A stretch of DNA of 64,000 nt from Treponemataceae bacterium (GTDB lineage Bacteria > Spirochaetota > Spirochaetia > Treponematales > Rectinemataceae), in assembly GCA_963667725.2 (NCBI GenBank), contig CAXXHO010000005.1:416001-480000 (forward strand), written 5' to 3'. The position numbers and the translations under genes were made by a program. The notes under the pieces are model-generated. The model worked only from the letters and a program-made list of their open reading frames with translations. It had not been told where the DNA came from and made no database searches. This document shows, one piece after another, positions 1 through 64,000 of this stretch; within the stretch, counting starts at the first letter, position 1; each line of letters opens with the position of its first letter.

Positions 1-192
1 CAGATCTTGAAATAGCTTTCGAATATACTTTATGATTAATTTTATTTTCTCTATAAAGATACCAAAACTTTATATTCTTATCTTTTATACACCATATTAA
101 TAAAGGAACAACTGATAAAACATATATTATAGGTCGTGCAACATTGATAATGATTCTCTGAATGTGCCCTCTTTGCTTTCTAAATATGGTAC

Positions 193-1210
193 TCAGTAAC
201 TCCTAACGCATAAAGTGTTAGGATGGGAACGTGGGAAAATATAGAAGAATCACGAACAAAGATCGTGAAGAGATCACCGTTTACCTAAATCTTGGGAATA
301 GCCAAGAGGCTATCGCTAAAATGATGGGTTTTTCACAGTCAACCATATCGCGTGAACTTAAGAAGGGACACGATAGAGGCTTCTATAACCCATTTCTCGC
401 GCAGCGGACTACTGATAAGCGAGCAAAACGTAGAATCCCTGCGCTTAAGATAAATAGTCCAACATGGCAGGTGATCAAAAATCATCTTTCAATCCGTTGG
501 TCACCGTTTCAAATAGCAGACTTCCTGCATACTTGTTCAAACGATGCTACAATAATAGCTGTGAGCGAGAAAACGATCTATAGCTACCTTCATTTTCATA
601 TGAAGGGAGAACTGAAAAAGCTAGCGATTCTGGAGCTTCGTCAAAAGGGTAAAAAGCGTACAAAACGGGGTGAAGAAAAACGCGGAAAGCTTGCAAACAT
701 TACGCTTATTGACGAAAGGCCAGAAGAAGTAGATTCAAGAGCCGTCCCTGGCCATTGGGAAGGCGATCTGATTATTGGGAAAGATCATAAATCAGCATTA
801 AGCGTTATTGTCGAACGGCAAACACGATATGTTCTCATTGATCGACTTGAAGACTATTCAGCGGAAGAAGTCAGGAAAAGCATAGAGAAACGCCTTAAGA
901 CAATAGAGCCAAAGCTTGTAAAGAGCTTAACCTGTGATCAAGGCAAAGAAATGGCGGAGCATGAAAAACTGGCTTGCAGAATAAAGATGAAGGTTTACTT
1001 TTGTCACCCCCATTCTCCTTGGGAAAAGGGAACCTGTGAAAATACAAATTTCTTAATTCGTGATATGCTCGATGGAGAAACAGACTTTAGGAATCTAACC
1101 CAACGAGATATTTCGCGTGTTGCTCGATTACTTAATGAACGGCCAAGGCAAACTCTTGGGATGGTACCTCCCAAGAAAAAATTCGACTGTTTATGCAATG
1201 AGAGTTACTG
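193..1210 (+). mobile_element. IS30-family insertion sequence
   Basis: Imperfect terminal IRs (cagtaactc-N5-gcataaa / tttatgc-N5-gagttactg) and 2-bp target duplication AC (191-192, 1211-1212). Confidence 0.88.
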
Positions 1211-1211
1211 A
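231..1211 (+). CDS. IS30-family DDE transposase
   Basis: N-terminal HTH (SQSTISREL), GHWEGDLI, TCDQGKE and PWEKGTCENTN motifs. Confidence 0.95.
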   Translation: MGKYRRITNKDREEITVYLNLGNSQEAIAKMMGFSQSTISRELKKGHDRGFYNPFLAQRTTDKRAKRRIPALKINSPTWQVIKNHLSIRWSPFQIADFLHTCSNDATIIAVSEKTIYSYLHFHMKGELKKLAILELRQKGKKRTKRGEEKRGKLANITLIDERPEEVDSRAVPGHWEGDLIIGKDHKSALSVIVERQTRYVLIDRLEDYSAEEVRKSIEKRLKTIEPKLVKSLTCDQGKEMAEHEKLACRIKMKVYFCHPHSPWEKGTCENTNFLIRDMLDGETDFRNLTQRDISRVARLLNERPRQTLGMVPPKKKFDCLCNESY

Positions 1212-1520
1212 CAAACTATTGATTCATTGCTAATTACAATACATGGTTTCCCATTCTTACCTTTATGTAAATAGTAAGGGTCGAATGGCATATTAATACC
1301 AGGAAATACTTTAACTGTCTGTTTTTTTGCTATAATATAAATTGCATCAAGATTAGAAACATCTCCATTGTCAATTTGGCTTATCGTATTCTCAATTATT
1401 TTTTGTAGTCGTTCCTTATTATAATCTTCTGAATATATATAGAGATTGATCATATTTTCCTTTGAAATGTTTATTTATAACAGTGGTATTATATCTGATT
1501 GATTACTGCCCGTAGGGTCA

Positions 1521-1645
1521 ACCTAACATTGGCTTAACCTTTAAAGCCTGGCCCGAGCTACTGCGAGGGATTGGCGTGGTTTGTGCATGTGATTTCTGCA
1601 CAAACCATGACAAAAGGCTTTATAAGGTTGAAGCGTTTGTTCGAC
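1521..1645 (-). repeat. attC site 1
   Basis: acctaac...gcttaacc...ggttgaagc...gttcgac palindrome. Confidence 0.93.
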
Positions 1646-1667
1646 GTCTTCTTCTTTACTTTTGATC

Positions 1668-1696
1668 TTGACATATCACTATAGTATCATTATTAT
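1668..1696 (+). promoter_or_regulatory. sigma70-type promoter of Phd/ParE TA cassette
   Basis: TTGACA-17bp-TATTAT with overlapping palindrome atcat-tatt-atgat; GGAGG precedes ATG 1714. Confidence 0.8.
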
Positions 1697-1713
1697 GATA
1701 TTGGAGGCTAATT

Positions 1714-1971
1714 ATGCCAATCATTCGCCCTATCTCTGATCTTAGAAATAACTTCTCTACTATATCTGAAGCTGTACATACTGATAATGAACCAATCTTC
1801 CTTACAAAAAATGGTGTTGGCGATATGGTCGTAATGTCTTTAGACTATTATGAACGCCAACTCGCTAAAATTGAATTATATCAAAAACTTAATGATGCTA
1901 GATCTGAAATTGCTCATGGAGCCAAAGGCAAAAATGCTAAAGCGGTTCTTTCTAGCCTAATAACAAAATGA
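1714..1971 (+). CDS. Phd/YefM-family antitoxin
   Basis: IRPISDLRNNF...PIFLTKNG...VVMSL motif; overlaps toxin start. Confidence 0.9.
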   Translation: MPIIRPISDLRNNFSTISEAVHTDNEPIFLTKNGVGDMVVMSLDYYERQLAKIELYQKLNDARSEIAHGAKGKNAKAVLSSLITK

Positions 1972-2276
1972 GTAATCCTACTTACTCTGTATTAATCTAT
2001 CCTAGAGCAGAAAATGATCTTCTGGAAATAAAAGGATACTTTGAAAATACATTAAAAACGTCAGCAATTCCTTTATTCGAAAAGTTTTATTCACACATTG
2101 AAAGGCTTGAAGTAAATCCTCTTATTCATCCATTAGTGAAAGATGCCTATTTACATCAATTAGGCTATCGTATGATTCCAATCGATAACTTTCTGGTTTT
2201 CTATATTTTAAATGACAAAGAAGTACAAATTCACCGATTTTTATATGGAAAGAGAAATTATCTATCATTTTTGTAA
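1968..2276 (+). CDS. RelE/ParE-family toxin
   Basis: AENDLLEI...YRMIPIDNFLVFY...IHRFLYGKRNY; coupled to antitoxin. Confidence 0.88.
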   Translation: MSNPTYSVLIYPRAENDLLEIKGYFENTLKTSAIPLFEKFYSHIERLEVNPLIHPLVKDAYLHQLGYRMIPIDNFLVFYILNDKEVQIHRFLYGKRNYLSFL

Positions 2277-2361
2277 TTCATATAGCTGCTAAATATTTTC
2301 AACGGTTTTGCGCCGAAGGCGTCCGTCGAACATTGGCTTAACCTTTAAATCCGCGCCTGAG

Positions 2362-4284
2362 CTGGCGTTGTACAGTGCGCGGTATAGAAAATCTTGCTAA
2401 TACTCTATAAATAATAGAGTTATACGATTGCAGTCGAAAATCTTTTATACCGCAACAGGATCTCTTGCTACTGTAGCAAGAACTTTCTTTGGTAATTCAA
2501 TAGTTAAGCGCTTGAAAATGTCCTTCGCCTCGTCGGAAATATCAGAGCAATACCAGAGGCTTACATTGTCGCTCTCAATAAGCCCTGCAGTAACATCGGA
2601 CAGAACTTTTTCAATCTGGTACCACGACCGGTCCGCCATATTCTCTGCATACCGTACCAGCACCATGGCAAGCCAGCAAATAAGAATATGGCTTCGAATA
2701 CGATCATCAAGTCGGTGGTATATGGGACGAATATCCAAGGTGTTTTTCATATCCTTGAATACCCGCTCTATGGCCCAGAGCTGCTTATAGCCGGCAACAA
2801 TATCGGCAGCATCCAGCTTCATGCTGGACGTCGACACTAGAAACTTGCCATCAAGGAGTTCCTCTGAGGCTATCTTGGCGGTGTCGAGGTGCAAGACACC
2901 CTTCGTATCCTGCCTAATGTATCTGCCATAGGCGGAATGAGAGCGTAGCGCACACGCCGCTTTCGTGTGTGCTTTCCCCGTATACTGCGACAGTTCATCA
3001 AGCTTGCGCTTCGTAGCATCGACGATTTGTTCGCGTATGACATGGTCGCGCGTTTCGGCTTCCGGATTCTTGACGATGATGAATCGGCGCTCCGTGGCTT
3101 TCCCTGCATCGAGGACGACATCTTTAATCGCGAGGCCACTTTCCAGGATCCTGAATCGCCCTTTCCGGTGTAGGGCTTCTACCGCGGCGCCATCGGTACC
3201 AACGCGGAGCTTTTCGCCGATGATATAGTCACCGCATTCCCGTAAAAGGATTCTTCTGTTGTCGGCACTATTGAATCCTGCATCTTGGACCATGACGACA
3301 TGACCAAGATTCCACTGTCCTAGATCACCTTTCACCTGCTCGACGATCGTCTGGTCGCTCGTGTTGCCCGGGAATACCCAGCAGCGAATAGGAATGCCGC
3401 TACGCGTCACCGCAAAGGCAATCGAAACCAAGGGTAGCTCGGGGTGCCCATCCTTGCTGTGGCCACGTTTTAAGAGTCCCGAGCTGGAAGCATCTTCATC
3501 GGTCTCGAAATAGGTGTTCGTCGTATCAAGAAAGATAAGATCCACATCAAGGTGGGCATTCTTTGATACTTCGGTAAATATGTGCTTCTGGAGTTCTTCG
3601 CTCGACTCCACAAGAAGATCCATCGCCCGGTAAAGATTGTGAACATCGACGTTCACAAGATCCCTGATATATGCTTTCTTTGAAACCCAGTGTTCAAGAG
3701 AAAGCTTCGAACCCGGAGCCAGGATCCTGCCTGCAACCATGGCAAAGCAGAGCCGTTCGACGGGTGTGGCGAACTGGCGTTCGTTAAGAAGCCCTTTGAT
3801 AGCCTTTGCCATGCCAAGACGATTCCATAGGGCATCTAGAAGCCAGGTGCCCCCAAGCTCCCGACTTGAATGGAAGTCAAATCCGGCGGGGACTTCAGAA
3901 GGATATTCGCCTAAGACCGCAGACAGTGCCTTGATGATCGCCTGGATGTAGGAAGGCTCGATCTGATCTTCCCGTCCGAGCTTCATAAGGACATTGGTTT
4001 TGGTCTTTCCTGTTTCCTTGACGCGGTAGTTGTGCACAAGTTGAAGGTACGTATAGGTACCGCCTTGAGCATTCTTTAGGGTACATTTCCGTACGTTCAT
4101 TATACCGCTAATTATACAACATAGTGTTTTATCTGTAAAGTTTTATTTCGAATATTTATAAATATCTTATACCGCATTTGCATCATGCTTTTTGTACAGT
4201 CCGTTTTTAGTTATTTGTTGTCAGTATAATATATTAAGCTGCTTTATTGCTTACTGTATTATACCACACGCTGTACAACGTCAG
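2362..4284 (-). mobile_element. IS1634-family element, copy 1 (1923 bp)
   Basis: ~25-bp TIRs (ctggcgttgtacagtgcgcggtata / tataccacacgctgtacaacgtcag); TSD CTGAG. Confidence 0.92.
2445..4100 (-). CDS. IS1634-family transposase
   Basis: 551 aa; FLDTTNTYFE, RGHSKD, FPGNTSD and YKQLWAIERVFK motifs. Confidence 0.9.
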   Translation of the reverse strand: MNVRKCTLKNAQGGTYTYLQLVHNYRVKETGKTKTNVLMKLGREDQIEPSYIQAIIKALSAVLGEYPSEVPAGFDFHSSRELGGTWLLDALWNRLGMAKAIKGLLNERQFATPVERLCFAMVAGRILAPGSKLSLEHWVSKKAYIRDLVNVDVHNLYRAMDLLVESSEELQKHIFTEVSKNAHLDVDLIFLDTTNTYFETDEDASSSGLLKRGHSKDGHPELPLVSIAFAVTRSGIPIRCWVFPGNTSDQTIVEQVKGDLGQWNLGHVVMVQDAGFNSADNRRILLRECGDYIIGEKLRVGTDGAAVEALHRKGRFRILESGLAIKDVVLDAGKATERRFIIVKNPEAETRDHVIREQIVDATKRKLDELSQYTGKAHTKAACALRSHSAYGRYIRQDTKGVLHLDTAKIASEELLDGKFLVSTSSMKLDAADIVAGYKQLWAIERVFKDMKNTLDIRPIYHRLDDRIRSHILICWLAMVLVRYAENMADRSWYQIEKVLSDVTAGLIESDNVSLWYCSDISDEAKDIFKRLTIELPKKVLATVARDPVAV

Positions 4285-4381
4285 CTGAGCAACTGCGAAG
4301 GCTTGGCTTGGTTTGTGCATGGGAATTCTGCACAAACCATGCCAAAGGATTTATAAGGTTGAAGCAGTTGTTAGGCGCTTT

Positions 4382-5122
4382 TTAATTAGCTTTATTTACG
4401 ATTCCACGTTTTTTCAATATTTCTTCTCTTTGCTTCTTTATTTCTTCTCTTGCTTCTTTTTTTCCAGTTTCACTAGTTTTTTTTGTTGCAGATTCAATAA
4501 TATTTTTCGCCATCTTAATAAGATCTTCTGTAACCTCAGGCTTTATTTTCCATTTGTCAAACCAATGTCCTAACGCTATGGGATTGACTTGAGATATATC
4601 AACTGCTCCATACTGTACCCGATATACCACAACATGCTGTAGTTTTTGCTGAAACCCTTTTGAAATGATTGTATACCGCCAATACCAAACATCACATCGA
4701 CACAAAAAATTACCATCAGGATATATTATATACTGTTTATACTGATGCTCTTCATATCCACCAGTTCCTAAAACAGTATCTAGTCCAACTTGAACTAATG
4801 TTTTTATAAAATCACCAACAGTTTTTGCACTTGCCTCATTACCAAGTGCAAATGAAAAATCAACAATTTTCCCAATTGATTCAGAGATAGGTGACGACTC
4901 AATATTTGCAATAACATGCATTTGTTCATCTTGAAAATCTTTAGTACTTCCCGGAGCAAGACAATCATCATTTGCCTTTTCCCATGAATCTTTCATTTCA
5001 TTTTTAAATTCTGCTAACTTTGCTTGTGCAAGTTTTATAAGAACATTCATCATCTCTTTAAGTTGTGCTTCTACTTCTTTTGAAGTATCAAGGTCTCTTA
5101 CAAATTTTGCTGCTGCACCCAT
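4382..5122 (-). CDS. Hypothetical protein
   Basis: Fills the cassette; AGGAG upstream of ATG 5122. Confidence 0.75.
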   Translation of the reverse strand: MGAAAKFVRDLDTSKEVEAQLKEMMNVLIKLAQAKLAEFKNEMKDSWEKANDDCLAPGSTKDFQDEQMHVIANIESSPISESIGKIVDFSFALGNEASAKTVGDFIKTLVQVGLDTVLGTGGYEEHQYKQYIIYPDGNFLCRCDVWYWRYTIISKGFQQKLQHVVVYRVQYGAVDISQVNPIALGHWFDKWKIKPEVTEDLIKMAKNIIESATKKTSETGKKEAREEIKKQREEILKKRGIVNKAN

Positions 5123-5217
5123 ACTACTCTCCTTCATCTCAATTTGATTTTCGAAAGAAGAATAATAATCACGAAAGGTCCTCCTTTATCTTTCTTATAA
5201 TGTAGCCCGAAGGGTCC

Positions 5218-5342
5218 GCCTAACATTGGCTTAACCCTTAACGCCTGCTCCTGAGCGAAGCGAAGGATTGGCGTGGTTTTTGCGTGATCTTCTCGCAAAA
5301 ACCATGACAAAAGGCGTTATAGGGTTGAAGCATTTGTTAGAA
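5218..5342 (-). repeat. attC site 3
   Basis: Dominant attC subtype. Confidence 0.93.
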
Positions 5343-5425
5343 ATCTTCCTTTTGTCTCTCAATGTCTTTTATAATTGTCTTCGATAAATGTCTTCTTCTT
5401 TCTCTATATTTTAAGTTTCTTCTCT

Positions 5426-5776
5426 TTATTCAATAATATCTTCTTTATTCTCATATTTAATATAATCTTCTCTTCTTGGGCTAAAGACTTCTATTGCTAC
5501 TGAATCTTCAAGTATTTCTGCCTTATGGTTAACATTTGATATTATTGTCCAACTATCACCTGGATGTAGTACTTTAGATTTTCCATCAATAAAGAGCCTA
5601 ATGCTGCCTTTTACGAGATATCCAGTCTGTTCATTTATATGTTTATGTTCAGGAAGTGAAGCATCCTTTTTAAGAATAAACTCAACCATTAATGATTTTT
5701 CACCATAATTTATAGTTTTAATACTGATACCATCAAGTATTTCTTTGTATCCATTTTGTGATTCAGTACCAAACAT
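5426..5776 (-). CDS. Cupin-domain protein
   Basis: PEHKHINEQTGY...G...NVNH cupin motifs. Confidence 0.85.
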   Translation of the reverse strand: MFGTESQNGYKEILDGISIKTINYGEKSLMVEFILKKDASLPEHKHINEQTGYLVKGSIRLFIDGKSKVLHPGDSWTIISNVNHKAEILEDSVAIEVFSPRREDYIKYENKEDIIE

Positions 5777-5849
5777 ATGCGTTTCTCCATTAGGTAGATT
5801 TCTAATCATTTCAATGAATAGCTATAATTCTTCCTGCGCGGGAGCGTCT

Positions 5850-5998
5850 TTCTAACATTAGCTTAACCCGCGAACGCGCCCTGCTACTGCAGGTTGGCGC
5901 TAGGCTTGCTGCTCTCATTTGCCCATCTTACATTTGTGTATATTCAAGCCTGCAAGCATTGTGCCAAAGCGTGAGTCGGGTTGAAGCAGGTGTTAGGT
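5850..5998 (-). repeat. attC site 4 (divergent interior)
   Basis: gcttaacccg...cgggttgaagc outer stem; unrelated central region. Confidence 0.88.
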
Positions 5999-6016
5999 TG
6001 ATAGTATTAATACTAT

Positions 6017-6763
6017 TTATGATACAGCCATTAACAACATACCAGGTACGTATAATATCCATGTTGCAAAGAATGCAATATCTTCAAGACCCTTTATATG
6101 AAGGTTATAAATTAGTCCGATTAATTCCATTACAAAGACTAATGTTGCTCCTACAGCAATTAATATACCCTTTTCTTTAGCGTATATATTGTTCTTGAGC
6201 GTTGCCCAGCCAGTCCACAATACTGTAACCAAGCATAATCCATATCCTACACCGAGACCTAGTAATCCAAATTGATTAAGGCTTTTCCCTAGTATTATCA
6301 AAAGAGCTATAAATGGAATATAGAAATATAATCCAAATAGAATTCCCTTCTTATTCAATTTTCCATCAACTTTGAGATAATTAAAGAAATTAGCATTACT
6401 TATTGATATCAATAACAATGCAGGAATGAATAAATAACCGCCTATTGCAAATACTTGTGCATCTGAATAGATTTTATATGTATTCAATAAGACCGCAACA
6501 TCCCCCAAAAATGCAAGGAAAAACCCTAGCCAGCGCAGTAGATCCTTGATAGTTCTCTTATTCAATATCCATGCATAGAAAGTAATAAATGCACATGAAA
6601 ATGATGCAAGCCCCTTAAGATATATAGTTACAGCCGATCGAGTGCCGTTAAGATATGCGATTATATCTAGCGTTACAAAACACGCCCACAATAGGATAAC
6701 AATCATAGAGAGTACTTTAAGCTTTTGATTAATCACCTGAGGCCTTTTCACATATGTTTCCAT
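6017..6763 (-). CDS. Multi-pass membrane protein, YhhN/lysoplasmalogenase-like
   Basis: Seven to eight hydrophobic segments; FLGDVAVLL...FAIGGYLF. Confidence 0.6.
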   Translation of the reverse strand: METYVKRPQVINQKLKVLSMIVILLWACFVTLDIIAYLNGTRSAVTIYLKGLASFSCAFITFYAWILNKRTIKDLLRWLGFFLAFLGDVAVLLNTYKIYSDAQVFAIGGYLFIPALLLISISNANFFNYLKVDGKLNKKGILFGLYFYIPFIALLIILGKSLNQFGLLGLGVGYGLCLVTVLWTGWATLKNNIYAKEKGILIAVGATLVFVMELIGLIYNLHIKGLEDIAFFATWILYVPGMLLMAVS

Positions 6764-6798
6764 AATTACCCTCGATTATGTTTACTAATATTTATTCA

Positions 6799-6923
6799 AC
6801 CTAACATTGGCTTAACCCTTAACGCTTGTTCCTGAGCGAAGCGAAGGATTGGCGTGGTTTTTGCGTCATCTTCTAGCAAAAACCATGACAAAAGGCGTTA
6901 TAGGGTTGAAGCATTTGTTAGAT
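6799..6923 (-). repeat. attC site 5
   Basis: Dominant attC subtype. Confidence 0.93.
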
Positions 6924-6928
6924 TTTAA

Positions 6929-7528
6929 TTATTTCTTTACCAATTCATATTTTACATTATTAATCATTGTCTTTCCTCTTTGACTGTTCCCTTTATACTC
7001 TGCCCCATTCTTTAATATTTCTATCATTTTTCCTTTATCTATTATCGCCTTATATTGAACTTCACTTGGATCCTTTGAATTTCCATCAAAGGTAGCTTCA
7101 AATACTATTGTAAACTTGCCATCAGTTACTGCCTTACCATTATCATCTGTAAAATCCCAATAATATTTTTGCTCACCAGTCTTTGGTGTTGCTCCACTTA
7201 TTAGGTCAACTTGTTTTTTCCCAATTTTGCTAATATTTGATTTCTTTACCCATACAGGAATCGCTTCAGGTCTAGTTTTCCACCCTTTTGTAGCTGTAAA
7301 TTTTGTGACATATATTGTCTTTACATATTCGCCATTTTCATTTTCAACCCATATAGCATATTGATTGCTACTAAAGCCAGAAACTTTAGAATAAAGAAAT
7401 GATATTTCTATGCTTTGGTTATCCTTATTTTGAGCATAGATGATACTAGTACTCAATAGAAGCATTATAGCAATTAGAACAAATACCTTATCCTTAGATT
7501 TTCTTATAATACGCATAATTCCCCTCAC
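6929..7528 (-). CDS. Secreted DUF2271-like protein
   Basis: Signal peptide; QYAIWVE...YVKTIYVT and VDLISGATP motifs. Confidence 0.7.
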   Translation of the reverse strand: MRGIMRIIRKSKDKVFVLIAIMLLLSTSIIYAQNKDNQSIEISFLYSKVSGFSSNQYAIWVENENGEYVKTIYVTKFTATKGWKTRPEAIPVWVKKSNISKIGKKQVDLISGATPKTGEQKYYWDFTDDNGKAVTDGKFTIVFEATFDGNSKDPSEVQYKAIIDKGKMIEILKNGAEYKGNSQRGKTMINNVKYELVKK

Positions 7529-7665
7529 AATTTATTATTCTAGTATATTCAATATAACTCATGCGTTTTGTAAAACTAGCATCTTGTTACTATTTTGTTG
7601 GAATAAATGTATATACTTTCTTTTACCAAAGAAGAAAATCTTTTACAGAGTTAGTTATTCAATAA

Positions 7666-7788
7666 ATCTAACATTGGCTTAACCTTTAAATCCGCGCCTG
7701 AGCGTAGCGAAGGCTTGGCATGGTTTGTGCATTGTTGTTCTGCACAAACCATGCCAAAGGATTTATAAGGTTGAAGCATTTGTTAGAT
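7666..7788 (-). repeat. attC site 6
   Basis: attC palindrome. Confidence 0.93.
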
Positions 7789-8237
7789 TTTATTATTTCT
7801 TAGGGGCTGTACTAGATAAAATCAGATGTTATACTTAAATAGTGATCATAAGTCATTGCAGGTTAATGAAAAGAACACAAGAAAGACTCCTCGAATTTTT
7901 TGTGCTAGAAGTAACTGCTAGATCTGCTGCAAATATACTAGGAATTCATCCTAATTCTGCAGCTCTTTTCTATCGGAAAATTCGTCAAGTTATTGCCTTC
8001 TATTTAGCCCTGGAAGCAGCAGAAGTATTCAATGGCGAAGTAGAAATCGATGAAAGCTACTTCGGTGGAGTTCGCAAAGGGAAACGAGGCCGAGGCGCTG
8101 CTGGGAAAGTAGTCGTCTTTGGCATGTTAAAGCGCCATGGCAAGGTTTTCACCGTTGTTGTGGAGAATACCAAGACAAAGACCCTAATGAACGAAATTGC
8201 CCGTAAAATCAAGCCAGATAGTGTTGTCTATTCTGAT

Positions 8238-10160
8238 CTGGCGTTGTACAGTGTGTGGTATAAAGCAGCAAGTAATAAAGTAGCTTAATATATTATACTG
8301 ACAACAAATAACTAAAAACGGACTGTACAAAAAGCATGATACAAATGCGGTATAAGATATCTATAAATATTCGAAATAAAACTTTACAGATAAAACACTA
8401 TGTTGTATAATTAGCGGTATAATGAACGTACGAAAATGTACCCTAAAGAATGCTCAAGGCGGTACCTATACTTACCTTCAACTTGTGCACAACTACCGCG
8501 TTAAGGAAACAGGAAAGACCAAGACCAATGTCCTTATGAAGCTCGGACGGGAAGATCAGATCGAGCCTTCCTACATCCAGGCGATCATTAAGGCATTGTC
8601 CGCGGTCTTGGGCGAATCTTCTTCCGGGACGTTTGCCGAATTTGACTTCCACGCAAGCAGGGAGCTTGGCGGCACCTGGCTTCTCGATGCTTTGTGGAAT
8701 CGACTCGGCATGGCCAAGGCTATCAAAGGGCTTCTTAAGGAACGACAGTTCGCCACACCCGTTGAACGGCTCTGCTTTGCCATGGTTTCAGGAAGAATAC
8801 TCGCTCCGGGTTCGAAGCTTTCTCTTGAGCACTGGGTTTCAAAGAAAGCCTTTATTAAAGACCTTAACGAGGTAGACGTTCATAATCTTTATAGGGCGAT
8901 GGATCTTCTTGTGGCGTCGAACGAGGAACTCCAGAAGCAGATATTCACCGAAGTGTCGAAGAATACGCATCTCGACGTGGATCTCATCTTCCTCGATACG
9001 ACGAACACCTATTTCGAGACCGATGAAGATGCTTCCAGCTCGGGACTCTTAAAACGTGGCCACAGCAAGGATGGGCACCCCGAGCTACCCTTGGTTTCGA
9101 TTGCCTTTGCGGTGACGCGTAGCGGCATTCCTATTCGCTGCTGGGTATTCCCGGGCAACACGAGCGACCAGACGATCGTCGAGCAGGTGAAAGGTGATCT
9201 AGGACAGTGGAATCTTGGTCATGTCGTCATGGTCCAAGATGCAGGATTCAATAGTGCCGACAACAGAAGAATCCTTTTACGGGAATGCGGTGACTATATC
9301 ATCGGCGAAAAGCTCCGCGTTGGTACCGATGGCGCCGCGGTAGAAGCCCTACACCGGAAAGGGCGATTCAGGATCCTGGAAAGTGGCCTCGCGATTAAAG
9401 ATGTCGTCCTCGATGCAGGGAAAGCCACGGAGCGCCGATTCATCATCGTCAAGAATCCGGAAGCCGAAACGCGCGACCATGTCATACGCGAACAAATCGT
9501 CGATGCTACGAAGCGCAAGCTTGATGAACTGTCGCAGTATACGGGGAAAGCACACACGAAAGCGGCGTGTGCGCTACGCTCTCATTCCGCCTATGGCAGA
9601 TACATTAGGCAGGATACGAAGGGTGTCTTGCACCTCGACACCGCCAAGATAGCCTCAGAGGAACTCCTTGATGGCAAGTTTCTAGTGTCGACGTCCAGCA
9701 TGAAGCTGGATGCTGCCGATATTGTTGCCGGCTATAAGCAGCTCTGGGCCATAGAGCGGGTATTCAAGGATATGAAAAACACCTTGGATATTCGTCCCAT
9801 ATACCACCGACTTGATGATCGTATTCGAAGCCATATTCTTATTTGCTGGCTTGCCATGGTGCTGGTACGGTATGCAGAGAATATGGCGGACCGGTCGTGG
9901 TACCAGATTGAAAAAGTTCTGTCCGATGTTACTGCAGGGCTTATTGAGAGCGACAATGTAAGCCTCTGGTATTGCTCTGATATTTCCGACGAGGCGAAGG
10001 ACATTTTCAAGCGCTTAACTATTGAATTACCAAAGAAAGTTCTTGCTACAGTAGCAAGAGATCCTGTTGCGGTATAAAAGATTTTCGACTGCAATCGTAT
10101 AACTCTATTATTTATAGAGTATTAGCAAGATTTTCTATACCGCGCACTGTACAACGCCAG
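8238..10160 (+). mobile_element. IS1634-family element, copy 2 (1923 bp)
   Basis: Same TIRs; TSD CTGAT. Confidence 0.92.
8422..10077 (+). CDS. IS1634-family transposase
   Basis: 551 aa, near-identical to copy 1. Confidence 0.9.
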   Translation: MNVRKCTLKNAQGGTYTYLQLVHNYRVKETGKTKTNVLMKLGREDQIEPSYIQAIIKALSAVLGESSSGTFAEFDFHASRELGGTWLLDALWNRLGMAKAIKGLLKERQFATPVERLCFAMVSGRILAPGSKLSLEHWVSKKAFIKDLNEVDVHNLYRAMDLLVASNEELQKQIFTEVSKNTHLDVDLIFLDTTNTYFETDEDASSSGLLKRGHSKDGHPELPLVSIAFAVTRSGIPIRCWVFPGNTSDQTIVEQVKGDLGQWNLGHVVMVQDAGFNSADNRRILLRECGDYIIGEKLRVGTDGAAVEALHRKGRFRILESGLAIKDVVLDAGKATERRFIIVKNPEAETRDHVIREQIVDATKRKLDELSQYTGKAHTKAACALRSHSAYGRYIRQDTKGVLHLDTAKIASEELLDGKFLVSTSSMKLDAADIVAGYKQLWAIERVFKDMKNTLDIRPIYHRLDDRIRSHILICWLAMVLVRYAENMADRSWYQIEKVLSDVTAGLIESDNVSLWYCSDISDEAKDIFKRLTIELPKKVLATVARDPVAV

Positions 10161-10476
10161 CTGATGCCTATCACAGTTACGATGCATTGGATGTTAGTGA
10201 ATTCCATCATCATCGAATAAATCATTCAGATGTATTTGTTGATGAAAAGAATCACATCAACGGAATAGAAAACTTCTGGAACCAGGCCAAGAGAGTCTTA
10301 AGAAAGTACAATGGAATAGACAAGAAATATTTCTATCTGTTCCTGAAAGAATGTGAGTTCCGATTCAACTATGGAACACCAAAGAATCAACTTAAAATTC
10401 TTAGAAAATGGTGCTCAATCTAGACTTTTATCTAGTACAGCCCCATTTCTTATATATAATTTTTAGCTATTGTTTT

Positions 10477-10818
10477 TCATGGTTTTAAATATGCATACCC
10501 TTCAAGTTGTTTCTCAATTATTTCTTTAACCCCAATAGGAACTACTTTTACAAATGCATATAACATTCCCTTTTCAATTTTTAAGCTATTTAATGCATTG
10601 TTACATGCTATGATGCTTATGCCTTTTCCCCCTAATTCTTCAAGACTAGTATTATCAAATCCTGCATCTTGCTTATAACGTAAAACAGCTTTTGAGTTTG
10701 CTACTATCTCTACTTCTGAATCTTCAATGTTGATGCCCTTAACCAAATTTTTTACATTGGTTATTAACAAATCCCACTTTTCCATTTCATCAATATGAAA
10801 TACTGCTTTAATCTTCAT
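10477..10818 (-). CDS. DsrE/DsrF-like protein
   Basis: KAVFHIDE, IACNNAL, VPIGVKEI...QLEGYAYLKP. Confidence 0.8.
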   Translation of the reverse strand: MKIKAVFHIDEMEKWDLLITNVKNLVKGINIEDSEVEIVANSKAVLRYKQDAGFDNTSLEELGGKGISIIACNNALNSLKIEKGMLYAFVKVVPIGVKEIIEKQLEGYAYLKP

Positions 10819-11043
10819 TTTCTTCTCCTCATTCTCGTTGCCTATAGATTTTCACATCAACAAGTATTATTTCACAATATCATAATATTTGCATATTAAG
10901 TCTATCTATCTTATAATAATGAATAACTAAATTTTCTACTGAATGCATTAATATGAATAATGATTTCTATTCCATTGTAAACAATAGCCATAACATTTAT
11001 CTACCAAAGCAGCCAATCTTTTTCAGAGTTAGTTATTCAATAA

Positions 11044-11192
11044 ATCTAACATTGGCTTAACCTTTAAAGCCTGGCCCGAGCGGCGTTGCGTAGCAACGAT
11101 GCGAGGGATTGGCGTGGTTTTTGCGTAAAGGAGCGTAGCGACTCGCAAAAACCATGACAAAAGGCTTTATAAGGTTGAAGCACTTGTTAGAT
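11044..11192 (-). repeat. attC site 7
   Basis: attC palindrome with extra gttgc-gta-gcaac hairpin. Confidence 0.93.
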
Positions 11193-11197
11193 GGTTC

Positions 11198-11692
11198 TTA
11201 CTTGCTCTCTATTATATGCTTTTTTAGCTCTTCCCCTAATGTATCGATTAGATTTTTAATGCTTGGTGTTATAAATTCAGTTTCAGCTTTAAATATTGCG
11301 ATAATTTGATTCTTATTATCAATTATTCTAATAATTGCTCTATCTGCAATATATCCAACTAATGGATCATATCGAATATTTCCAATAGAAAACTCAAATT
11401 TTGCATCTGCATGATTATTTTTATCTACTATATTTAATCCTATACTTAATAATTCAAATTGCATCATTTCTAAAGCTTGTACTGCTTGCTGTTGAACATC
11501 TTCAAAACTCGCCATGTTCATTTTATCGGCATCATTGTAATTTAGTATCATTATTCCAGAGCTATTTACTAAATATAACTCTACATTTCTTATACTTGTG
11601 ATATCCTTTTTTATCACTGTCTCAGATGTTGATGCACAGCTAATTAAGAGCATTAAGCAAAACATAAGGTAAATCCTTAATAAATTTTTCAT
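11198..11692 (-). CDS. Putative lipoprotein, hypothetical
   Basis: MKNLLRIYLMFCLMLLISC lipobox-like N-terminus. Confidence 0.65.
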   Translation of the reverse strand: MKNLLRIYLMFCLMLLISCASTSETVIKKDITSIRNVELYLVNSSGIMILNYNDADKMNMASFEDVQQQAVQALEMMQFELLSIGLNIVDKNNHADAKFEFSIGNIRYDPLVGYIADRAIIRIIDNKNQIIAIFKAETEFITPSIKNLIDTLGEELKKHIIESK

Positions 11693-11764
11693 CAAATACT
11701 CCATAAACAATTTACATTTTATTAAGCCTTTATAAACTTGACTTAATCAATAATTATTACATCC

Positions 11765-11887
11765 ATCTAACATTGGCTTAACCTTTAAATCCGCGCCTGA
11801 GCGAAGCGAAGGCTTGGCGCGTTTTGTGCATTGTTGTTCTGCACAAAACGTGCCAAAGGATTTATAAGGTTGAAGCTTTTGTTAGAA
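11765..11887 (-). repeat. attC site 8
   Basis: attC palindrome. Confidence 0.93.
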
Positions 11888-11898
11888 GTCTTTTTTTA

Positions 11899-12312
11899 TT
11901 ACTTAAACACATTCTCAATTTTTACTTTGCCAGGCAATCTATATATATCGAAATCAGAGTCTATACTAATGATCTTCTTTACTCCTGTTCTCTTTGCTGC
12001 TATAACCAATGTTGCATCTGCAAAATCCATAGGCCTATCACTATACTTTTTCGTCATTTCAATTATATCTGAAATGTCTGTTTGTTTTATCTGGTGTATT
12101 ACTATTCCTTCTTTTTCTATCCATTCCAAAAACTGTATTTGCACATTTACATTAAAATCTAACATATGAGACACTTCAGTTATCACTGCTGTTGTTGTTA
12201 TAAACTTATACTTTTTGTCTTCTATAAAATGAATAATCTTCTCATGATATGAATCATCTTTGTCAAATAAAGCAATTATTGGTCCAGCATCAATGAGTAT
12301 TTCGTTTAGCAT
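11899..12312 (-). CDS. vapC: PIN-domain (VapC-like) toxin
   Basis: ILIDAGP, VITE, MDFADA and SIDSDF PIN motifs. Confidence 0.88.
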   Translation of the reverse strand: MLNEILIDAGPIIALFDKDDSYHEKIIHFIEDKKYKFITTTAVITEVSHMLDFNVNVQIQFLEWIEKEGIVIHQIKQTDISDIIEMTKKYSDRPMDFADATLVIAAKRTGVKKIISIDSDFDIYRLPGKVKIENVFK

Positions 12313-12547
12313 TAATTTTTTCCTTGATTAGTTTTTTATACTCAACTGAAAGGTTCCCTTTTCCACTTCCATACTGACCAAAGTACTCTTTGCCAAGTTC
12401 ATACGAGTCCTTTTCATTTCCTTGCTGATAAAAGAACTGCTCAAGAGCTTCTTTAATAAGCTCAGATTTAGTCTTTTTTTTTGTGCGAGAAAGAGATGCA
12501 AGTCTTTTCTCGATATCATCAGGCAATCTAACTGTTGTCATACCCAT
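12290..12547 (-). CDS. Ribbon-helix-helix (CopG-like) antitoxin
   Basis: TTVRLPDD...KSELIKEAL; overlaps the PIN gene. Confidence 0.85.
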   Translation of the reverse strand: MGMTTVRLPDDIEKRLASLSRTKKKTKSELIKEALEQFFYQQGNEKDSYELGKEYFGQYGSGKGNLSVEYKKLIKEKINAKRNTH

Positions 12548-12551
12548 CTCC

Positions 12552-12590
12552 TGTATTACACAGTGTAATACATCTATTTCAATTTGTCAA
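12552..12590 (-). promoter_or_regulatory. TA promoter/operator
   Basis: TTGACA-17bp-TACACT overlapped by palindrome tgtattacac-a-gtgtaataca (12552-12572). Confidence 0.8.
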
Positions 12591-12612
12591 TATTTTTGCG
12601 CCGAAGGCGTCC

Positions 12613-12734
12613 TTCTAACATTGGTTTAACCGGTAATTCCGTGCCCGAAGGGCTTGGCGCGGTTTGTGCATAAAGAGCGAAGCGATTGCACAAACCGTGA
12701 CAAAGGAATTATCCGGTTGAAGCATGTGTTAGGA
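12613..12734 (-). repeat. attC site 9
   Basis: attC palindrome, variant. Confidence 0.9.
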
Positions 12735-12748
12735 ACCCACACTTTTAT

Positions 12749-13288
12749 TCACCGCGATCCCAAATATCGTGCGGTATTTACATTCCTTACAGTCATTTCT
12801 TTATATATCTTATGCCCTATTATTTTATTCAATTGGCTCTTATTATAATCTTTCCTTTTGACATTCCATATAAGAGCTCCTTCTACATAAAGTACTTTTA
12901 TATAGTCCTTCTTTATTGGTAGTTCATCAACAATATTTTTTCTATCAATACTTTTAAATAAATAAGCAACATCAGTTTTTTGATCTTCATCATTCTTCCA
13001 TTCATTTGGTATTGTTTCTGCTATTGTCCTCATTTGCTCTTTAGTCTTAATGAGTACTTTTATGTCTTCACCGATACTATCTTTAAGAATTCTTTGTATA
13101 GTCTCTTCTATCTTGTCTTGTGTTTCATTAGTATTAAATTGAACATTCCCTGAATTGATATATGTTAAAACTTCAGAACAGCCTAATCCTTCAAATAATG
13201 TTTTGAGTGTTTTCATATTAATACGTTTTGAATTACCAACATTTATGCCACGAAGCAAAGCTATATATTTCATACGATTTCTATCCAT
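12749..13288 (-). CDS. DUF1697-family protein
   Basis: YIALLRGINVG, TYINSGNV and TVRNVNT motifs. Confidence 0.88.
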   Translation of the reverse strand: MDRNRMKYIALLRGINVGNSKRINMKTLKTLFEGLGCSEVLTYINSGNVQFNTNETQDKIEETIQRILKDSIGEDIKVLIKTKEQMRTIAETIPNEWKNDEDQKTDVAYLFKSIDRKNIVDELPIKKDYIKVLYVEGALIWNVKRKDYNKSQLNKIIGHKIYKEMTVRNVNTARYLGSR

Positions 13289-13501
13289 TCTCTGGTGTTC
13301 CTAACATTGGCTTAACCCTTAACGCCTGTTCCTGAGCGAAGCGAAGGATTGGCGTGGTTTTTGCGTTATCTTCTAGCAAAAACCATGACAAAAGGCGTTA
13401 TAGGGTTTATAATGAGCCGCGATAACTGGACAGGAATAGAGACAATATAAAGTGGACCGCTCCTCCTTGCAGAACGGAAAGAAGGAGGCATAGAGTTAGC
13501 T

Positions 13502-13804
13502 ATGAGAAAGCGGTACGACAAAGAATTCAAGGCCAAAGTAGCCTTGGAAGCCCTGAAGGGCGAAAAGACTCTGCAGGAACTGGCGATTACTTACTCGGTC
13601 CATCCGAACATGATCGCGCTCTGGAAAAGGCAACTTTCGGAGCACGCATCGGCGCTCTTTGAGAAAGAAGGGAAGGATAAAACAACAGAAGACGCCACGA
13701 GGCAAAAGGATGAACTGTACAAACAGATAGGACAGCTCCAAGTGGAGAACGACTACCTTAAAAAAAAATACAAACAACTGTACGGGACCGATCCGAAATG
13801 GTAG
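13502..13804 (+). CDS. IS3-family OrfA
   Basis: RKRYDKEFKAKVALEA HTH. Confidence 0.9.
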   Translation: MRKRYDKEFKAKVALEALKGEKTLQELAITYSVHPNMIALWKRQLSEHASALFEKEGKDKTTEDATRQKDELYKQIGQLQVENDYLKKKYKQLYGTDPKW

Positions 13805-14634
13805 AAGCCGATCATCCCGAGCTCTCAATAGCGCAGCAATGCACGATCCTCGGGATAGCTCGATCATCTTACTACTACCAGCCTAAGGAAGCTCCGGAAG
13901 ATCATGATTTGGCTATTCTGGAAGCTATCCTCGAGGTGCTGAAAGAGAAACCGTTCTACGGTTACCGTAGAATAGCAAGGGAACTGATCTATTTGGACGT
14001 TACACGAAAGCAAGTTCGAAGGATTATGAAGAAAGCCGGATTACGGGCGATCTATCCTGGACTTCAGCTTTCCAAACCGTCCAAGGGTTCCAAGAAATAC
14101 CCCTATTTACTTAGGGGGATGAATATTTGGCTACCGAATCAGGTGTGGGCGTCTGACATAACCTATATCAAGCTTTCTGGCGGTTACGTCTATCTGGTTA
14201 CGATAATTGACCTGTATTCCAGGAAGATTCTGTCCTGGCGGGTTTCTAACACCATGGATGCCCAATTTTGTGTGTCGGCACTGGAAGAAGCAATTGCCCA
14301 TTACGGAGTACCAGGCATTTTTAACACAGATCAAGGAAGCCAGTTTACTTCTGACGCCTTTGTGTCGGTGCTGGAATCTCATGGAATACAAATCAGCATG
14401 GATGGCGTAAACAGGGCGCTGGACAATATCTTTGTAGAACGGTTCTGGAGATCCTTGAAGTACGAGGACATTTATCTCAAGGATTACCGAACTATGACGG
14501 AGCTGAAAGATGGGCTGGCTCGCTACCTTAGGTTTTATAACAGTGAGCGATTCCATCAATCGCTGGAGTACGAAACTCCAGACACTATTTATTGGAGTAA
14601 GTTCCCGGCAAGGGAACTCAAAGAAGCTGTATGA
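13798..14634 (+). CDS. IS3-family OrfB (DDE); likely fused to OrfA by -1 frameshift
   Basis: WASDITYI, FNTDQGSQF and ERFWRSLKYE motifs. Confidence 0.92.
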   Translation: MVEADHPELSIAQQCTILGIARSSYYYQPKEAPEDHDLAILEAILEVLKEKPFYGYRRIARELIYLDVTRKQVRRIMKKAGLRAIYPGLQLSKPSKGSKKYPYLLRGMNIWLPNQVWASDITYIKLSGGYVYLVTIIDLYSRKILSWRVSNTMDAQFCVSALEEAIAHYGVPGIFNTDQGSQFTSDAFVSVLESHGIQISMDGVNRALDNIFVERFWRSLKYEDIYLKDYRTMTELKDGLARYLRFYNSERFHQSLEYETPDTIYWSKFPARELKEAV

Positions 14635-14714
14635 GAGGAGAAGGTGTCCACCTTATTCCTGATTCTTTTCTGTCTAGACAGGTGGGCTCATTATAGTTGA
14701 AGCAGTTGTTAGGC

Positions 14715-14743
14715 TTGACTTTTGTGATATATACACATATACT
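14715..14743 (+). promoter_or_regulatory. Putative ccdAB promoter
   Basis: TTGACT-17bp-TATACT immediately inside the cassette end. Confidence 0.7.
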
Positions 14744-14795
14744 ATACATATATTGAATGATATATTTTCTATTTCTTTATATTATGGAGGTTTAT

Positions 14796-15041
14796 ATGCT
14801 TATTCTTTATAACCTTAATGCACCCAAAAAACCCACTAATCTTACTATTAATAGTGATTTGCTTACTAAAGCTAAAGAACTCAAAATTAATATCTCTTCT
14901 GTTCTTGAACATGCTTTGGCTGAAAAAGTAAAACAAACTAAACGAGATGAATGGCTGCAAGAAAACTCTGAATCAATTGCTACTTATAATAATCATATAA
15001 GCGAATTTGGTATTTTTAGCGATGATGTAAGGACTTTCTAA
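14796..15041 (+). CDS. ccdA: CcdA-family antitoxin
   Basis: KKPTNLTINSDLL...INIS...WLQEN; GGAGG before ATG 14796. Confidence 0.88.
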   Translation: MLILYNLNAPKKPTNLTINSDLLTKAKELKINISSVLEHALAEKVKQTKRDEWLQENSESIATYNNHISEFGIFSDDVRTF

Positions 15042-15358
15042 TGGCACAATTCTCAATTTATACAAATATGAATCCCATAACAAAAGCAATATATCCATAC
15101 ATCATTGATGTACAGTCACCCCTATTGGATTCTCTTGAAACTCGTTTAGTAATTCCACTATCTTTAAAATCTAGATTCAACGAAAAAGCTATAAAAAATC
15201 TTACACCAGTACTATTAATAAACAATATAGAATATCTAGTTTTGACTCCGCAAATGGCTGCAATTCAAAAAAAGCATATTGGAACTTATATTGGTGATTT
15301 TACAAAATACAGAAACGAAATTGTATATTCGATTGATTTCCTTATTACTGGCTTTTAA
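15041..15358 (+). CDS. ccdB: CcdB-family gyrase toxin
   Basis: MAQFSIY, DVQS, TRLVIPL and C-terminal IDFLITGF. Confidence 0.9.
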   Translation: MAQFSIYTNMNPITKAIYPYIIDVQSPLLDSLETRLVIPLSLKSRFNEKAIKNLTPVLLINNIEYLVLTPQMAAIQKKHIGTYIGDFTKYRNEIVYSIDFLITGF

Positions 15359-15366
15359 TTCTCTAA

Positions 15367-15489
15367 GCCTAACATTGGCTTAACCTTTAAATCCGCACCT
15401 GAGCGAAGCGAAGGATTGGCATGGTTTGTGCATGAGATTTCTGCACAAACCATGCCAAAGGATTTATAAGGTTGAAGCATGTGTTAGGT
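15367..15489 (-). repeat. attC site 11
   Basis: attC palindrome. Confidence 0.93.
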
Positions 15490-15508
15490 TATTTTTTCTT
15501 ACTTATTT

Positions 15509-15820
15509 TTATTTGAATTTAACCGCTGTCCCGTACGCAATCACTTCTGCTGCATTTTGCATAATCGCAGACGATGCATAGCGTATATTTACTACAGCAT
15601 CAGCACCAAGTTGCTCTGCTTCTTCTACCATTCTCTTGGTTGCTAAAGCACGCGATTCATTCATCATCTCATTGTATGCTTTCAATTCTCCTCCTACTAA
15701 TGATTTGAACACTTGGGTAATATCTTTACCGATGTTTTTTGATTGAATTGTACTTCCTTTGACAAGTGTGAGTGTTTCCAATTCTTTGCCAGTAATGTAA
15801 TCAGTATTTACTAAGATCAT
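15509..15820 (-). CDS. YbjQ/UPF0145-family protein
   Basis: GGELKAY...GADAVVNIR...AYGTAV. Confidence 0.9.
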   Translation of the reverse strand: MILVNTDYITGKELETLTLVKGSTIQSKNIGKDITQVFKSLVGGELKAYNEMMNESRALATKRMVEEAEQLGADAVVNIRYASSAIMQNAAEVIAYGTAVKFK

Positions 15821-16028
15821 CTTCTTCTCCTCCCTTTATTTCTTTTATTCTCTCTATCAATATAAATACAAAAGTAACAGATACAATTACCGATATGCCT
15901 AGTATAATTATCTTTATCAAATTTGGAACATGAAATATTATTAATGAAGCTCCAACAATTATATAGTATATAATAATGACAGTTACTATAAATATTGGAG
16001 CTATCATTTTCCTTCCATGATTATTCAT
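15801..16028 (-). CDS. Small two-TM membrane protein
   Basis: Two hydrophobic helices; overlaps the YbjQ start. Confidence 0.7.
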   Translation of the reverse strand: MNNHGRKMIAPIFIVTVIIIYYIIVGASLIIFHVPNLIKIIILGISVIVSVTFVFILIERIKEIKGGEEDDLSKY

Positions 16029-16061
16029 ATAATTGTCCTATATGGTATGTATCGTTAGTTT

Positions 16062-16259
16062 TCATTGTTCTAATTGAAATGATTTGGCTAACTCATAATC
16101 TTTTTCACTCACCAGTATTATTGCTTCTATACAATATGATACCGGTCTTTGGCCTCCACTATCATCTGACTGAATAATATATGGGATATTTTCTTTATCG
16201 AGGATAGTAGCAAAGAATTCTGCATCAAACCTATTTTTGAACCGCTTAAGTTCTATCAT
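16062..16259 (-). CDS. DUF2007-like small protein
   Basis: AEFFATILDKENIP...ILVSEKDYELAK; GAGG before ATG 16259. Confidence 0.65.
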   Translation of the reverse strand: MIELKRFKNRFDAEFFATILDKENIPYIIQSDDSGGQRPVSYCIEAIILVSEKDYELAKSFQLEQ

Positions 16260-16329
16260 TCTAGAACCTCTTAATTTGGCGCGTAGCGTCAACCTAACAT
16301 TGGCTTAACCCTTAACGCCTGTTCCCGAG

Positions 16330-18252
16330 CTGGCGTTGTACAGTGTGTGGTATAAAGCAGCAAGTAATAAAGTAGCTTAATATATTATACTGACAACAAA
16401 TAACTAAAAACGGACTGTACAAAAAGCATGATACAAATGCGGTATAAGATATCTATAAATATTCGAAATAAAACTTTACAGATAAAACACTATGTTGTAT
16501 AATTAGCGGTATAATGAACGTACGAAAATGTACCCTAAAGAATGCTCAAGGCGGTACCTATACTTACCTTCAACTTGTGCACAACTACCGCGTTAAGGAA
16601 ACAGGAAAGACCAAGACCAATGTCCTTATGAAGCTCGGACGGGAAGATCAGATCGAGCCTTCCTACATCCAGGCGATCATTAAGGCATTGTCCGCGGTCT
16701 TGGGCGAATCTTCTTCCGGGACGTTTGCCGAATTTGACTTCCACGCAAGCAGGGAGCTTGGCGGCACCTGGCTTCTCGATGCTTTGTGGAATCGACTCGG
16801 CATGGCCAAGGCTATCAAAGGGCTTCTTAAGGAACGACAGTTCGCCACACCCGTTGAACGGCTCTGCTTTGCCATGGTTTCAGGAAGAATACTCGCTCCG
16901 GGTTCGAAGCTTTCTCTTGAGCACTGGGTTTCAAAGAAAGCCTTTATTAAAGACCTTAACGAGGTAGACGTTCATAATCTTTATAGGGCGATGGATCTTC
17001 TTGTGGCGTCGAACGAGGAACTCCAGAAGCAGATATTCACCGAAGTGTCGAAGAATACGCATCTCGACGTGGATCTCATCTTCCTCGATACGACGAACAC
17101 CTATTTCGAGACCGATGAAGATGCTTCCAGCTCGGGACTCTTAAAACGTGGCCACAGCAAGGATGGGCACCCCGAGCTACCCTTGGTTTCGATTGCCTTT
17201 GCGGTGACGCGTAGCGGCATTCCTATTCGCTGCTGGGTATTCCCGGGCAACACGAGCGACCAGACGATCGTCGAGCAGGTGAAAGGTGATCTAGGACAGT
17301 GGAATCTTGGTCATGTCGTCATGGTCCAAGATGCAGGATTCAATAGTGCCGACAACAGAAGAATCCTTTTACGGGAATGCGGTGACTATATCATCGGCGA
17401 AAAGCTCCGCGTTGGTACCGATGGCGCCGCGGTAGAAGCCCTACACCGGAAAGGGCGATTCAGGATCCTGGAAAGTGGCCTCGCGATTAAAGATGTCGTC
17501 CTCGATGCAGGGAAAGCCACGGAGCGCCGATTCATCATCGTCAAGAATCCGGAAGCCGAAACGCGCGACCATGTCATACGCGAACAAATCGTCGATGCTA
17601 CGAAGCGCAAGCTTGATGAACTGTCGCAGTATACGGGGAAAGCACACACGAAAGCGGCGTGTGCGCTACGCTCTCATTCCGCCTATGGCAGATACATTAG
17701 GCAGGATACGAAGGGTGTCTTGCACCTCGACACCGCCAAGATAGCCTCAGAGGAACTCCTTGATGGCAAGTTTCTAGTGTCGACGTCCAGCATGAAGCTG
17801 GATGCTGCCGATATTGTTGCCGGCTATAAGCAGCTCTGGGCCATAGAGCGGGTATTCAAGGATATGAAAAACACCTTGGATATTCGTCCCATATACCACC
17901 GACTTGATGATCGTATTCGAAGCCATATTCTTATTTGCTGGCTTGCCATGGTGCTGGTACGGTATGCAGAGAATATGGCGGACCGGTCGTGGTACCAGAT
18001 TGAAAAAGTTCTGTCCGATGTTACTGCAGGGCTTATTGAGAGCGACAATGTAAGCCTCTGGTATTGCTCTGATATTTCCGACGAGGCGAAGGACATTTTC
18101 AAGCGCTTAACTATTGAATTACCAAAGAAAGTTCTTGCTACAGTAGCAAGAGATCCTGTTGCGGTATAAAAGATTTTCGACTGCAATCGTATAACTCTAT
18201 TATTTATAGAGTATTAGCAAGATTTTCTATACCGCGCACTGTACAACGCCAG
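16330..18252 (+). mobile_element. IS1634-family element, copy 3 (1923 bp)
   Basis: Same TIRs; TSD CCGAG. Confidence 0.92.
16514..18169 (+). CDS. IS1634-family transposase
   Basis: Protein identical to copy 2. Confidence 0.9.
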   Translation: MNVRKCTLKNAQGGTYTYLQLVHNYRVKETGKTKTNVLMKLGREDQIEPSYIQAIIKALSAVLGESSSGTFAEFDFHASRELGGTWLLDALWNRLGMAKAIKGLLKERQFATPVERLCFAMVSGRILAPGSKLSLEHWVSKKAFIKDLNEVDVHNLYRAMDLLVASNEELQKQIFTEVSKNTHLDVDLIFLDTTNTYFETDEDASSSGLLKRGHSKDGHPELPLVSIAFAVTRSGIPIRCWVFPGNTSDQTIVEQVKGDLGQWNLGHVVMVQDAGFNSADNRRILLRECGDYIIGEKLRVGTDGAAVEALHRKGRFRILESGLAIKDVVLDAGKATERRFIIVKNPEAETRDHVIREQIVDATKRKLDELSQYTGKAHTKAACALRSHSAYGRYIRQDTKGVLHLDTAKIASEELLDGKFLVSTSSMKLDAADIVAGYKQLWAIERVFKDMKNTLDIRPIYHRLDDRIRSHILICWLAMVLVRYAENMADRSWYQIEKVLSDVTAGLIESDNVSLWYCSDISDEAKDIFKRLTIELPKKVLATVARDPVAV

Positions 18253-18337
18253 CCGAGCGAAGCGAGGGATTGGCGTGGTTTTTGCGTTATCTTCTCGCAA
18301 AAATCATGACAAAAGGCGTTATAGGGTTGAAGCTTTT

Positions 18338-18500
18338 GTTAGAATTTTCACCCCAAAGAGCACTTCTTTCTTCTCTTCTCTTTAACTTATCTATTTTCTT
18401 CTTTTCGTCGTTTTTTATATGCACGTAACATGCGAGAATAAGGGAAAGACGCACCGCTTCTCTTCCCTTTTCGAGCAGCTGAACAACTAATAATTCTAAC
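18338..18500 (-). other. Very short cassette with no self-contained ORF
   Basis: ~160 bp between attC12 and attC13; cores GTTAGAA/TTCTAAC. Confidence 0.8.
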
Positions 18501-18627
18501 ATTGGCTTAACCCTTAACGCCTGCTCCTGAGCAAAGCGAAGGATTGGCGTGGTTTTTGCGTAAAGGAGCGAAGCGACTCGCAAAAACCATGACAAAAGGC
18601 GTTATAGGGTTGAAGCATTTGTTAGAT
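18494..18627 (-). repeat. attC site 13
   Basis: attC palindrome. Confidence 0.93.
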
Positions 18628-18638
18628 GTCTCTTTTTT

Positions 18639-19277
18639 CTATTCCAAATAGGCTCTAAAAGCTATAGAAAACTCTTCTTGTGTGTATCTATATCCCTTTT
18701 CTTTATTAGTAAATAGTTTATCAAACTCTTCAACTTTCTTTTCATCAATATTATACGCTTCACTATCATAATACTTCCATGAATGATCTTTAAATACATC
18801 CTTCTTTAGCTCAAGCACTAGCATACTGTAAGGATACTTCCCTTCCCTATTACTAATATTGAAATCCTTTGAACTCTTAAATCCATATTTGCAGTAATTA
18901 TGCGGATGCCCATAGATGATGATTGCTTTATAATTATTTTCTTTTGCTTTTTCAATAGATTTCTTTATCAAAGTTGACCCAATTCCCTGTTTCTGATAAC
19001 TAGGATGTACGCTTACTGGACCAAAGGTAATAGTTTCTATATTTTCATCTTTTTCATTCTTTACATAAGATTTCATGTACATAATATTGCCAACTACTCT
19101 TTCATTTATTGTCACAACTAATGCCAAGTCTTTTATAAAATCCTTATGATCTCTCATGATATGAACAAGGTAGTGCTCATTGCATCCAGGAACATAAAGA
19201 TTCCAAAATGCTTTTCGAGTAATATCTTCTACTTTTCTATAATCAGCTTCAGTTTCATTTCGAACTATAATGTTCAT
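18639..19277 (-). CDS. GNAT N-acetyltransferase (YhbS-like)
   Basis: FGPVSVHPSYQKQGIGSTLI motif A. Confidence 0.88.
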   Translation of the reverse strand: MNIIVRNETEADYRKVEDITRKAFWNLYVPGCNEHYLVHIMRDHKDFIKDLALVVTINERVVGNIMYMKSYVKNEKDENIETITFGPVSVHPSYQKQGIGSTLIKKSIEKAKENNYKAIIIYGHPHNYCKYGFKSSKDFNISNREGKYPYSMLVLELKKDVFKDHSWKYYDSEAYNIDEKKVEEFDKLFTNKEKGYRYTQEEFSIAFRAYLE

Positions 19278-19384
19278 ACTATTTATTCCCCTAGTATCTG
19301 CTGGCTAAATTCGAACTCATTTAGCATCAGGTTAACATAATCTATTGTTGCTTCAACATGTCTACTTTTGCGCCGAAGGCGTCC

Positions 19385-19509
19385 ATCTAACATTGGCTTA
19401 ACCCTTAACGCCTATTCCTGAGCGATGCGAAGGATTGGCGTGGTTTTTGCGTGATCTTCTCGCAAAAACCATGACAAAAGGCGTTATAGGGTTGAAGCAT
19501 TTGTTAGGC
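19385..19509 (-). repeat. attC site 14
   Basis: Dominant attC subtype. Confidence 0.93.
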
Positions 19510-20039
19510 TAATCTTCTTTCTTAAATATTTCTTTATATTGATGTATTTTACTTTTCAACTCTTTCAAACACTCTTCTTTTGTCCTATCTGTTGTATCTA
19601 TGACTATTCTTTCTCTATCCCACTTTTCATACATTCTATTCTCAACTTTTTCCCATGTAGGAAGTATAAATCCTTCAATATCATTGATTCTTTTTTCTAC
19701 TCGTTCTTTATGCTCTATTGTGTTTTTACATTCTATCTCTATATTAATAATATTTGCATTATTTTCTTTGGCTACTCTATCCCATTCATCACGTGTTAAC
19801 TTCCATGGATTACAGCAATCAATAATAACATCATTCCCTAATGCAAGATTATCCGTCGCTATACGATAGGATAATCTATATCCCTCTCCTTGAACATTAT
19901 ATGAACATAATTCATTGATACCATGCTCTATTGTATCAAGTCTTACGTATGCAGCTTTTAATATTTTTACCAATTCTCTTGCAAGTGTTGTCTTCCCGGT
20001 TGCCGGTAAACCTGAAAATACAATTAATAGTGGCTTCAC
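19509..20039 (-). CDS. P-loop (AAA_33) kinase
   Basis: GLPATGKTT Walker A. Confidence 0.85.
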   Translation of the reverse strand: MKPLLIVFSGLPATGKTTLARELVKILKAAYVRLDTIEHGINELCSYNVQGEGYRLSYRIATDNLALGNDVIIDCCNPWKLTRDEWDRVAKENNANIINIEIECKNTIEHKERVEKRINDIEGFILPTWEKVENRMYEKWDRERIVIDTTDRTKEECLKELKSKIHQYKEIFKKED

Positions 20040-20078
20040 TTAGTCTCCATATATCAACATATTGCCTTTTCTTAATAA

Positions 20079-20218
20079 GCCTAACATTGGCTTAACCTTT
20101 AAAGCCTGGCCCGAGCGGCGTTGCGCAGCAACGATGCGAGGGATTGGCGTGGTTTGTGCATTGTTGTTCTGCACAAACCATGACAAAAGGCTTTATAAGG
20201 TTGAAGCGTTTGTTAGTC
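20079..20218 (-). repeat. attC site 15
   Basis: attC palindrome. Confidence 0.93.
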
Positions 20219-20914
20219 GGTTGCATTTAGCATTTCATCTACTATCGCTTGTACATGTATCTCTGATGTATTTATTGCTGGTATTGAAAGATCTTCGTCC
20301 GATATCATAAGTGGTAATTCAGTGCACCCAAGTATTACACTATCTATACCTTGTTCCCTTGCATACTGCTCAACAATTTTAATATATTTCTCTTTCTTTT
20401 CAGGAATTATTATTCCTTCTTCAAGCTCTGGAAAGATAACATCTTGGATACTTAACATTTCATCTTTGCTAGGTACAAGTAACTCAAATTTATTTTTACT
20501 TGCATACTTGCTATAGAAGTTCTCTTGCATTGTAAATAGTGTGCCTGTAAGTAATACTTTTTTGTACCCTTTCTGCTTGATGAATTTGCACGTTGAATCA
20601 ACAATACTTATAAGCTTCACAGATACAGATTTCTCTAGCCTTTCAAATATAACATGTGGTGTATTTGATGCTATTACAACAAAATCTGATGATGCCATCC
20701 TTAGATTTTCTACTTTTGCGCTTAGCATGTTTATTAGATCATCATATTCTTTATTTTTTACATACATGAGCATTTCAGTCATATCAATACTGGCAATATT
20801 TATATTTGGATAGTGCACGCTTTTAGTTCGCTTTTGATATTCCTTAATGATTCTTTGATAATAGTAGACTGTTGATTCAGGACCAACGCCGCCAATTATT
20901 CCTACTGTATTCAT
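20213..20914 (-). CDS. Aspartate/glutamate racemase-family protein
   Basis: GIIGGVGPEST, ASNTPH, LGCTELP; the first catalytic Cys is replaced by Ser. Confidence 0.88.
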   Translation of the reverse strand: MNTVGIIGGVGPESTVYYYQRIIKEYQKRTKSVHYPNINIASIDMTEMLMYVKNKEYDDLINMLSAKVENLRMASSDFVVIASNTPHVIFERLEKSVSVKLISIVDSTCKFIKQKGYKKVLLTGTLFTMQENFYSKYASKNKFELLVPSKDEMLSIQDVIFPELEEGIIIPEKKEKYIKIVEQYAREQGIDSVILGCTELPLMISDEDLSIPAINTSEIHVQAIVDEMLNATD

Positions 20915-20934
20915 GTCTCTTCCTATTTTAATCC

Positions 20935-21059
20935 GACTAACATTGGCTTAACCCTTAACGCCTGCTCCTGAGCGAAGCGAAGGATTGGCGTGGTTTTTGC
21001 GTTGTCTTTTCGCAAAAACCATGACAAAAGGCGTTATAGGGTTGAAGCATTTGTTAGCA
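20935..21059 (-). repeat. attC site 16
   Basis: Dominant attC subtype. Confidence 0.93.
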
Positions 21060-21064
21060 GGTTT

Positions 21065-21406
21065 TTATTTTAATCCAAGTACCATCTTAATACCGTCTTC
21101 AACATCTTCAATAATTTGTTTTTTAATTTTTGATGCTTGTTCGAGTAATCGTCTTCTATCAATAGCATAAAGTTGCGAAACAACGATAATAGAATCTTTT
21201 GATAATTCTGAATCCTCTTTATCTAAAAATACATTTCCAGGGGCTTCTTCTAATAACAAATTTGTAGTTAATGGGACAACAATGATTGTATTAATTTTAC
21301 TTCTATTGAAAGCATCATCTTGTACAATTAGAACAGGTCGTTTAAAACCTGGTTCACTTCCAAATGGAATACCAAAATCTGCCCACCATATTTCACCACG
21401 CATCAT
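21065..21406 (-). CDS. mazF: MazF/PemK-family toxin
   Basis: RGEIWWAD, GSEPGFKRPVLIVQ, VVPLTTN. Confidence 0.9.
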   Translation of the reverse strand: MMRGEIWWADFGIPFGSEPGFKRPVLIVQDDAFNRSKINTIIVVPLTTNLLLEEAPGNVFLDKEDSELSKDSIIVVSQLYAIDRRRLLEQASKIKKQIIEDVEDGIKMVLGLK

Positions 21407-21635
21407 TTTTGGTTAATTCCTTTATTGATTCTATACTTGCTTCTTCGATATTTGATTCTATATTACTATTTTTATATATTTCATTCAATTTTTCAGTAAC
21501 ACTATCCCGTTTATGGTGGTTAATATATTCTTCAAGTGCCTTCGCAAAAAGCTGACTTCGAGGAATCCCCATCGTTTTTGCGGCTTTCTCTGCGTCCTTA
21601 TACAAACGTTCTGGAAGTGATACTGCTGTTTTCAT
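21393..21635 (-). CDS. RHH antitoxin (ChpI-like)
   Basis: MKTAVSLP...IPRSQLFAKAL; overlaps the toxin. Confidence 0.85.
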   Translation of the reverse strand: MKTAVSLPERLYKDAEKAAKTMGIPRSQLFAKALEEYINHHKRDSVTEKLNEIYKNSNIESNIEEASIESIKELTKNDAW

Positions 21636-21642
21636 ATACTAT

Positions 21643-21671
21643 AGTATAACTATGGTATAACATTTTGTCAA
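21643..21671 (-). promoter_or_regulatory. TA promoter, likely leaderless transcript
   Basis: TTGACA-17bp-TATACT, 7 nt before ATG. Confidence 0.8.
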
Positions 21672-21694
21672 TATTGATTCGGTTTTTTGAATCC

Positions 21695-21819
21695 TGCTAA
21701 CATTGGCTTAACCCTTAACGCCTGCTCCTGAGCGAAGCGAAGGATTGGCGTGGTTTTTGCGTCATCTTCTCGCAAAAACCATGACAAAAGGCGTTATAGG
21801 GTTGAAGCATTTGTTATGC
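21695..21819 (-). repeat. attC site 17
   Basis: Dominant attC subtype. Confidence 0.93.
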
Positions 21820-21850
21820 GAATTTTTGTTGTATTAACTATATTACTTTA

Positions 21851-22564
21851 GGGGCTGTACTAGATAAAATCAGATGTTATACTTAAATAGTGATCATAAG
21901 TCATTGCAGGTTAATGAAAAGAACACAAGAAAGACTCCTCGAATTTTTTGTGCTAGAAGTAACTGCTAGATCTGCTGCAAATATACTAGGAATTCATCCT
22001 AATTCTGCAGCTCTTTTCTATCGGAAAATTCGTCAAGTTATTGCCTTCTATTTAGCCCTGGAAGCAGCAGAAGTATTCAATGGCGAAGTAGAAATCGATG
22101 AAAGCTACTTCGGTGGAGTTCGCAAAGGGAAACGAGGCCGAGGCGCTGCTGGGAAAGTAGTCGTCTTTGGCATGTTAAAGCGCCATGGCAAGGTTTTCAC
22201 CGTTGTTGTGGAGAATACCAAGACAAAGACCCTAATGAACGAAATTGCCCGTAAAATCAAGCCAGATAGTGTTGTCTATTCTGATGCCTATCACAGTTAC
22301 GATGCATTGGATGTTAGTGAATTCCATCATCATCGAATAAATCATTCAGATGTATTTGTTGATGAAAAGAATCACATCAACGGAATAGAAAACTTCTGGA
22401 ACCAGGCCAAGAGAGTCTTAAGAAAGTACAATGGAATAGACAAGAAATATTTCTATCTGTTCCTGAAAGAATGTGAGTTCCGATTCAACTATGGAACACC
22501 AAAGAATCAACTTAAAATTCTTAGAAAATGGTGCTCAATCTAGACTTTTATCTAGTACAGCCCC
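21851..22564 (+). mobile_element. IS1595-family element copy 2 (714 bp, intact)
   Basis: 19-bp TIRs; 8-bp TSD TTACTTTA. Confidence 0.93.
21890..22543 (+). CDS. IS1595-family transposase
   Basis: VEIDESYFGG, RGRGA, VYSD, HINGIENFW and ECEFRFN motifs. Confidence 0.93.
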   Translation: MIISHCRLMKRTQERLLEFFVLEVTARSAANILGIHPNSAALFYRKIRQVIAFYLALEAAEVFNGEVEIDESYFGGVRKGKRGRGAAGKVVVFGMLKRHGKVFTVVVENTKTKTLMNEIARKIKPDSVVYSDAYHSYDALDVSEFHHHRINHSDVFVDEKNHINGIENFWNQAKRVLRKYNGIDKKYFYLFLKECEFRFNYGTPKNQLKILRKWCSI

Positions 22565-23759
22565 TTACTTTATAATCTTCTGGTTTTAAATTAATGCATG
22601 GTATTCTATTCCAACCTTGATCACATATTTTTATTATTGAGTTGAAGAAGTACTCGCTTATTAATGACTGTGCACAATCCTTAGGTCTAGAATAATCATA
22701 TCTATTCCATTGGCCAGATATTACCTTATCTGCTGCATTCCTCATTCTAGAAAGAACAGAATTAGCCGCTTGTTGTTTTGGTACTTTATTTTCAAGATAA
22801 TATGCAGCAGCATTCTTTGCCCCATTCCATATAATTGAATATATTTGTGATATTGGAAAGTTATTAATAATATCTTTAAAAAAGGCTTCTGTCTCTTTCC
22901 CTACAGTATAATCAAATTCATAGGCATTCATTCTATACATTAATAGATCAATACATTCCCAATATATAATTTCTTTCCATAATAAAAGAGCTTCATCAGT
23001 ATATATTTCATCCCAAGTACCTGGATTTAGTAATTCTGAAATTATTTTATCATTATCTTTCTCTTCTGAAAGTATATTTGGATATAAACCAACATTCTTC
23101 CAGTTAAAGCTAAAAGAGTCTTTTTCATAATCAGGCGTAAAATCATTCACCATTGATTTTGGATGTATTTTAATTATATCATTATAGAATAGCTCTCTAA
23201 AGGCTATATGTAGATAATCATCTGTGGGGAACATTTTCCCACTAAATTCGCCTAGAGGAGATATTCGCTCAAATTCTTTATCAATCCCAGCTCTAAGGAA
23301 GACACCAAGAAATACTTTCTGCTTAAATGTCAATATTTTTATATCAACTGGATCATATATCTCTAAATCGATTTTACTTCGTAGAAAATTTATTTTCCTA
23401 TCCATTTCTATTTTTTGCATTCTTTTCTCTTCTTCGACGCACCTTGTACACCTACAGGCTGGAGAGTCTTCATGTCCACAAGATGGACAAAATGCATTTT
23501 CATCGACATCAAATCTAGATTTATCCCGTTTTGATCGATACTTAACGAGATTAATTCCACAATACATACATTTTATATCGATTGTTTCTGGAGGGAAAAT
23601 ATAATGTAATTCAGATAAAGCTATTCCTTTAAGATCATATGATTCTTGTAGTTGCTTCATAGAAACATTTTCTTCATAATATAGATGCATTATTCTTTCA
23701 ATTTGTTCTTCTGATATTCCTTTTACTTTCTCAAGGACTTTATCTCGATACGTATTCAT
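22548..23759 (-). CDS. Hypothetical protein with Cys-rich putative Zn-binding region; last codon altered by IS1595
   Basis: CMYC, CPSC, CRCTRC; pre-insertion end reconstructs as PEDYKVI*. Confidence 0.75.
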   Translation of the reverse strand: MNTYRDKVLEKVKGISEEQIERIMHLYYEENVSMKQLQESYDLKGIALSELHYIFPPETIDIKCMYCGINLVKYRSKRDKSRFDVDENAFCPSCGHEDSPACRCTRCVEEEKRMQKIEMDRKINFLRSKIDLEIYDPVDIKILTFKQKVFLGVFLRAGIDKEFERISPLGEFSGKMFPTDDYLHIAFRELFYNDIIKIHPKSMVNDFTPDYEKDSFSFNWKNVGLYPNILSEEKDNDKIISELLNPGTWDEIYTDEALLLWKEIIYWECIDLLMYRMNAYEFDYTVGKETEAFFKDIINNFPISQIYSIIWNGAKNAAAYYLENKVPKQQAANSVLSRMRNAADKVISGQWNRYDYSRPKDCAQSLISEYFFNSIIKICDQGWNRIPCINLKPEDYKVRGCTR

Positions 23760-23800
23760 TGAAATCCTCTATGGAATTACTGAGCGCGCGAAGCGCGTCC

Positions 23801-23925
23801 ACATAACATTGGCTTAACCTTTAAAGCCTGGCCCGAGCTAATGCGAGGGATTGGCGCGCTTTTTGCATTGTTGTTCTGCAAAAAGCGTGACAAAAGGCTT
23901 TATAAGGTTGAAGCATGTGTTAGGA
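23801..23925 (-). repeat. attC site 18
   Basis: attC palindrome. Confidence 0.93.
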
Positions 23926-25212
23926 AGTTACTATTTCATCAATTATTTCTTTTTCACTATCTATTTTATCATAATCGCATTTAAATACTTCTTTATAAGC
24001 ATCTTTAAATTCTTTTGTATCTCGAAATAATTCAAATAGTGGCCATTCATGATAAAATATCTGTGGAAGTTCGTCTGTATTACCTATTTTTCTCATTATT
24101 TTACTACTCAATACCCAATCTTTTTGAAGAACAGCTTTAGCAAGTAAAAACTTATCAGAACAATCAGACCAATCAAGTTTGTCTATCTGCTTCTTAACTT
24201 CTTCATCTTTATTTAATAAATAATATGTGATTATATTATTAATTGAAACAATCATGTCTTCAATTCTATTAAGCTTACTGTAGATTTTTAAATACTTAAT
24301 GAGATTCCTAACAATATTATAGTTTTTATATTCTAGGTTATCATATATATAAGTTATTAATAGGTTTTTACCAATTTCAATATTTTCAGGATGTAATTTT
24401 TTTATAATAAATGATGTAATTTTACCTGCTATTTCGATAAGTACAAAAACACTATCGTAAAAATAATCAGGATCGGTATACAATTCATCACCAATATTTG
24501 GACACTGCTTAAATGTAAATCCCTCTTGAATACAAGTATTTATATATTGACTACTTACAATACCATTAGTATGTACATATAAATTTCTTCTTTCTGTCAA
24601 CTCAACAAATTTTGATATTAGCTCTTTATCATCTTTTATTGAACCGTTAATTTTTTTCGATATCCATTCTAATTGCTTAATATGGCTACCACGCATTACT
24701 GCATCAATTTCTTCATTTATTATTGCACTTTGATATTCTTCTATTGTTTTATATTTGATGAGCTCAGTATATGATATCTGCTTACATGAATCATTTAGCA
24801 AATTAGGTTTTAATGTTAGCATATATTTAATTGTATCTGAAATATACTTATCAAATTGACTTACAAGAGTAACAATTACACTCTTGTTAATTATACTGAA
24901 CGCTCTATCATACTTGTCTTCATTATCTTGTAATATTTTGAACTTTTTTAAATATACTAAAGGTACCGCAAATTGCATACCATTTTCATTCTCTTTAATA
25001 TCGGTACATTTTTCTTTAATAAACTTTATCATATCTTTATGTGATTTTTGATGTTTTTCAGTAATTGTCATTATCGTTATAGGTAATACATCTCTTAAAG
25101 TAATTGCATTATCTAAATATGTAGATAATATTGTGCTATACCCATTAATTGGACTGTCTGATTCTTTATTAGATTTCTCTTCTGGAACTTCTATACATTC
25201 TGCATTATCCAA
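23920..25212 (-). CDS. Hypothetical protein with HEPN-like RxxxxH motif
   Basis: RNLYVH(TNG) in a helical-looking protein; stop codon lies in the attC core. Confidence 0.6.
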   Translation of the reverse strand: MDNAECIEVPEEKSNKESDSPINGYSTILSTYLDNAITLRDVLPITIMTITEKHQKSHKDMIKFIKEKCTDIKENENGMQFAVPLVYLKKFKILQDNEDKYDRAFSIINKSVIVTLVSQFDKYISDTIKYMLTLKPNLLNDSCKQISYTELIKYKTIEEYQSAIINEEIDAVMRGSHIKQLEWISKKINGSIKDDKELISKFVELTERRNLYVHTNGIVSSQYINTCIQEGFTFKQCPNIGDELYTDPDYFYDSVFVLIEIAGKITSFIIKKLHPENIEIGKNLLITYIYDNLEYKNYNIVRNLIKYLKIYSKLNRIEDMIVSINNIITYYLLNKDEEVKKQIDKLDWSDCSDKFLLAKAVLQKDWVLSSKIMRKIGNTDELPQIFYHEWPLFELFRDTKEFKDAYKEVFKCDYDKIDSEKEIIDEIVTS

Positions 25213-25228
25213 TTTTTCCTCCTAATCT

Positions 25229-25354
25229 TCCTAACATTGGCTTAAGCTGGGAGCTTCGACCGCGAAGCGGTTGGCGCGCTTTTTGCATGAGAGAGCGCAG
25301 CGATCTGCAAAAAGCGTGACAAAGAAGCGACTCAGCTTGAAGCATTTGTTAGAA
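25229..25354 (-). repeat. attC site 19 (gcttaagctg subtype)
   Basis: gcttaagctg...cagcttgaagc compensatory stem. Confidence 0.92.
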
Positions 25355-25360
25355 ATCTTC

Positions 25361-25783
25361 CTATTTCATATTTAGTAATACTATCCCACTCATACACAAT
25401 ACTATTCCTGCTATCTTCTTAATGTTTATCTTCTCTTTAAATAGTATCATTCCTATGATTACTAATAATATTGTTATCAGTGATGATACTAATGCTGATG
25501 AATAGCTAAGGTTTCCTCCTGCTCTATATAGTAAAAGATACCCTAACTCTATTCCTATAATTGGAATGGCAAGTAAAACGGTATATACATTAACATTTTT
25601 AATCTCATTTGATAATGATCCATGTAATGGAATAAATAAAAAGAGCACTGATGATAGTAATATTGCAGCAATGTATGAACAAATAATGCTTAATATTGGG
25701 TTTATACTTGGACTAATTAATTTCTGGAATACCTGATAAAAGACTCCAGAGCAAACGATTAACACAATTGAAGCTATATACAT
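25361..25783 (-). CDS. EamA/DMT-family small transporter
   Basis: Five TM segments; LFKEKINIKKIAGIVLCMSGIVLL. Confidence 0.85.
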   Translation of the reverse strand: MYIASIVLIVCSGVFYQVFQKLISPSINPILSIICSYIAAILLSSVLFLFIPLHGSLSNEIKNVNVYTVLLAIPIIGIELGYLLLYRAGGNLSYSSALVSSLITILLVIIGMILFKEKINIKKIAGIVLCMSGIVLLNMK

Positions 25784-25951
25784 ATCTCCAATCCTTAGAC
25801 TTATCTTAGAGAATGGTTGAATTTGTTTTTAAACATTGCATAGTAGCTAAGACTCAAAGACTATATATTATTCTCTATAATTCAATTACTTAAATCTCAT
25901 TACAGTAGAACTTTTTTTGTGTTTATTTTTTCTTCCTGCGCGGGAGCGCCT

Positions 25952-26075
25952 TTCTAACATTGGCTTAACCTTCAAATCCGTGCCTGAGCTACTGCGAAGG
26001 CTTGGCGTGGTTTTTGCGTGATCTTCTCGCAAAAACCATGACAAAGGATTTATAAGGTTGAAGCGGTTGTTCGAT
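25952..26075 (-). repeat. attC site 20
   Basis: attC palindrome. Confidence 0.93.
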
Positions 26076-26085
26076 GGCATCTATT

Positions 26086-26895
26086 TTACATATTACCAGA
26101 AATAAGTTGATTATATAATAGGCTTGGATGTTTTTGTAGCAATTGACTTTTTTCCAAACTAATAACTTCTTTATCTGAAAGTTGTTTACTAACTAATATG
26201 CTCTCGCCATTTTCTTTCCTAGTTTTAACTAAAATAATATTTCCTATTTGGATAGCTGCTTCATTTTGTGTACCTAATGCTGATATTACAAGAGCTAAAC
26301 CTTCCATATTCATTTTATTTGCTTCTGCTTCTACTTTTGTTATTTTCTCAAGCTCTATTGCTTTTTCAACTTTTTCCAAACGTTCTTTTACTTCTTTTTT
26401 ACTAAGAATATCTTTTGTTCTTAATATTATTTTCTTAAACCAAGATCCATGTTCTACTGGAAATTCTACTGCACTATTAAATCCATTTTTATTTAAGTAC
26501 TTAATTATTGTATCAAATATTTTATCAACATTATCACTCTTTTCTTCAAAATAGACTCGAACTGGTATATATCTATTCAAAGAAATTTCATCAAGATTTA
26601 CTCCTAATGATAATGCAAACATATACTGTTCAATACATTCGATAATATACTTATTTTTTTCAATTTTTTTATTTAAGCTATTTTTTTGAATCTCAAGATT
26701 ATCCTTAAATATCTCTTCTATTTCATTGTTATATTTTCTTTTTTGTACACTTGGCATACTAAGTACTTTAACATAATTATTCTCTATTTGTTCATATTTA
26801 TCTTTAGTTAATTTCATTTCATTTTCAAGGAATAGGGTCATAATCGTTTTTTCTAGTAATGCTATTCTATCTTCCAAATTTGTATTCATGCTCAT
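26086..26895 (-). CDS. Hypothetical protein
   Basis: 269-aa ORF filling the cassette, AGGA SD. Confidence 0.75.
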   Translation of the reverse strand: MSMNTNLEDRIALLEKTIMTLFLENEMKLTKDKYEQIENNYVKVLSMPSVQKRKYNNEIEEIFKDNLEIQKNSLNKKIEKNKYIIECIEQYMFALSLGVNLDEISLNRYIPVRVYFEEKSDNVDKIFDTIIKYLNKNGFNSAVEFPVEHGSWFKKIILRTKDILSKKEVKERLEKVEKAIELEKITKVEAEANKMNMEGLALVISALGTQNEAAIQIGNIILVKTRKENGESILVSKQLSDKEVISLEKSQLLQKHPSLLYNQLISGNM

Positions 26896-26944
26896 TTTCC
26901 TTTCTAATTATATTGTAGTTGTAGAAACTTTTAGCAACTCGTCC

Positions 26945-27069
26945 ATCGAACATTGGCTTAACCTTTAACGCTCGTTCCCGAGCGAAGCGAGGGATTGGCG
27001 TGGTTTGTGCATAGGATTTCTACACAAACCATGACAAAGAGCGGTATAAGGTTGAAGCTTTTGTTGGAA
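26945..27069 (-). repeat. attC site 21
   Basis: attC palindrome. Confidence 0.92.
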
Positions 27070-27168
27070 GTCTCTTCTTCTCTATTCTCTTCATAATATC
27101 TTTTCTTTTATAATGAATTTTTTCTTCTATAATATTCATCTCTTTACCTAATATCTTATTATCTTTCT

Positions 27169-27462
27169 TTATATGAATAGTCTTTCATAGCCATCATATG
27201 CTTCTAATTCAACAATATCATAGGTAATCAAACACTCTTTCACTAAGGGAAATGTATCAAGAATTTCTTTAACTTTTATTGAATCTTTTGCTTCTATAAT
27301 TAAAATTGCTTCTCTTGTATTCTTAGTAAACCAAATATTTCTAATAACACTCTTTTTCTGTAGATCCCAGAGGACTTTTGCTTCTTGCTTAAGTATTTGC
27401 TCTTGTTCTTTCCAGTTAACATTAGGTTTATCGTGAGTAATAACAAGATTCACCAAAGCCAT
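27169..27462 (-). CDS. Muconolactone-isomerase-like small protein
   Basis: EAKVLWDL...IRNIWF...LDTFPLV; AGGAG SD. Confidence 0.55.
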   Translation of the reverse strand: MALVNLVITHDKPNVNWKEQEQILKQEAKVLWDLQKKSVIRNIWFTKNTREAILIIEAKDSIKVKEILDTFPLVKECLITYDIVELEAYDGYERLFI

Positions 27463-27547
27463 TATCTCCTTTCAAGCGTTTGATTCTTAATGTTTACACT
27501 TTTTTGCTATAGACTATTACTATTTAAAATGCTGCGCGCTAGCGTCC

Positions 27548-27655
27548 TTCCAACATTGGCTTGACCCGCGAGGCGTTAAACTGGCGCGCTTTTTGCCTTG
27601 TTGTTCTTGCAAAAAGCGTGACAGTAGCCGAGTCGGGTCGAAGCAGGTGTTAGAA
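27548..27655 (-). repeat. attC site 22 (short divergent subtype)
   Basis: gcttgacccg...cgggtcgaagc compensatory stem. Confidence 0.88.
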
Positions 27656-28192
27656 TTCTTCTACCTTCTTCAATAATGCTTCTGCTTCTCTTGGTTTCTT
27701 TAATACTATAAACTCTTTAATCTTGAATGGATTCTCTTTCAACATTAATGTATACTGTTCTTTACGTTTCTTATATGTATTCCATGCCCAGAACACAATT
27801 GCATCTTTAGCTAAAAAGGAATTCTTAAATGTCTCTCTATTTCCTGACCAAAGCTCTTCTTGTGTAATCATTCTTGATATTGTTCTTTTAAAAACTCTCC
27901 ACATTACAATAAATCTACTGTAATCAAGCCATATAACTGTATCTACATTCCCCCAGGTTAAATCTTTTACTTTATTATAGTTCCCATGTATTACATATCC
28001 TTTCTCATTCTGTATAGCATTTTTAATCTTTTCTCGAAATTCCTCTTGTTCCGATTGAACCCAATTCTCTTTCCAGAAAAGTGCATCTAGTTCTATGTCT
28101 TTAATCTTCAATACTTTACTTAAATTTCTAGCGAGTGTTGTTTTACCAGATCCACTCGTACCAACAACAAGAATCTTTGATGTAGAATCCAC
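27650..28192 (-). CDS. Adenylate-kinase-like P-loop protein
   Basis: GTSGSGKTT, ELDALFW, HGNY, IWLDY. Confidence 0.85.
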   Translation of the reverse strand: MDSTSKILVVGTSGSGKTTLARNLSKVLKIKDIELDALFWKENWVQSEQEEFREKIKNAIQNEKGYVIHGNYNKVKDLTWGNVDTVIWLDYSRFIVMWRVFKRTISRMITQEELWSGNRETFKNSFLAKDAIVFWAWNTYKKRKEQYTLMLKENPFKIKEFIVLKKPREAEALLKKVEEF

Positions 28193-28229
28193 TTTTTATC
28201 TTTCCTTATCTTCCTGCGCGGGAGCGCCA

Positions 28230-28354
28230 TTCTAACATTGGCTTAACCCTTAACGCCTGTTCCTGAGCGAAGCGAGGGATTGGCGTGGTTTTTGCGTGAT
28301 CTTCTCGCAAAAACCATGACAAAAGGCGTTATAGGGTTGAAGCAGTTGTTAGGC
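28230..28354 (-). repeat. attC site 23
   Basis: Dominant attC subtype. Confidence 0.93.
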
Positions 28355-28364
28355 GTATATTTTT

Positions 28365-28856
28365 CTATATGTTTTTCTCCATATAAACTATTCCTAAATC
28401 TTTACCAAATTTTTTCCAACATTTCTTTAATCTTCCATATTCACTAAATCCGTTTCTCTCATGAAATTTTAAGCTATTTTTATTATCATCAGTTATATCA
28501 ACTATTATTTTGCTAATTCCAATATTTTTTGCATCATTTTCTAATTGCTGTAACGCTCTTTTCCCTATGCTTTTCCCAATATATTCTTTCTTAATAAAAT
28601 ACATTGCTTCTGCTGTTTTCTTAAATGGCTTTATATTCTTAAACGCTTCTAATGTACAAAAACCAACCAATTCTCCTCCATCGACAGTAATTGCATATCC
28701 CGAATAAACATCATTCTTATCTATGATTTTATCGAAATGATTATAATCTACAATGTCCTCACGAAAGGCCGCTGTTGTTGTTTTTATATAATAATTCAAT
28801 ATATCAATCACGCTTTGCCGATGTTTCTCTTCTAATGGTTCAAATACAATATTCAT
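28365..28856 (-). CDS. GNAT acetyltransferase (Pat/YncA-like)
   Basis: ILNYYI.TTTAAF, NKNSLKFHERNGF; paralog at 40615. Confidence 0.85.
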   Translation of the reverse strand: MNIVFEPLEEKHRQSVIDILNYYIKTTTAAFREDIVDYNHFDKIIDKNDVYSGYAITVDGGELVGFCTLEAFKNIKPFKKTAEAMYFIKKEYIGKSIGKRALQQLENDAKNIGISKIIVDITDDNKNSLKFHERNGFSEYGRLKKCWKKFGKDLGIVYMEKNI

Positions 28857-28958
28857 AATAAAATCCCCTGATTATACTGCTTCTATATCCACATAGCCCG
28901 TCAGGTTAACATTTTTAACTATAACTTTAACATGTATCATTTTGCGCCGATGGCGTCC

Positions 28959-29083
28959 GCCTAACATTGGCTTAACTCTTAACGCCTGCTCCTGAGCGAA
29001 GCGAAGGATTGGCGTGGTTTGTGCATTGTTGTTCTGCACAAACCATGACAAAGGGCGTTATAGGGTTGAAGCAGGTGTTAGGT
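28959..29083 (-). repeat. attC site 24
   Basis: attC palindrome. Confidence 0.93.
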
Positions 29084-29092
29084 GCTAATATT

Positions 29093-29908
29093 TTAGATAT
29101 CATCAAAATACATAAAGCTTCTTATTTCTTTTAAACATACCTTTTTAACTTCTTTATCTTTTTTCGCTTCTGAATAAAAGTAGCATGTTTTAAGGTACTC
29201 ATGATAATTCTTATACGTATGCTTTTCTATACCTACATCATGCTTAAAGCATTCAATTAACTTTTTTATATGTTCTACTATAAAGCTACTCTTACTCCCT
29301 TTATATGAAAATATTGCTTTACAAAGTCGTTCTTCTTCTCGATATACAAAATATTCTTTCGTTTGAGTAATAATTTTTATTATTAGTAATGATATACTGT
29401 TTTTATCTTTTTCAGAAACATTTTTTGATCGTAGTAACTCAAGAAAGACATCGGCACAATGAGCTATGCTATGTATCCATCCATACTTTGATGAATAACC
29501 AGCATAAACCTTTTCATTTTCAAGATAACTCTTGAGACTACTAAGAACAAATCTCAATTCATTTTTTGTAAGAAAACTACTTTTATTATCATATTCTACA
29601 ATAGCTGCAATAATGAGCCAAGAAAACGTCCTTTTAACTGCATACTTTAGCAAATTGCTATCTATATTAAAATAAATAAAATTATCTGATAACAAAATCT
29701 TTAATACTTCATGTAATGCTTTTTTACTAATATATCCATTTAGAATCCAAGTACAAAAAACTACATAAACAAGTTCATCTCGTATTTTTTGATCAACAAT
29801 TCCAAGATCACTTATGTTATTTATTAAGAATGAATCATATTCATCATCATTCAATATGAAGCTATGATTGAGAATTGACTCATATATTTTCTGTTTACGA
29901 TTACTCAT
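29093..29908 (-). CDS. DUF2785-like protein
   Basis: IRDEL, RTFS, GWIHSIAHCAD and EEERL motifs. Confidence 0.75.
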   Translation of the reverse strand: MSNRKQKIYESILNHSFILNDDEYDSFLINNISDLGIVDQKIRDELVYVVFCTWILNGYISKKALHEVLKILLSDNFIYFNIDSNLLKYAVKRTFSWLIIAAIVEYDNKSSFLTKNELRFVLSSLKSYLENEKVYAGYSSKYGWIHSIAHCADVFLELLRSKNVSEKDKNSISLLIIKIITQTKEYFVYREEERLCKAIFSYKGSKSSFIVEHIKKLIECFKHDVGIEKHTYKNYHEYLKTCYFYSEAKKDKEVKKVCLKEIRSFMYFDDI

Positions 29909-29963
29909 TTACAGGCCTTAACTCATTCTCTCAAATAGACTACTAATTTCGCCCGTAGGGTCC

Positions 29964-30088
29964 ACCTAACATTGGCTTAACCCTTAACGCCTGTTCCTGA
30001 GCGAAGCGAAGGATTGGCGTGGTTTTTGCGTCATCTTCTCGCAAAAACCATGACAAAGGGCGTTATAGGGTTGAAGCATTTGTTAGAT
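29964..30088 (-). repeat. attC site 25
   Basis: Dominant attC subtype. Confidence 0.93.
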
Positions 30089-30093
30089 TCCTC

Positions 30094-30828
30094 TTACTTA
30101 CTGTTTACATCAATTTCCCAATATTCTTTTACTTCTATATCATTCTTATGTTTATTAAATAATCTCTTTAATATTTCTCTATGTTCATACCCACATAATA
30201 GAATAGATCGTATATCATCATTTTTATCTTTAAGCGATTTTACGACATTTTCTACCATTGCTTCATTTCTAATTTTCCAGAAATGATCTATAAAATGAAC
30301 ATGTTCTTTGAATGCATGAAGCTTTTCATATTTTCTTACGATATCTCTATAGAAACTATAAGCAAGCTTTTCTTTATACCGTATTAAGCTATCAGAAATA
30401 GTACTATTAATTATCCGGACATGATCATTGCTTAAGCTTTTATCTCTCATTTTATAGATATCATAAAGGTGCTTAAATCTTAATCTATCTTCAGAATTTG
30501 GTATTTCCTCTTTATATAACTTTTCTAATGCAACATTGAATTGCTTTTGCATTTCAAAATAATTTTCTTCTTTAAGAGTTCTATTTCTATTCTGAATATC
30601 ATATTGAATCACTTCACATTCTGGGTGTCTTTGTATATATGTAATTATTGCTTTGCTTTCTACACCAGTTATGTTTTTCTTTCTGAATTCTAAATCTACT
30701 TTCCACTCCTCTGGCAACTCTTCAAATATGATTGAAGGATTAAGTTTCTCCATTATATCAACAATATGCACTGCTTTATAGTTTTTAGTCTCTTTATGAC
30801 AAGTTCCCAAAATTACAATGGTCTTCAT
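30094..30828 (-). CDS. Hypothetical protein, TraB/GumN-like motifs
   Basis: ILGTCH, IFEELP, RNEAM, LCGYEH. Confidence 0.55.
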   Translation of the reverse strand: MKTIVILGTCHKETKNYKAVHIVDIMEKLNPSIIFEELPEEWKVDLEFRKKNITGVESKAIITYIQRHPECEVIQYDIQNRNRTLKEENYFEMQKQFNVALEKLYKEEIPNSEDRLRFKHLYDIYKMRDKSLSNDHVRIINSTISDSLIRYKEKLAYSFYRDIVRKYEKLHAFKEHVHFIDHFWKIRNEAMVENVVKSLKDKNDDIRSILLCGYEHREILKRLFNKHKNDIEVKEYWEIDVNSK

Positions 30829-30857
30829 AGCTTTGTTTATTATGTTCCTTTTAGTGA

Positions 30858-30974
30858 ATCTAACATTGGCTTAAGCTGGGAGCTTCGACCGCGAAGCGGT
30901 TGGCGCGCTTTTTGCGTGATCTTCTCGCAAAAAGCGTGACAAAGAAGCGACTCAGCTTGAAGCAGTTGTTAGGT
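30858..30974 (-). repeat. attC site 26 (gcttaagctg subtype)
   Basis: attC palindrome. Confidence 0.92.
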
Positions 30975-30997
30975 TCTCCTCTTTTTCATTTAATTTA

Positions 30998-31918
30998 TTA
31001 CCTAATAGAAATTTTAGAATTATAGATATCACAACCTAATCCAAGATTTTTAACCATATTATGAATTCCATTGAATGCAATTAAGTCTTTTATCTTTGGT
31101 CCAATTCCGATAGCTTTTATTGGCAAAATACTTTTATTAATCGATATATACGGAATTATTAATCCATCCTTATTTTTATACTTAATATTTACATATTTTT
31201 TATCAGGAACTATACAAACTCTATATTCTGACTCGATAGAGTGAAAACTCTCTTTCATATTTAACATAATTGTTAGTAGAAAAAACCTATACTTTTTTAA
31301 ATACTCTAGAGCTTCATTAAGCTTTGAATATTTTATTCCAATTACAATTATCTGTGTTATTAAATTTATGTATTGCTTTAAAATATCAATTTGTACTTCT
31401 TTATTATATATTACTTTTCCTAAAAATACAGAATACTTTATAATTCCATCTTCCTCTTTTTGCTTATCAAGAGCAAGTAGGTTATTTAAGAAGCAATCTA
31501 TTAATGTATCAACTTGAAATTCAATAGAATATCCATCATTTTTTCCGTAATAATTCCATAAATGTAGACTATCTTTATCTAATGATGTAGAAAAAATAAA
31601 TAGTCTATCTGACAAGTAATCTATATATTTGCAAATATCTTCAATAAATGATTCTCTGATAATTTTATTAGATTTTTCATCTAAAGGAAACTTAGTCGCT
31701 TCTAAAATTTCAAAGAATAATCCTTTTGAATATTCAATCTCATTTGGATCATTCAAATATTTTAAATTTGATAATTGTAATGAATTTGATGATACTATGC
31801 CTAATAAACCATTTGCTGAAGAATAATGAAAAACGCTGTCGGACCCAGATACTGTGATCTCATCTCTATCTGGTAAAGCATCTAGCTTTTCAAGGACATC
31901 ACTAAACTCATTTTTCAC
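30998..31918 (-). CDS. DUF2971-family protein
   Basis: FHYSS, LNDPNE, DSLHLWNYYG...GYSIEF, ESEYR, IGIGP. Confidence 0.8.
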   Translation of the reverse strand: MKNEFSDVLEKLDALPDRDEITVSGSDSVFHYSSANGLLGIVSSNSLQLSNLKYLNDPNEIEYSKGLFFEILEATKFPLDEKSNKIIRESFIEDICKYIDYLSDRLFIFSTSLDKDSLHLWNYYGKNDGYSIEFQVDTLIDCFLNNLLALDKQKEEDGIIKYSVFLGKVIYNKEVQIDILKQYINLITQIIVIGIKYSKLNEALEYLKKYRFFLLTIMLNMKESFHSIESEYRVCIVPDKKYVNIKYKNKDGLIIPYISINKSILPIKAIGIGPKIKDLIAFNGIHNMVKNLGLGCDIYNSKISIR

Positions 31919-31946
31919 AATTTCTACCTTTATAAGAATTAGATGA

Positions 31947-32080
31947 ACCTAACATTGGCTTAACCTTTAACGCTCGTTCCCGAGCGTAGCGAGGGATTGG
32001 CGCGCTTCTTGCGTAAAGGAGCGAAGCGACTCGCAAGAAGCGTGACAAAGAGCGTTATAAGGTTGAAGCGGTTGTTGGAC
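31947..32080 (-). repeat. attC site 27
   Basis: attC palindrome. Confidence 0.92.
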
Positions 32081-32108
32081 GGCTATTAATATTTATTAGT
32101 TTCCGCTT

Positions 32109-32654
32109 TTATGATTCTCTATTAGAATCCCATTCCTTTTTTAAAATCGCAAATTGCATTGTATTTTCATACTTTGGTGTACCATCCTCATTATTTATAA
32201 ACGATATAAATTCCTTAAAACACCCCTCATTTCTCATTCCTAGTCTCTTACATAGTTTTTGTGATCTTATGTTATCATCTTCAACATACGCATATATCCG
32301 TCTTGCTTTTTTGACTTCAAATAGGTAGATAAATAAAGCTTCTGCACTTTCAAAAGCATAGCCTTTACCTTGATAATCTACATTAATATTCCATCCAATA
32401 TCATAAGTATCAGGTTCTTCTTTCTCAAAGAACAAATCACCAATTACTTCATCAGTATCTCTTAAACAAATGGCAATTGAATTTTTCAGTTTACATCTTT
32501 TTTTAACTTCGATTCTTGCTTCTTCAAAGGTATTTACCTTTTCTGATACAAAGCAATTTACTCTTGGTTTTGATAGATATGCGAATAGGCTTGAAGCATC
32601 TTTTTCTAAAAAACTTCGTAGAATTAACCTATCTGTTTCTATTGGATTCATCAA
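32109..32654 (-). CDS. GNAT acetyltransferase (RimJ/RimL-like)
   Basis: ETDRLILR, YQGKGYAFE, NIRSQKLCKRLGM. Confidence 0.88.
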   Translation of the reverse strand: MMNPIETDRLILRSFLEKDASSLFAYLSKPRVNCFVSEKVNTFEEARIEVKKRCKLKNSIAICLRDTDEVIGDLFFEKEEPDTYDIGWNINVDYQGKGYAFESAEALFIYLFEVKKARRIYAYVEDDNIRSQKLCKRLGMRNEGCFKEFISFINNEDGTPKYENTMQFAILKKEWDSNRES

Positions 32655-32722
32655 TCAAAGCTCCCTAGACATTGTAATAGCATTATACTGAGCTAAATTC
32701 TACCCTATATTTCCATATGTCC

Positions 32723-32847
32723 GCCCAACATTGGCTTAACCCTTAACGCCTGTTCCTGAGCGAAGCGAAGGATTGGCGTGGTTTTTGCGTGATCTTCTCG
32801 CAAAAACCATGACAAAAGGCGTTATAGGGTTGAAGCGGTTGTTAGGT
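32723..32847 (-). repeat. attC site 28
   Basis: Dominant attC subtype. Confidence 0.93.
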
Positions 32848-32852
32848 TTTAC

Positions 32853-33848
32853 CTATTTCTTTTCTGACTTAAGATATTTTTTCTTTTCAATATATGCTAA
32901 AAATTTTGTTCCTATTTTTGTAATTGAATATCTTCTATATTGTACGCTTGCTACTTTTTCGTTTACTACTAAATCATATATTTGTAACTGTGGACATAAC
33001 CTGAAATACAAAAAAGAGTCCAAATCGTTTATTCCATATTGATTTGTAACACCTCTTAATAAATCTTCTTTAAACGCTAAAAGCAAATTTAATAAAGGTA
33101 TTTCATCTGGTAATTTTTCATTTTTACCTCCAATTAATTTCTTGATTGAGGATATATCTATCTTCTTACTCCTAAGTATTTTTTCTAACTCTGAATATTC
33201 TATATCTTGTTCTTTTTTAGCATCGGGAGTAGTATTAATATCTGCTTTTTTAATCTTGGACGCTTCATCCTTTAATTTATCAATTTCATTATGCAACCTT
33301 ATTAGTTCGTCTGTTAATGATTTTACGTCAGGAGAATCATCATACCTAATCCACCCCGCATTCTGATGCTCCGATGCAATTGTTGATAGAGATTCATATA
33401 CTGATAGCTTTAAATCCTTTGTATCAGTAAAAAATGATGAAATCTTGTTCAATACTTTTTTCCTAAACTCTTCCAGCTTTATGCTATTATCTTTTTCAAT
33501 AATTTCAACACCCTCTACCTTCTTTTTTTGTTCAATTCCTTCATCAGAAATAACTACAGCGAAGAATGGAAGTCCTAATGATATGGCGTAATCATATTCT
33601 AATTCTGTATAACTAACTCCGGTTTGAGGTTCTATGGAACCATAACGTGTACCAAGAATAAGTACATATACGTCTGATTCACCTATCCATTTCTGAATGA
33701 TTTCCCATTGGCTTTTATCACCAGCAATAAAAAGTTCCATACCTGCTGGTATATGCCCGCACCTTAATATTGTTTGAACAGCAGATTGTCGTTCTTCTTT
33801 AAGATCTTTATATGTTGATGAAATAAACACTTGAAGTTTTGTCTTCAA
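32853..33848 (-). CDS. DUF4062-domain protein
   Basis: QVFISSTYKDLKEER, GMELF, RYGS, SYTELEYDYA. Confidence 0.88.
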   Translation of the reverse strand: MKTKLQVFISSTYKDLKEERQSAVQTILRCGHIPAGMELFIAGDKSQWEIIQKWIGESDVYVLILGTRYGSIEPQTGVSYTELEYDYAISLGLPFFAVVISDEGIEQKKKVEGVEIIEKDNSIKLEEFRKKVLNKISSFFTDTKDLKLSVYESLSTIASEHQNAGWIRYDDSPDVKSLTDELIRLHNEIDKLKDEASKIKKADINTTPDAKKEQDIEYSELEKILRSKKIDISSIKKLIGGKNEKLPDEIPLLNLLLAFKEDLLRGVTNQYGINDLDSFLYFRLCPQLQIYDLVVNEKVASVQYRRYSITKIGTKFLAYIEKKKYLKSEKK

Positions 33849-33867
33849 TTCTTACTCTCCTTAATAA

Positions 33868-33994
33868 ACCTAACATTTTCGCTTAACCTTTAAATCCGTC
33901 CTGAGCGATAGCGAAGGATTGGCGCGCATTTTGCATTGTTGTTCTTGCAAAATGCGTGACAACAGGATTTATAAGGTTGAAGCGGGTGTTAGAA
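33868..33994 (-). repeat. attC site 29 (attttc subtype)
   Basis: ctaac-attttc-gcttaacc start. Confidence 0.92.
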
Positions 33995-34012
33995 ATCTTC
34001 TTTTTATATTAT

Positions 34013-34306
34013 TTAGTTAAAAGCTTGGATCTTCTCGAGTTCTTTAACCATCTTTTTTCTTGCTTCTCTTATATCTAACTCATTCTGTAGATTAAGCCAA
34101 AACTTATAAGAATTCCCAAAGAACTTTGAAAGTCTAAGCGCCATCTCAACAGTAATTTTCCTTTTATTATGAAGTAAGTCTAAAACTGTACTTGTTGAGA
34201 CTTTTAGCTCTTTCGACAACCTATACGGAGTGATATCAAGAGGCTCAAGAAATTCTTCTCGTATAATTTCTCCTATTGTAGGTGTTTCAATATAGTCTTT
34301 ATTCAT
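34013..34306 (-). CDS. higA: HigA antitoxin
   Basis: GEIIREEFLEPL, ITVEMALRL, FWLNLQ. Confidence 0.9.
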   Translation of the reverse strand: MNKDYIETPTIGEIIREEFLEPLDITPYRLSKELKVSTSTVLDLLHNKRKITVEMALRLSKFFGNSYKFWLNLQNELDIREARKKMVKELEKIQAFN

Positions 34307-34319
34307 TCTCTTCTTCTCC

Positions 34320-34601
34320 TTAATGATAATCTACAATAGAAACCTCAAATGCCTCGCCACCCTTAAATTTGAACTGAATCCTCCATTGATCATTGATCCT
34401 TATTGAACAATAGCCTTTCTTTATTCCCTGCAAGTGCTCAAATCTATTTGAAGGTGCAACCCTAAAATCTTCTTCTGTAGTAGAAGCATCAATAAAAAGC
34501 AGCTTTACTAAAGCCCGCTTTTGTATCTCTGGTGGCAGCTTTTTTGATCTTTCTTGATGAAAGATCTTTTCTGTTTCAGCATCACCAAAAGACTGAATCA
34601 T
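34320..34601 (-). CDS. higB: HigB toxin
   Basis: MIQSF, PSNRFEHL, SIRINDQWRI and VDYH; toxin precedes antitoxin. Confidence 0.9.
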   Translation of the reverse strand: MIQSFGDAETEKIFHQERSKKLPPEIQKRALVKLLFIDASTTEEDFRVAPSNRFEHLQGIKKGYCSIRINDQWRIQFKFKGGEAFEVSIVDYH

Positions 34602-34607
34602 GATTAC

Positions 34608-34636
34608 AATATACGCTACACAGATATATCTGTCAA
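34608..34636 (-). promoter_or_regulatory. higBA promoter, likely leaderless
   Basis: TTGACA-17bp-TATATT, 6 nt before ATG; overlapped by palindrome acagatatatctgt. Confidence 0.8.
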
Positions 34637-34740
34637 GAAGATATTACAAACACTATATTATTACAAATAATGGCATATTTCATTATTTTGTATATGTTTG
34701 CTTGATTCCACGGCGTTACTCTTCCTGCGCGGGAGCGTCT

Positions 34741-34863
34741 TTCTAACATTGGCTTAACCTTTAAATCCGTGCCCGAAGGGCTTGGCGCGGTTTGTGCATA
34801 AAGGAGCGAAGCGACTGCACAAACCGTGACAAAGGATTTATAAGGTTGAAGCACTTGTTAGGA
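34741..34863 (-). repeat. attC site 30
   Basis: attC palindrome. Confidence 0.92.
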
Positions 34864-34894
34864 TAATTTTTTTCAATCCTTACTATACTCTTAC

Positions 34895-35269
34895 TTATCT
34901 TTCTTTCCCAAATATCTTTAATATCTCTTCTTTAGTTTCTTTAAATATTACCTGCTTAGTCTTATTACTCTCATATATAAAGTCCCTTAAGCTCTTACTC
35001 TTAATAGATGTAAAATCTCCAATAATCCCTATCTTTAATCCGTAGTTACTTGCTTTTTGCAGTATCTCGCCTGCTACTCTTGTCTTTAGTTCAAAGAAAT
35101 CTGGTATGATATTTTCTTTCTTTAATATGATAGTTCTTACTGAGTATGATCCTATGATATCTAATAGATCCTGCGTATCCTTTAAAATATAGCCATCATC
35201 TTCAAGCTCAAGTATTCTTTCATCGTTAATGGTATGTAATATAGTTTTCATAGAAATATTATCTCTCAT
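34895..35269 (-). CDS. DUF4180-family protein
   Basis: FFELKTRVAGEILQK, IIGDF, SLRDFIYESN. Confidence 0.88.
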   Translation of the reverse strand: MRDNISMKTILHTINDERILELEDDGYILKDTQDLLDIIGSYSVRTIILKKENIIPDFFELKTRVAGEILQKASNYGLKIGIIGDFTSIKSKSLRDFIYESNKTKQVIFKETKEEILKIFGKER

Positions 35270-35412
35270 ATGCTCAATTATTTTAATAGCCTAAAAAGTA
35301 TTATAAACAGGTGATAAATATTTCAAGGATGCATTTGACGTAATACTTTTTCTATTAGCTATTATTATTCTCAACTTATTACCAGGTGTACCTGCGCGCG
35401 TTTAGCGCGTCA

Positions 35413-35537
35413 TCCTAACATTGGCTTAACCCTTAACGCCTGCTCCTGAGCGTAGCGAAGGATTGGCGTGGTTTGTGCATTGTTGTTCTGCACAAACCAT
35501 GACAAAAGGCGTTATAGGGTTGAAGCATTTGTTAGAC
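35413..35537 (-). repeat. attC site 31
   Basis: attC palindrome. Confidence 0.93.
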
Positions 35538-35543
35538 GAATCC

Positions 35544-36089
35544 TTATTTACTACCCTTTTCACTTATTTTATATTTAAGCAATTCATTCAATACATAAGT
35601 TTCTCTTTCAATCCATTTCGTTTTCTTTTCAGAAGACTTCATCGTTTTTCTATTAACTTCTAATGCTTCTTTAATAGTTGTCCACTTTGGAATAAACATC
35701 AATTCTTTCTCATAATCATCAAGATTTTGACTATGTAAAGAATCTTCAATTACAATTTCGTAGTAGGCTGATATCATTTTAAAATAATCAAATGTTTCTT
35801 CTTTAGATTTATTGTACTCAATTACTGTTCCAATTTTACATTTAATATCTACAATAGTTCCTCCAATTTCTTCATCTATTTCTCTAAATAATGCAATTTC
35901 TTGCGTTTCGTTATCTTCTACACCACCACCAGGAAATTTATATTCGTCATTTGTTTTTGAATAAACCAAAAGTATCTGATTATTCTTAATAATTACTGCT
36001 CTTACAGCATTTCTACAAAATGATAATCCATTTAGATCTATATCTTTTTTATAAAATATCTCTTTGTTAAAAAGCATCGATCCTTCCAT
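35544..36089 (-). CDS. NUDIX hydrolase
   Basis: PGGGVEDNETQEIALFREIDEEIG Nudix box. Confidence 0.9.
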   Translation of the reverse strand: MEGSMLFNKEIFYKKDIDLNGLSFCRNAVRAVIIKNNQILLVYSKTNDEYKFPGGGVEDNETQEIALFREIDEEIGGTIVDIKCKIGTVIEYNKSKEETFDYFKMISAYYEIVIEDSLHSQNLDDYEKELMFIPKWTTIKEALEVNRKTMKSSEKKTKWIERETYVLNELLKYKISEKGSK

Positions 36090-36177
36090 GATAAAATGTT
36101 ACATACACAATTACACATATCAAGTTAACATTTTTACTAATTGCTTTAATATGTATCTTTTTGCGCCGAAGGCGTCC

Positions 36178-36302
36178 GTCTAACATTGGCTTAACCCTTA
36201 ACGCCTGCTCCTGAGCGTAGCGAAGGATTGGCGTGGTTTTTGCATTGTTGTTCTGCAAAAACCATGACAAAAGGCGTTATAGGGTTGAAGCATTTGTTAG
36301 CG
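36178..36302 (-). repeat. attC site 32
   Basis: attC palindrome. Confidence 0.93.
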
Positions 36303-36319
36303 GTTTTTTACTTCATATT

Positions 36320-37129
36320 CTATTGCGTTAATGTATTGTTTTTAAAAAACTCTACTATAAATGGAATTGCATCTCCTGGAATTTTATGTATATCATTATA
36401 TATAAATGTAGTTAACGGCTTATCTATTGCAGATTTATATTCTGTAACATTTTTATTTATAACTATTCCTTCATCATTACATTTATTTATTTTCTTAATA
36501 AATTCTATCATTTCTTTTTGTGATTTAAACTTTACAATTTCATCTTGCTTCCCGGCAACATGGAATACTGGTATTTCTTTAAATAGATTTCTATCTTTGT
36601 TTGATCCTAAAGTACCTGCTATCGGCGCAATCGCTGCTATAATATCTCTTCGAACGGTAGCTATTACATAACTAAAAGCGGCACCATTGGAAAACCCTGT
36701 AACGTATATTCTATTTTCATCTATTGAACACTTATTTTTTAAATATATCAGTATTTCATCAAATAGCCTGATATCTCTGTCCTTATAATCTCCAACATAT
36801 GTTTGCCATCCTGATTTAGCACCTCCTGTTTCCATTTTTTGAATTACAGTTCTTAATCCACGTGGGTAGACAACGATTGCTTCTGGCCAATACTTTTCGA
36901 TTTTAAATTTGCCTATGGCTTCAGTTAACTCTTGCCCATAACCATGAAAAACAAATACTACTGGTAATTTTTCTTGTGTTGAATTTTCTGGAACATATAA
37001 TAAGAAGTCTCTTTGAACATTATCTACAGATATCTTTATTTGCTCTAAAGAATATCCTTTAGTGAAAACCATCAATAATAAGGCAATAATATATATAGTT
37101 TTCATAAGTTTATACTTTCTTTTACTCAT
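36320..37129 (-). CDS. Secreted alpha/beta-hydrolase esterase (PHB-depolymerase-like)
   Basis: Signal peptide; FHG, GFSNG nucleophile, GKQD, H. Confidence 0.82.
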   Translation of the reverse strand: MSKRKYKLMKTIYIIALLLMVFTKGYSLEQIKISVDNVQRDFLLYVPENSTQEKLPVVFVFHGYGQELTEAIGKFKIEKYWPEAIVVYPRGLRTVIQKMETGGAKSGWQTYVGDYKDRDIRLFDEILIYLKNKCSIDENRIYVTGFSNGAAFSYVIATVRRDIIAAIAPIAGTLGSNKDRNLFKEIPVFHVAGKQDEIVKFKSQKEMIEFIKKINKCNDEGIVINKNVTEYKSAIDKPLTTFIYNDIHKIPGDAIPFIVEFFKNNTLTQ

Positions 37130-37165
37130 TAGATTCCTCCATTGTTTTCATATGCCTTTTAATAC

Positions 37166-37289
37166 CGCTAACATTGGCTTAACCTTTAAAGCCTGGCCTG
37201 AGCGAAGCGAAGGATTGGCGTGGTTTGTGCATTGTTGTTCTGCACAAACCATGACAAAAGGCTTTATAAGGTTGAAGCTTTTGTTAGAT
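37166..37289 (-). repeat. attC site 33
   Basis: attC palindrome. Confidence 0.93.
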
Positions 37290-37317
37290 TTCTTCTTTTC
37301 TTTAACTTACTATTTCT

Positions 37318-37809
37318 TTATAGTATCATTTCATATGCTATAAAGTCTGTCCCATATACATGTATTCTACCTAGATTTCTATATCCCATTCTCTTATAAA
37401 GTCTGTTTGCTGCTTTGTTTACTTCTGCTGCAAGATGATGTGTTGCCTTAAAACCTCTTTCCTTTGCAGTGTCACTTATATAGTGCATCATCTTTTCTCC
37501 TATACCTATGCTTTGGTATGAAGGAGTAACACATAATCGTACAAGAAAGCATGATTTTACTTTTGCCCAATCTAATAATTGTAATTCTGATGATTCTTCA
37601 TCTACCATAGAAATTGCAGCTATAATCTTATTATCATCTTCAAGTACATATAGGCTTTTATTCTTAAGATCATCTTTAAGTATTTCTCTATTTGGATAGT
37701 CTTCATCCCAATCTGAAGTACCATCAATTTTTCCTTTAGCTTTTACTGCATCATAAAGAGAATGTATTTGATCTTCTTCTATTTCTAATGCCATTCTAAA
37801 TTGTTGCAT
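37318..37809 (-). CDS. GNAT acetyltransferase
   Basis: WDEDYP, LCVTPSYQSIGIG, NKAANRLYKRMGY. Confidence 0.85.
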   Translation of the reverse strand: MQQFRMALEIEEDQIHSLYDAVKAKGKIDGTSDWDEDYPNREILKDDLKNKSLYVLEDDNKIIAAISMVDEESSELQLLDWAKVKSCFLVRLCVTPSYQSIGIGEKMMHYISDTAKERGFKATHHLAAEVNKAANRLYKRMGYRNLGRIHVYGTDFIAYEMIL

Positions 37810-37925
37810 ATGTTTTTCCCACGTAGCCCATGTATTATTCAATTCTTTATTATTATTGCCCAGAGCATCAATCTAACATTATTAACAATGGCTTCAGCAT
37901 GTCTACTTTTGCGCCGAAGGCGTCA

Positions 37926-38024
37926 ATCTAACATTTGGATAACCTGTGAGGCGTGATTGGCGCGGTTCATGCGAAAGCATGTAACCGTGACAATAGCCGA
38001 ATCAGGTTGATCCAGTTGTTAGAT
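37926..38024 (-). repeat. attC site 34 (shortest, divergent)
   Basis: ggataacctg...caggttgatcc compensatory stem. Confidence 0.88.
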
Positions 38025-38969
38025 GAAATTTCTTTGTAATCGTTGGATTGTGTTCTCGATCTTGTTCAATACATCAAAATAAATAACAGGCAACTCGTAA
38101 TTAATCTTTAATCCTTTAGAATAAAATCGCTTTCTATTTTTCACGGTATCAATATTCCCATCTGTATAATCAATCAAGTAAACATACTTCTCATGAAGTT
38201 CCTTATTTCTATAGTTGAAATATATTTTATTTTGATATTCAAAAGAACCATTATGAATAATTTCATGTCTGTAATTAATAATCATATTTATTGACTCTGT
38301 TTTCTCATATATAGTTCCATTCCATGATAAATCAAAGAATTTGTTTTTATCACCATATAATATTTCTTTACTAGCTAGTTTGGGCCATTTTGAATAATCA
38401 GTGTATTCATGATTACTTTCAATAACCAATTTTGTCATCAAATCAAATATTGAGTATAATTTTACAATCATATTTTCAAACATGGAATAAATAACTATCG
38501 TCTTTCTACCTGACATCCAATAAATTACATTTTCTCCTTCGTCATCAATAACATGATCTTGGTTGATATTACATAATTCTTTATAAAAAGTCACAAACAG
38601 CTCTTTTGTTTCTATTAATCTATTTTGAATAGAGGCAATAATAAAGAAAATATCATGTAGTAATAATACACGATGATTTTTTGTATCACTAATTTCGGTT
38701 ACCAAATGCGCGAATTCATCTTTTGATATAGTAAAATCTGAATCAATACCACAATTTGAAAGCCACATAGGTCTAATATCAATATTTTCATAATAATCAA
38801 TATCATTAAATATCTTGTTCTGAAATGAATCATAAAGGCTTACAAGGTTTGCATCTAATTCATAGAATATTTGGTCTCCATCAAAAATGACTTCTCCAGA
38901 TATTTCATTAATATAGAATTTAGAAATGGGTATATCACTTATCAATCCATTTGCATTAAGAATACTCAT
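38019..38969 (-). CDS. Hypothetical protein with HEPN-like motif
   Basis: LYSIFDL...RHEIIH(NG). Confidence 0.6.
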   Translation of the reverse strand: MSILNANGLISDIPISKFYINEISGEVIFDGDQIFYELDANLVSLYDSFQNKIFNDIDYYENIDIRPMWLSNCGIDSDFTISKDEFAHLVTEISDTKNHRVLLLHDIFFIIASIQNRLIETKELFVTFYKELCNINQDHVIDDEGENVIYWMSGRKTIVIYSMFENMIVKLYSIFDLMTKLVIESNHEYTDYSKWPKLASKEILYGDKNKFFDLSWNGTIYEKTESINMIINYRHEIIHNGSFEYQNKIYFNYRNKELHEKYVYLIDYTDGNIDTVKNRKRFYSKGLKINYELPVIYFDVLNKIENTIQRLQRNFI

Positions 38970-38993
38970 TTAGTCTCCGCGCCGAAGGCGTCC

Positions 38994-39143
38994 ATCTAAC
39001 ATTTTCGCTTAACCTTTAAGCCCGACCTGAGCATAGCGAAGGTTTGGCGCGATTCTTGCACCACTTTACGTTGCCGCTCCTACTTTACAGAATCTCGCAA
39101 GAAGCGTGCCAAAGGGCTTATAAGGTTGAAGCGGATGTTAGAA
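38994..39143 (-). repeat. attC site 35 (long attttc subtype)
   Basis: attC palindrome with long loop. Confidence 0.92.
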
Positions 39144-39152
39144 ATCTTCTTC

Positions 39153-39575
39153 TTACTTGAGATTAAGGAGCACTATTCCTGATAGACAAAATGCTATCCC
39201 TATTAGCTTCTTTATACTTATCTTTTCCTTAAATACTATTATTCCTATGATCACTAATCCTACTGTTATCATTGATGATACAAGAGCTGAAGAAAACGTA
39301 AGCTTTCCCCCTGCCCTATACAACAACAAATATCCTAGTTCTATTCCTACGATTGGAACTGCAAGTAAAACACTATAAATGTTTAGGCTCTTTATTGATT
39401 CAGAGAGTGTGTTCTTCAATGGAAAAACAACAAAGAGAACACCTACTAAGCATAATGAAGTAAGATAAGAACAAAGAATACTAAGTGCTGGATTCGCATT
39501 CGGAGCAATAGACTTTTGAAAGAACTGATAGGCAACACCGGAACACACTAATAAGGCAATAGAAGCAATATACAT
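39153..39575 (-). CDS. EamA/DMT-family small transporter
   Basis: Paralog of 25361-25783. Confidence 0.85.
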   Translation of the reverse strand: MYIASIALLVCSGVAYQFFQKSIAPNANPALSILCSYLTSLCLVGVLFVVFPLKNTLSESIKSLNIYSVLLAVPIVGIELGYLLLYRAGGKLTFSSALVSSMITVGLVIIGIIVFKEKISIKKLIGIAFCLSGIVLLNLK

Positions 39576-39735
39576 TCCTTTTCCTTTTTCAATACGATGT
39601 AAAGACACTCTTAAAATTCAAAGAGCCTTTTACGTAGTACAGTCTATTAAAATTGAAAACAAAAAAGCATCAAAATGGAATTGTTGTAGTACATTTTAAT
39701 CATATTTTTCTTTCTTATCCGCGCGCGCAGCGTCT

Positions 39736-39848
39736 TTCTAACATTGGCTTAACCCTTAACGCGTACATTGGCGCGGTTTGTGCTTGCGAGCGAAGCGAGT
39801 TGCACAAACCGTGACAATAGCGTTATAGGGTTGAAGCAGGTGTTAGAT
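39736..39848 (-). repeat. attC site 36
   Basis: attC palindrome, short variant. Confidence 0.9.
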
Positions 39849-39855
39849 TTCTTCT

Positions 39856-40353
39856 TTAATTAACTATCTTATCTATATATAGTTTACAATCTGGTACAAA
39901 CTTATTTCCCTTTAAAAGTTCTAGTACTTCTTCTCGTGTTGCTATTTTTGCTTCTTCAACTTCAGTTTCTTGACACTTTATTGCCATTTTATCTATTTCT
40001 TGATTAAAGACCCATACATCTACAAAATGCGGACTAAAGCCATTATCACCTTTATATTGATATACGATCTTTCCTCTTTCTTTATCCAAATCAATTCCTA
40101 ATTCTTCTTTTACTTCTTTCAAAGCAGTTTTTAAGCTATCATCCCCTGATACAGCTGAACCACCTGTACATTCCCATAACCCAGGATAAGGATATTTATC
40201 TTTCTTTCTTTTTGAAATAACAAATTCATTCTTTGAATTCTTTATCCATACATGTACGATGAGATGATATTCATTATCGTTGAATGCTTCACCACGAAGA
40301 ATAACTTTTCCAGTTCTATTTCTATTTGAATCTAATACATCCCAATATTCCAT
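39856..40353 (-). CDS. NUDIX hydrolase (Idi-like)
   Basis: YHLIVHVWI, PGLWECTGG...EVKEELG. Confidence 0.88.
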   Translation of the reverse strand: MEYWDVLDSNRNRTGKVILRGEAFNDNEYHLIVHVWIKNSKNEFVISKRKKDKYPYPGLWECTGGSAVSGDDSLKTALKEVKEELGIDLDKERGKIVYQYKGDNGFSPHFVDVWVFNQEIDKMAIKCQETEVEEAKIATREEVLELLKGNKFVPDCKLYIDKIVN

Positions 40354-40478
40354 AATACTTCCTTACTTTAAATTAAAAACTCTAAAAACTTTTAGTCTTG
40401 ATATCATCATATGAATAACCAAATTAGCATTGGCAATAAAAAGTTTAACGTATATCTTTATCCGCCCGCGCAGCGTGA

Positions 40479-40604
40479 ATCTAACATTGGCTTAAGCTGG
40501 GAGCTTCGACCGCGAAGCGGTTGGCGCGCTTTTTGCATGAGAGAGCGTAGCGATCTGCAAAAAGCGTGACAAAGAAGCGACTCAGCTTGAAGCAGTTGTT
40601 AGGC
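40479..40604 (-). repeat. attC site 37 (gcttaagctg subtype)
   Basis: attC palindrome. Confidence 0.92.
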
Positions 40605-40614
40605 GAATATTCTT

Positions 40615-41106
40615 CTATATGTCTTTCTCCATATAAACTATTCCTAAATCTTTACCAAATTTTCCCCAACATTTCTTTAATCTTCCATATTCACTAAATC
40701 CATTTCTCTCATGAAACGTTAAGCTGTTTTTATTATCATCAGTTATATCAACTATTATTTTGCTAATTCCAATATTTTTTGCATCATCTTCCAATTGCTG
40801 TAATGCTCTTTTCCCTATGCCTTTCCCAATATATTCTTTTTTAATAAAATACATTACTTCTGCGGTTTTCTTAAATGGTCTTATATTCTTAAAAGCTTCT
40901 AATGTACAAAAACCAATCAATTCTTTTCCATTAAGCGTAATTGCATATCCTGAATAAACATCATTCTTATCTATGATTTTATCAAAATGATTATAATCTA
41001 CAATGTCCTCACGAAAAGCCGCTGTTGTTGTTTTAATATAATAATTCAATATATCAATCACGCTTTGCCGATGTTTCTCTTCTAATGGTTCAAATACAAT
41101 ATCCAT
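40615..41106 (-). CDS. GNAT acetyltransferase (Pat/YncA-like)
   Basis: Close paralog of 28365-28856. Confidence 0.85.
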   Translation of the reverse strand: MDIVFEPLEEKHRQSVIDILNYYIKTTTAAFREDIVDYNHFDKIIDKNDVYSGYAITLNGKELIGFCTLEAFKNIRPFKKTAEVMYFIKKEYIGKGIGKRALQQLEDDAKNIGISKIIVDITDDNKNSLTFHERNGFSEYGRLKKCWGKFGKDLGIVYMEKDI

Positions 41107-41208
41107 AAGAACATCCTTTTTTTATACTGCTTCTTTATCCACAAAGCCCGTCAGGTTAACATTTTTAGCTATAACTTCAACATGTATCATTTTGCGCCGA
41201 AGGCGTCC

Positions 41209-41334
41209 GCCTAACATCGGGCTTAACCCTTAACGCCTGCTCCTGAGCGAAGCGAAGGATTGGCGTGGTTTTTGCATTGTTGTTCTGCAAAAACCATGAC
41301 AAAAGGCGTTATAGGGTTGAAGCATGTGTTAGAT
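41209..41334 (-). repeat. attC site 38
   Basis: attC palindrome. Confidence 0.93.
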
Positions 41335-41342
41335 TTCTTCTA

Positions 41343-41882
41343 TTATTCAATTTTATCAATAATACTATTATACCTGTTAAGTATTTTACCTTTGAAGTTT
41401 TCGTCTGAAAGCCTTAACTTCATTGTCTCTTCACCTTTCCCTTTCATTTCTTCTGGTGTTATAAGTTTTATTGAAATTGCCTCTGCAAATTCTAGCTTCC
41501 CAGCCATTAATATTTTAATTTTTTCAAATATCTTAGTATATCCATACTTTGTATCTTTATCGTCTTCACCACTTCCACAACAAGTTATAAAATATAGCTT
41601 GTTTATATCATCTTTATACTTTTTAAGAAAATCACTTAATGGAGATATTAATTGTCCCATCCAAACAGGTCCACATAGTATAACTGCATCATAATTTTTT
41701 ATGTTTTTATCAGTCTTATGAATTCCAAAGCTTATTTTTAATAATGATGATATCATTAGTCCAAATGATGATTTTATTCTTGGTGATATTTCAATTAAAT
41801 CATATTTTTTATCATTAGCTATTTTCTCTGCCAAATATTTGTTATTTCCAGTGTTTGAATAATATACAACAAGATTATTCAT
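41343..41882 (-). CDS. Flavodoxin-like protein
   Basis: VVYYSNTGNNKYLAEKIA, YDAVILCGPVW. Confidence 0.85.
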   Translation of the reverse strand: MNNLVVYYSNTGNNKYLAEKIANDKKYDLIEISPRIKSSFGLMISSLLKISFGIHKTDKNIKNYDAVILCGPVWMGQLISPLSDFLKKYKDDINKLYFITCCGSGEDDKDTKYGYTKIFEKIKILMAGKLEFAEAISIKLITPEEMKGKGEETMKLRLSDENFKGKILNRYNSIIDKIE

Positions 41883-42065
41883 CGATTCCTCCTCATTGAA
41901 TCTGCATTTTAAGTTTACCTAACTAGTGTTGAATTATAATATTAATTGCATTTCTATGTGCTTGATGGATCGAGCTAACATTTACACAATAATGTTTAGG
42001 ATGTATCTTTTTGCGCCGAAGGCGTCAATCTAACATTGGCTTAACCCTTAACGCCTGTTCCTGAG

Positions 42066-43988
42066 CTGGCGTTGTACAGTGCGCGGTATAGAAAATCTTG
42101 CTAATACTCTATAAATAATAGAGTTATACGATTGCAGTCGAAAATCTTTTATACCGCAACAGGATCTCTTGCTACTGTAGCAAGAACTTTCTTTGGTAAT
42201 TCAATAGTTAAGCGCTTGAAAATGTCCTTCGCCTCGTCGGAAATATCAGAGCAATACCAGAGGCTTACATTGTCGCTCTCAATAAGCCCTGCAGTAACAT
42301 CGGACAGAACTTTTTCAATCTGGTACCACGACCGGTCCGCCATATTCTCTGCATACCGTACCAGCACCATGGCAAGCCAGCAAATAAGAATATGGCTTCG
42401 AATACGATCATCAAGTCGGTGGTATATGGGACGAATATCCAAGGTGTTTTTCATATCCTTGAATACCCGCTCTATGGCCCAGAGCTGCTTATAGCCGGCA
42501 ACAATATCGGCAGCATCCAGCTTCATGCTGGACGTCGACACTAGAAACTTGCCATCAAGGAGTTCCTCTGAGGCTATCTTGGCGGTGTCGAGGTGCAAGA
42601 CACCCTTCGTATCCTGCCTAATGTATCTGCCATAGGCGGAATGAGAGCGTAGCGCACACGCCGCTTTCGTGTGTGCTTTCCCCGTATACTGCGACAGTTC
42701 ATCAAGCTTGCGCTTCGTAGCATCGACGATTTGTTCGCGTATGACATGGTCGCGCGTTTCGGCTTCCGGATTCTTGACGATGATGAATCGGCGCTCCGTG
42801 GCTTTCCCTGCATCGAGGACGACATCTTTAATCGCGAGGCCACTTTCCAGGATCCTGAATCGCCCTTTCCGGTGTAGGGCTTCTACCGCGGCGCCATCGG
42901 TACCAACGCGGAGCTTTTCGCCGATGATATAGTCACCGCATTCCCGTAAAAGGATTCTTCTGTTGTCGGCACTATTGAATCCTGCATCTTGGACCATGAC
43001 GACATGACCAAGATTCCACTGTCCTAGATCACCTTTCACCTGCTCGACGATCGTCTGGTCGCTCGTGTTGCCCGGGAATACCCAGCAGCGAATAGGAATG
43101 CCGCTACGCGTCACCGCAAAGGCAATCGAAACCAAGGGTAGCTCGGGGTGCCCATCCTTGCTGTGGCCACGTTTTAAGAGTCCCGAGCTGGAAGCATCTT
43201 CATCGGTCTCGAAATAGGTGTTCGTCGTATCGAGGAAGATGAGATCCACGTCGAGATGCGTATTCTTCGACACTTCGGTGAATATCTGCTTCTGGAGTTC
43301 CTCGTTCGACGCCACAAGAAGATCCATCGCCCTATAAAGATTATGAACGTCTACCTCGTTAAGGTCTTTAATAAAGGCTTTCTTTGAAACCCAGTGCTCA
43401 AGAGAAAGCTTCGAACCCGGAGCCAGGATCCTGCCTGCAACCATGGCAAAGCAGAGCCGTTCGACGGGTGTGGCGAACTGGCGTTCGTTAAGAAGCCCTT
43501 TGATAGCCTTTGCCATGCCAAGACGATTCCATAGGGCATCTAGAAGCCAGGTGCCCCCAAGCTCCCGACTTGAATGGAAGTCAAATCCGGCGGGGACTTC
43601 AGAAGGATATTCGCCTAAGACCGCAGACAGTGCCTTGATGATCGCCTGGATGTAGGAAGGCTCGATCTGATCTTCCCGTCCGAGCTTCATAAGGACATTG
43701 GTTTTGGTCTTTCCTGTTTCCTTGACGCGGTAGTTGTGCACAAGTTGAAGGTACGTATAGGTACCGCCTTGAGCATTCTTTAGGGTACATTTCCGTACGT
43801 TCATTATACCGCTAATTATACAACATAGTGTTTTATCTGTAAAGTTTTATTTCGAATATTTATAAATATCTTATACCGCATTTGCATCATGCTTTTTGTA
43901 CAGTCCGTTTTTAGTTATTTGTTGTCAGTATAATATATTAAGCTGCTTTATTGCTTACTGTATTATACCACACGCTGTACAACGTCAG
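42066..43988 (-). mobile_element. IS1634-family element, copy 4 (1923 bp)
   Basis: Same TIRs; TSD CTGAG. Confidence 0.92.
42149..43804 (-). CDS. IS1634-family transposase (mosaic allele)
   Basis: 551 aa. Confidence 0.9.
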   Translation of the reverse strand: MNVRKCTLKNAQGGTYTYLQLVHNYRVKETGKTKTNVLMKLGREDQIEPSYIQAIIKALSAVLGEYPSEVPAGFDFHSSRELGGTWLLDALWNRLGMAKAIKGLLNERQFATPVERLCFAMVAGRILAPGSKLSLEHWVSKKAFIKDLNEVDVHNLYRAMDLLVASNEELQKQIFTEVSKNTHLDVDLIFLDTTNTYFETDEDASSSGLLKRGHSKDGHPELPLVSIAFAVTRSGIPIRCWVFPGNTSDQTIVEQVKGDLGQWNLGHVVMVQDAGFNSADNRRILLRECGDYIIGEKLRVGTDGAAVEALHRKGRFRILESGLAIKDVVLDAGKATERRFIIVKNPEAETRDHVIREQIVDATKRKLDELSQYTGKAHTKAACALRSHSAYGRYIRQDTKGVLHLDTAKIASEELLDGKFLVSTSSMKLDAADIVAGYKQLWAIERVFKDMKNTLDIRPIYHRLDDRIRSHILICWLAMVLVRYAENMADRSWYQIEKVLSDVTAGLIESDNVSLWYCSDISDEAKDIFKRLTIELPKKVLATVARDPVAV

Positions 43989-44111
43989 CTGAGCGAAGCG
44001 AAGGATTGGCGTGGTTTTTGCGTAATCTTCTCGCAAAAACCATGACAAAAGGCGTTATAGGGTTGAAGCAGGTGTTAGGTACTTTATTTTTCCATCTAAC
44101 TAGAGCTCATC

Positions 44112-44861
44112 TTACTTAATACCAAATTGTAATTTCATGGTTATTGTTGCCGTCTTCAATCGTGTATTCGTATTATATATTCCATCCCACGAATAATCTT
44201 CATTTGAATTCCGTCCTAATATTTGTACTACACCCATATTTGCATACTTTAACTTTCCCAATTTTGATCCAGATTTCTCTGCTATAGCTTCAGCTCGTTC
44301 CCTTGCATTATTGGTTGCACTCTCAATCAATTCCATCTTTAGCTCTGATAATTTTGTATAATAGTATTCTGGCTCATTGGAATAGAACTCTACTCCCTTA
44401 TTAATCAAATCAGTTATCTCTCTTGAAACACTCTCTATTTTATTTATATCCGTAGACTCTATGGTTACCTTCTGCTGAAGACGGTATCCTTTAAATACTT
44501 GACGTTGATTATTTTCTTTATCAGTTACTGATTCATACTCTTTATTAATGGTTACTGATGATAATACATATTCATTTTGAGCTACATCTTTCTCTTTCAG
44601 AAACTCAATAATTGCTTTTTGATCACTATATAATTCCTCATATGCCTTTTTAATATCAGTATTTAATCTATAAAATGATCCTGACCACACTATTAAATCT
44701 GATTCAAAGTCTTTGCTTCCCAATCCTGTAACATTGATTATCTCACTTTCTTTGTTTCTATTAACAAAAGCAGTAGAGACAATAAATATTGATACAATTA
44801 TTGTTACAGTAATGATTAAGATCTTTAAATACTCGTAAATTTCAATTTTTCGTTGTTCCAT
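44112..44861 (-). CDS. SIMPL (DUF541) domain protein
   Basis: N-terminal TM; INVTGLG, ATNNARERAEAIA, LGKLKYA. Confidence 0.85.
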   Translation of the reverse strand: MEQRKIEIYEYLKILIITVTIIVSIFIVSTAFVNRNKESEIINVTGLGSKDFESDLIVWSGSFYRLNTDIKKAYEELYSDQKAIIEFLKEKDVAQNEYVLSSVTINKEYESVTDKENNQRQVFKGYRLQQKVTIESTDINKIESVSREITDLINKGVEFYSNEPEYYYTKLSELKMELIESATNNARERAEAIAEKSGSKLGKLKYANMGVVQILGRNSNEDYSWDGIYNTNTRLKTATITMKLQFGIK

Positions 44862-44971
44862 AATATGTTCCTTTTTGTGACATCATTTGATAAAGTTAAT
44901 GTATGACACATATTTCCAATATTTCAATAAGATACTAAGAATCTTCTATTATTCAATGTTAATCCGAATGT

Positions 44972-45095
44972 ACCTAACATTGGCTTAACCTTTAAATCCG
45001 TCCTGAGCGGAGCGAAGGATTGGCGCGCATTTTGCATTGTTGTTCCTGCAAAATGCGTGACAACAGGATTTATAAGGTTGAAGCGGTTGTTAGGT
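44972..45095 (-). repeat. attC site 40
   Basis: attC palindrome. Confidence 0.93.
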
Positions 45096-45584
45096 AATTT
45101 TCTCTCCATACATTCTCTGTCCTACGTTCCATGTCTTTCCGTTATCAAGCGATATTTCATCAATCCACGTAAATGTAGTTTCTGTTATGTCTTTAAATCT
45201 CCAAATTTCTCTCTTATCTTCTAATCCTAATACTTCTTGTATGATTTCTTTGTTTTCTTCTCTTCCTACTAAGTCTGCAAATTCATTATTACCAGGTTGC
45301 ATCAAACTTACATGCCATATATCACTCTTAATGTCGTAGCACCTAATAGTGATCCCATAGTTCTCTCTAGAATAACTATCTGCATATAAAACATCTTGAA
45401 CACCTAAGCCGCCTAATATCCAAGCAAAATGCCATTCTCCTGTAGTTTCTTTCGTTTCTCCCTCTGAATTATACCAAATAGATTGTATTCTCCAGCTTCC
45501 AATAAGCTGCCCATAGAGCATTACTTTCTGTTTATATGTTTCATTTGCATCTGATGCTCGTATGAGATCAAAAATGTCTTGCAT
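45090..45584 (-). CDS. Hypothetical beta-rich protein (DUF1579-like)
   Basis: LIGSW, WILGG, DNGKTW; paralog at 61903. Confidence 0.65.
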   Translation of the reverse strand: MQDIFDLIRASDANETYKQKVMLYGQLIGSWRIQSIWYNSEGETKETTGEWHFAWILGGLGVQDVLYADSYSRENYGITIRCYDIKSDIWHVSLMQPGNNEFADLVGREENKEIIQEVLGLEDKREIWRFKDITETTFTWIDEISLDNGKTWNVGQRMYGEKIT

Positions 45585-45664
45585 TGCCGCTCCTTAAAAC
45601 TAAGAATGCATAAACTTGTTAATTGAAAGCTTATTGATGATCTTCTTGCGCGCCGAAGGCGTCT

Positions 45665-45789
45665 ACCTAACATTGGCTTAACCCTTAACGCCTGTTCCTG
45701 AGCGAAGCGAAGGATTGGCGTGGTTTTTGCGTCATCTTCAAGCAAAAACCATGACAAAAGGCGTTATAGGGTTGAAGCATTTGTTAGGC
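45665..45789 (-). repeat. attC site 41
   Basis: Dominant attC subtype. Confidence 0.93.
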
Positions 45790-45799
45790 AATTTCGCTT

Positions 45800-46072
45800 T
45801 TACTTATATGCATCTTTACGATTTTCTATATCAATGATGAATATTATTACTGTCTCTTCTGAGACTTTATAAAATAACCTGTAATCTCCTATACGATATC
45901 TATATATTTCCTTGTACTCGCCTTTAAGCTTTTTTATGTTCGATCCAAAATATGGATTCTCTCGTAATATCGGATATATGTATTCTTTGATCTTTTTATA
46001 TAAGAATTTATACTTCGGAGTACTGATCTTCTTTTCAAAAGTTTCAGTCTCTGCGATTTTATAGTTAAGCAA
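45800..46072 (-). CDS. relE: RelE-family toxin
   Basis: IKKLKG...YRYRIGDYRLFY...RKDAYK. Confidence 0.88.
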   Translation of the reverse strand: MLNYKIAETETFEKKISTPKYKFLYKKIKEYIYPILRENPYFGSNIKKLKGEYKEIYRYRIGDYRLFYKVSEETVIIFIIDIENRKDAYK

Positions 46073-46298
46073 TTACTTTATACCTTCCCGATGAAATATC
46101 CTTAAGTCCTTTCTTAAGATCCTTTTCAAAGGTAAGTATTTCGTTCATTTCTTCATCATCAACAATCGATTCGTTGACCGTAAAGTTTAACGCAGCATAT
46201 TCAAGATAGTTAGATATAGTTCTCTTTTGTCCATCTGCTGCCTTTTTGAATATATCATAGCTTGTTTCATCAAGCCGTACGGTAATAGTCTTTGCCAT
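46065..46298 (-). CDS. RHH antitoxin (DUF6290-like)
   Basis: KTITVRLD...RTISNYL; GAGGTG SD. Confidence 0.8.
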   Translation of the reverse strand: MAKTITVRLDETSYDIFKKAADGQKRTISNYLEYAALNFTVNESIVDDEEMNEILTFEKDLKKGLKDISSGRYKVIA

Positions 46299-46317
46299 AT
46301 AAACACCTCTTGCTTCA

Positions 46318-46346
46318 ATAGTATTCATACTGCATCTATTTGTCAA
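46318..46346 (-). promoter_or_regulatory. TA promoter
   Basis: TTGACA-17bp-TACTAT. Confidence 0.75.
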
Positions 46347-46423
46347 GTGATTAAAATAATCTATTAATTTAACATATTTATTTAAATTATAATGATTTAT
46401 CTTGCGCGCGCGTAAGCGCGTCT

Positions 46424-46548
46424 GCCTAACATTGGCTTAACCCTTAACGCCTGTTCCTGAGCGAAGCGAAGGATTGGCGTGGTTTTTGCGTCATCTTCGA
46501 GCAAAAACCATGACAAAAGGCGTTATAGGGTTGAAGCATTTGTTAGAT
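46424..46548 (-). repeat. attC site 42
   Basis: Dominant attC subtype. Confidence 0.93.
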
Positions 46549-46556
46549 GAATTATT

Positions 46557-47183
46557 TTAATATTTCAGAATCCCTGCGTTATCTAAATATTCGCCTATAT
46601 AAAACGATGGTGTATAATCTTTAAAACCTAATCTAAATATTCCAATCCCATTACTAATTTTGTTATTTACACTTTCTTGTAGTTCTTTTGCATTCCAAAT
46701 CAGTTCTAAAACATCAAAATATGTACTTTTACTTTCTATTTTTGTTCCTTTATAAATACCATTCTTTTTCCCATATGGAGCTAAAAAAATACTTCGTATT
46801 TCTAGAGTTTTATTTATAAAGTCATCGTTTTCATGGGTGTGTATGTTTTTCAAGAAAAGTGTATAAGTATCTTCTTTAATACTATTCCAACTCAGTTTAG
46901 TAGTTCTACCAATTCGTAATGGTAAGTCTGGTCTAAATACAGAGAACTCCTTACTTGTTAAAGGAAGAGTATCTTTATAAGCTGAGTTTTCTAAAAATGT
47001 TGTTCTTGAGACTCTATAGAAATAACATTTCTTTTTAAAATGCCCAGAGAATGTCCATCCAAATTTTTCTGACAATAAACAATCATAAAAGATTTCATCA
47101 TCATCCATTCCAATAATTCTGCAAAGTTTATCTCCCCAATTTATTGTATATATTCCACCTAATATTAAGTTGTCTAAACCCAT
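46557..47183 (-). CDS. Hypothetical protein
   Basis: 208-aa ORF filling the cassette. Confidence 0.75.
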   Translation of the reverse strand: MGLDNLILGGIYTINWGDKLCRIIGMDDDEIFYDCLLSEKFGWTFSGHFKKKCYFYRVSRTTFLENSAYKDTLPLTSKEFSVFRPDLPLRIGRTTKLSWNSIKEDTYTLFLKNIHTHENDDFINKTLEIRSIFLAPYGKKNGIYKGTKIESKSTYFDVLELIWNAKELQESVNNKISNGIGIFRLGFKDYTPSFYIGEYLDNAGILKY

Positions 47184-47283
47184 TTTAAGTCCTTTGATTA
47201 ATACAAATTAATTTAGCACGAAGAGTCCATCTAATATAATTAATAATAGATTCAACATGTCTACTTTTGCGCCGAAGGCGTCC

Positions 47284-47405
47284 ATCTAACATTGGCTTAA
47301 CCCGCGAGCCGTCGTGCGCTCCTGCGCTACCACGGCATTATCAGGTTAACATTGCAGCTATTTATGCTTTTGCGAACGCGAGTCGGGTTGAAGCTTTTGT
47401 TAGGT
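47284..47405 (-). repeat. attC site 43 (divergent interior)
   Basis: gcttaacccg...cgggttgaagc outer stem. Confidence 0.85.
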
Positions 47406-47915
47406 TTCTTCTTTTCTTAATATGTATATGCTCTTTATCTTCCCTGACCTTTCTTCATTCATCCAATACTTCATTCCGATTGATTTTGCTACTTCTTTTG
47501 ATGCTTCATTCTCAGGATTTATAATCGCTATAACTTTTTCTAATTTCCTTTCTTTAAAGGCATAATCAACTAATGCCTTTGCTATCTCTTTTGCATATCC
47601 TTTTTTCCATTTTGTTCTATCAATATAATAATTGACTTCAATATACTCTTTTCCCTTTATCTCTTTTGGAATGAATCCTGCGTGTCCTATCAATTCATGG
47701 GTGTTTTTAAGTTCTATCGGCCAGAGATCATATTCTTCTTTCTTTGGATCTTCTGCTATCTTTCTAAATTCTTCAATCAACATTAACTTATCTCTTGGCC
47801 CCCCAGTATACTTGGTCATTTCTTCATCAATCCACAAATACACTAGGAACTTTATATCTGACTTTCTTTGATAACGCAGTATCAATCTACTGGTTTTCAG
47901 TATTGTATCATCCAT
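47400..47915 (-). CDS. GNAT acetyltransferase (RimJ/RimL-like)
   Basis: TSRLILR, WKKGYAKE, NEASKEVAKSIGM. Confidence 0.87.
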   Translation of the reverse strand: MDDTILKTSRLILRYQRKSDIKFLVYLWIDEEMTKYTGGPRDKLMLIEEFRKIAEDPKKEEYDLWPIELKNTHELIGHAGFIPKEIKGKEYIEVNYYIDRTKWKKGYAKEIAKALVDYAFKERKLEKVIAIINPENEASKEVAKSIGMKYWMNEERSGKIKSIYILRKEET

Positions 47916-48030
47916 ATTTTCTCCAACAGATAAAATCAACTTTTTCAGCGTTTTACTTTTCTACGCGATCTTTCAATATAACATTGTTAATAAATAGTTT
48001 AGCATGTATCTTTTTGCGCCGAAGGCGTCA

Positions 48031-48181
48031 ACCTAACATTTTCGCTTAACCTTTAAGCCCGACCTGAGCGATAGCTCAGGTTTGGCGCGATTCTTGCACC
48101 ACTTTACGTTGCCGCTCCTACTTTACGGTATCTCGCAAGAAGCGTGCCAAAGGGCTTATAAGGTTGAAGCGTGTGTTAGGC
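48031..48181 (-). repeat. attC site 44 (long attttc subtype)
   Basis: attC palindrome. Confidence 0.92.
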
Positions 48182-48730
48182 GTCTTTTTTTATCTCCAAT
48201 TTTACTTTTGTTGTATTTCTAACTTTCTCTACAATAAAGCCTTCTTTTAAATACATATTTAATGATCCATGATATTTACTATATTCATTCTTTGCCTTTA
48301 CATTTGGATAGGCTTCAATTGCTTTAGTATTATCTTTTTTTGAATCTTCTACTATTCTCTTTAATATAGCTGTAGCTATTCCTTTCCCTCTATATTGTTC
48401 TTCAATCATGAAGCATACAATAGCTTTAATTCCATCATACTTCTGATCAGGCTTTAATAACTTTGTATAATATTGTTTAGGTCCAACATTGCACCACCCA
48501 ACTACTTTTCCATCTTCATATACTAAATAGCCTTTCATTTTATTATTCATGATAAGCCATTTTGCATATTCTCTCTGACTATTATTTACATCTGAGCTAT
48601 TATCATATCTTGGATAAAAATAATATGTGCAATAGCAGCCTTTCCATTCCTTGTGATCGGCGAATGCACGATTATCAAAAAAATCTAGCCATGCATTAAG
48701 ATTTCTATGAGAGATCTTTATGATTTTCAT
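48176..48730 (-). CDS. GNAT acetyltransferase
   Basis: CYC, VVGWCN, CFMI..YRGKGIAT, EAYP, YHG. Confidence 0.85.
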   Translation of the reverse strand: MKIIKISHRNLNAWLDFFDNRAFADHKEWKGCYCTYYFYPRYDNSSDVNNSQREYAKWLIMNNKMKGYLVYEDGKVVGWCNVGPKQYYTKLLKPDQKYDGIKAIVCFMIEEQYRGKGIATAILKRIVEDSKKDNTKAIEAYPNVKAKNEYSKYHGSLNMYLKEGFIVEKVRNTTKVKLEIKKDA

Positions 48731-48763
48731 AGTTTCTCCCTTCTTGCGCGCGTAAGCGCGTCC

Positions 48764-48889
48764 GCCTAACATTTTCGCTTAACCTTTAAATCCGTCCTGA
48801 GCGGAGCGAAGGATTGGCGCGCATTTTGCATTGTTGTTCTTGCAAAATGCGTGACAACAGGATTTATAAGGTTGAAGCGGGTGTTAGCC
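48764..48889 (-). repeat. attC site 45 (attttc subtype)
   Basis: attC palindrome. Confidence 0.92.
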
Positions 48890-49285
48890 GATTTTTCTTT
48901 TTATCTTTAATCCTAAATACTTTTCCATTGGATCAAAATCTCTATCGTTATGTAATAACTCAAATCCTTTCTCTATACAAAAAGTCGCTATTATTACATC
49001 TATTGTCTTTCTTACCGTTACTCCATTTTTTCTTAGTTTTCTATAATTACCTGCTGCAAGTATTGCCATTTCTTTCCCAAGAAAGTCATAATACTCAAGC
49101 CTATCCATTATCTTTTTTGCAATCTTTAGGTCTTTTTCTTCTCTAAATCCCTGTAAAAATTCAACAATTATTATATCCCCAGTCGCTACTCTGTCATGAA
49201 GCAATTCATAATCAAGTAAGTCTGTTTGAACTGATTCTACTCCTCGTACATAGTCTATCCAAACTGAAGTGTCTGCTATTATCAT
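48884..49285 (-). CDS. vapC: VapC PIN toxin
   Basis: DTSVWID, EFLQG, TIDVIIA, HNDRDF. Confidence 0.9.
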   Translation of the reverse strand: MIIADTSVWIDYVRGVESVQTDLLDYELLHDRVATGDIIIVEFLQGFREEKDLKIAKKIMDRLEYYDFLGKEMAILAAGNYRKLRKNGVTVRKTIDVIIATFCIEKGFELLHNDRDFDPMEKYLGLKIKRKIG

Positions 49286-49476
49286 CGGTCTAGTCTCATT
49301 TCTTCGAGATCACCTTCCCATTTGAGCTTTCCACGAACTTTTCTTATCTCTGATTGTTCTCTTTGATTGACTAAGAGCTTTAAAGCCTCTTCTATAGTTT
49401 CCTTTTTAGTTTTGTATCCAGAAACTTTTTTAGCCTTATTCATTAAAATATCATCAATTACTATATTTGTACGCAT
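49282..49476 (-). CDS. vapB: VapB antitoxin
   Basis: MRTNIVIDD...TKKETIEEAL...WEGDL. Confidence 0.9.
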   Translation of the reverse strand: MRTNIVIDDILMNKAKKVSGYKTKKETIEEALKLLVNQREQSEIRKVRGKLKWEGDLEEMRLDR

Positions 49477-49579
49477 TTCAATACCTCCTTAATGTGTATC
49501 ATATACAACAAGTATACACATATTTCAAGTAACAGTAAAGATGTCCTTCATTTCTTCTTGCGCGCGCGTAAGCGCGTCC

Positions 49580-49730
49580 GGCTAACATTTTCGCTTAACC
49601 TTTAAGCCCGACCTGAGCATAGCGAAGGTTTGGCGCGATTCTTGCAACACTTTACGCCGCCGCTCCTACTTTACGGTTTCTCGCAAGAATCGTGACAACA
49701 GGGCTTATAAGGTTGAAGCAGTTGTTAGGC
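49580..49730 (-). repeat. attC site 46 (long attttc subtype)
   Basis: attC palindrome. Confidence 0.92.
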
Positions 49731-49738
49731 AAATCTTT

Positions 49739-50161
49739 TTATGATGCATTTTTTGTTTTCAAATACTCTTCTGGAGTCTGAACAAGTAGATCAGCTCCTT
49801 TATAGTCTTTTATATTCCTTGTTAATAAATGCTGAATTCCATGTTCTCTCGCTGTAAAGTATTGTATACCATCTTCAAAATCTGAAAATTGTGAATTCAG
49901 TGCCAAATCCACAACCTTATCATTCATTTCAACTATACCAATCATAATCCTTAACTTTCGCAATAGTTCTTTAGCCTTTTCTATTCCTAATAATTTCCTA
50001 AGAATATAGAATACATTTGCAAAGACAAGTGGTGTTGTTACGAGCTTCAGTATTCCTTTATCTCCCATAGTGAATACTTCTGCAGCATATGGATAGAATG
50101 GTTCACGCTTACAAAGAAGATCCAATATGATGTCAGTATCTATAAATATTTCCTTACTCAT
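49739..50161 (-). CDS. PIN-domain toxin
   Basis: FIDTDIILD, DFEDGIQY, TRNIKDY. Confidence 0.88.
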   Translation of the reverse strand: MSKEIFIDTDIILDLLCKREPFYPYAAEVFTMGDKGILKLVTTPLVFANVFYILRKLLGIEKAKELLRKLRIMIGIVEMNDKVVDLALNSQFSDFEDGIQYFTAREHGIQHLLTRNIKDYKGADLLVQTPEEYLKTKNAS

Positions 50162-50396
50162 ATTTTGCTTCCAAGTAGCCCAAGTAATCTATCCCTTTCA
50201 TATCTTTCTCAGAAATGACTCCACTAAGTTCTTCTACTAAGGGAGAATACGTTGATTTTATCTTCTCGCCCTCAGATACAAGGTTTCTGAAGTACGATTC
50301 AACAAGTTTTGACAGGCTTTTATTGTTGTTGTGAGCATATTTCTTTACAGATTGAATAACTGCTTTATCCAGTTTTAATGTTAGTTTAGTTTCCAT
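50154..50396 (-). CDS. DUF6364-like RHH antitoxin
   Basis: TKLTLKLD...SLSKLVESYF; overlaps the PIN gene. Confidence 0.82.
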   Translation of the reverse strand: METKLTLKLDKAVIQSVKKYAHNNNKSLSKLVESYFRNLVSEGEKIKSTYSPLVEELSGVISEKDMKGIDYLGYLEAKYE

Positions 50397-50484
50397 ATCA
50401 AACTCCTATACGTACTATTATAACTAATATTGTACGTATTGTAAAGCTTGATCAACCGTTTTCTTTGCGCGCGCTAGCGCGTCT

Positions 50485-50610
50485 GCCTAACATTTTCGCT
50501 TAACCTTTAAATCCGTCCTGAGCGTAGCGAAGGATTGGCGCGCATTTTGCATTGTTGTTCTTGCAAAATGCGTGACAACAGGATTTATAAGGTTGAAGCG
50601 GGTGTTAGGT
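50485..50610 (-). repeat. attC site 47 (attttc subtype)
   Basis: attC palindrome. Confidence 0.92.
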
Positions 50611-50618
50611 GTCTCGTT

Positions 50619-51275
50619 TTATTTATTCTTTATAGTCATTTTTAATTCTCTATAACTTTCATTAATAGTTGATTGAACTATTTTAGTCGGATCGAACTTT
50701 AATACACTAAATGTACTCTGAATACAAAAGCCTATTGCAAAAACAGATATTAATGTTCCAATTCCTACCATACCACCAAGGAGCCAGCCCAATATTGTCG
50801 CTGTTAGCTCAATTATACTACGAATGGCCCCTATTGGTAATTTTATCTTTCGTTTTAATCCTATCATCAAGCCATCACGAGGCCCAGCTCCAAAACCAGA
50901 TCCTATATAATAATATGATCCTAATGATATTATGTATAAGCCAATTATTAATACCAAAATCCCTAAATACATATTATCAATTATTGGAACTATATTGCTC
51001 ATTAATAGTAGATCAAGAAATAATCCTATTAGAATCATATTGAGTATCGTTCCAATACCTATTTTCTCTCCCATTAATAGCGTAATAACTATAATAACAA
51101 GCCCAACTATTATGCTTGCATTCCCAATGGTGATTCCTACTGTCTTGCCTAGTCCTACATGAAAAACTTCCCAAGGGCCATATCCAATATTTGCTTTTAT
51201 TGTAAGGACTATTCCTAAAGCGTAAAGAAAAAGCCCGAATATCAATTTACTAAAGCGCAGTAAAAGTTTCTGCAT
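50619..51275 (-). CDS. YczE/YyaS/YitT-family membrane protein
   Basis: GYGPWEVF, GIGTI, GAGPRDGLM. Confidence 0.85.
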   Translation of the reverse strand: MQKLLLRFSKLIFGLFLYALGIVLTIKANIGYGPWEVFHVGLGKTVGITIGNASIIVGLVIIVITLLMGEKIGIGTILNMILIGLFLDLLLMSNIVPIIDNMYLGILVLIIGLYIISLGSYYYIGSGFGAGPRDGLMIGLKRKIKLPIGAIRSIIELTATILGWLLGGMVGIGTLISVFAIGFCIQSTFSVLKFDPTKIVQSTINESYRELKMTIKNK

Positions 51276-51372
51276 TATGATGATTTCTCCTCATGCTCTG
51301 ATGTGCCGCTATAATGCTTTACTTATGAATGAGGTGCAATACAAATTGCGCTATTTCTGCGCGATAGCGTCC

Positions 51373-51498
51373 ACCTAACATTTTCGCTTAACCTTTAAAT
51401 CCGTCCTGAGCGGAGCGAAGGATTGGCGCGCATTTTGCATTGTTGTTCTTGCAAAATGCGTGACAACAGGATTTATAAGGTTGAAGCGGGTGTTAGCT
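51373..51498 (-). repeat. attC site 48 (attttc subtype)
   Basis: attC palindrome. Confidence 0.92.
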
Positions 51499-51511
51499 GA
51501 TTTCTTTTTTC

Positions 51512-52204
51512 TTATTTTAAATACTCTTTAATCAATTCTTTTGCTAACTCTTTTGATGATTCTATTATTTTCAATTTCGTCGAAGTATCTTTTATAACAG
51601 ATAAGTCAGTACATGCAAATATTACTGTATCAACTCTTGCATCGATTATTCTGTTTTCTAGATCCTTATACTTATTAAGAGTACATTCAATTGATTCTTT
51701 ATTCTTTATGCTTCCAATGATACTATTTACGTCTTCTTGCCATCTACTATCAAAATAATACTCTATCTCTTGCTTTTCTATCGCTTGTTGATATAACTTC
51801 ATATCCATTGTAGGTTTTGTTGCCAGAACAGTTGCTCTTTTTGAATCACTTCCCATTCTTTCAATCGTGATTTCGATTATATTTAACAACTTTGATTTTG
51901 AATACTCTTTTAATTGATCAAAGTACTTATGTGCTGTATTACAGGGAATAGCTGTAATTGTAACATCATTTTTCTCAAGTTCTACTAATCCGTTTCTTAT
52001 AGCTTTAAATGACTCTATATCATCTATTTCTTTATCAAGATAAAATGGTGTTGGCCAAGAATAAATGACTATTTCAGGATAATCAGCATCATATTTTGCA
52101 CCATATTGCCTCTGACACTCGTCATATACCAATTCTAGAAACGGAGCAGTAGATCTAGGTCCCATTCCTGCTAATATCCCAAGCCGTTTCTTGCTCATTG
52201 TCAT
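51512..52204 (-). CDS. Aspartate/glutamate racemase-family protein
   Basis: GILAGMGPRST, IPCNTAH, ACTDL. Confidence 0.9.
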   Translation of the reverse strand: MTMSKKRLGILAGMGPRSTAPFLELVYDECQRQYGAKYDADYPEIVIYSWPTPFYLDKEIDDIESFKAIRNGLVELEKNDVTITAIPCNTAHKYFDQLKEYSKSKLLNIIEITIERMGSDSKRATVLATKPTMDMKLYQQAIEKQEIEYYFDSRWQEDVNSIIGSIKNKESIECTLNKYKDLENRIIDARVDTVIFACTDLSVIKDTSTKLKIIESSKELAKELIKEYLK

Positions 52205-52260
52205 TGCCTCTTCTGCAAAGCGAATTCGTTTCTTTATATTCTTGCGCGCCGAAGGCGTCC

Positions 52261-52386
52261 AGCTAACATTTTCGCTTAACCTTTAAATCCGTCCTGAGCG
52301 ATAGCGAAGGATTGGCGTGGTTTTTGCGTAATCTTCTCGCAAAAACCATGACAACAGGATTTATAAGGTTGAAGCGGGTGTTAGGT
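52261..52386 (-). repeat. attC site 49 (attttc subtype)
   Basis: attC palindrome. Confidence 0.92.
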
Positions 52387-52407
52387 ATATTCTAATAATA
52401 AATATCA

Positions 52408-53394
52408 TTAAGAGCTTATCGATAAATACTCAGACTTTGTTTTTTCGCCTTCTAATAGCTCTATAAATGTAACAAATTGTTTATTCGAAAGATCTTGCGG
52501 CTTTTTTGATAAATACTTTTTTACATCAGAAAAATCCCAATTAATGCGTTTTTTCTTTTCGTCATTACTTAGTTTTTCCAAATAATTATTAATAATTACT
52601 GATATAGTTTCATTCTTTATGTATTTCGCTAGCACATTAAAATAAATTTTTCTTTCTACCAAATCATTTCCCTCTGTAAATACAATACTATATTCTTTTA
52701 CTTTTTCCTCATACTTAGCTATCTGATCTGATAAAAGATATAATTCAAGTATATTAACTTTTGCGCTAGTGTCTGTTGGATCGGCAGATATCAGCTCTTC
52801 ATAAGTCGATATTGCGTTTGCTAATTGATCTGTTTTCCAGAAGCAATGAGCTTTTAGCCTTAGAATTGTCGTATCTTTTTTATTAAGCTCATATGCAATG
52901 GTTAGGTAACTTAGAGCTCTTTGGTAATTACGTTGCGAAATATAGTTACTTGCTTTTTCTTGTATTTCAAGAATTTTTATTTTTGCAGTTTGTTCTTCGT
53001 TTATCTTCGTAATTTCTGTATATCGATCTTTAAGTTGCTTTTGTTCCTTAGATGATTCCTTAATCTGATTATCAAATTCAAATCTCATTTTTCTAATATT
53101 TTCTAATTCATTTTTATATTCTTTATTAATAGAGCTAATACTTTTTAGGCCCAAAAAACCAATAATGGAGAAAACCCCTAAAACGATTGCAATAACGACG
53201 TTAATAGTTTGATAGTTTGAAGAATATGTTTCCTTTAGAAGATCTTTTTCTATTTGATAGTTTATTTGATCTCTTTCCATTATTTCAATTTTATGCTTAA
53301 GGTCTGCTATATCACTAGTAATAGCTTTAATATCTTGCGCGAAAGAGAAAGTAGATATAAAAACCAAGCAAATGACTAAAAATAGCTTTTTCAT
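52408..53394 (-). CDS. Membrane-anchored coiled-coil/TPR-like protein
   Basis: Signal peptide, one TM helix, coiled coil and TPR-like helices. Confidence 0.65.
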   Translation of the reverse strand: MKKLFLVICLVFISTFSFAQDIKAITSDIADLKHKIEIMERDQINYQIEKDLLKETYSSNYQTINVVIAIVLGVFSIIGFLGLKSISSINKEYKNELENIRKMRFEFDNQIKESSKEQKQLKDRYTEITKINEEQTAKIKILEIQEKASNYISQRNYQRALSYLTIAYELNKKDTTILRLKAHCFWKTDQLANAISTYEELISADPTDTSAKVNILELYLLSDQIAKYEEKVKEYSIVFTEGNDLVERKIYFNVLAKYIKNETISVIINNYLEKLSNDEKKKRINWDFSDVKKYLSKKPQDLSNKQFVTFIELLEGEKTKSEYLSISS

Positions 53395-53496
53395 AATTTC
53401 TTTCCTTTTTGTTTTTTTTTACGTTTACATTTGAAAATTTCTTAAAATCCTATTTTTTTACTAAAATTATTAGCTTTCTTCTCGCGCGAAGCGTCG

Positions 53497-53621
53497 ACCT
53501 AACATCAGGCTTAACCTTTAAATCCGCGCCTGAGCTACTGCGAAGGCTTGGCGTGGTTTGTGCATTGTTGTTCTGCACAAACCATGCCAAAGGATTTATA
53601 AGGTTGAAGCATTTGTTAGGC
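53497..53621 (-). repeat. attC site 50
   Basis: attC palindrome. Confidence 0.92.
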
Positions 53622-53841
53622 GATTTTTTTTCATACTATTTTTATAATTCTTTTAGTAACAATTATTCCGAACATTATTAATATTTTTTCAATAAAGCAC
53701 TTAACATATTTTTTCTATTATTTATTATCTAATTTACTTGTTATAATATTACTTTCTAGACATTTTAAAGCATTATCTTATTTAAAACATAATTTTAATA
53801 TTTTTACTTTAAGAAATATTATAGTCTTACGACAAGTCTAT

Positions 53842-54087
53842 CTATTCATCTTTTAAAATCAAATCCTTTGATCTATCGTCAAATCCATTAAGATTATTGA
53901 TATCATATGTACAAATAGTAAGTTCATGTTTAAAGTCATTATCTGAAATATGATAATGTACTCCTCTTTTACCTTTAGAATTCATTAGGTCTTCAAGAGC
54001 TAGTTTTAAATCACCAACTTCATTTTCAGTGAAATAAAGAATTACATTCCTTATACATTTGTCTTGTCCTTTATCGAGAATTCTCAT
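53842..54087 (-). CDS. Small hypothetical protein
   Basis: 81 aa, GAGGT SD. Confidence 0.65.
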   Translation of the reverse strand: MRILDKGQDKCIRNVILYFTENEVGDLKLALEDLMNSKGKRGVHYHISDNDFKHELTICTYDINNLNGFDDRSKDLILKDE

Positions 54088-54155
54088 ATTTACCTCACAA
54101 TATTATCATTTATCAATGCACTTTTTTTATAAAAATCTGCGCGCGAAGCGCGTCC

Positions 54156-54306
54156 GCCTAACATTTTCGCTTAACCTTTAAGCCCGGCCTGAGCGTAAGC
54201 GAAGGCTTGGCGCGATTCTTGCACCACTTTACGCTGCCGCTCCTACTTTACGGGGTCTCGCAAGAAGCGTGACAAAGGGCTTATAAGGTTGAAGCGGATG
54301 TTAGAA
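54156..54306 (-). repeat. attC site 51 (long attttc subtype)
   Basis: attC palindrome. Confidence 0.92.
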
Positions 54307-54528
54307 AGCGTTCATGTTCCTTAACACTTATACCAGTGCAGCTCAACACTGTTAGAAAATACGCTGCATTTCAGAGAAATACCGAGATGAAATTGTCAGT
54401 GTTTACTTTAGGTAAATGCTGCAATGAATCTCGGCAATAAAAGATGCAGCGTATTTTCTAACATGAAATCTTACATTCTTTTCTTACATTTACTCTTTTA
54501 TTTTCTTCGAGCCATACGTCTTTCTAAC
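54300..54528. other. ORF-less cassette containing a ~114-nt rod-like hairpin (54350-54463), copy A; candidate structured ncRNA or ssDNA element
   Basis: Perfect 20-bp IR plus nested 7-bp and 10-bp stems; near-identical copy at 62625-62851. Confidence 0.8.
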
Positions 54529-54648
54529 ATTCGTTTAACCTTTAAACCACGTTCCCGAGCAAAGCGAGGGATTGGCACGTGTTTTTGCATAAGACTTCAT
54601 GCAAAAACCGTGACAAAGTGGTTTATAAGGTTGAAACGGTTGTTATAT
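54522..54648 (-). repeat. attC site 52 (variant)
   Basis: cgtttaacc...ggttgaaacg compensatory stem. Confidence 0.9.
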
Positions 54649-54733
54649 GCTTTTTATTTATTACCATGATTGTTTATACAGTATAAATAATTATAAAATA
54701 ATAGAACTATGTTGACTGTTTTACAACTATTTC

Positions 54734-55648
54734 CTAATTTTCCAAACCATCTACTTCAGAGTTTTCTATATTAAGAATTGTAGCTGAGTCATTATTTTGC
54801 AGAAATCCCTTATCAATAGATCGAACTTTACTAGTCCCAATTTTCTTTAAGTTAATAAATGTTCTAGACCATACCATTGATCCCATATTATAAAGAAATG
54901 TTGCTGAATATGGTACTATAAAACTTCCATAATATGGATCACGAATATAGATATTACCATATTTATCGTAACCATAAATTACTACAACATGTCCAGAAAA
55001 AGAGCCTTGATATGCTGCAATTAATGGCATTCCTTTATTAATATTTTGTTGAAGAGTTATAAAGCTCAAAGGATTAAAAACTACTTTTGCATCCATATTT
55101 CCAAGTCCATTGAGTGCATAAATAAGCTGATTATCATTTGCTGTTGTTACATATGGAGCCCCAAATACATATGTTACAATTGTGCTCTGTGAATAATTAC
55201 AGTTATAGTATTTTAAAACCATTTGAGCACAGGCAGCCCAACACCATACTTGAGTTTGTTGATACGATAGTCCAACATCTATTGTTTCTACTCCAGAGAC
55301 CGCTGGTTCAGCATCATTTCCCAAGGAAAATGCTGGTAATATTTTTTTATCCGTTAAGCTACTATATTTTGCTGTTACAGTATAATATCCAGGGATATTC
55401 GTAGAAAAGTATTCATCAGTAAATATTTCACCATCAATAAAGATAATTGGCTCGAGATTAGGTATAATTTGGTCATTGTCATTATAAACATTACAGCCAA
55501 TAAAGATTTTATCTATGCCATTGCCAACGACACCAACCTTATCAAAATAGATTTTTATATATTCAGGATCATAATCAAAACAAAGAGAACATCCTGAGAT
55601 AAATAAAGAAAAACAAACTACAACATACTTTTTTATTAGGCTTTTCAT
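54734..55648 (-). CDS. Lipoprotein with papain-like (C39/C70-type) cysteine peptidase domain
   Basis: Lipobox-like FISGC; QQTQVWCWAAC, GHVVVIYG, IRDP. Confidence 0.75.
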   Translation of the reverse strand: MKSLIKKYVVVCFSLFISGCSLCFDYDPEYIKIYFDKVGVVGNGIDKIFIGCNVYNDNDQIIPNLEPIIFIDGEIFTDEYFSTNIPGYYTVTAKYSSLTDKKILPAFSLGNDAEPAVSGVETIDVGLSYQQTQVWCWAACAQMVLKYYNCNYSQSTIVTYVFGAPYVTTANDNQLIYALNGLGNMDAKVVFNPLSFITLQQNINKGMPLIAAYQGSFSGHVVVIYGYDKYGNIYIRDPYYGSFIVPYSATFLYNMGSMVWSRTFINLKKIGTSKVRSIDKGFLQNNDSATILNIENSEVDGLEN

Positions 55649-55754
55649 AAAATCCCTCTTTTGTTGATAATATTTAAAGCTTAATATTATGTGCAAATAA
55701 TACTAATATTTATTATTATTCAAAATAAAGAGTTTTATTCTGCCCGAAGGGTCC

Positions 55755-55905
55755 ATATAACATTTTCGCTTAACCTTTAAGCCCGACCTGAGCGTAGCGA
55801 AGGTTTGGCGCGATTCTTGCACCACTTTACGTTGCCGCTCCTACTTTACAGTATCTCGCAAGAATCGTGACAACAGGGCTTATAAGGTTGAAGCGAGTGT
55901 TAGGT
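55755..55905 (-). repeat. attC site 53 (long attttc subtype)
   Basis: attC palindrome. Confidence 0.92.
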
Positions 55906-55950
55906 CTCTTTTTCTTACTTTAATTACCGGATAACTAATTGTTTTTCTCG

Positions 55951-56385
55951 TTAAATTCTTTTCTTAAATGAATATCCTTTCTTTATATATCCTCGTTTCT
56001 CATAAAAATCATGTGCATTGATTCTCTGAATTCCACTGTTTAAAACTATTGTAGCTGCATTAACGTTTCTAGCATATTTTTCTGCTTCTTCAAGTAATCT
56101 ACTTCCGATTCCCTTATTTTGATATTCTTTCTTTACAGCAAGTGCAGCAACTCTTATATAGTCGCCATCAATTTCATAAGCAAACCCTCGTATCAATCCT
56201 ATGAATCCAACTACTGTATTATCATATTCTGCAATGAATGTACTATAATCAGTATGATTTTTTATCTTATTGAGTCGCAATGCAACATCAAAATCTGAGG
56301 AATTTTTATACCCTAAATCATTTCTGATTATATCTGCAATACAGGAATAGTCTCTTTCATCAATTGCCCTAATAGTACACGTCAT
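55951..56385 (-). CDS. GNAT acetyltransferase
   Basis: LAVKKEYQNKGIGSRLL, AHDFYEKRGY. Confidence 0.9.
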   Translation of the reverse strand: MTCTIRAIDERDYSCIADIIRNDLGYKNSSDFDVALRLNKIKNHTDYSTFIAEYDNTVVGFIGLIRGFAYEIDGDYIRVAALAVKKEYQNKGIGSRLLEEAEKYARNVNAATIVLNSGIQRINAHDFYEKRGYIKKGYSFKKRI

Positions 56386-56490
56386 ATTGTTCTCTTTTAT
56401 CTCAATGAAACACAGAGCACTATTTTAGATTTTTACTGAATCTAATCAACCATAATATTCACGCTTCTTACTCTTCGGCGCGAAGCGTCG

Positions 56491-56616
56491 ACCTAACATT
56501 TTCGCTTAACCTTTAAATCCGTCCTGAGCGTAGCGAAGGATTGGCGCGCATTTTGCATTGTTGTTCCTGCAAAATGCGTGTCAACAGGATTTATAAGGTT
56601 GAAGCGGGTGTTAGGT
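56491..56616 (-). repeat. attC site 54 (attttc subtype)
   Basis: attC palindrome. Confidence 0.92.
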
Positions 56617-57453
56617 GCTTAGTTTTCTTTCTGCTGATTCAACCGTTTGACACATAAGTGTCACAATTGTCATCGGACCTACTCCTCCAGGAACAGGAGT
56701 ATATGCTGATGCTTTCGCATATGCTTCTTTCTCAACATCCCCTATTCCACCAGGATGATATCCTGCATCTACTATTACTGCCCCATCCTTAATCCAATTT
56801 GCCTTAACAAAGTTAGGCTTTCCAATTGCCGCTACAACAATATCAGCTTCTTGAATAATTGATTCAATGTTTTCTGTTCTTGAATGACATATTGTAATCG
56901 TTGCATTCTCATTTAAAAGCAGCATAGTAATAGGTTTTCCAAGAATTGCACTTCTCCCAATAACCACGGCCTTCTTCCCCACCATAGGTATCTTATAGTA
57001 CTTGAGTAGTTTAATAATCCCACCAGGAGTTGCTGAAACAAAGGCATGTTCACCTAATGCCATCTGACCAAATCCAAGAGCAGTCACACCATCGACATCT
57101 TTTTGAGAATCTATTCTATCAAAACAAATTCTTTCATCAATCTGTTTTGGAACAGGATGCTGCAATAAAATACCAAATACACTACTATCATTATTTAATG
57201 TATCGATAACTGAAAGCAATTCATCCGTCGTTGTAGTTTCACTCAGTTCAACTTTCTTCGTACCAAGGCCTATTCTCTTGCAAGTATTGCCTTTCATTGT
57301 GACATATATCTTTGATGAAGGATCGTTGCCCACTAAAATCGTAGCCAATACTGGTTGAATAGTTGATTGTGTTATGATCTTTTTAACACGTTCTTTTAAT
57401 TCAAGCTCAAGTTCAGTAGCCAATTTCTTTCCATCAAGTACAATTTGTTCCAT
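56611..57453 (-). CDS. folD: Bifunctional methylene-THF dehydrogenase/cyclohydrolase
   Basis: LDGKK, YVTMK, GILLQHP, KDVDG, GRSAILGKP, TPVPGGVGPMT; AGGAA SD before ATG 57453. Confidence 0.93.
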   Translation of the reverse strand: MEQIVLDGKKLATELELELKERVKKIITQSTIQPVLATILVGNDPSSKIYVTMKGNTCKRIGLGTKKVELSETTTTDELLSVIDTLNNDSSVFGILLQHPVPKQIDERICFDRIDSQKDVDGVTALGFGQMALGEHAFVSATPGGIIKLLKYYKIPMVGKKAVVIGRSAILGKPITMLLLNENATITICHSRTENIESIIQEADIVVAAIGKPNFVKANWIKDGAVIVDAGYHPGGIGDVEKEAYAKASAYTPVPGGVGPMTIVTLMCQTVESAERKLST

Positions 57454-57482
57454 GTATGTTTCCTTTTGCGCCGAAGGCGTCC

Positions 57483-57617
57483 ACCTAACATCGGGCTTAA
57501 CCTTTAAAGCCTGTTCCTGAGCGAAGCGAGGGATTGGCGTGGTTTTTGCGTGAAGGAGCGTAGCGACTCGCAAAAACCATGACAAAAGGCTTTATAAGGT
57601 TGAAGCAGTTGTTCGGT
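57483..57617 (-). repeat. attC site 55
   Basis: attC palindrome. Confidence 0.92.
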
Positions 57618-57625
57618 GCTTATTA

Positions 57626-58465
57626 TTACCAATTTCTATATGTAAGTTGAGATTTATAAAGCCCTTTCCCTTTTTGTGGTATAAATAACAAACCATTTCT
57701 ATCGCAAAAATCTTCAACAGCAATATAGTTAATTTCTTGTTTAGGATTGGCACTGATAATAACTTCCATTATCATTTGTTCTATATCAAAATTGCTAATC
57801 TTATAATATGGTAATATAGAATTATTTCTATAACGAAATTCATAATTTTTTGAAGGATTATGCACCCCAGCAATTATTAGTCTCCATTCCTGTTCTTCTT
57901 CAAATTCTTCCATTTTTATTATTGGACTATATATTATTAATCGACTTATAAGATCTGATCCAAGATTTATAAGCCCCATGCCTTTTTGTTTTTCAAAACT
58001 ATCATTAATAATTTCATCTATTAGTTTAATATGATCTTTACTATTATAGACACATTTACATAAAAATATATCATCTACATCAATGGTAGATATTTTCCTT
58101 AAATAGTAAGAGTTAACACCAATACAAAATCCAGGTATGCTATTTGCGTATCCTCGCCATTGACTCAATTTATCCCTTTGAGTCGACATCGAGAAAACAC
58201 ATGTCATTTGATCAGCTTGTATCTTTAATAAAGATATTAATTGATTAGCCTCATCTCCACTTAAGCCAAATTCATCTTTTCTTTGCCAAATCCTATCCAA
58301 AAGTAATATTTTTGGATATTCAAATTCAGCAATATCGTTACAATATAAATAATTTGATGCCCATATTTCCTTTTTTGATATTATACCTAAAAATGACTCT
58401 GCATCTGTATAATGGTACAATACTTCTGGAGGTTCTTGGTCTCTAAGCAATTTGAACTCACTCAT
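57626..58465 (-). CDS. DUF2971-family protein
   Basis: LYHYT, CNDIAE, DKLSQWRGYA...GFCIG, EQEWR. Confidence 0.82.
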   Translation of the reverse strand: MSEFKLLRDQEPPEVLYHYTDAESFLGIISKKEIWASNYLYCNDIAEFEYPKILLLDRIWQRKDEFGLSGDEANQLISLLKIQADQMTCVFSMSTQRDKLSQWRGYANSIPGFCIGVNSYYLRKISTIDVDDIFLCKCVYNSKDHIKLIDEIINDSFEKQKGMGLINLGSDLISRLIIYSPIIKMEEFEEEQEWRLIIAGVHNPSKNYEFRYRNNSILPYYKISNFDIEQMIMEVIISANPKQEINYIAVEDFCDRNGLLFIPQKGKGLYKSQLTYRNW

Positions 58466-58500
58466 TAATAACTCTCCAAATTTTGGCGCCGAAGGCGTCC

Positions 58501-58626
58501 ACCGAACATTGGCTTAACCCTTAACGCCTGTTCCTGAGCGAAGCGAAGGATTGGCGTGGTTTTTGCATTGTTGTTCTTGCAAAAACCATGACAAAAGGCG
58601 TTATAGGGTTGAAGCAGGTGTTAGCC
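58501..58626 (-). repeat. attC site 56
   Basis: attC palindrome. Confidence 0.93.
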
Positions 58627-58644
58627 GATTGTATTTTAAATCTT

Positions 58645-59403
58645 CTAAATATTCATTTTTATTTCATCATTTTCAATTATATATTCCATTAGCGTATCAA
58701 ATATATAGCCTAACATAATAGTTATATCATCAATCCATTTTTTACAAATATTCCCCCACTTTTTTCGAATAGACCTAAATGCATCTGTTTTAATACTCTT
58801 CATGTAGTTAACAAAATCCTTGTCATCACTTTTTTCAAGAAGACAAAGACTATGAATTTGTTCTACATCGCTATCAGAGTATCGATCTTGATGAACGTGC
58901 AATCCACGAATATTATTGACACCACTAAATAGCTTAACATTTTTCCTTTTTAGAATTTCAATTATTTTGAATAGCTCTTCACTTTTACTTAATTTATAAT
59001 ATCGCTCAATTTTGCTTAGTAATGAGTTAATTCTATTATTTATAATATATAATTCATTAAGAAAACTATTTATATGATATCTTATATACTCTTCTTCAGT
59101 GATTTGTAGCTTTTTACTATAGCCATGCTTGAAGAAACTTTTACTTATCTCTAGATTATCTATTGAAGACATTACCTCTGAAAGAGGTTTAAAATAATAA
59201 TTGATAAATTTTAATTGCTCTTCACTTAAATTATTTTTTTCTAAAGAATGCGGCCCCTCAGTATTAAATATTACATTAGATAGTACTACTCCTAATTCTT
59301 TGTCCTTTCTTAATGTGGCTTCAGTCAAGTACTTTACAGCTTGATCAATAATTATCTTTTGATAACTAATATATTTTTTTTGATATTCTTCAATTTTTTT
59401 CAT
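58645..59403 (-). CDS. HEPN-like (Cthe_2314-like) protein
   Basis: YIRYHINSF...RGLHVH. Confidence 0.6.
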   Translation of the reverse strand: MKKIEEYQKKYISYQKIIIDQAVKYLTEATLRKDKELGVVLSNVIFNTEGPHSLEKNNLSEEQLKFINYYFKPLSEVMSSIDNLEISKSFFKHGYSKKLQITEEEYIRYHINSFLNELYIINNRINSLLSKIERYYKLSKSEELFKIIEILKRKNVKLFSGVNNIRGLHVHQDRYSDSDVEQIHSLCLLEKSDDKDFVNYMKSIKTDAFRSIRKKWGNICKKWIDDITIMLGYIFDTLMEYIIENDEIKMNI

Positions 59404-59438
59404 ATGCTATCTATTATAGATATATGCCCGAAGGGTCC

Positions 59439-59587
59439 GGCTAACATTGGCTTAACCTTTAAAGCCTGGCCCGAGCGGCGTTGCGTAGCAACGATGCGAG
59501 GGATTGGCGTGGTTTTTGCGTAGAGGAGCGAAGCGACTCGCAAAAACCATGACAAAAGGCTTTATAAGGTTGAAGCATTTGTTAGCT
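59439..59587 (-). repeat. attC site 57
   Basis: attC palindrome. Confidence 0.93.
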
Positions 59588-59666
59588 GAATTATACTAAA
59601 CATATTTATTAACAAGGCTTTCTCGTCTTAGTAATTATCATTCTTTCAAATATTCTTCTATATCTA

Positions 59667-61538
59667 TTATACCGTTTTTTTAAAAAAACTTTCTCTTGCA
59701 TACATATATTTAGGATAATTATTATAATGTTCTTTTAAAACTAATAATAGCATTTTATCGTTAAGTGATTCATTAATGCTTGCTATTTTATATTTTTCTA
59801 AAACAGAATTGAAATTATTCTTTTCTACAATTTCATTAAATATTCTTTCGAATGAATCAAAATTTGCATCAAACGGTATAAGCATTGTTTGTTTATCAAG
59901 CAACTTATTTTCAATTTCTATATATCTAGAGTATAATGCAATAAATGAGACATTTATTTCTTGGCTAACATTAAAATCAGGTTTTTCTTGTATTAATCGG
60001 TTAACAAATGTCATAATAAAACTTGTTCTATCTACTATTTTAATTATATGGTTTAATACAAGATTTGAGAAATACAAGCTCTGATCAGATGAAAGAGTTA
60101 CAGCAACTGCAAATTCATTCGGTAAAATATTAATATAATTTTTAATAACATATATATCAGGCAATCGACTTATAAATTCAGCAGTGAGATATTCTTGTAG
60201 AGATTTATGTGTAAATTCATACGATTGAAAGCTACATTTAATAATTAATCCAGTATGACTTTCTATCTCTTCAACTACTGATTCAACTTGATCTTTCGGT
60301 AGATCATAGTTCACATATATTTCTTTATATACTTCTTTCAATTCATATGTAGTGAATATATTTTTTTTAATCTTTATAGTAATTTTATATGCTATATTAC
60401 TAATAAATTCAAATTTTCTATCAGTTTCAAATCTTGAATACTTCGTACCACGAATAATTGCTCTTTGCTGATCCCATTCCTCAAGTAATAAGTTAACAAT
60501 TTTCCTATACACTGTTCTAGGTTTTTCTGGAATTGACCCAGACCTTTCATAAATTGCACATAAGTGTGCAAGAGTTAATGGCTTAATTGTTGCATCATAA
60601 AAAGGAGAGTTTTCTATTTGAGCAAGTAATATTTCATTACTACTTTTTTGTGGAAACCATCTCTTTACAAATTTCTTTATTTGTTCCTTATCTAAAGGAG
60701 CAATTTCGTATTGTTCTACTTTTTCCATTACAATTAGCTGTTCACCAGTTCTTATTGTTGAAATAACTTTACATGTATTTAAATTTTTAGCCATAAAATT
60801 AATGTTAAATAATATTGATTTTTTCATATCTTCTGAAATTGATTCATCGATTCCTTCAATTATTAAATATGAACATACTTTATCTAGATAATTACAAATA
60901 CGACGTCGATACTCTAAATTATACCTCTTTTCTTTATCTTCACTATCATCAATTTCATTATTACCTTTATTATTAATTAAAATTTGGATTATTGCATTAT
61001 TAATATTCTTAATTCCGAGAGTATCAACAATATGATCAAATATTATATTTGAAATTTTATCATTATTCTTTGACTTTACTCCAAGAAGCATTTCTCTTAC
61101 AATAATTAAAATCGGTATTTGCTTTGCTTTTTCTACATCAATTCCTTCTATTACTTTATTAATAAAATATTTCATTGATGTTGTCTTTCCTGAACCAGGT
61201 TGCCCCATTATCATTAAATGGTTCTCTTCCTTTGCAATAATTTTAATTAGCTTTTCTTTTCTAATATTTTCTTTATCACTAATTCTTATCGATTTTGGAT
61301 ATAAATATGTGTCAAGTTGTATATAAACATTAGCCATTTTTTGTGAATGTGGTAAATCACGAAAGTTGATTTCTTCAGCCCACGATTTGCAGTAATGAAT
61401 ATGGCTTTTTATACTTTCGGTAATACTCATCTTATTCTCAACAATTGATAGTAACTTCTCTTTATGAGATTCTATCTCGGAAAATAATGCCGAACTTAAT
61501 CTTGATGCGGTTTCAATTGCCATCATTTGAAGGTCCAT
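59667..61538 (-). CDS. NACHT/STAND-family NTPase
   Basis: GQPGSGKTT, LIIEGIDE, STIR, PLTL, FTHKSLQEYLTA. Confidence 0.85.
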   Translation of the reverse strand: MDLQMMAIETASRLSSALFSEIESHKEKLLSIVENKMSITESIKSHIHYCKSWAEEINFRDLPHSQKMANVYIQLDTYLYPKSIRISDKENIRKEKLIKIIAKEENHLMIMGQPGSGKTTSMKYFINKVIEGIDVEKAKQIPILIIVREMLLGVKSKNNDKISNIIFDHIVDTLGIKNINNAIIQILINNKGNNEIDDSEDKEKRYNLEYRRRICNYLDKVCSYLIIEGIDESISEDMKKSILFNINFMAKNLNTCKVISTIRTGEQLIVMEKVEQYEIAPLDKEQIKKFVKRWFPQKSSNEILLAQIENSPFYDATIKPLTLAHLCAIYERSGSIPEKPRTVYRKIVNLLLEEWDQQRAIIRGTKYSRFETDRKFEFISNIAYKITIKIKKNIFTTYELKEVYKEIYVNYDLPKDQVESVVEEIESHTGLIIKCSFQSYEFTHKSLQEYLTAEFISRLPDIYVIKNYINILPNEFAVAVTLSSDQSLYFSNLVLNHIIKIVDRTSFIMTFVNRLIQEKPDFNVSQEINVSFIALYSRYIEIENKLLDKQTMLIPFDANFDSFERIFNEIVEKNNFNSVLEKYKIASINESLNDKMLLLVLKEHYNNYPKYMYARESFFKKTV

Positions 61539-61782
61539 ATATACTCCATAGATTCAAACTTTAAATATAAATTTTTATTTAATGTTTTGAGTCAAAATCA
61601 TCATTTATACTATATTTATTTATATACACAGCACTCATTTATAATTGATTTTTTGAAATTTTAGCTTTATCGTTCTTTATTCACATAATTATCAATCCTT
61701 ACTATGATTTAATTCCATAATTACAAATATACAATATATGCGATAATATATTTGGCATGATTTTTATGCGCCGAAGGCGTCC

Positions 61783-61908
61783 AGCTAACATTTTCGCTTA
61801 ACCTTTAAATCCGTCCTGAGCGATAGCGAAGGATTGGCGTGGTTTTTGCGTGATCTTCTCGCAAAAACCATGACAACAGGATTTATAAGGTTGAAGCGGA
61901 TGTTAGGT
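61783..61908 (-). repeat. attC site 58 (attttc subtype)
   Basis: attC palindrome. Confidence 0.92.
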
Positions 61909-62397
61909 AATTTTTTCCCCATACATTCTTTGTTCTACATTCCATGTCTTTCCATTATCGAACGATACTTCATCTATCCACGTAAATGCATACTCCGTTA
62001 TGTCTTTAAATCTCCATATCTCTTTCTTATCGTTTAATCCTAATAACTCTTGTATGATTTCTTTATTCTCTTCTCTTCCCACTAAGTGCGCAAATTCATT
62101 ATTACTCGGTTGCATCCAACTTACATGCCATATATCTTTTTTGATGTCGTAGCACCTAATGGTTGTCCCATATGTATCTCTAGGATAGCCATCTGCATAT
62201 AAAACATCTTGAATACCTAAGCCGCCTAGTATCCAAGCAAAATGCCATTCTCCAGTAGCTTCTCTAGTTTCTCCATTTGAATTATACCAAATAGATCGTA
62301 TTTTCCAGCTTCCAATAAGCTGTCCATAGAGCATTACTTTCTGTTTATATGCTTCATTTGCAGTTGATGCTCGTATGAGATCAAAAATGTCTTGCAT
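61903..62397 (-). CDS. Hypothetical beta-rich protein (DUF1579-like)
   Basis: Close paralog of 45090-45584. Confidence 0.65.
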   Translation of the reverse strand: MQDIFDLIRASTANEAYKQKVMLYGQLIGSWKIRSIWYNSNGETREATGEWHFAWILGGLGIQDVLYADGYPRDTYGTTIRCYDIKKDIWHVSWMQPSNNEFAHLVGREENKEIIQELLGLNDKKEIWRFKDITEYAFTWIDEVSFDNGKTWNVEQRMYGEKIT

Positions 62398-62480
62398 TGT
62401 CGCTCCTTAAAAACTAAGAAAGCTTTAAATTGCAATTTGAAAGCTTGTAGTAATGATCTTCTTGCGCGCCGAAGGCGTCT

Positions 62481-62631
62481 ACCTAACATTTTCGCTTAAC
62501 CTTTAAGCCCGACCTGAGCGTAAGCGAAGGTTTGGCGCGATTCTTGCAACACTTTACGTTGCCGCTCCTACTTTACTGAATCTCGCAAGAAGCGTGCCAA
62601 AGGGCTTATAAGGTTGAAGCGGGTGTTAGAA
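62481..62631 (-). repeat. attC site 59 (long attttc subtype)
   Basis: attC palindrome. Confidence 0.92.
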
Positions 62632-62851
62632 AGCGTTCATGTTCCTTAAAACTTATACCTGGGCAGCTTAACACTGTTAGAAAATGCGCTGCATTTCAGA
62701 GAAATACCGAGATGAGTTGTCAGCGTTTACTTTAGGTAAATGCTGCAATGAATCTCGGCAATAAAAGATGCAGCGTATTTTCTAACATGAAATCTTACAT
62801 TCTTTTCTTACATTACCTTTTCTTTTTCTTCGAGCCATACGTCTTTCTAAC
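62625..62851. other. ORF-less hairpin cassette, copy B
   Basis: Homolog of 54300-54528 with structure-compatible substitutions. Confidence 0.8.
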
Positions 62852-62969
62852 ATTGGCTTAACCCTTAACGCCTGTTCCTGAGCGAAGCGAAGGATTGGCG
62901 TGGTTTTTGCGTCATCTTCTCGCAAAAACCATGACAAAAGGCGTTATAGGGTTGAAGCATTTGTTAGAG
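62845..62969 (-). repeat. attC site 60
   Basis: Dominant attC subtype. Confidence 0.93.
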
Positions 62970-63719
62970 CCTTTTTTTTATACCAAACAAACCTAAAGGA
63001 TCTTGTTCTAAAGCTTCCCTATATAATCCAATTATTTTATTAACTTCGAAAAACATACATTTTGATTTGCCAATATAAATTTCATTAATATATCCTTTTT
63101 TATATGCCAAATCTTGTATGGTATACCATGGTTGTGTTGTAGGTTTTCCAGTTTCAATACACCATTCATCTTCTAGATATTTTTTTAAAACCTCTTCTGA
63201 TGGTTTGAATATTTCAACTATTTGACTAGGTAAATTATTTTCTACATAATGCATGCTTGTTAATTTATAAATATCTACACCTAGGAGAAGAGCAAAACCA
63301 TTTTTTGAATGAAGATTACATAAATTATGTGAATTTAACTCTGCTTCATTACCCCAGGCAGCAACTCTATGTAATCCTTTTCCAACAATTACTTCTAGAT
63401 CATTTTTAAAAGTATCAGCAATAATTCCCATTCCTGTACGCTCTTTGGAATCTTCTTTTAATATTTTTAGTTTAGTGACTAATCCATAATTAATATCTTC
63501 GTTGGTTAATTGCATATTTCCAGAGATTGGAAATGCTGGCATTATTATTGCACCTGCCTTTGTAATAATATTTTTTAATGCATTTATTATAGTTACAGCA
63601 CCATTTTGAACATGGCCAAAACTGGATAATGAACTATGAACTTCAACATACATACCTTTTTTTAATCCAATTTTAAGTAATCCATTTTGAATATCATCTA
63701 AAGTCAAATTATTTTCCAA
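62964..63719 (-). CDS. AAC(3)/YokD-family (Antibiotic_NAT) N-acetyltransferase
   Basis: VHSSLSSFG, GAIIMPAF, MGIIAD, LLLGV, TSMHYVE. Confidence 0.82.
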   Translation of the reverse strand: MENNLTLDDIQNGLLKIGLKKGMYVEVHSSLSSFGHVQNGAVTIINALKNIITKAGAIIMPAFPISGNMQLTNEDINYGLVTKLKILKEDSKERTGMGIIADTFKNDLEVIVGKGLHRVAAWGNEAELNSHNLCNLHSKNGFALLLGVDIYKLTSMHYVENNLPSQIVEIFKPSEEVLKKYLEDEWCIETGKPTTQPWYTIQDLAYKKGYINEIYIGKSKCMFFEVNKIIGLYREALEQDPLGLFGIKKRL

Positions 63720-63748
63720 TTCTTATTCCTCTGGCGCCGAAGGCGTCG

Positions 63749-63898
63749 CTCTAACATTTTCGCTTAACCTTTAAGCCCGACCTGAGCGTAGCGAAGGTTT
63801 GGCGCGATTCTTGCACCACTTTACATTGCCGCTCCTACTCTACGGATTCTCGCAAGAAGCGTGCCAAAGGGCTTATAAGGTTGAAGCGTGTGTTAGAT
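63749..63898 (-). repeat. attC site 61 (long attttc subtype)
   Basis: attC palindrome. Confidence 0.92.
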
Positions 63899-64000
63899 GC
63901 TCCCATCTTCAAAATAAAGTATTCCTTCATCAAATATATCTTTTTGCTTTTCAATGATCCCATTACCATTTATAACAAATGCACCACCATAATAATTTTC

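What the first reader, a model, noticed from the sequence alone, without database searches (positions are those of the whole stretch)
54300..62851. Duplicated ORF-less cassette encoding a conserved ~114-nt rod-like hairpin (candidate mobile structured ncRNA or ssDNA element)
Seen: two ~228-bp cassettes (54300-54528 and 62625-62851) lack any substantial ORF. Copy A folds into nested stems: a perfect 20-bp outer stem (tgttagaaaatacgctgcat 54350-54369 with 54444-54463), ccgagat/atctcgg, and cagtgtttac/gtaaatgctg. The two copy-B substitutions inside these stems (A>G giving G.T; T>C turning T.G into C-G) keep pairing on the + strand but give A.C mismatches on the minus strand. The 3' arm is invariant between copies. 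The hairpin ends repeat the cassette's own core, GTTAGAA...TTCTAAC, pointing inward, which is the opposite of an attC. Inference: selection acts on a + strand structure, antisense to the array and on the same strand as the folded attC. Candidates are a structured ncRNA, an integrase decoy or secondary site, or an antisense regulator of the 18-codon minus-strand sORF (54464-54408, MLENTLHLLLPRFIAAFT), as in type I TA systems.
Basis: partly seen in the sequence, partly recalled or inferred. Interest (0 to 1): 0.85.

Follow-up and report, generated by a model that had tools for sequence, protein, structure and literature searches.

The report
Gene-less integron cassette with conserved hairpin
A small mobile DNA cassette in a spirochaete's gene-capture array carries no gene, only a 114-base rod-shaped hairpin whose shape is kept in a copy from another genus, so it probably works as a folded RNA or DNA element; its function and its working strand are untested.

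Summary
The hairpin is real: perfect 20-bp outer stem, z about -11. It is the cargo of a gene-less integron cassette with six copies in one spirochaete array, each with its own attC and different neighbours. One homolog in another genus (G036) keeps the rod through 3 compensatory pairs in the outer stem, while the internal loops diverge (61/82 vs 13/27 identical, p=0.017). A third, 137-nt match occurs in a metagenome run, letters unseen. The + strand is not favoured (5 vs 3 wobble events, p=0.73), and the 18-codon ORF is broken in the homolog. I found no Rfam, MITE, retron, promoter or terminator match, and no sign of recombination at the inner GTTAG/CTAAC. Best reading (0.45): a cassette-borne structured RNA that is processed from, or stabilises, array transcripts. 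Expression is untested. Gene-less cassettes are a known class. This scan earlier noted other gene-less hairpin cassettes in spirochaetes, one in this genome; none matched this one by sequence.

The parts
54158..54304 (-). attC belonging to copy A (long type). The cassettes read on the minus strand, so the + strand is the bottom strand.
   Evidence: Sequence; repeat families D10/D12; all six copies carry this attC type.
54300..54528 (-). Copy A: gene-less cassette body, 229 bp, with 9-bp complementary core ends
54341..54349 (.). Unpaired left flank of the hairpin, conserved with the G036 homolog. It holds a -35-like hexamer on the + strand in five copies and in G036, changed by one base in copy A.
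   Evidence: Alignments; promoter scan of G036
54350..54463 (.). 114-nt rod hairpin of copy A: 20-bp outer stem (54350-54369 with 54444-54463), variable internal loop, 7-bp middle helix, inner helices, and a conserved 5-nt terminal loop (54407-54411). Working strand undetermined.
   Evidence: Folds; covariation; identity by region
54408..54464 (-). 18-codon small ORF, open in all six copies of this genome but broken in the G036 homolog; judged not functional
54464..54478 (-). Unpaired 15-nt flank, identical in all six copies and in G036. On the minus strand it holds a -10-like hexamer ending 4 nt before the first paired base; it also resembles the 3' half of an attC.
   Evidence: no full sigma-70 promoter called in copy A
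54524..54646 (-). attC of the neighbouring cassette (peptidase C39/C70-like gene) on the attI side of copy A
62483..62629 (-). attC belonging to copy B
62625..62851 (-). Copy B: gene-less cassette body, 227 bp, identical to the copy at G000:C5:487187
62675..62787 (.). 113-nt rod hairpin of copy B
62847..62967 (-). attC of the neighbouring cassette (aminoglycoside 3-N-acetyltransferase-family gene) on the attI side of copy B

Best explanation
SHOWN: this is a gene-less integron cassette (body plus its own attC). Six copies lie in a large spirochaete chromosomal array whose integrase gene points the same way as the cassettes. The conserved cargo is a 113-114-nt rod hairpin with short conserved flanks. 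INFERRED: the integrase moved and duplicated it, and the hairpin works as RNA. Most likely it is made on the array-sense (minus) strand, by read-through of array transcripts or from the conserved -10-like flank next to the stem base. It would fold into a rod with a closing duplex of 20 bp or more, long enough for RNase III. It would then serve as a processing or stabilising point in the polycistronic array transcript, or be released as a stable small RNA. In that way it could tune expression of whichever cassette lies downstream. The strand, the transcript and the nuclease step are all unshown.
For: Six copies, each with the same long attC type and different neighbours, at positions 83-104 from attI among 162 parsed cassettes. 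IntI above the family cut-off lies at the array end, on the cassette strand. A homolog in another genus sits directly behind an attC. It has 3 double-sided changes in the 20-bp stem, and 97.5% of cells stay paired across 33 pairs. Against G036, stems are 61/82 identical, internal loops 13/27 (Fisher p=0.017) and the terminal loop 5/5. Among the six copies the outer stem varies at 1 of 40 columns and the 16-nt flank at 0 of 16. A biofilm metagenome contig matches 54333-54469 over 137 nt with 14 differing letters and 5 gaps; the piece listed stops just outside the hairpin. All 10 of 243 cassette bodies with a perfect inverted repeat of 17 bp or more are among the 27 with no ORF over 70 aa; gene-bearing bodies reach at most 13 bp. 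RNase III is encoded. Most Vibrio gene-less cassettes drive sense-strand transcription, and attC sites do not terminate it (PMC11014356, abstract and Discussion).
Against: Covariation rests on one independent homolog; the shuffle control (9/500) ignores relatedness. Template switching can create compensatory changes without selection (PMC8794818, abstract). Wobble polarity picks no strand. Copy A has no sigma-70 promoter or intrinsic terminator call. There is no Rfam match. The inner helix collects unpaired states among near-identical copies. By eye, the outer stem shares no sequence with the flanks of this genome's 16S rRNA. DNA and RNA hairpins cannot be told apart from sequence alone (PMC5737381, passages).
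Confidence: 0.45

Rival explanations
1. The fold works as single-stranded DNA during the mobile phase. The excised ~370-nt bottom-strand circle is largely self-paired, with the attC arm at one end and the rod at the other. That could protect it or favour reinsertion, making it a selfish or semi-selfish cassette that gains copies without helping the host.
For: In the predicted fold of the circular cassette the attC core pairs normally and the rod forms a second arm. Gene-less families are multi-copy here: 6, 12 and 5 copies. Wobble states lean 5:3 to the bottom strand, not significantly. Boucher et al. offered selfishness as one of two options for Vibrio non-coding cassettes (PMC1382264, passages).
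Against: The unpaired flanks and terminal loop are conserved in sequence across genera, which mere self-pairing does not need. D and G036 fold better on the other strand as RNA. Six copies is modest, and one gene-bearing family has 7.
Confidence: 0.2
2. It is a promoter cassette of the known kind, and the inverted repeat is a DNA-level control site (operator pair or cruciform) for that promoter.
For: G036 has a 10/12 sigma-70 match with an extended -10 on the + strand, and its -35 lies in the conserved left flank (3 sites found vs 0.9 expected). Promoter activity is shown for most Vibrio gene-less cassettes tested and for some Treponema ones, and the Vibrio paper reports that it cannot be predicted in silico (PMC11014356 outline and abstract; PMC6557892). 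Other gene-less cassettes sit first behind attI in two of this genome's three integrase-linked arrays.
Against: Copy A has 0 promoter calls, and the -10 seen in G036 is absent from all six copies. A promoter does not explain nested helices with a shifted but re-paired middle stem.
Confidence: 0.15
3. It is a neutral relic. A template switch or aberrant recombination duplicated a cassette-start sequence in inverted form, and template-switch repair keeps the arms matched without selection.
For: The stem begins with an attC-junction-like sequence. Inside the 243 cassette bodies, the half-attC-like pattern had 9 hits: the six copies, two missed attC sites and one other place. Template switching creates and maintains stems (PMC8794818, abstract).
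Against: Position-specific conservation of unpaired flanks and loop across genera, with divergent internal loops. Retention in three lineages, although cassettes are easily excised.
Confidence: 0.09
4. The stem base is an integrase decoy or a secondary recombination site.
For: The stem ends in a GTTAG/CTAAC duplex unique to this family among 243 bodies, and the minus-strand flank has the spacing of an attC 3' half.
Against: No arm is joined to foreign sequence anywhere in the genome (12 of 12 arm matches lie in intact copies). One inner core is changed in G036. The flanks do not pair into an L box. Similarity to the attI-upstream regions reached p<0.01 in only 1 of 12 comparisons, and not for G036.
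Confidence: 0.07
5. It is a type I toxin-antitoxin unit with an 18-aa toxin, or a MITE sitting in an empty cassette.
For: The small ORF is open in all six copies, with one synonymous and one replacement change. The arms form 20-bp terminal inverted repeats.
Against: The G036 frame lacks the ATG and has two stops. The arms match no other place in the genome at up to 3 mismatches, nor the ends of the 551-aa IS. The flanks are conserved across genera, and no target duplication is visible.
Confidence: 0.04

Closest known systems
Paralogous non-coding cassettes of Vibrio chromosomal integrons (Boucher et al. 2006, PMC1382264; passages read)
   Same: No ORF over 150 bp, multi-copy within one array, homologs only in close relatives, function open (selfish, promoter or RNA).
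   Different: Spirochaete reverse integron; much shorter body; homology to the relative is 76% and concentrated on a covarying hairpin. The terms 'secondary structure' and 'inverted repeat' do not occur in that paper's main text.
Gene-less 'promoter cassettes' of Vibrionaceae (Blanco et al. 2024, PMC11014356; abstract and Discussion read) and ORF-less Treponema cassettes (Tansirichaiya et al. 2019, PMC6557892; first part and passages read)
   Same: Gene-less body with a normal attC; the Treponema cases come from the same type of integron with co-oriented intI.
   Different: The Vibrio cassettes are 491-666 bp and defined by measured promoter activity. Here the cassette is about 370 bp, copy A has no consensus promoter, and the conserved feature is a rod hairpin.
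sRNA-Xcc1 of Xanthomonas integron cassettes (original paper not held; known from passages of PMC6557892 and bioRxiv 10.1101/2025.06.18.660453)
   Same: A cassette-borne non-coding RNA spread by integrons.
   Different: No Rfam match here. sRNA-Xcc1 is reported upstream of symE in its cassette, whereas this cassette has no gene.
attC sites (folded bottom-strand ssDNA recombination sites)
   Same: Long imperfect hairpin that includes a GTTAG/CTAAC duplex.
   Different: The cores point inward instead of outward, there is no paired L box, and no strand bias is seen.

Membership tests
Gene-less (ORF-less) integron cassette | Body bounded by attC cores and carrying its own attC, in an array with IntI and attI | tested here: met
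Gene-less (ORF-less) integron cassette | No ORF longer than 150-210 bp | tested here: met
   Longest ORFs are 18-35 aa. No translated search of the body was run.
Gene-less (ORF-less) integron cassette | Moves as an independent unit | tested here: met
   Six copies with different neighbours and a homolog in another genus's array. Excision itself was not assayed.
Promoter cassette (Blanco 2024; Tansirichaiya 2019) | Measured promoter activity or a mapped start site | not testable with these tools
   No RNA run listed
Promoter cassette (Blanco 2024; Tansirichaiya 2019) | Sigma-70-like consensus | tested here: inconclusive
   0 sites in copy A; one 10/12 site in G036
Known Rfam RNA family | Covariance-model match | tested here: not met
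   0 hits at gathering score in the window; only 3 snoRNA matches at E 0.3-0.6, far below gathering, in L001 and L014
Structured ncRNA (general) | Covariation in homologs | tested here: inconclusive
   3 double-sided changes, all from one homolog; positive but underpowered
Structured ncRNA (general) | Transcript on a defined strand | not testable with these tools
   wobble polarity 5 vs 3, p=0.73
attC / secondary IntI site | Outward cores with paired R and L boxes and an extrahelical base (definition recalled) | tested here: not met
   Cores point inward; no L-box pairing in the folds
attC / secondary IntI site | IntI binding or recombination | not testable with these tools
   No recombined junctions among 12 arm matches
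Type I toxin-antitoxin | Conserved small toxin ORF | tested here: not met
   ORF broken in G036
MITE | Terminal repeats matching a resident IS, varied insertion flanks, target duplication | tested here: not met
Retron msr-msd | Adjacent reverse transcriptase; msr stems and a branching G beside the a1/a2 stem (definition recalled) | tested here: not met
   The only RT match is about 600 kb away; the fold has one inner hairpin only
Intrinsic terminator | Short GC-rich stem followed by a T run | tested here: not met
   0 sites

The most novel reading that the evidence does not exclude
Spirochaete integrons carry a class of cassettes whose payload is a fold, not a gene. Several unrelated families each keep a long hairpin while their flanks drift, and the integrase shuffles them as plug-in modules. 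They would act either as RNA-processing or stabilising points that re-partition the array transcript, or as self-paired ssDNA dumbbells that parasitise cassette recombination. This family, with its inward integrase-core motif at the stem base, would be one member, and might record how a cassette junction is turned into a new structured element.
Probability: 0.2. Interest if true: 0.8.

Novelty: new variant of a known kind. Interest (0 to 1): 0.45.

Why it matters
Gene-less cassettes make up 6-49% of Vibrio arrays (PMC1382264) and 27 of 243 parsed bodies here, yet the activities reported in the papers I read are promoter activity and one sRNA. This family gives a small (229 bp), well-bounded test object with natural compensatory variants from two genera. 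Break-and-restore mutants can directly separate an RNA role, an ssDNA mobility role and a promoter role. If the fold controls array transcripts or cassette reinsertion, it adds a regulatory layer to integrons, which spread resistance and defence genes.

Tried and rejected
Homolog searches with no further true hit:
- DNA search of 61 relatives: G036 only.
- Family, 69 genomes: G036 plus a 32-bp match to the cassette end in G088.
- Order, 401 genomes: seven more matches of 34 bp or less; I viewed their surroundings and they show no hairpin homolog.
- Phylum, 401 genomes, G036 as query: G000 only.
- Covariance model: family 2 of 69, order 1 of 151, own genome six loci only.
- Class, 401 genomes, flank pattern: 6 hits outside G000 against 12 control hits; not inspected.
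- JGI metagenomes: 1 hit, a chance match next to a eukaryote-like gene.
- Genome contigs: 9 hits, 8 chance and 1 with the same letters as L014.
- Viral contigs: five patterns gave 0, 0, 0, 3 and 7 hits, none homologous.
- Phages and plasmids: nothing better than E about 2.
- 74 inter-attC segments from 9 relatives, some counted on both strands: none homologous. The one model hit (E 0.088) lies in what reads as a protein-coding cassette.
These blanks are weak: only 14 of 68 family genomes hold even one exact attC end of this type, 65 in all.

No RNA holder was listed among sequencing runs, which says nothing about expression. Of the small-share runs, 4 were laid; only X7 showed a listed piece over the hairpin, and the tables were cut.

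Ideas considered and dropped:
- + strand selection, small-ORF toxin, MITE, retron.
- 6S-like RNA: no Rfam match, and the bubble geometry does not fit by eye; the genome has no 6S match either.
- attI mimic: 1 of 12 comparisons at p=0.003, pyrimidine-rich and absent in G036.
- Kinship with the other gene-less families: 2 of 16 comparisons at p<0.05, neither seen for G036.
- A trans antisense target in the genome: only two 7-mismatch matches to a 25-mer.
- Likeness to rRNA processing stems: none by eye.

Seven paper searches returned no description of this family or of covarying rod hairpins in gene-less cassettes. The library lacks most subscription journals, and I read no supplements (cassette sequences of PMC6557892 and PMC11014356 may be there).
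Full report
Setting. The window is G000:C5:416001-480000. It lies inside a cassette array of roughly 170 attC ends spanning C5 405-550 kb, with 30-40% GC against 55% for the contig. An integron integrase above the TIGR02249 cut-off lies at C5:550880-551806 on the minus strand, the strand on which the cassettes read. Two more integrase-linked arrays are on C1 and C7. This co-oriented layout is the 'reverse' integron described for Treponema (PMC6557892, Introduction). The host is called a spirochaete because a same-family relative's sequence carries a Spirochaetes record title.

Observation. Copy A folds into a 114-nt rod with a perfect 20-bp outer stem, and 0 of 200 shuffles match it on either strand, as RNA or as DNA. 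The genome holds six copies, at C5 470300, 478625, 480806, 484273, 487187 and 487551. They are 94-100% identical to A and five are distinct. Each has the same long attC type and different neighbours. They occupy positions 83-104 from attI among 162 parsed cassettes. I infer repeated integrase-driven insertion during one period of the array's history. Long perfect inverted repeats are not typical of cassettes: 10 of 243 parsed bodies have one of 17 bp or more, all among the 27 with no ORF over 70 aa, and gene-bearing bodies reach at most 13 bp.

Homologs. One was found, in G036, a different genus of the same family, at 76% identity over query 42-179. It follows an attC directly, and what looks like an IS transposase gene cuts it off on the attI side (IS identity judged by eye, not searched). 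In the outer stem, 3 of 20 pairs changed on both sides, one became a wobble and one a mismatch on the + strand. The middle helix shifted register and still pairs over 7 bp. Identity is 61/82 in stems, 13/27 in internal loops (Fisher p=0.017) and 5/5 in the terminal loop. A 15-nt unpaired flank on one side and a 9-nt flank on the other are conserved. A biofilm metagenome contig (run X7, record 18) matches 54333-54469 with 14 differing letters and 5 gaps; its letters were not shown. All other searches were blank (see Tried and rejected). They are weak, because only 14 of 68 family genomes contain even one attC of this type. The covariation therefore rests on one independent sequence. The shuffle control (9/500) ignores relatedness, and template switching can produce such changes without selection (PMC8794818, abstract).

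Strand. Any transition in a Watson-Crick pair gives G.U on one strand and A.C on the other, so two substitutions cannot fix a strand. Over six distinct sequences the tally is 5 for + and 3 for -, plus one C.C (p=0.73). RNA energies favour + in A, B and F, are level in C, and favour - in D and G036.

Small ORF. It is open in all six copies, but the G036 frame lacks the ATG and has two stops. A type I toxin is unlikely. One caveat is that the G036 cassette is truncated and could be decaying.

Integrase link. The stem base carries GTTAG/CTAAC pointing inward, which no other of the 243 bodies shows, and the minus-strand flank has the spacing of an attC 3' half. This may record an origin from a cassette junction. 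But the flanks form no L box and one inner core is changed in G036. All 12 arm matches in the genome lie in intact copies. In the predicted excised circle the true attC core pairs normally and the rod forms a second arm.

Other families tested. There is no Rfam match, no IS-end match and no neighbouring reverse transcriptase. Copy A has no terminator or sigma-70 promoter. G036 does have a 10/12 extended promoter on the + strand whose -35 is the conserved left flank, but its -10 is absent from this genome's copies.

Class context. The same genome has further gene-less families. One has 562-bp (5 copies) and 491-bp (2 copies) forms that share only a covarying 66-67-nt hairpin. One is a 163-bp family of 12 copies with a near-invariant hairpin. 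One is a ~425-bp GC-rich family with relatives in G091 and G002. None shows consistent similarity to this family. Earlier, unchecked notes of this scan report the first of these and three gene-less hairpin or palindromic cassettes in other spirochaete-like genomes; none was found by this family's sequence.

Mechanism. Shown: a gene-less cassette with its own attC, six copies, and a conserved fold with conserved unpaired flanks and loop. Inferred: function as RNA (0.45), probably on the array-sense strand. That strand is covered by array read-through, attC sites do not terminate transcription, and most Vibrio gene-less cassettes drive sense transcription (PMC11014356). The closing duplex is long enough for RNase III (general knowledge), which the genome encodes, so it could act as a processing or stabilising point or yield a stable small RNA. 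Rivals are an ssDNA or selfish role of the self-paired circle (0.2), a promoter cassette (0.15), a neutral relic (0.09), an integrase decoy (0.07), and a toxin unit or MITE (0.04). No RNA data were available.

Comparison and verdict. It is a member of the known class of gene-less integron cassettes (PMC1382264, passages; PMC11014356, abstract and Discussion; PMC6557892, first part and passages; PMC8876359, passages). It differs in that its conserved payload is a covarying rod hairpin, which seven paper searches did not find described (no supplements read). It is not shown to be an RNA, and it fails the tests for attC, retron, MITE, terminator and type I TA. Verdict: a real feature and a new variant of a known kind, interest 0.45.

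Noticed in passing
window 18338-18500 and G000:C5 496051-543659: A second gene-less cassette family (162-165 bp, 12 copies) with a near-invariant ~45-nt hairpin and variable pyrimidine-rich flanks, some copies in tandem.
   Followed up: partly
G000:C1 (8678, 16238, 25589, 29250 and first behind attI) and C5 (534565, 549393): Gene-less 562-bp and 491-bp cassettes that share only a covarying 66-67-nt hairpin with a 17-20-bp perfect stem; no relatives in 68 family genomes with the 491-bp form as query.
   Followed up: partly
G000:C7 near 39123 and 43208; L062 (G091); L055 (G002): A ~425-bp GC-rich, strongly folding gene-less cassette family that also sits first behind the C7 attI. Relatives occur in two other genomes, and all four fold better on the array-sense strand by 6-13 kcal/mol.
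   Followed up: partly
window 2445-4100, 8422-10077, 16514-18169, 42149-43804: Four copies of a 551-aa DDE transposase IS; three are inserted at the same place inside attC sites.
   Followed up: no
window 56611-57453: A folD gene (methylene-THF dehydrogenase/cyclohydrolase) carried as a cassette; close versions appear in metagenome runs X5 and X6.
   Followed up: no
window 62964-63719, 54734-55696, 59667-61538: Neighbouring cassettes encode an aminoglycoside 3-N-acetyltransferase-family protein, a peptidase C39/C70-like protein and a NACHT-type NTPase.
   Followed up: no
many cassette starts, e.g. window 54140-54153, 57470-57481, 62468-62479: Short GC-rich hairpins recur just inside the cassette 5' ends, right after the core site.
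   Followed up: no
G000:C5:1086274-1086735: The genome's only reverse-transcriptase match lies in a 1736-codon open frame, far from the arrays.
   Followed up: no
L072:3330-3822 (G023): Another gene-less cassette with four short internal direct repeats, next to an attC that carries an extra 43-nt perfect hairpin.
   Followed up: no
G000 whole genome: Three IntI genes above the family cut-off, each with its own array and a shared attI end, in one genome with 6.3% estimated contamination; no Rfam 6S RNA match.
   Followed up: no
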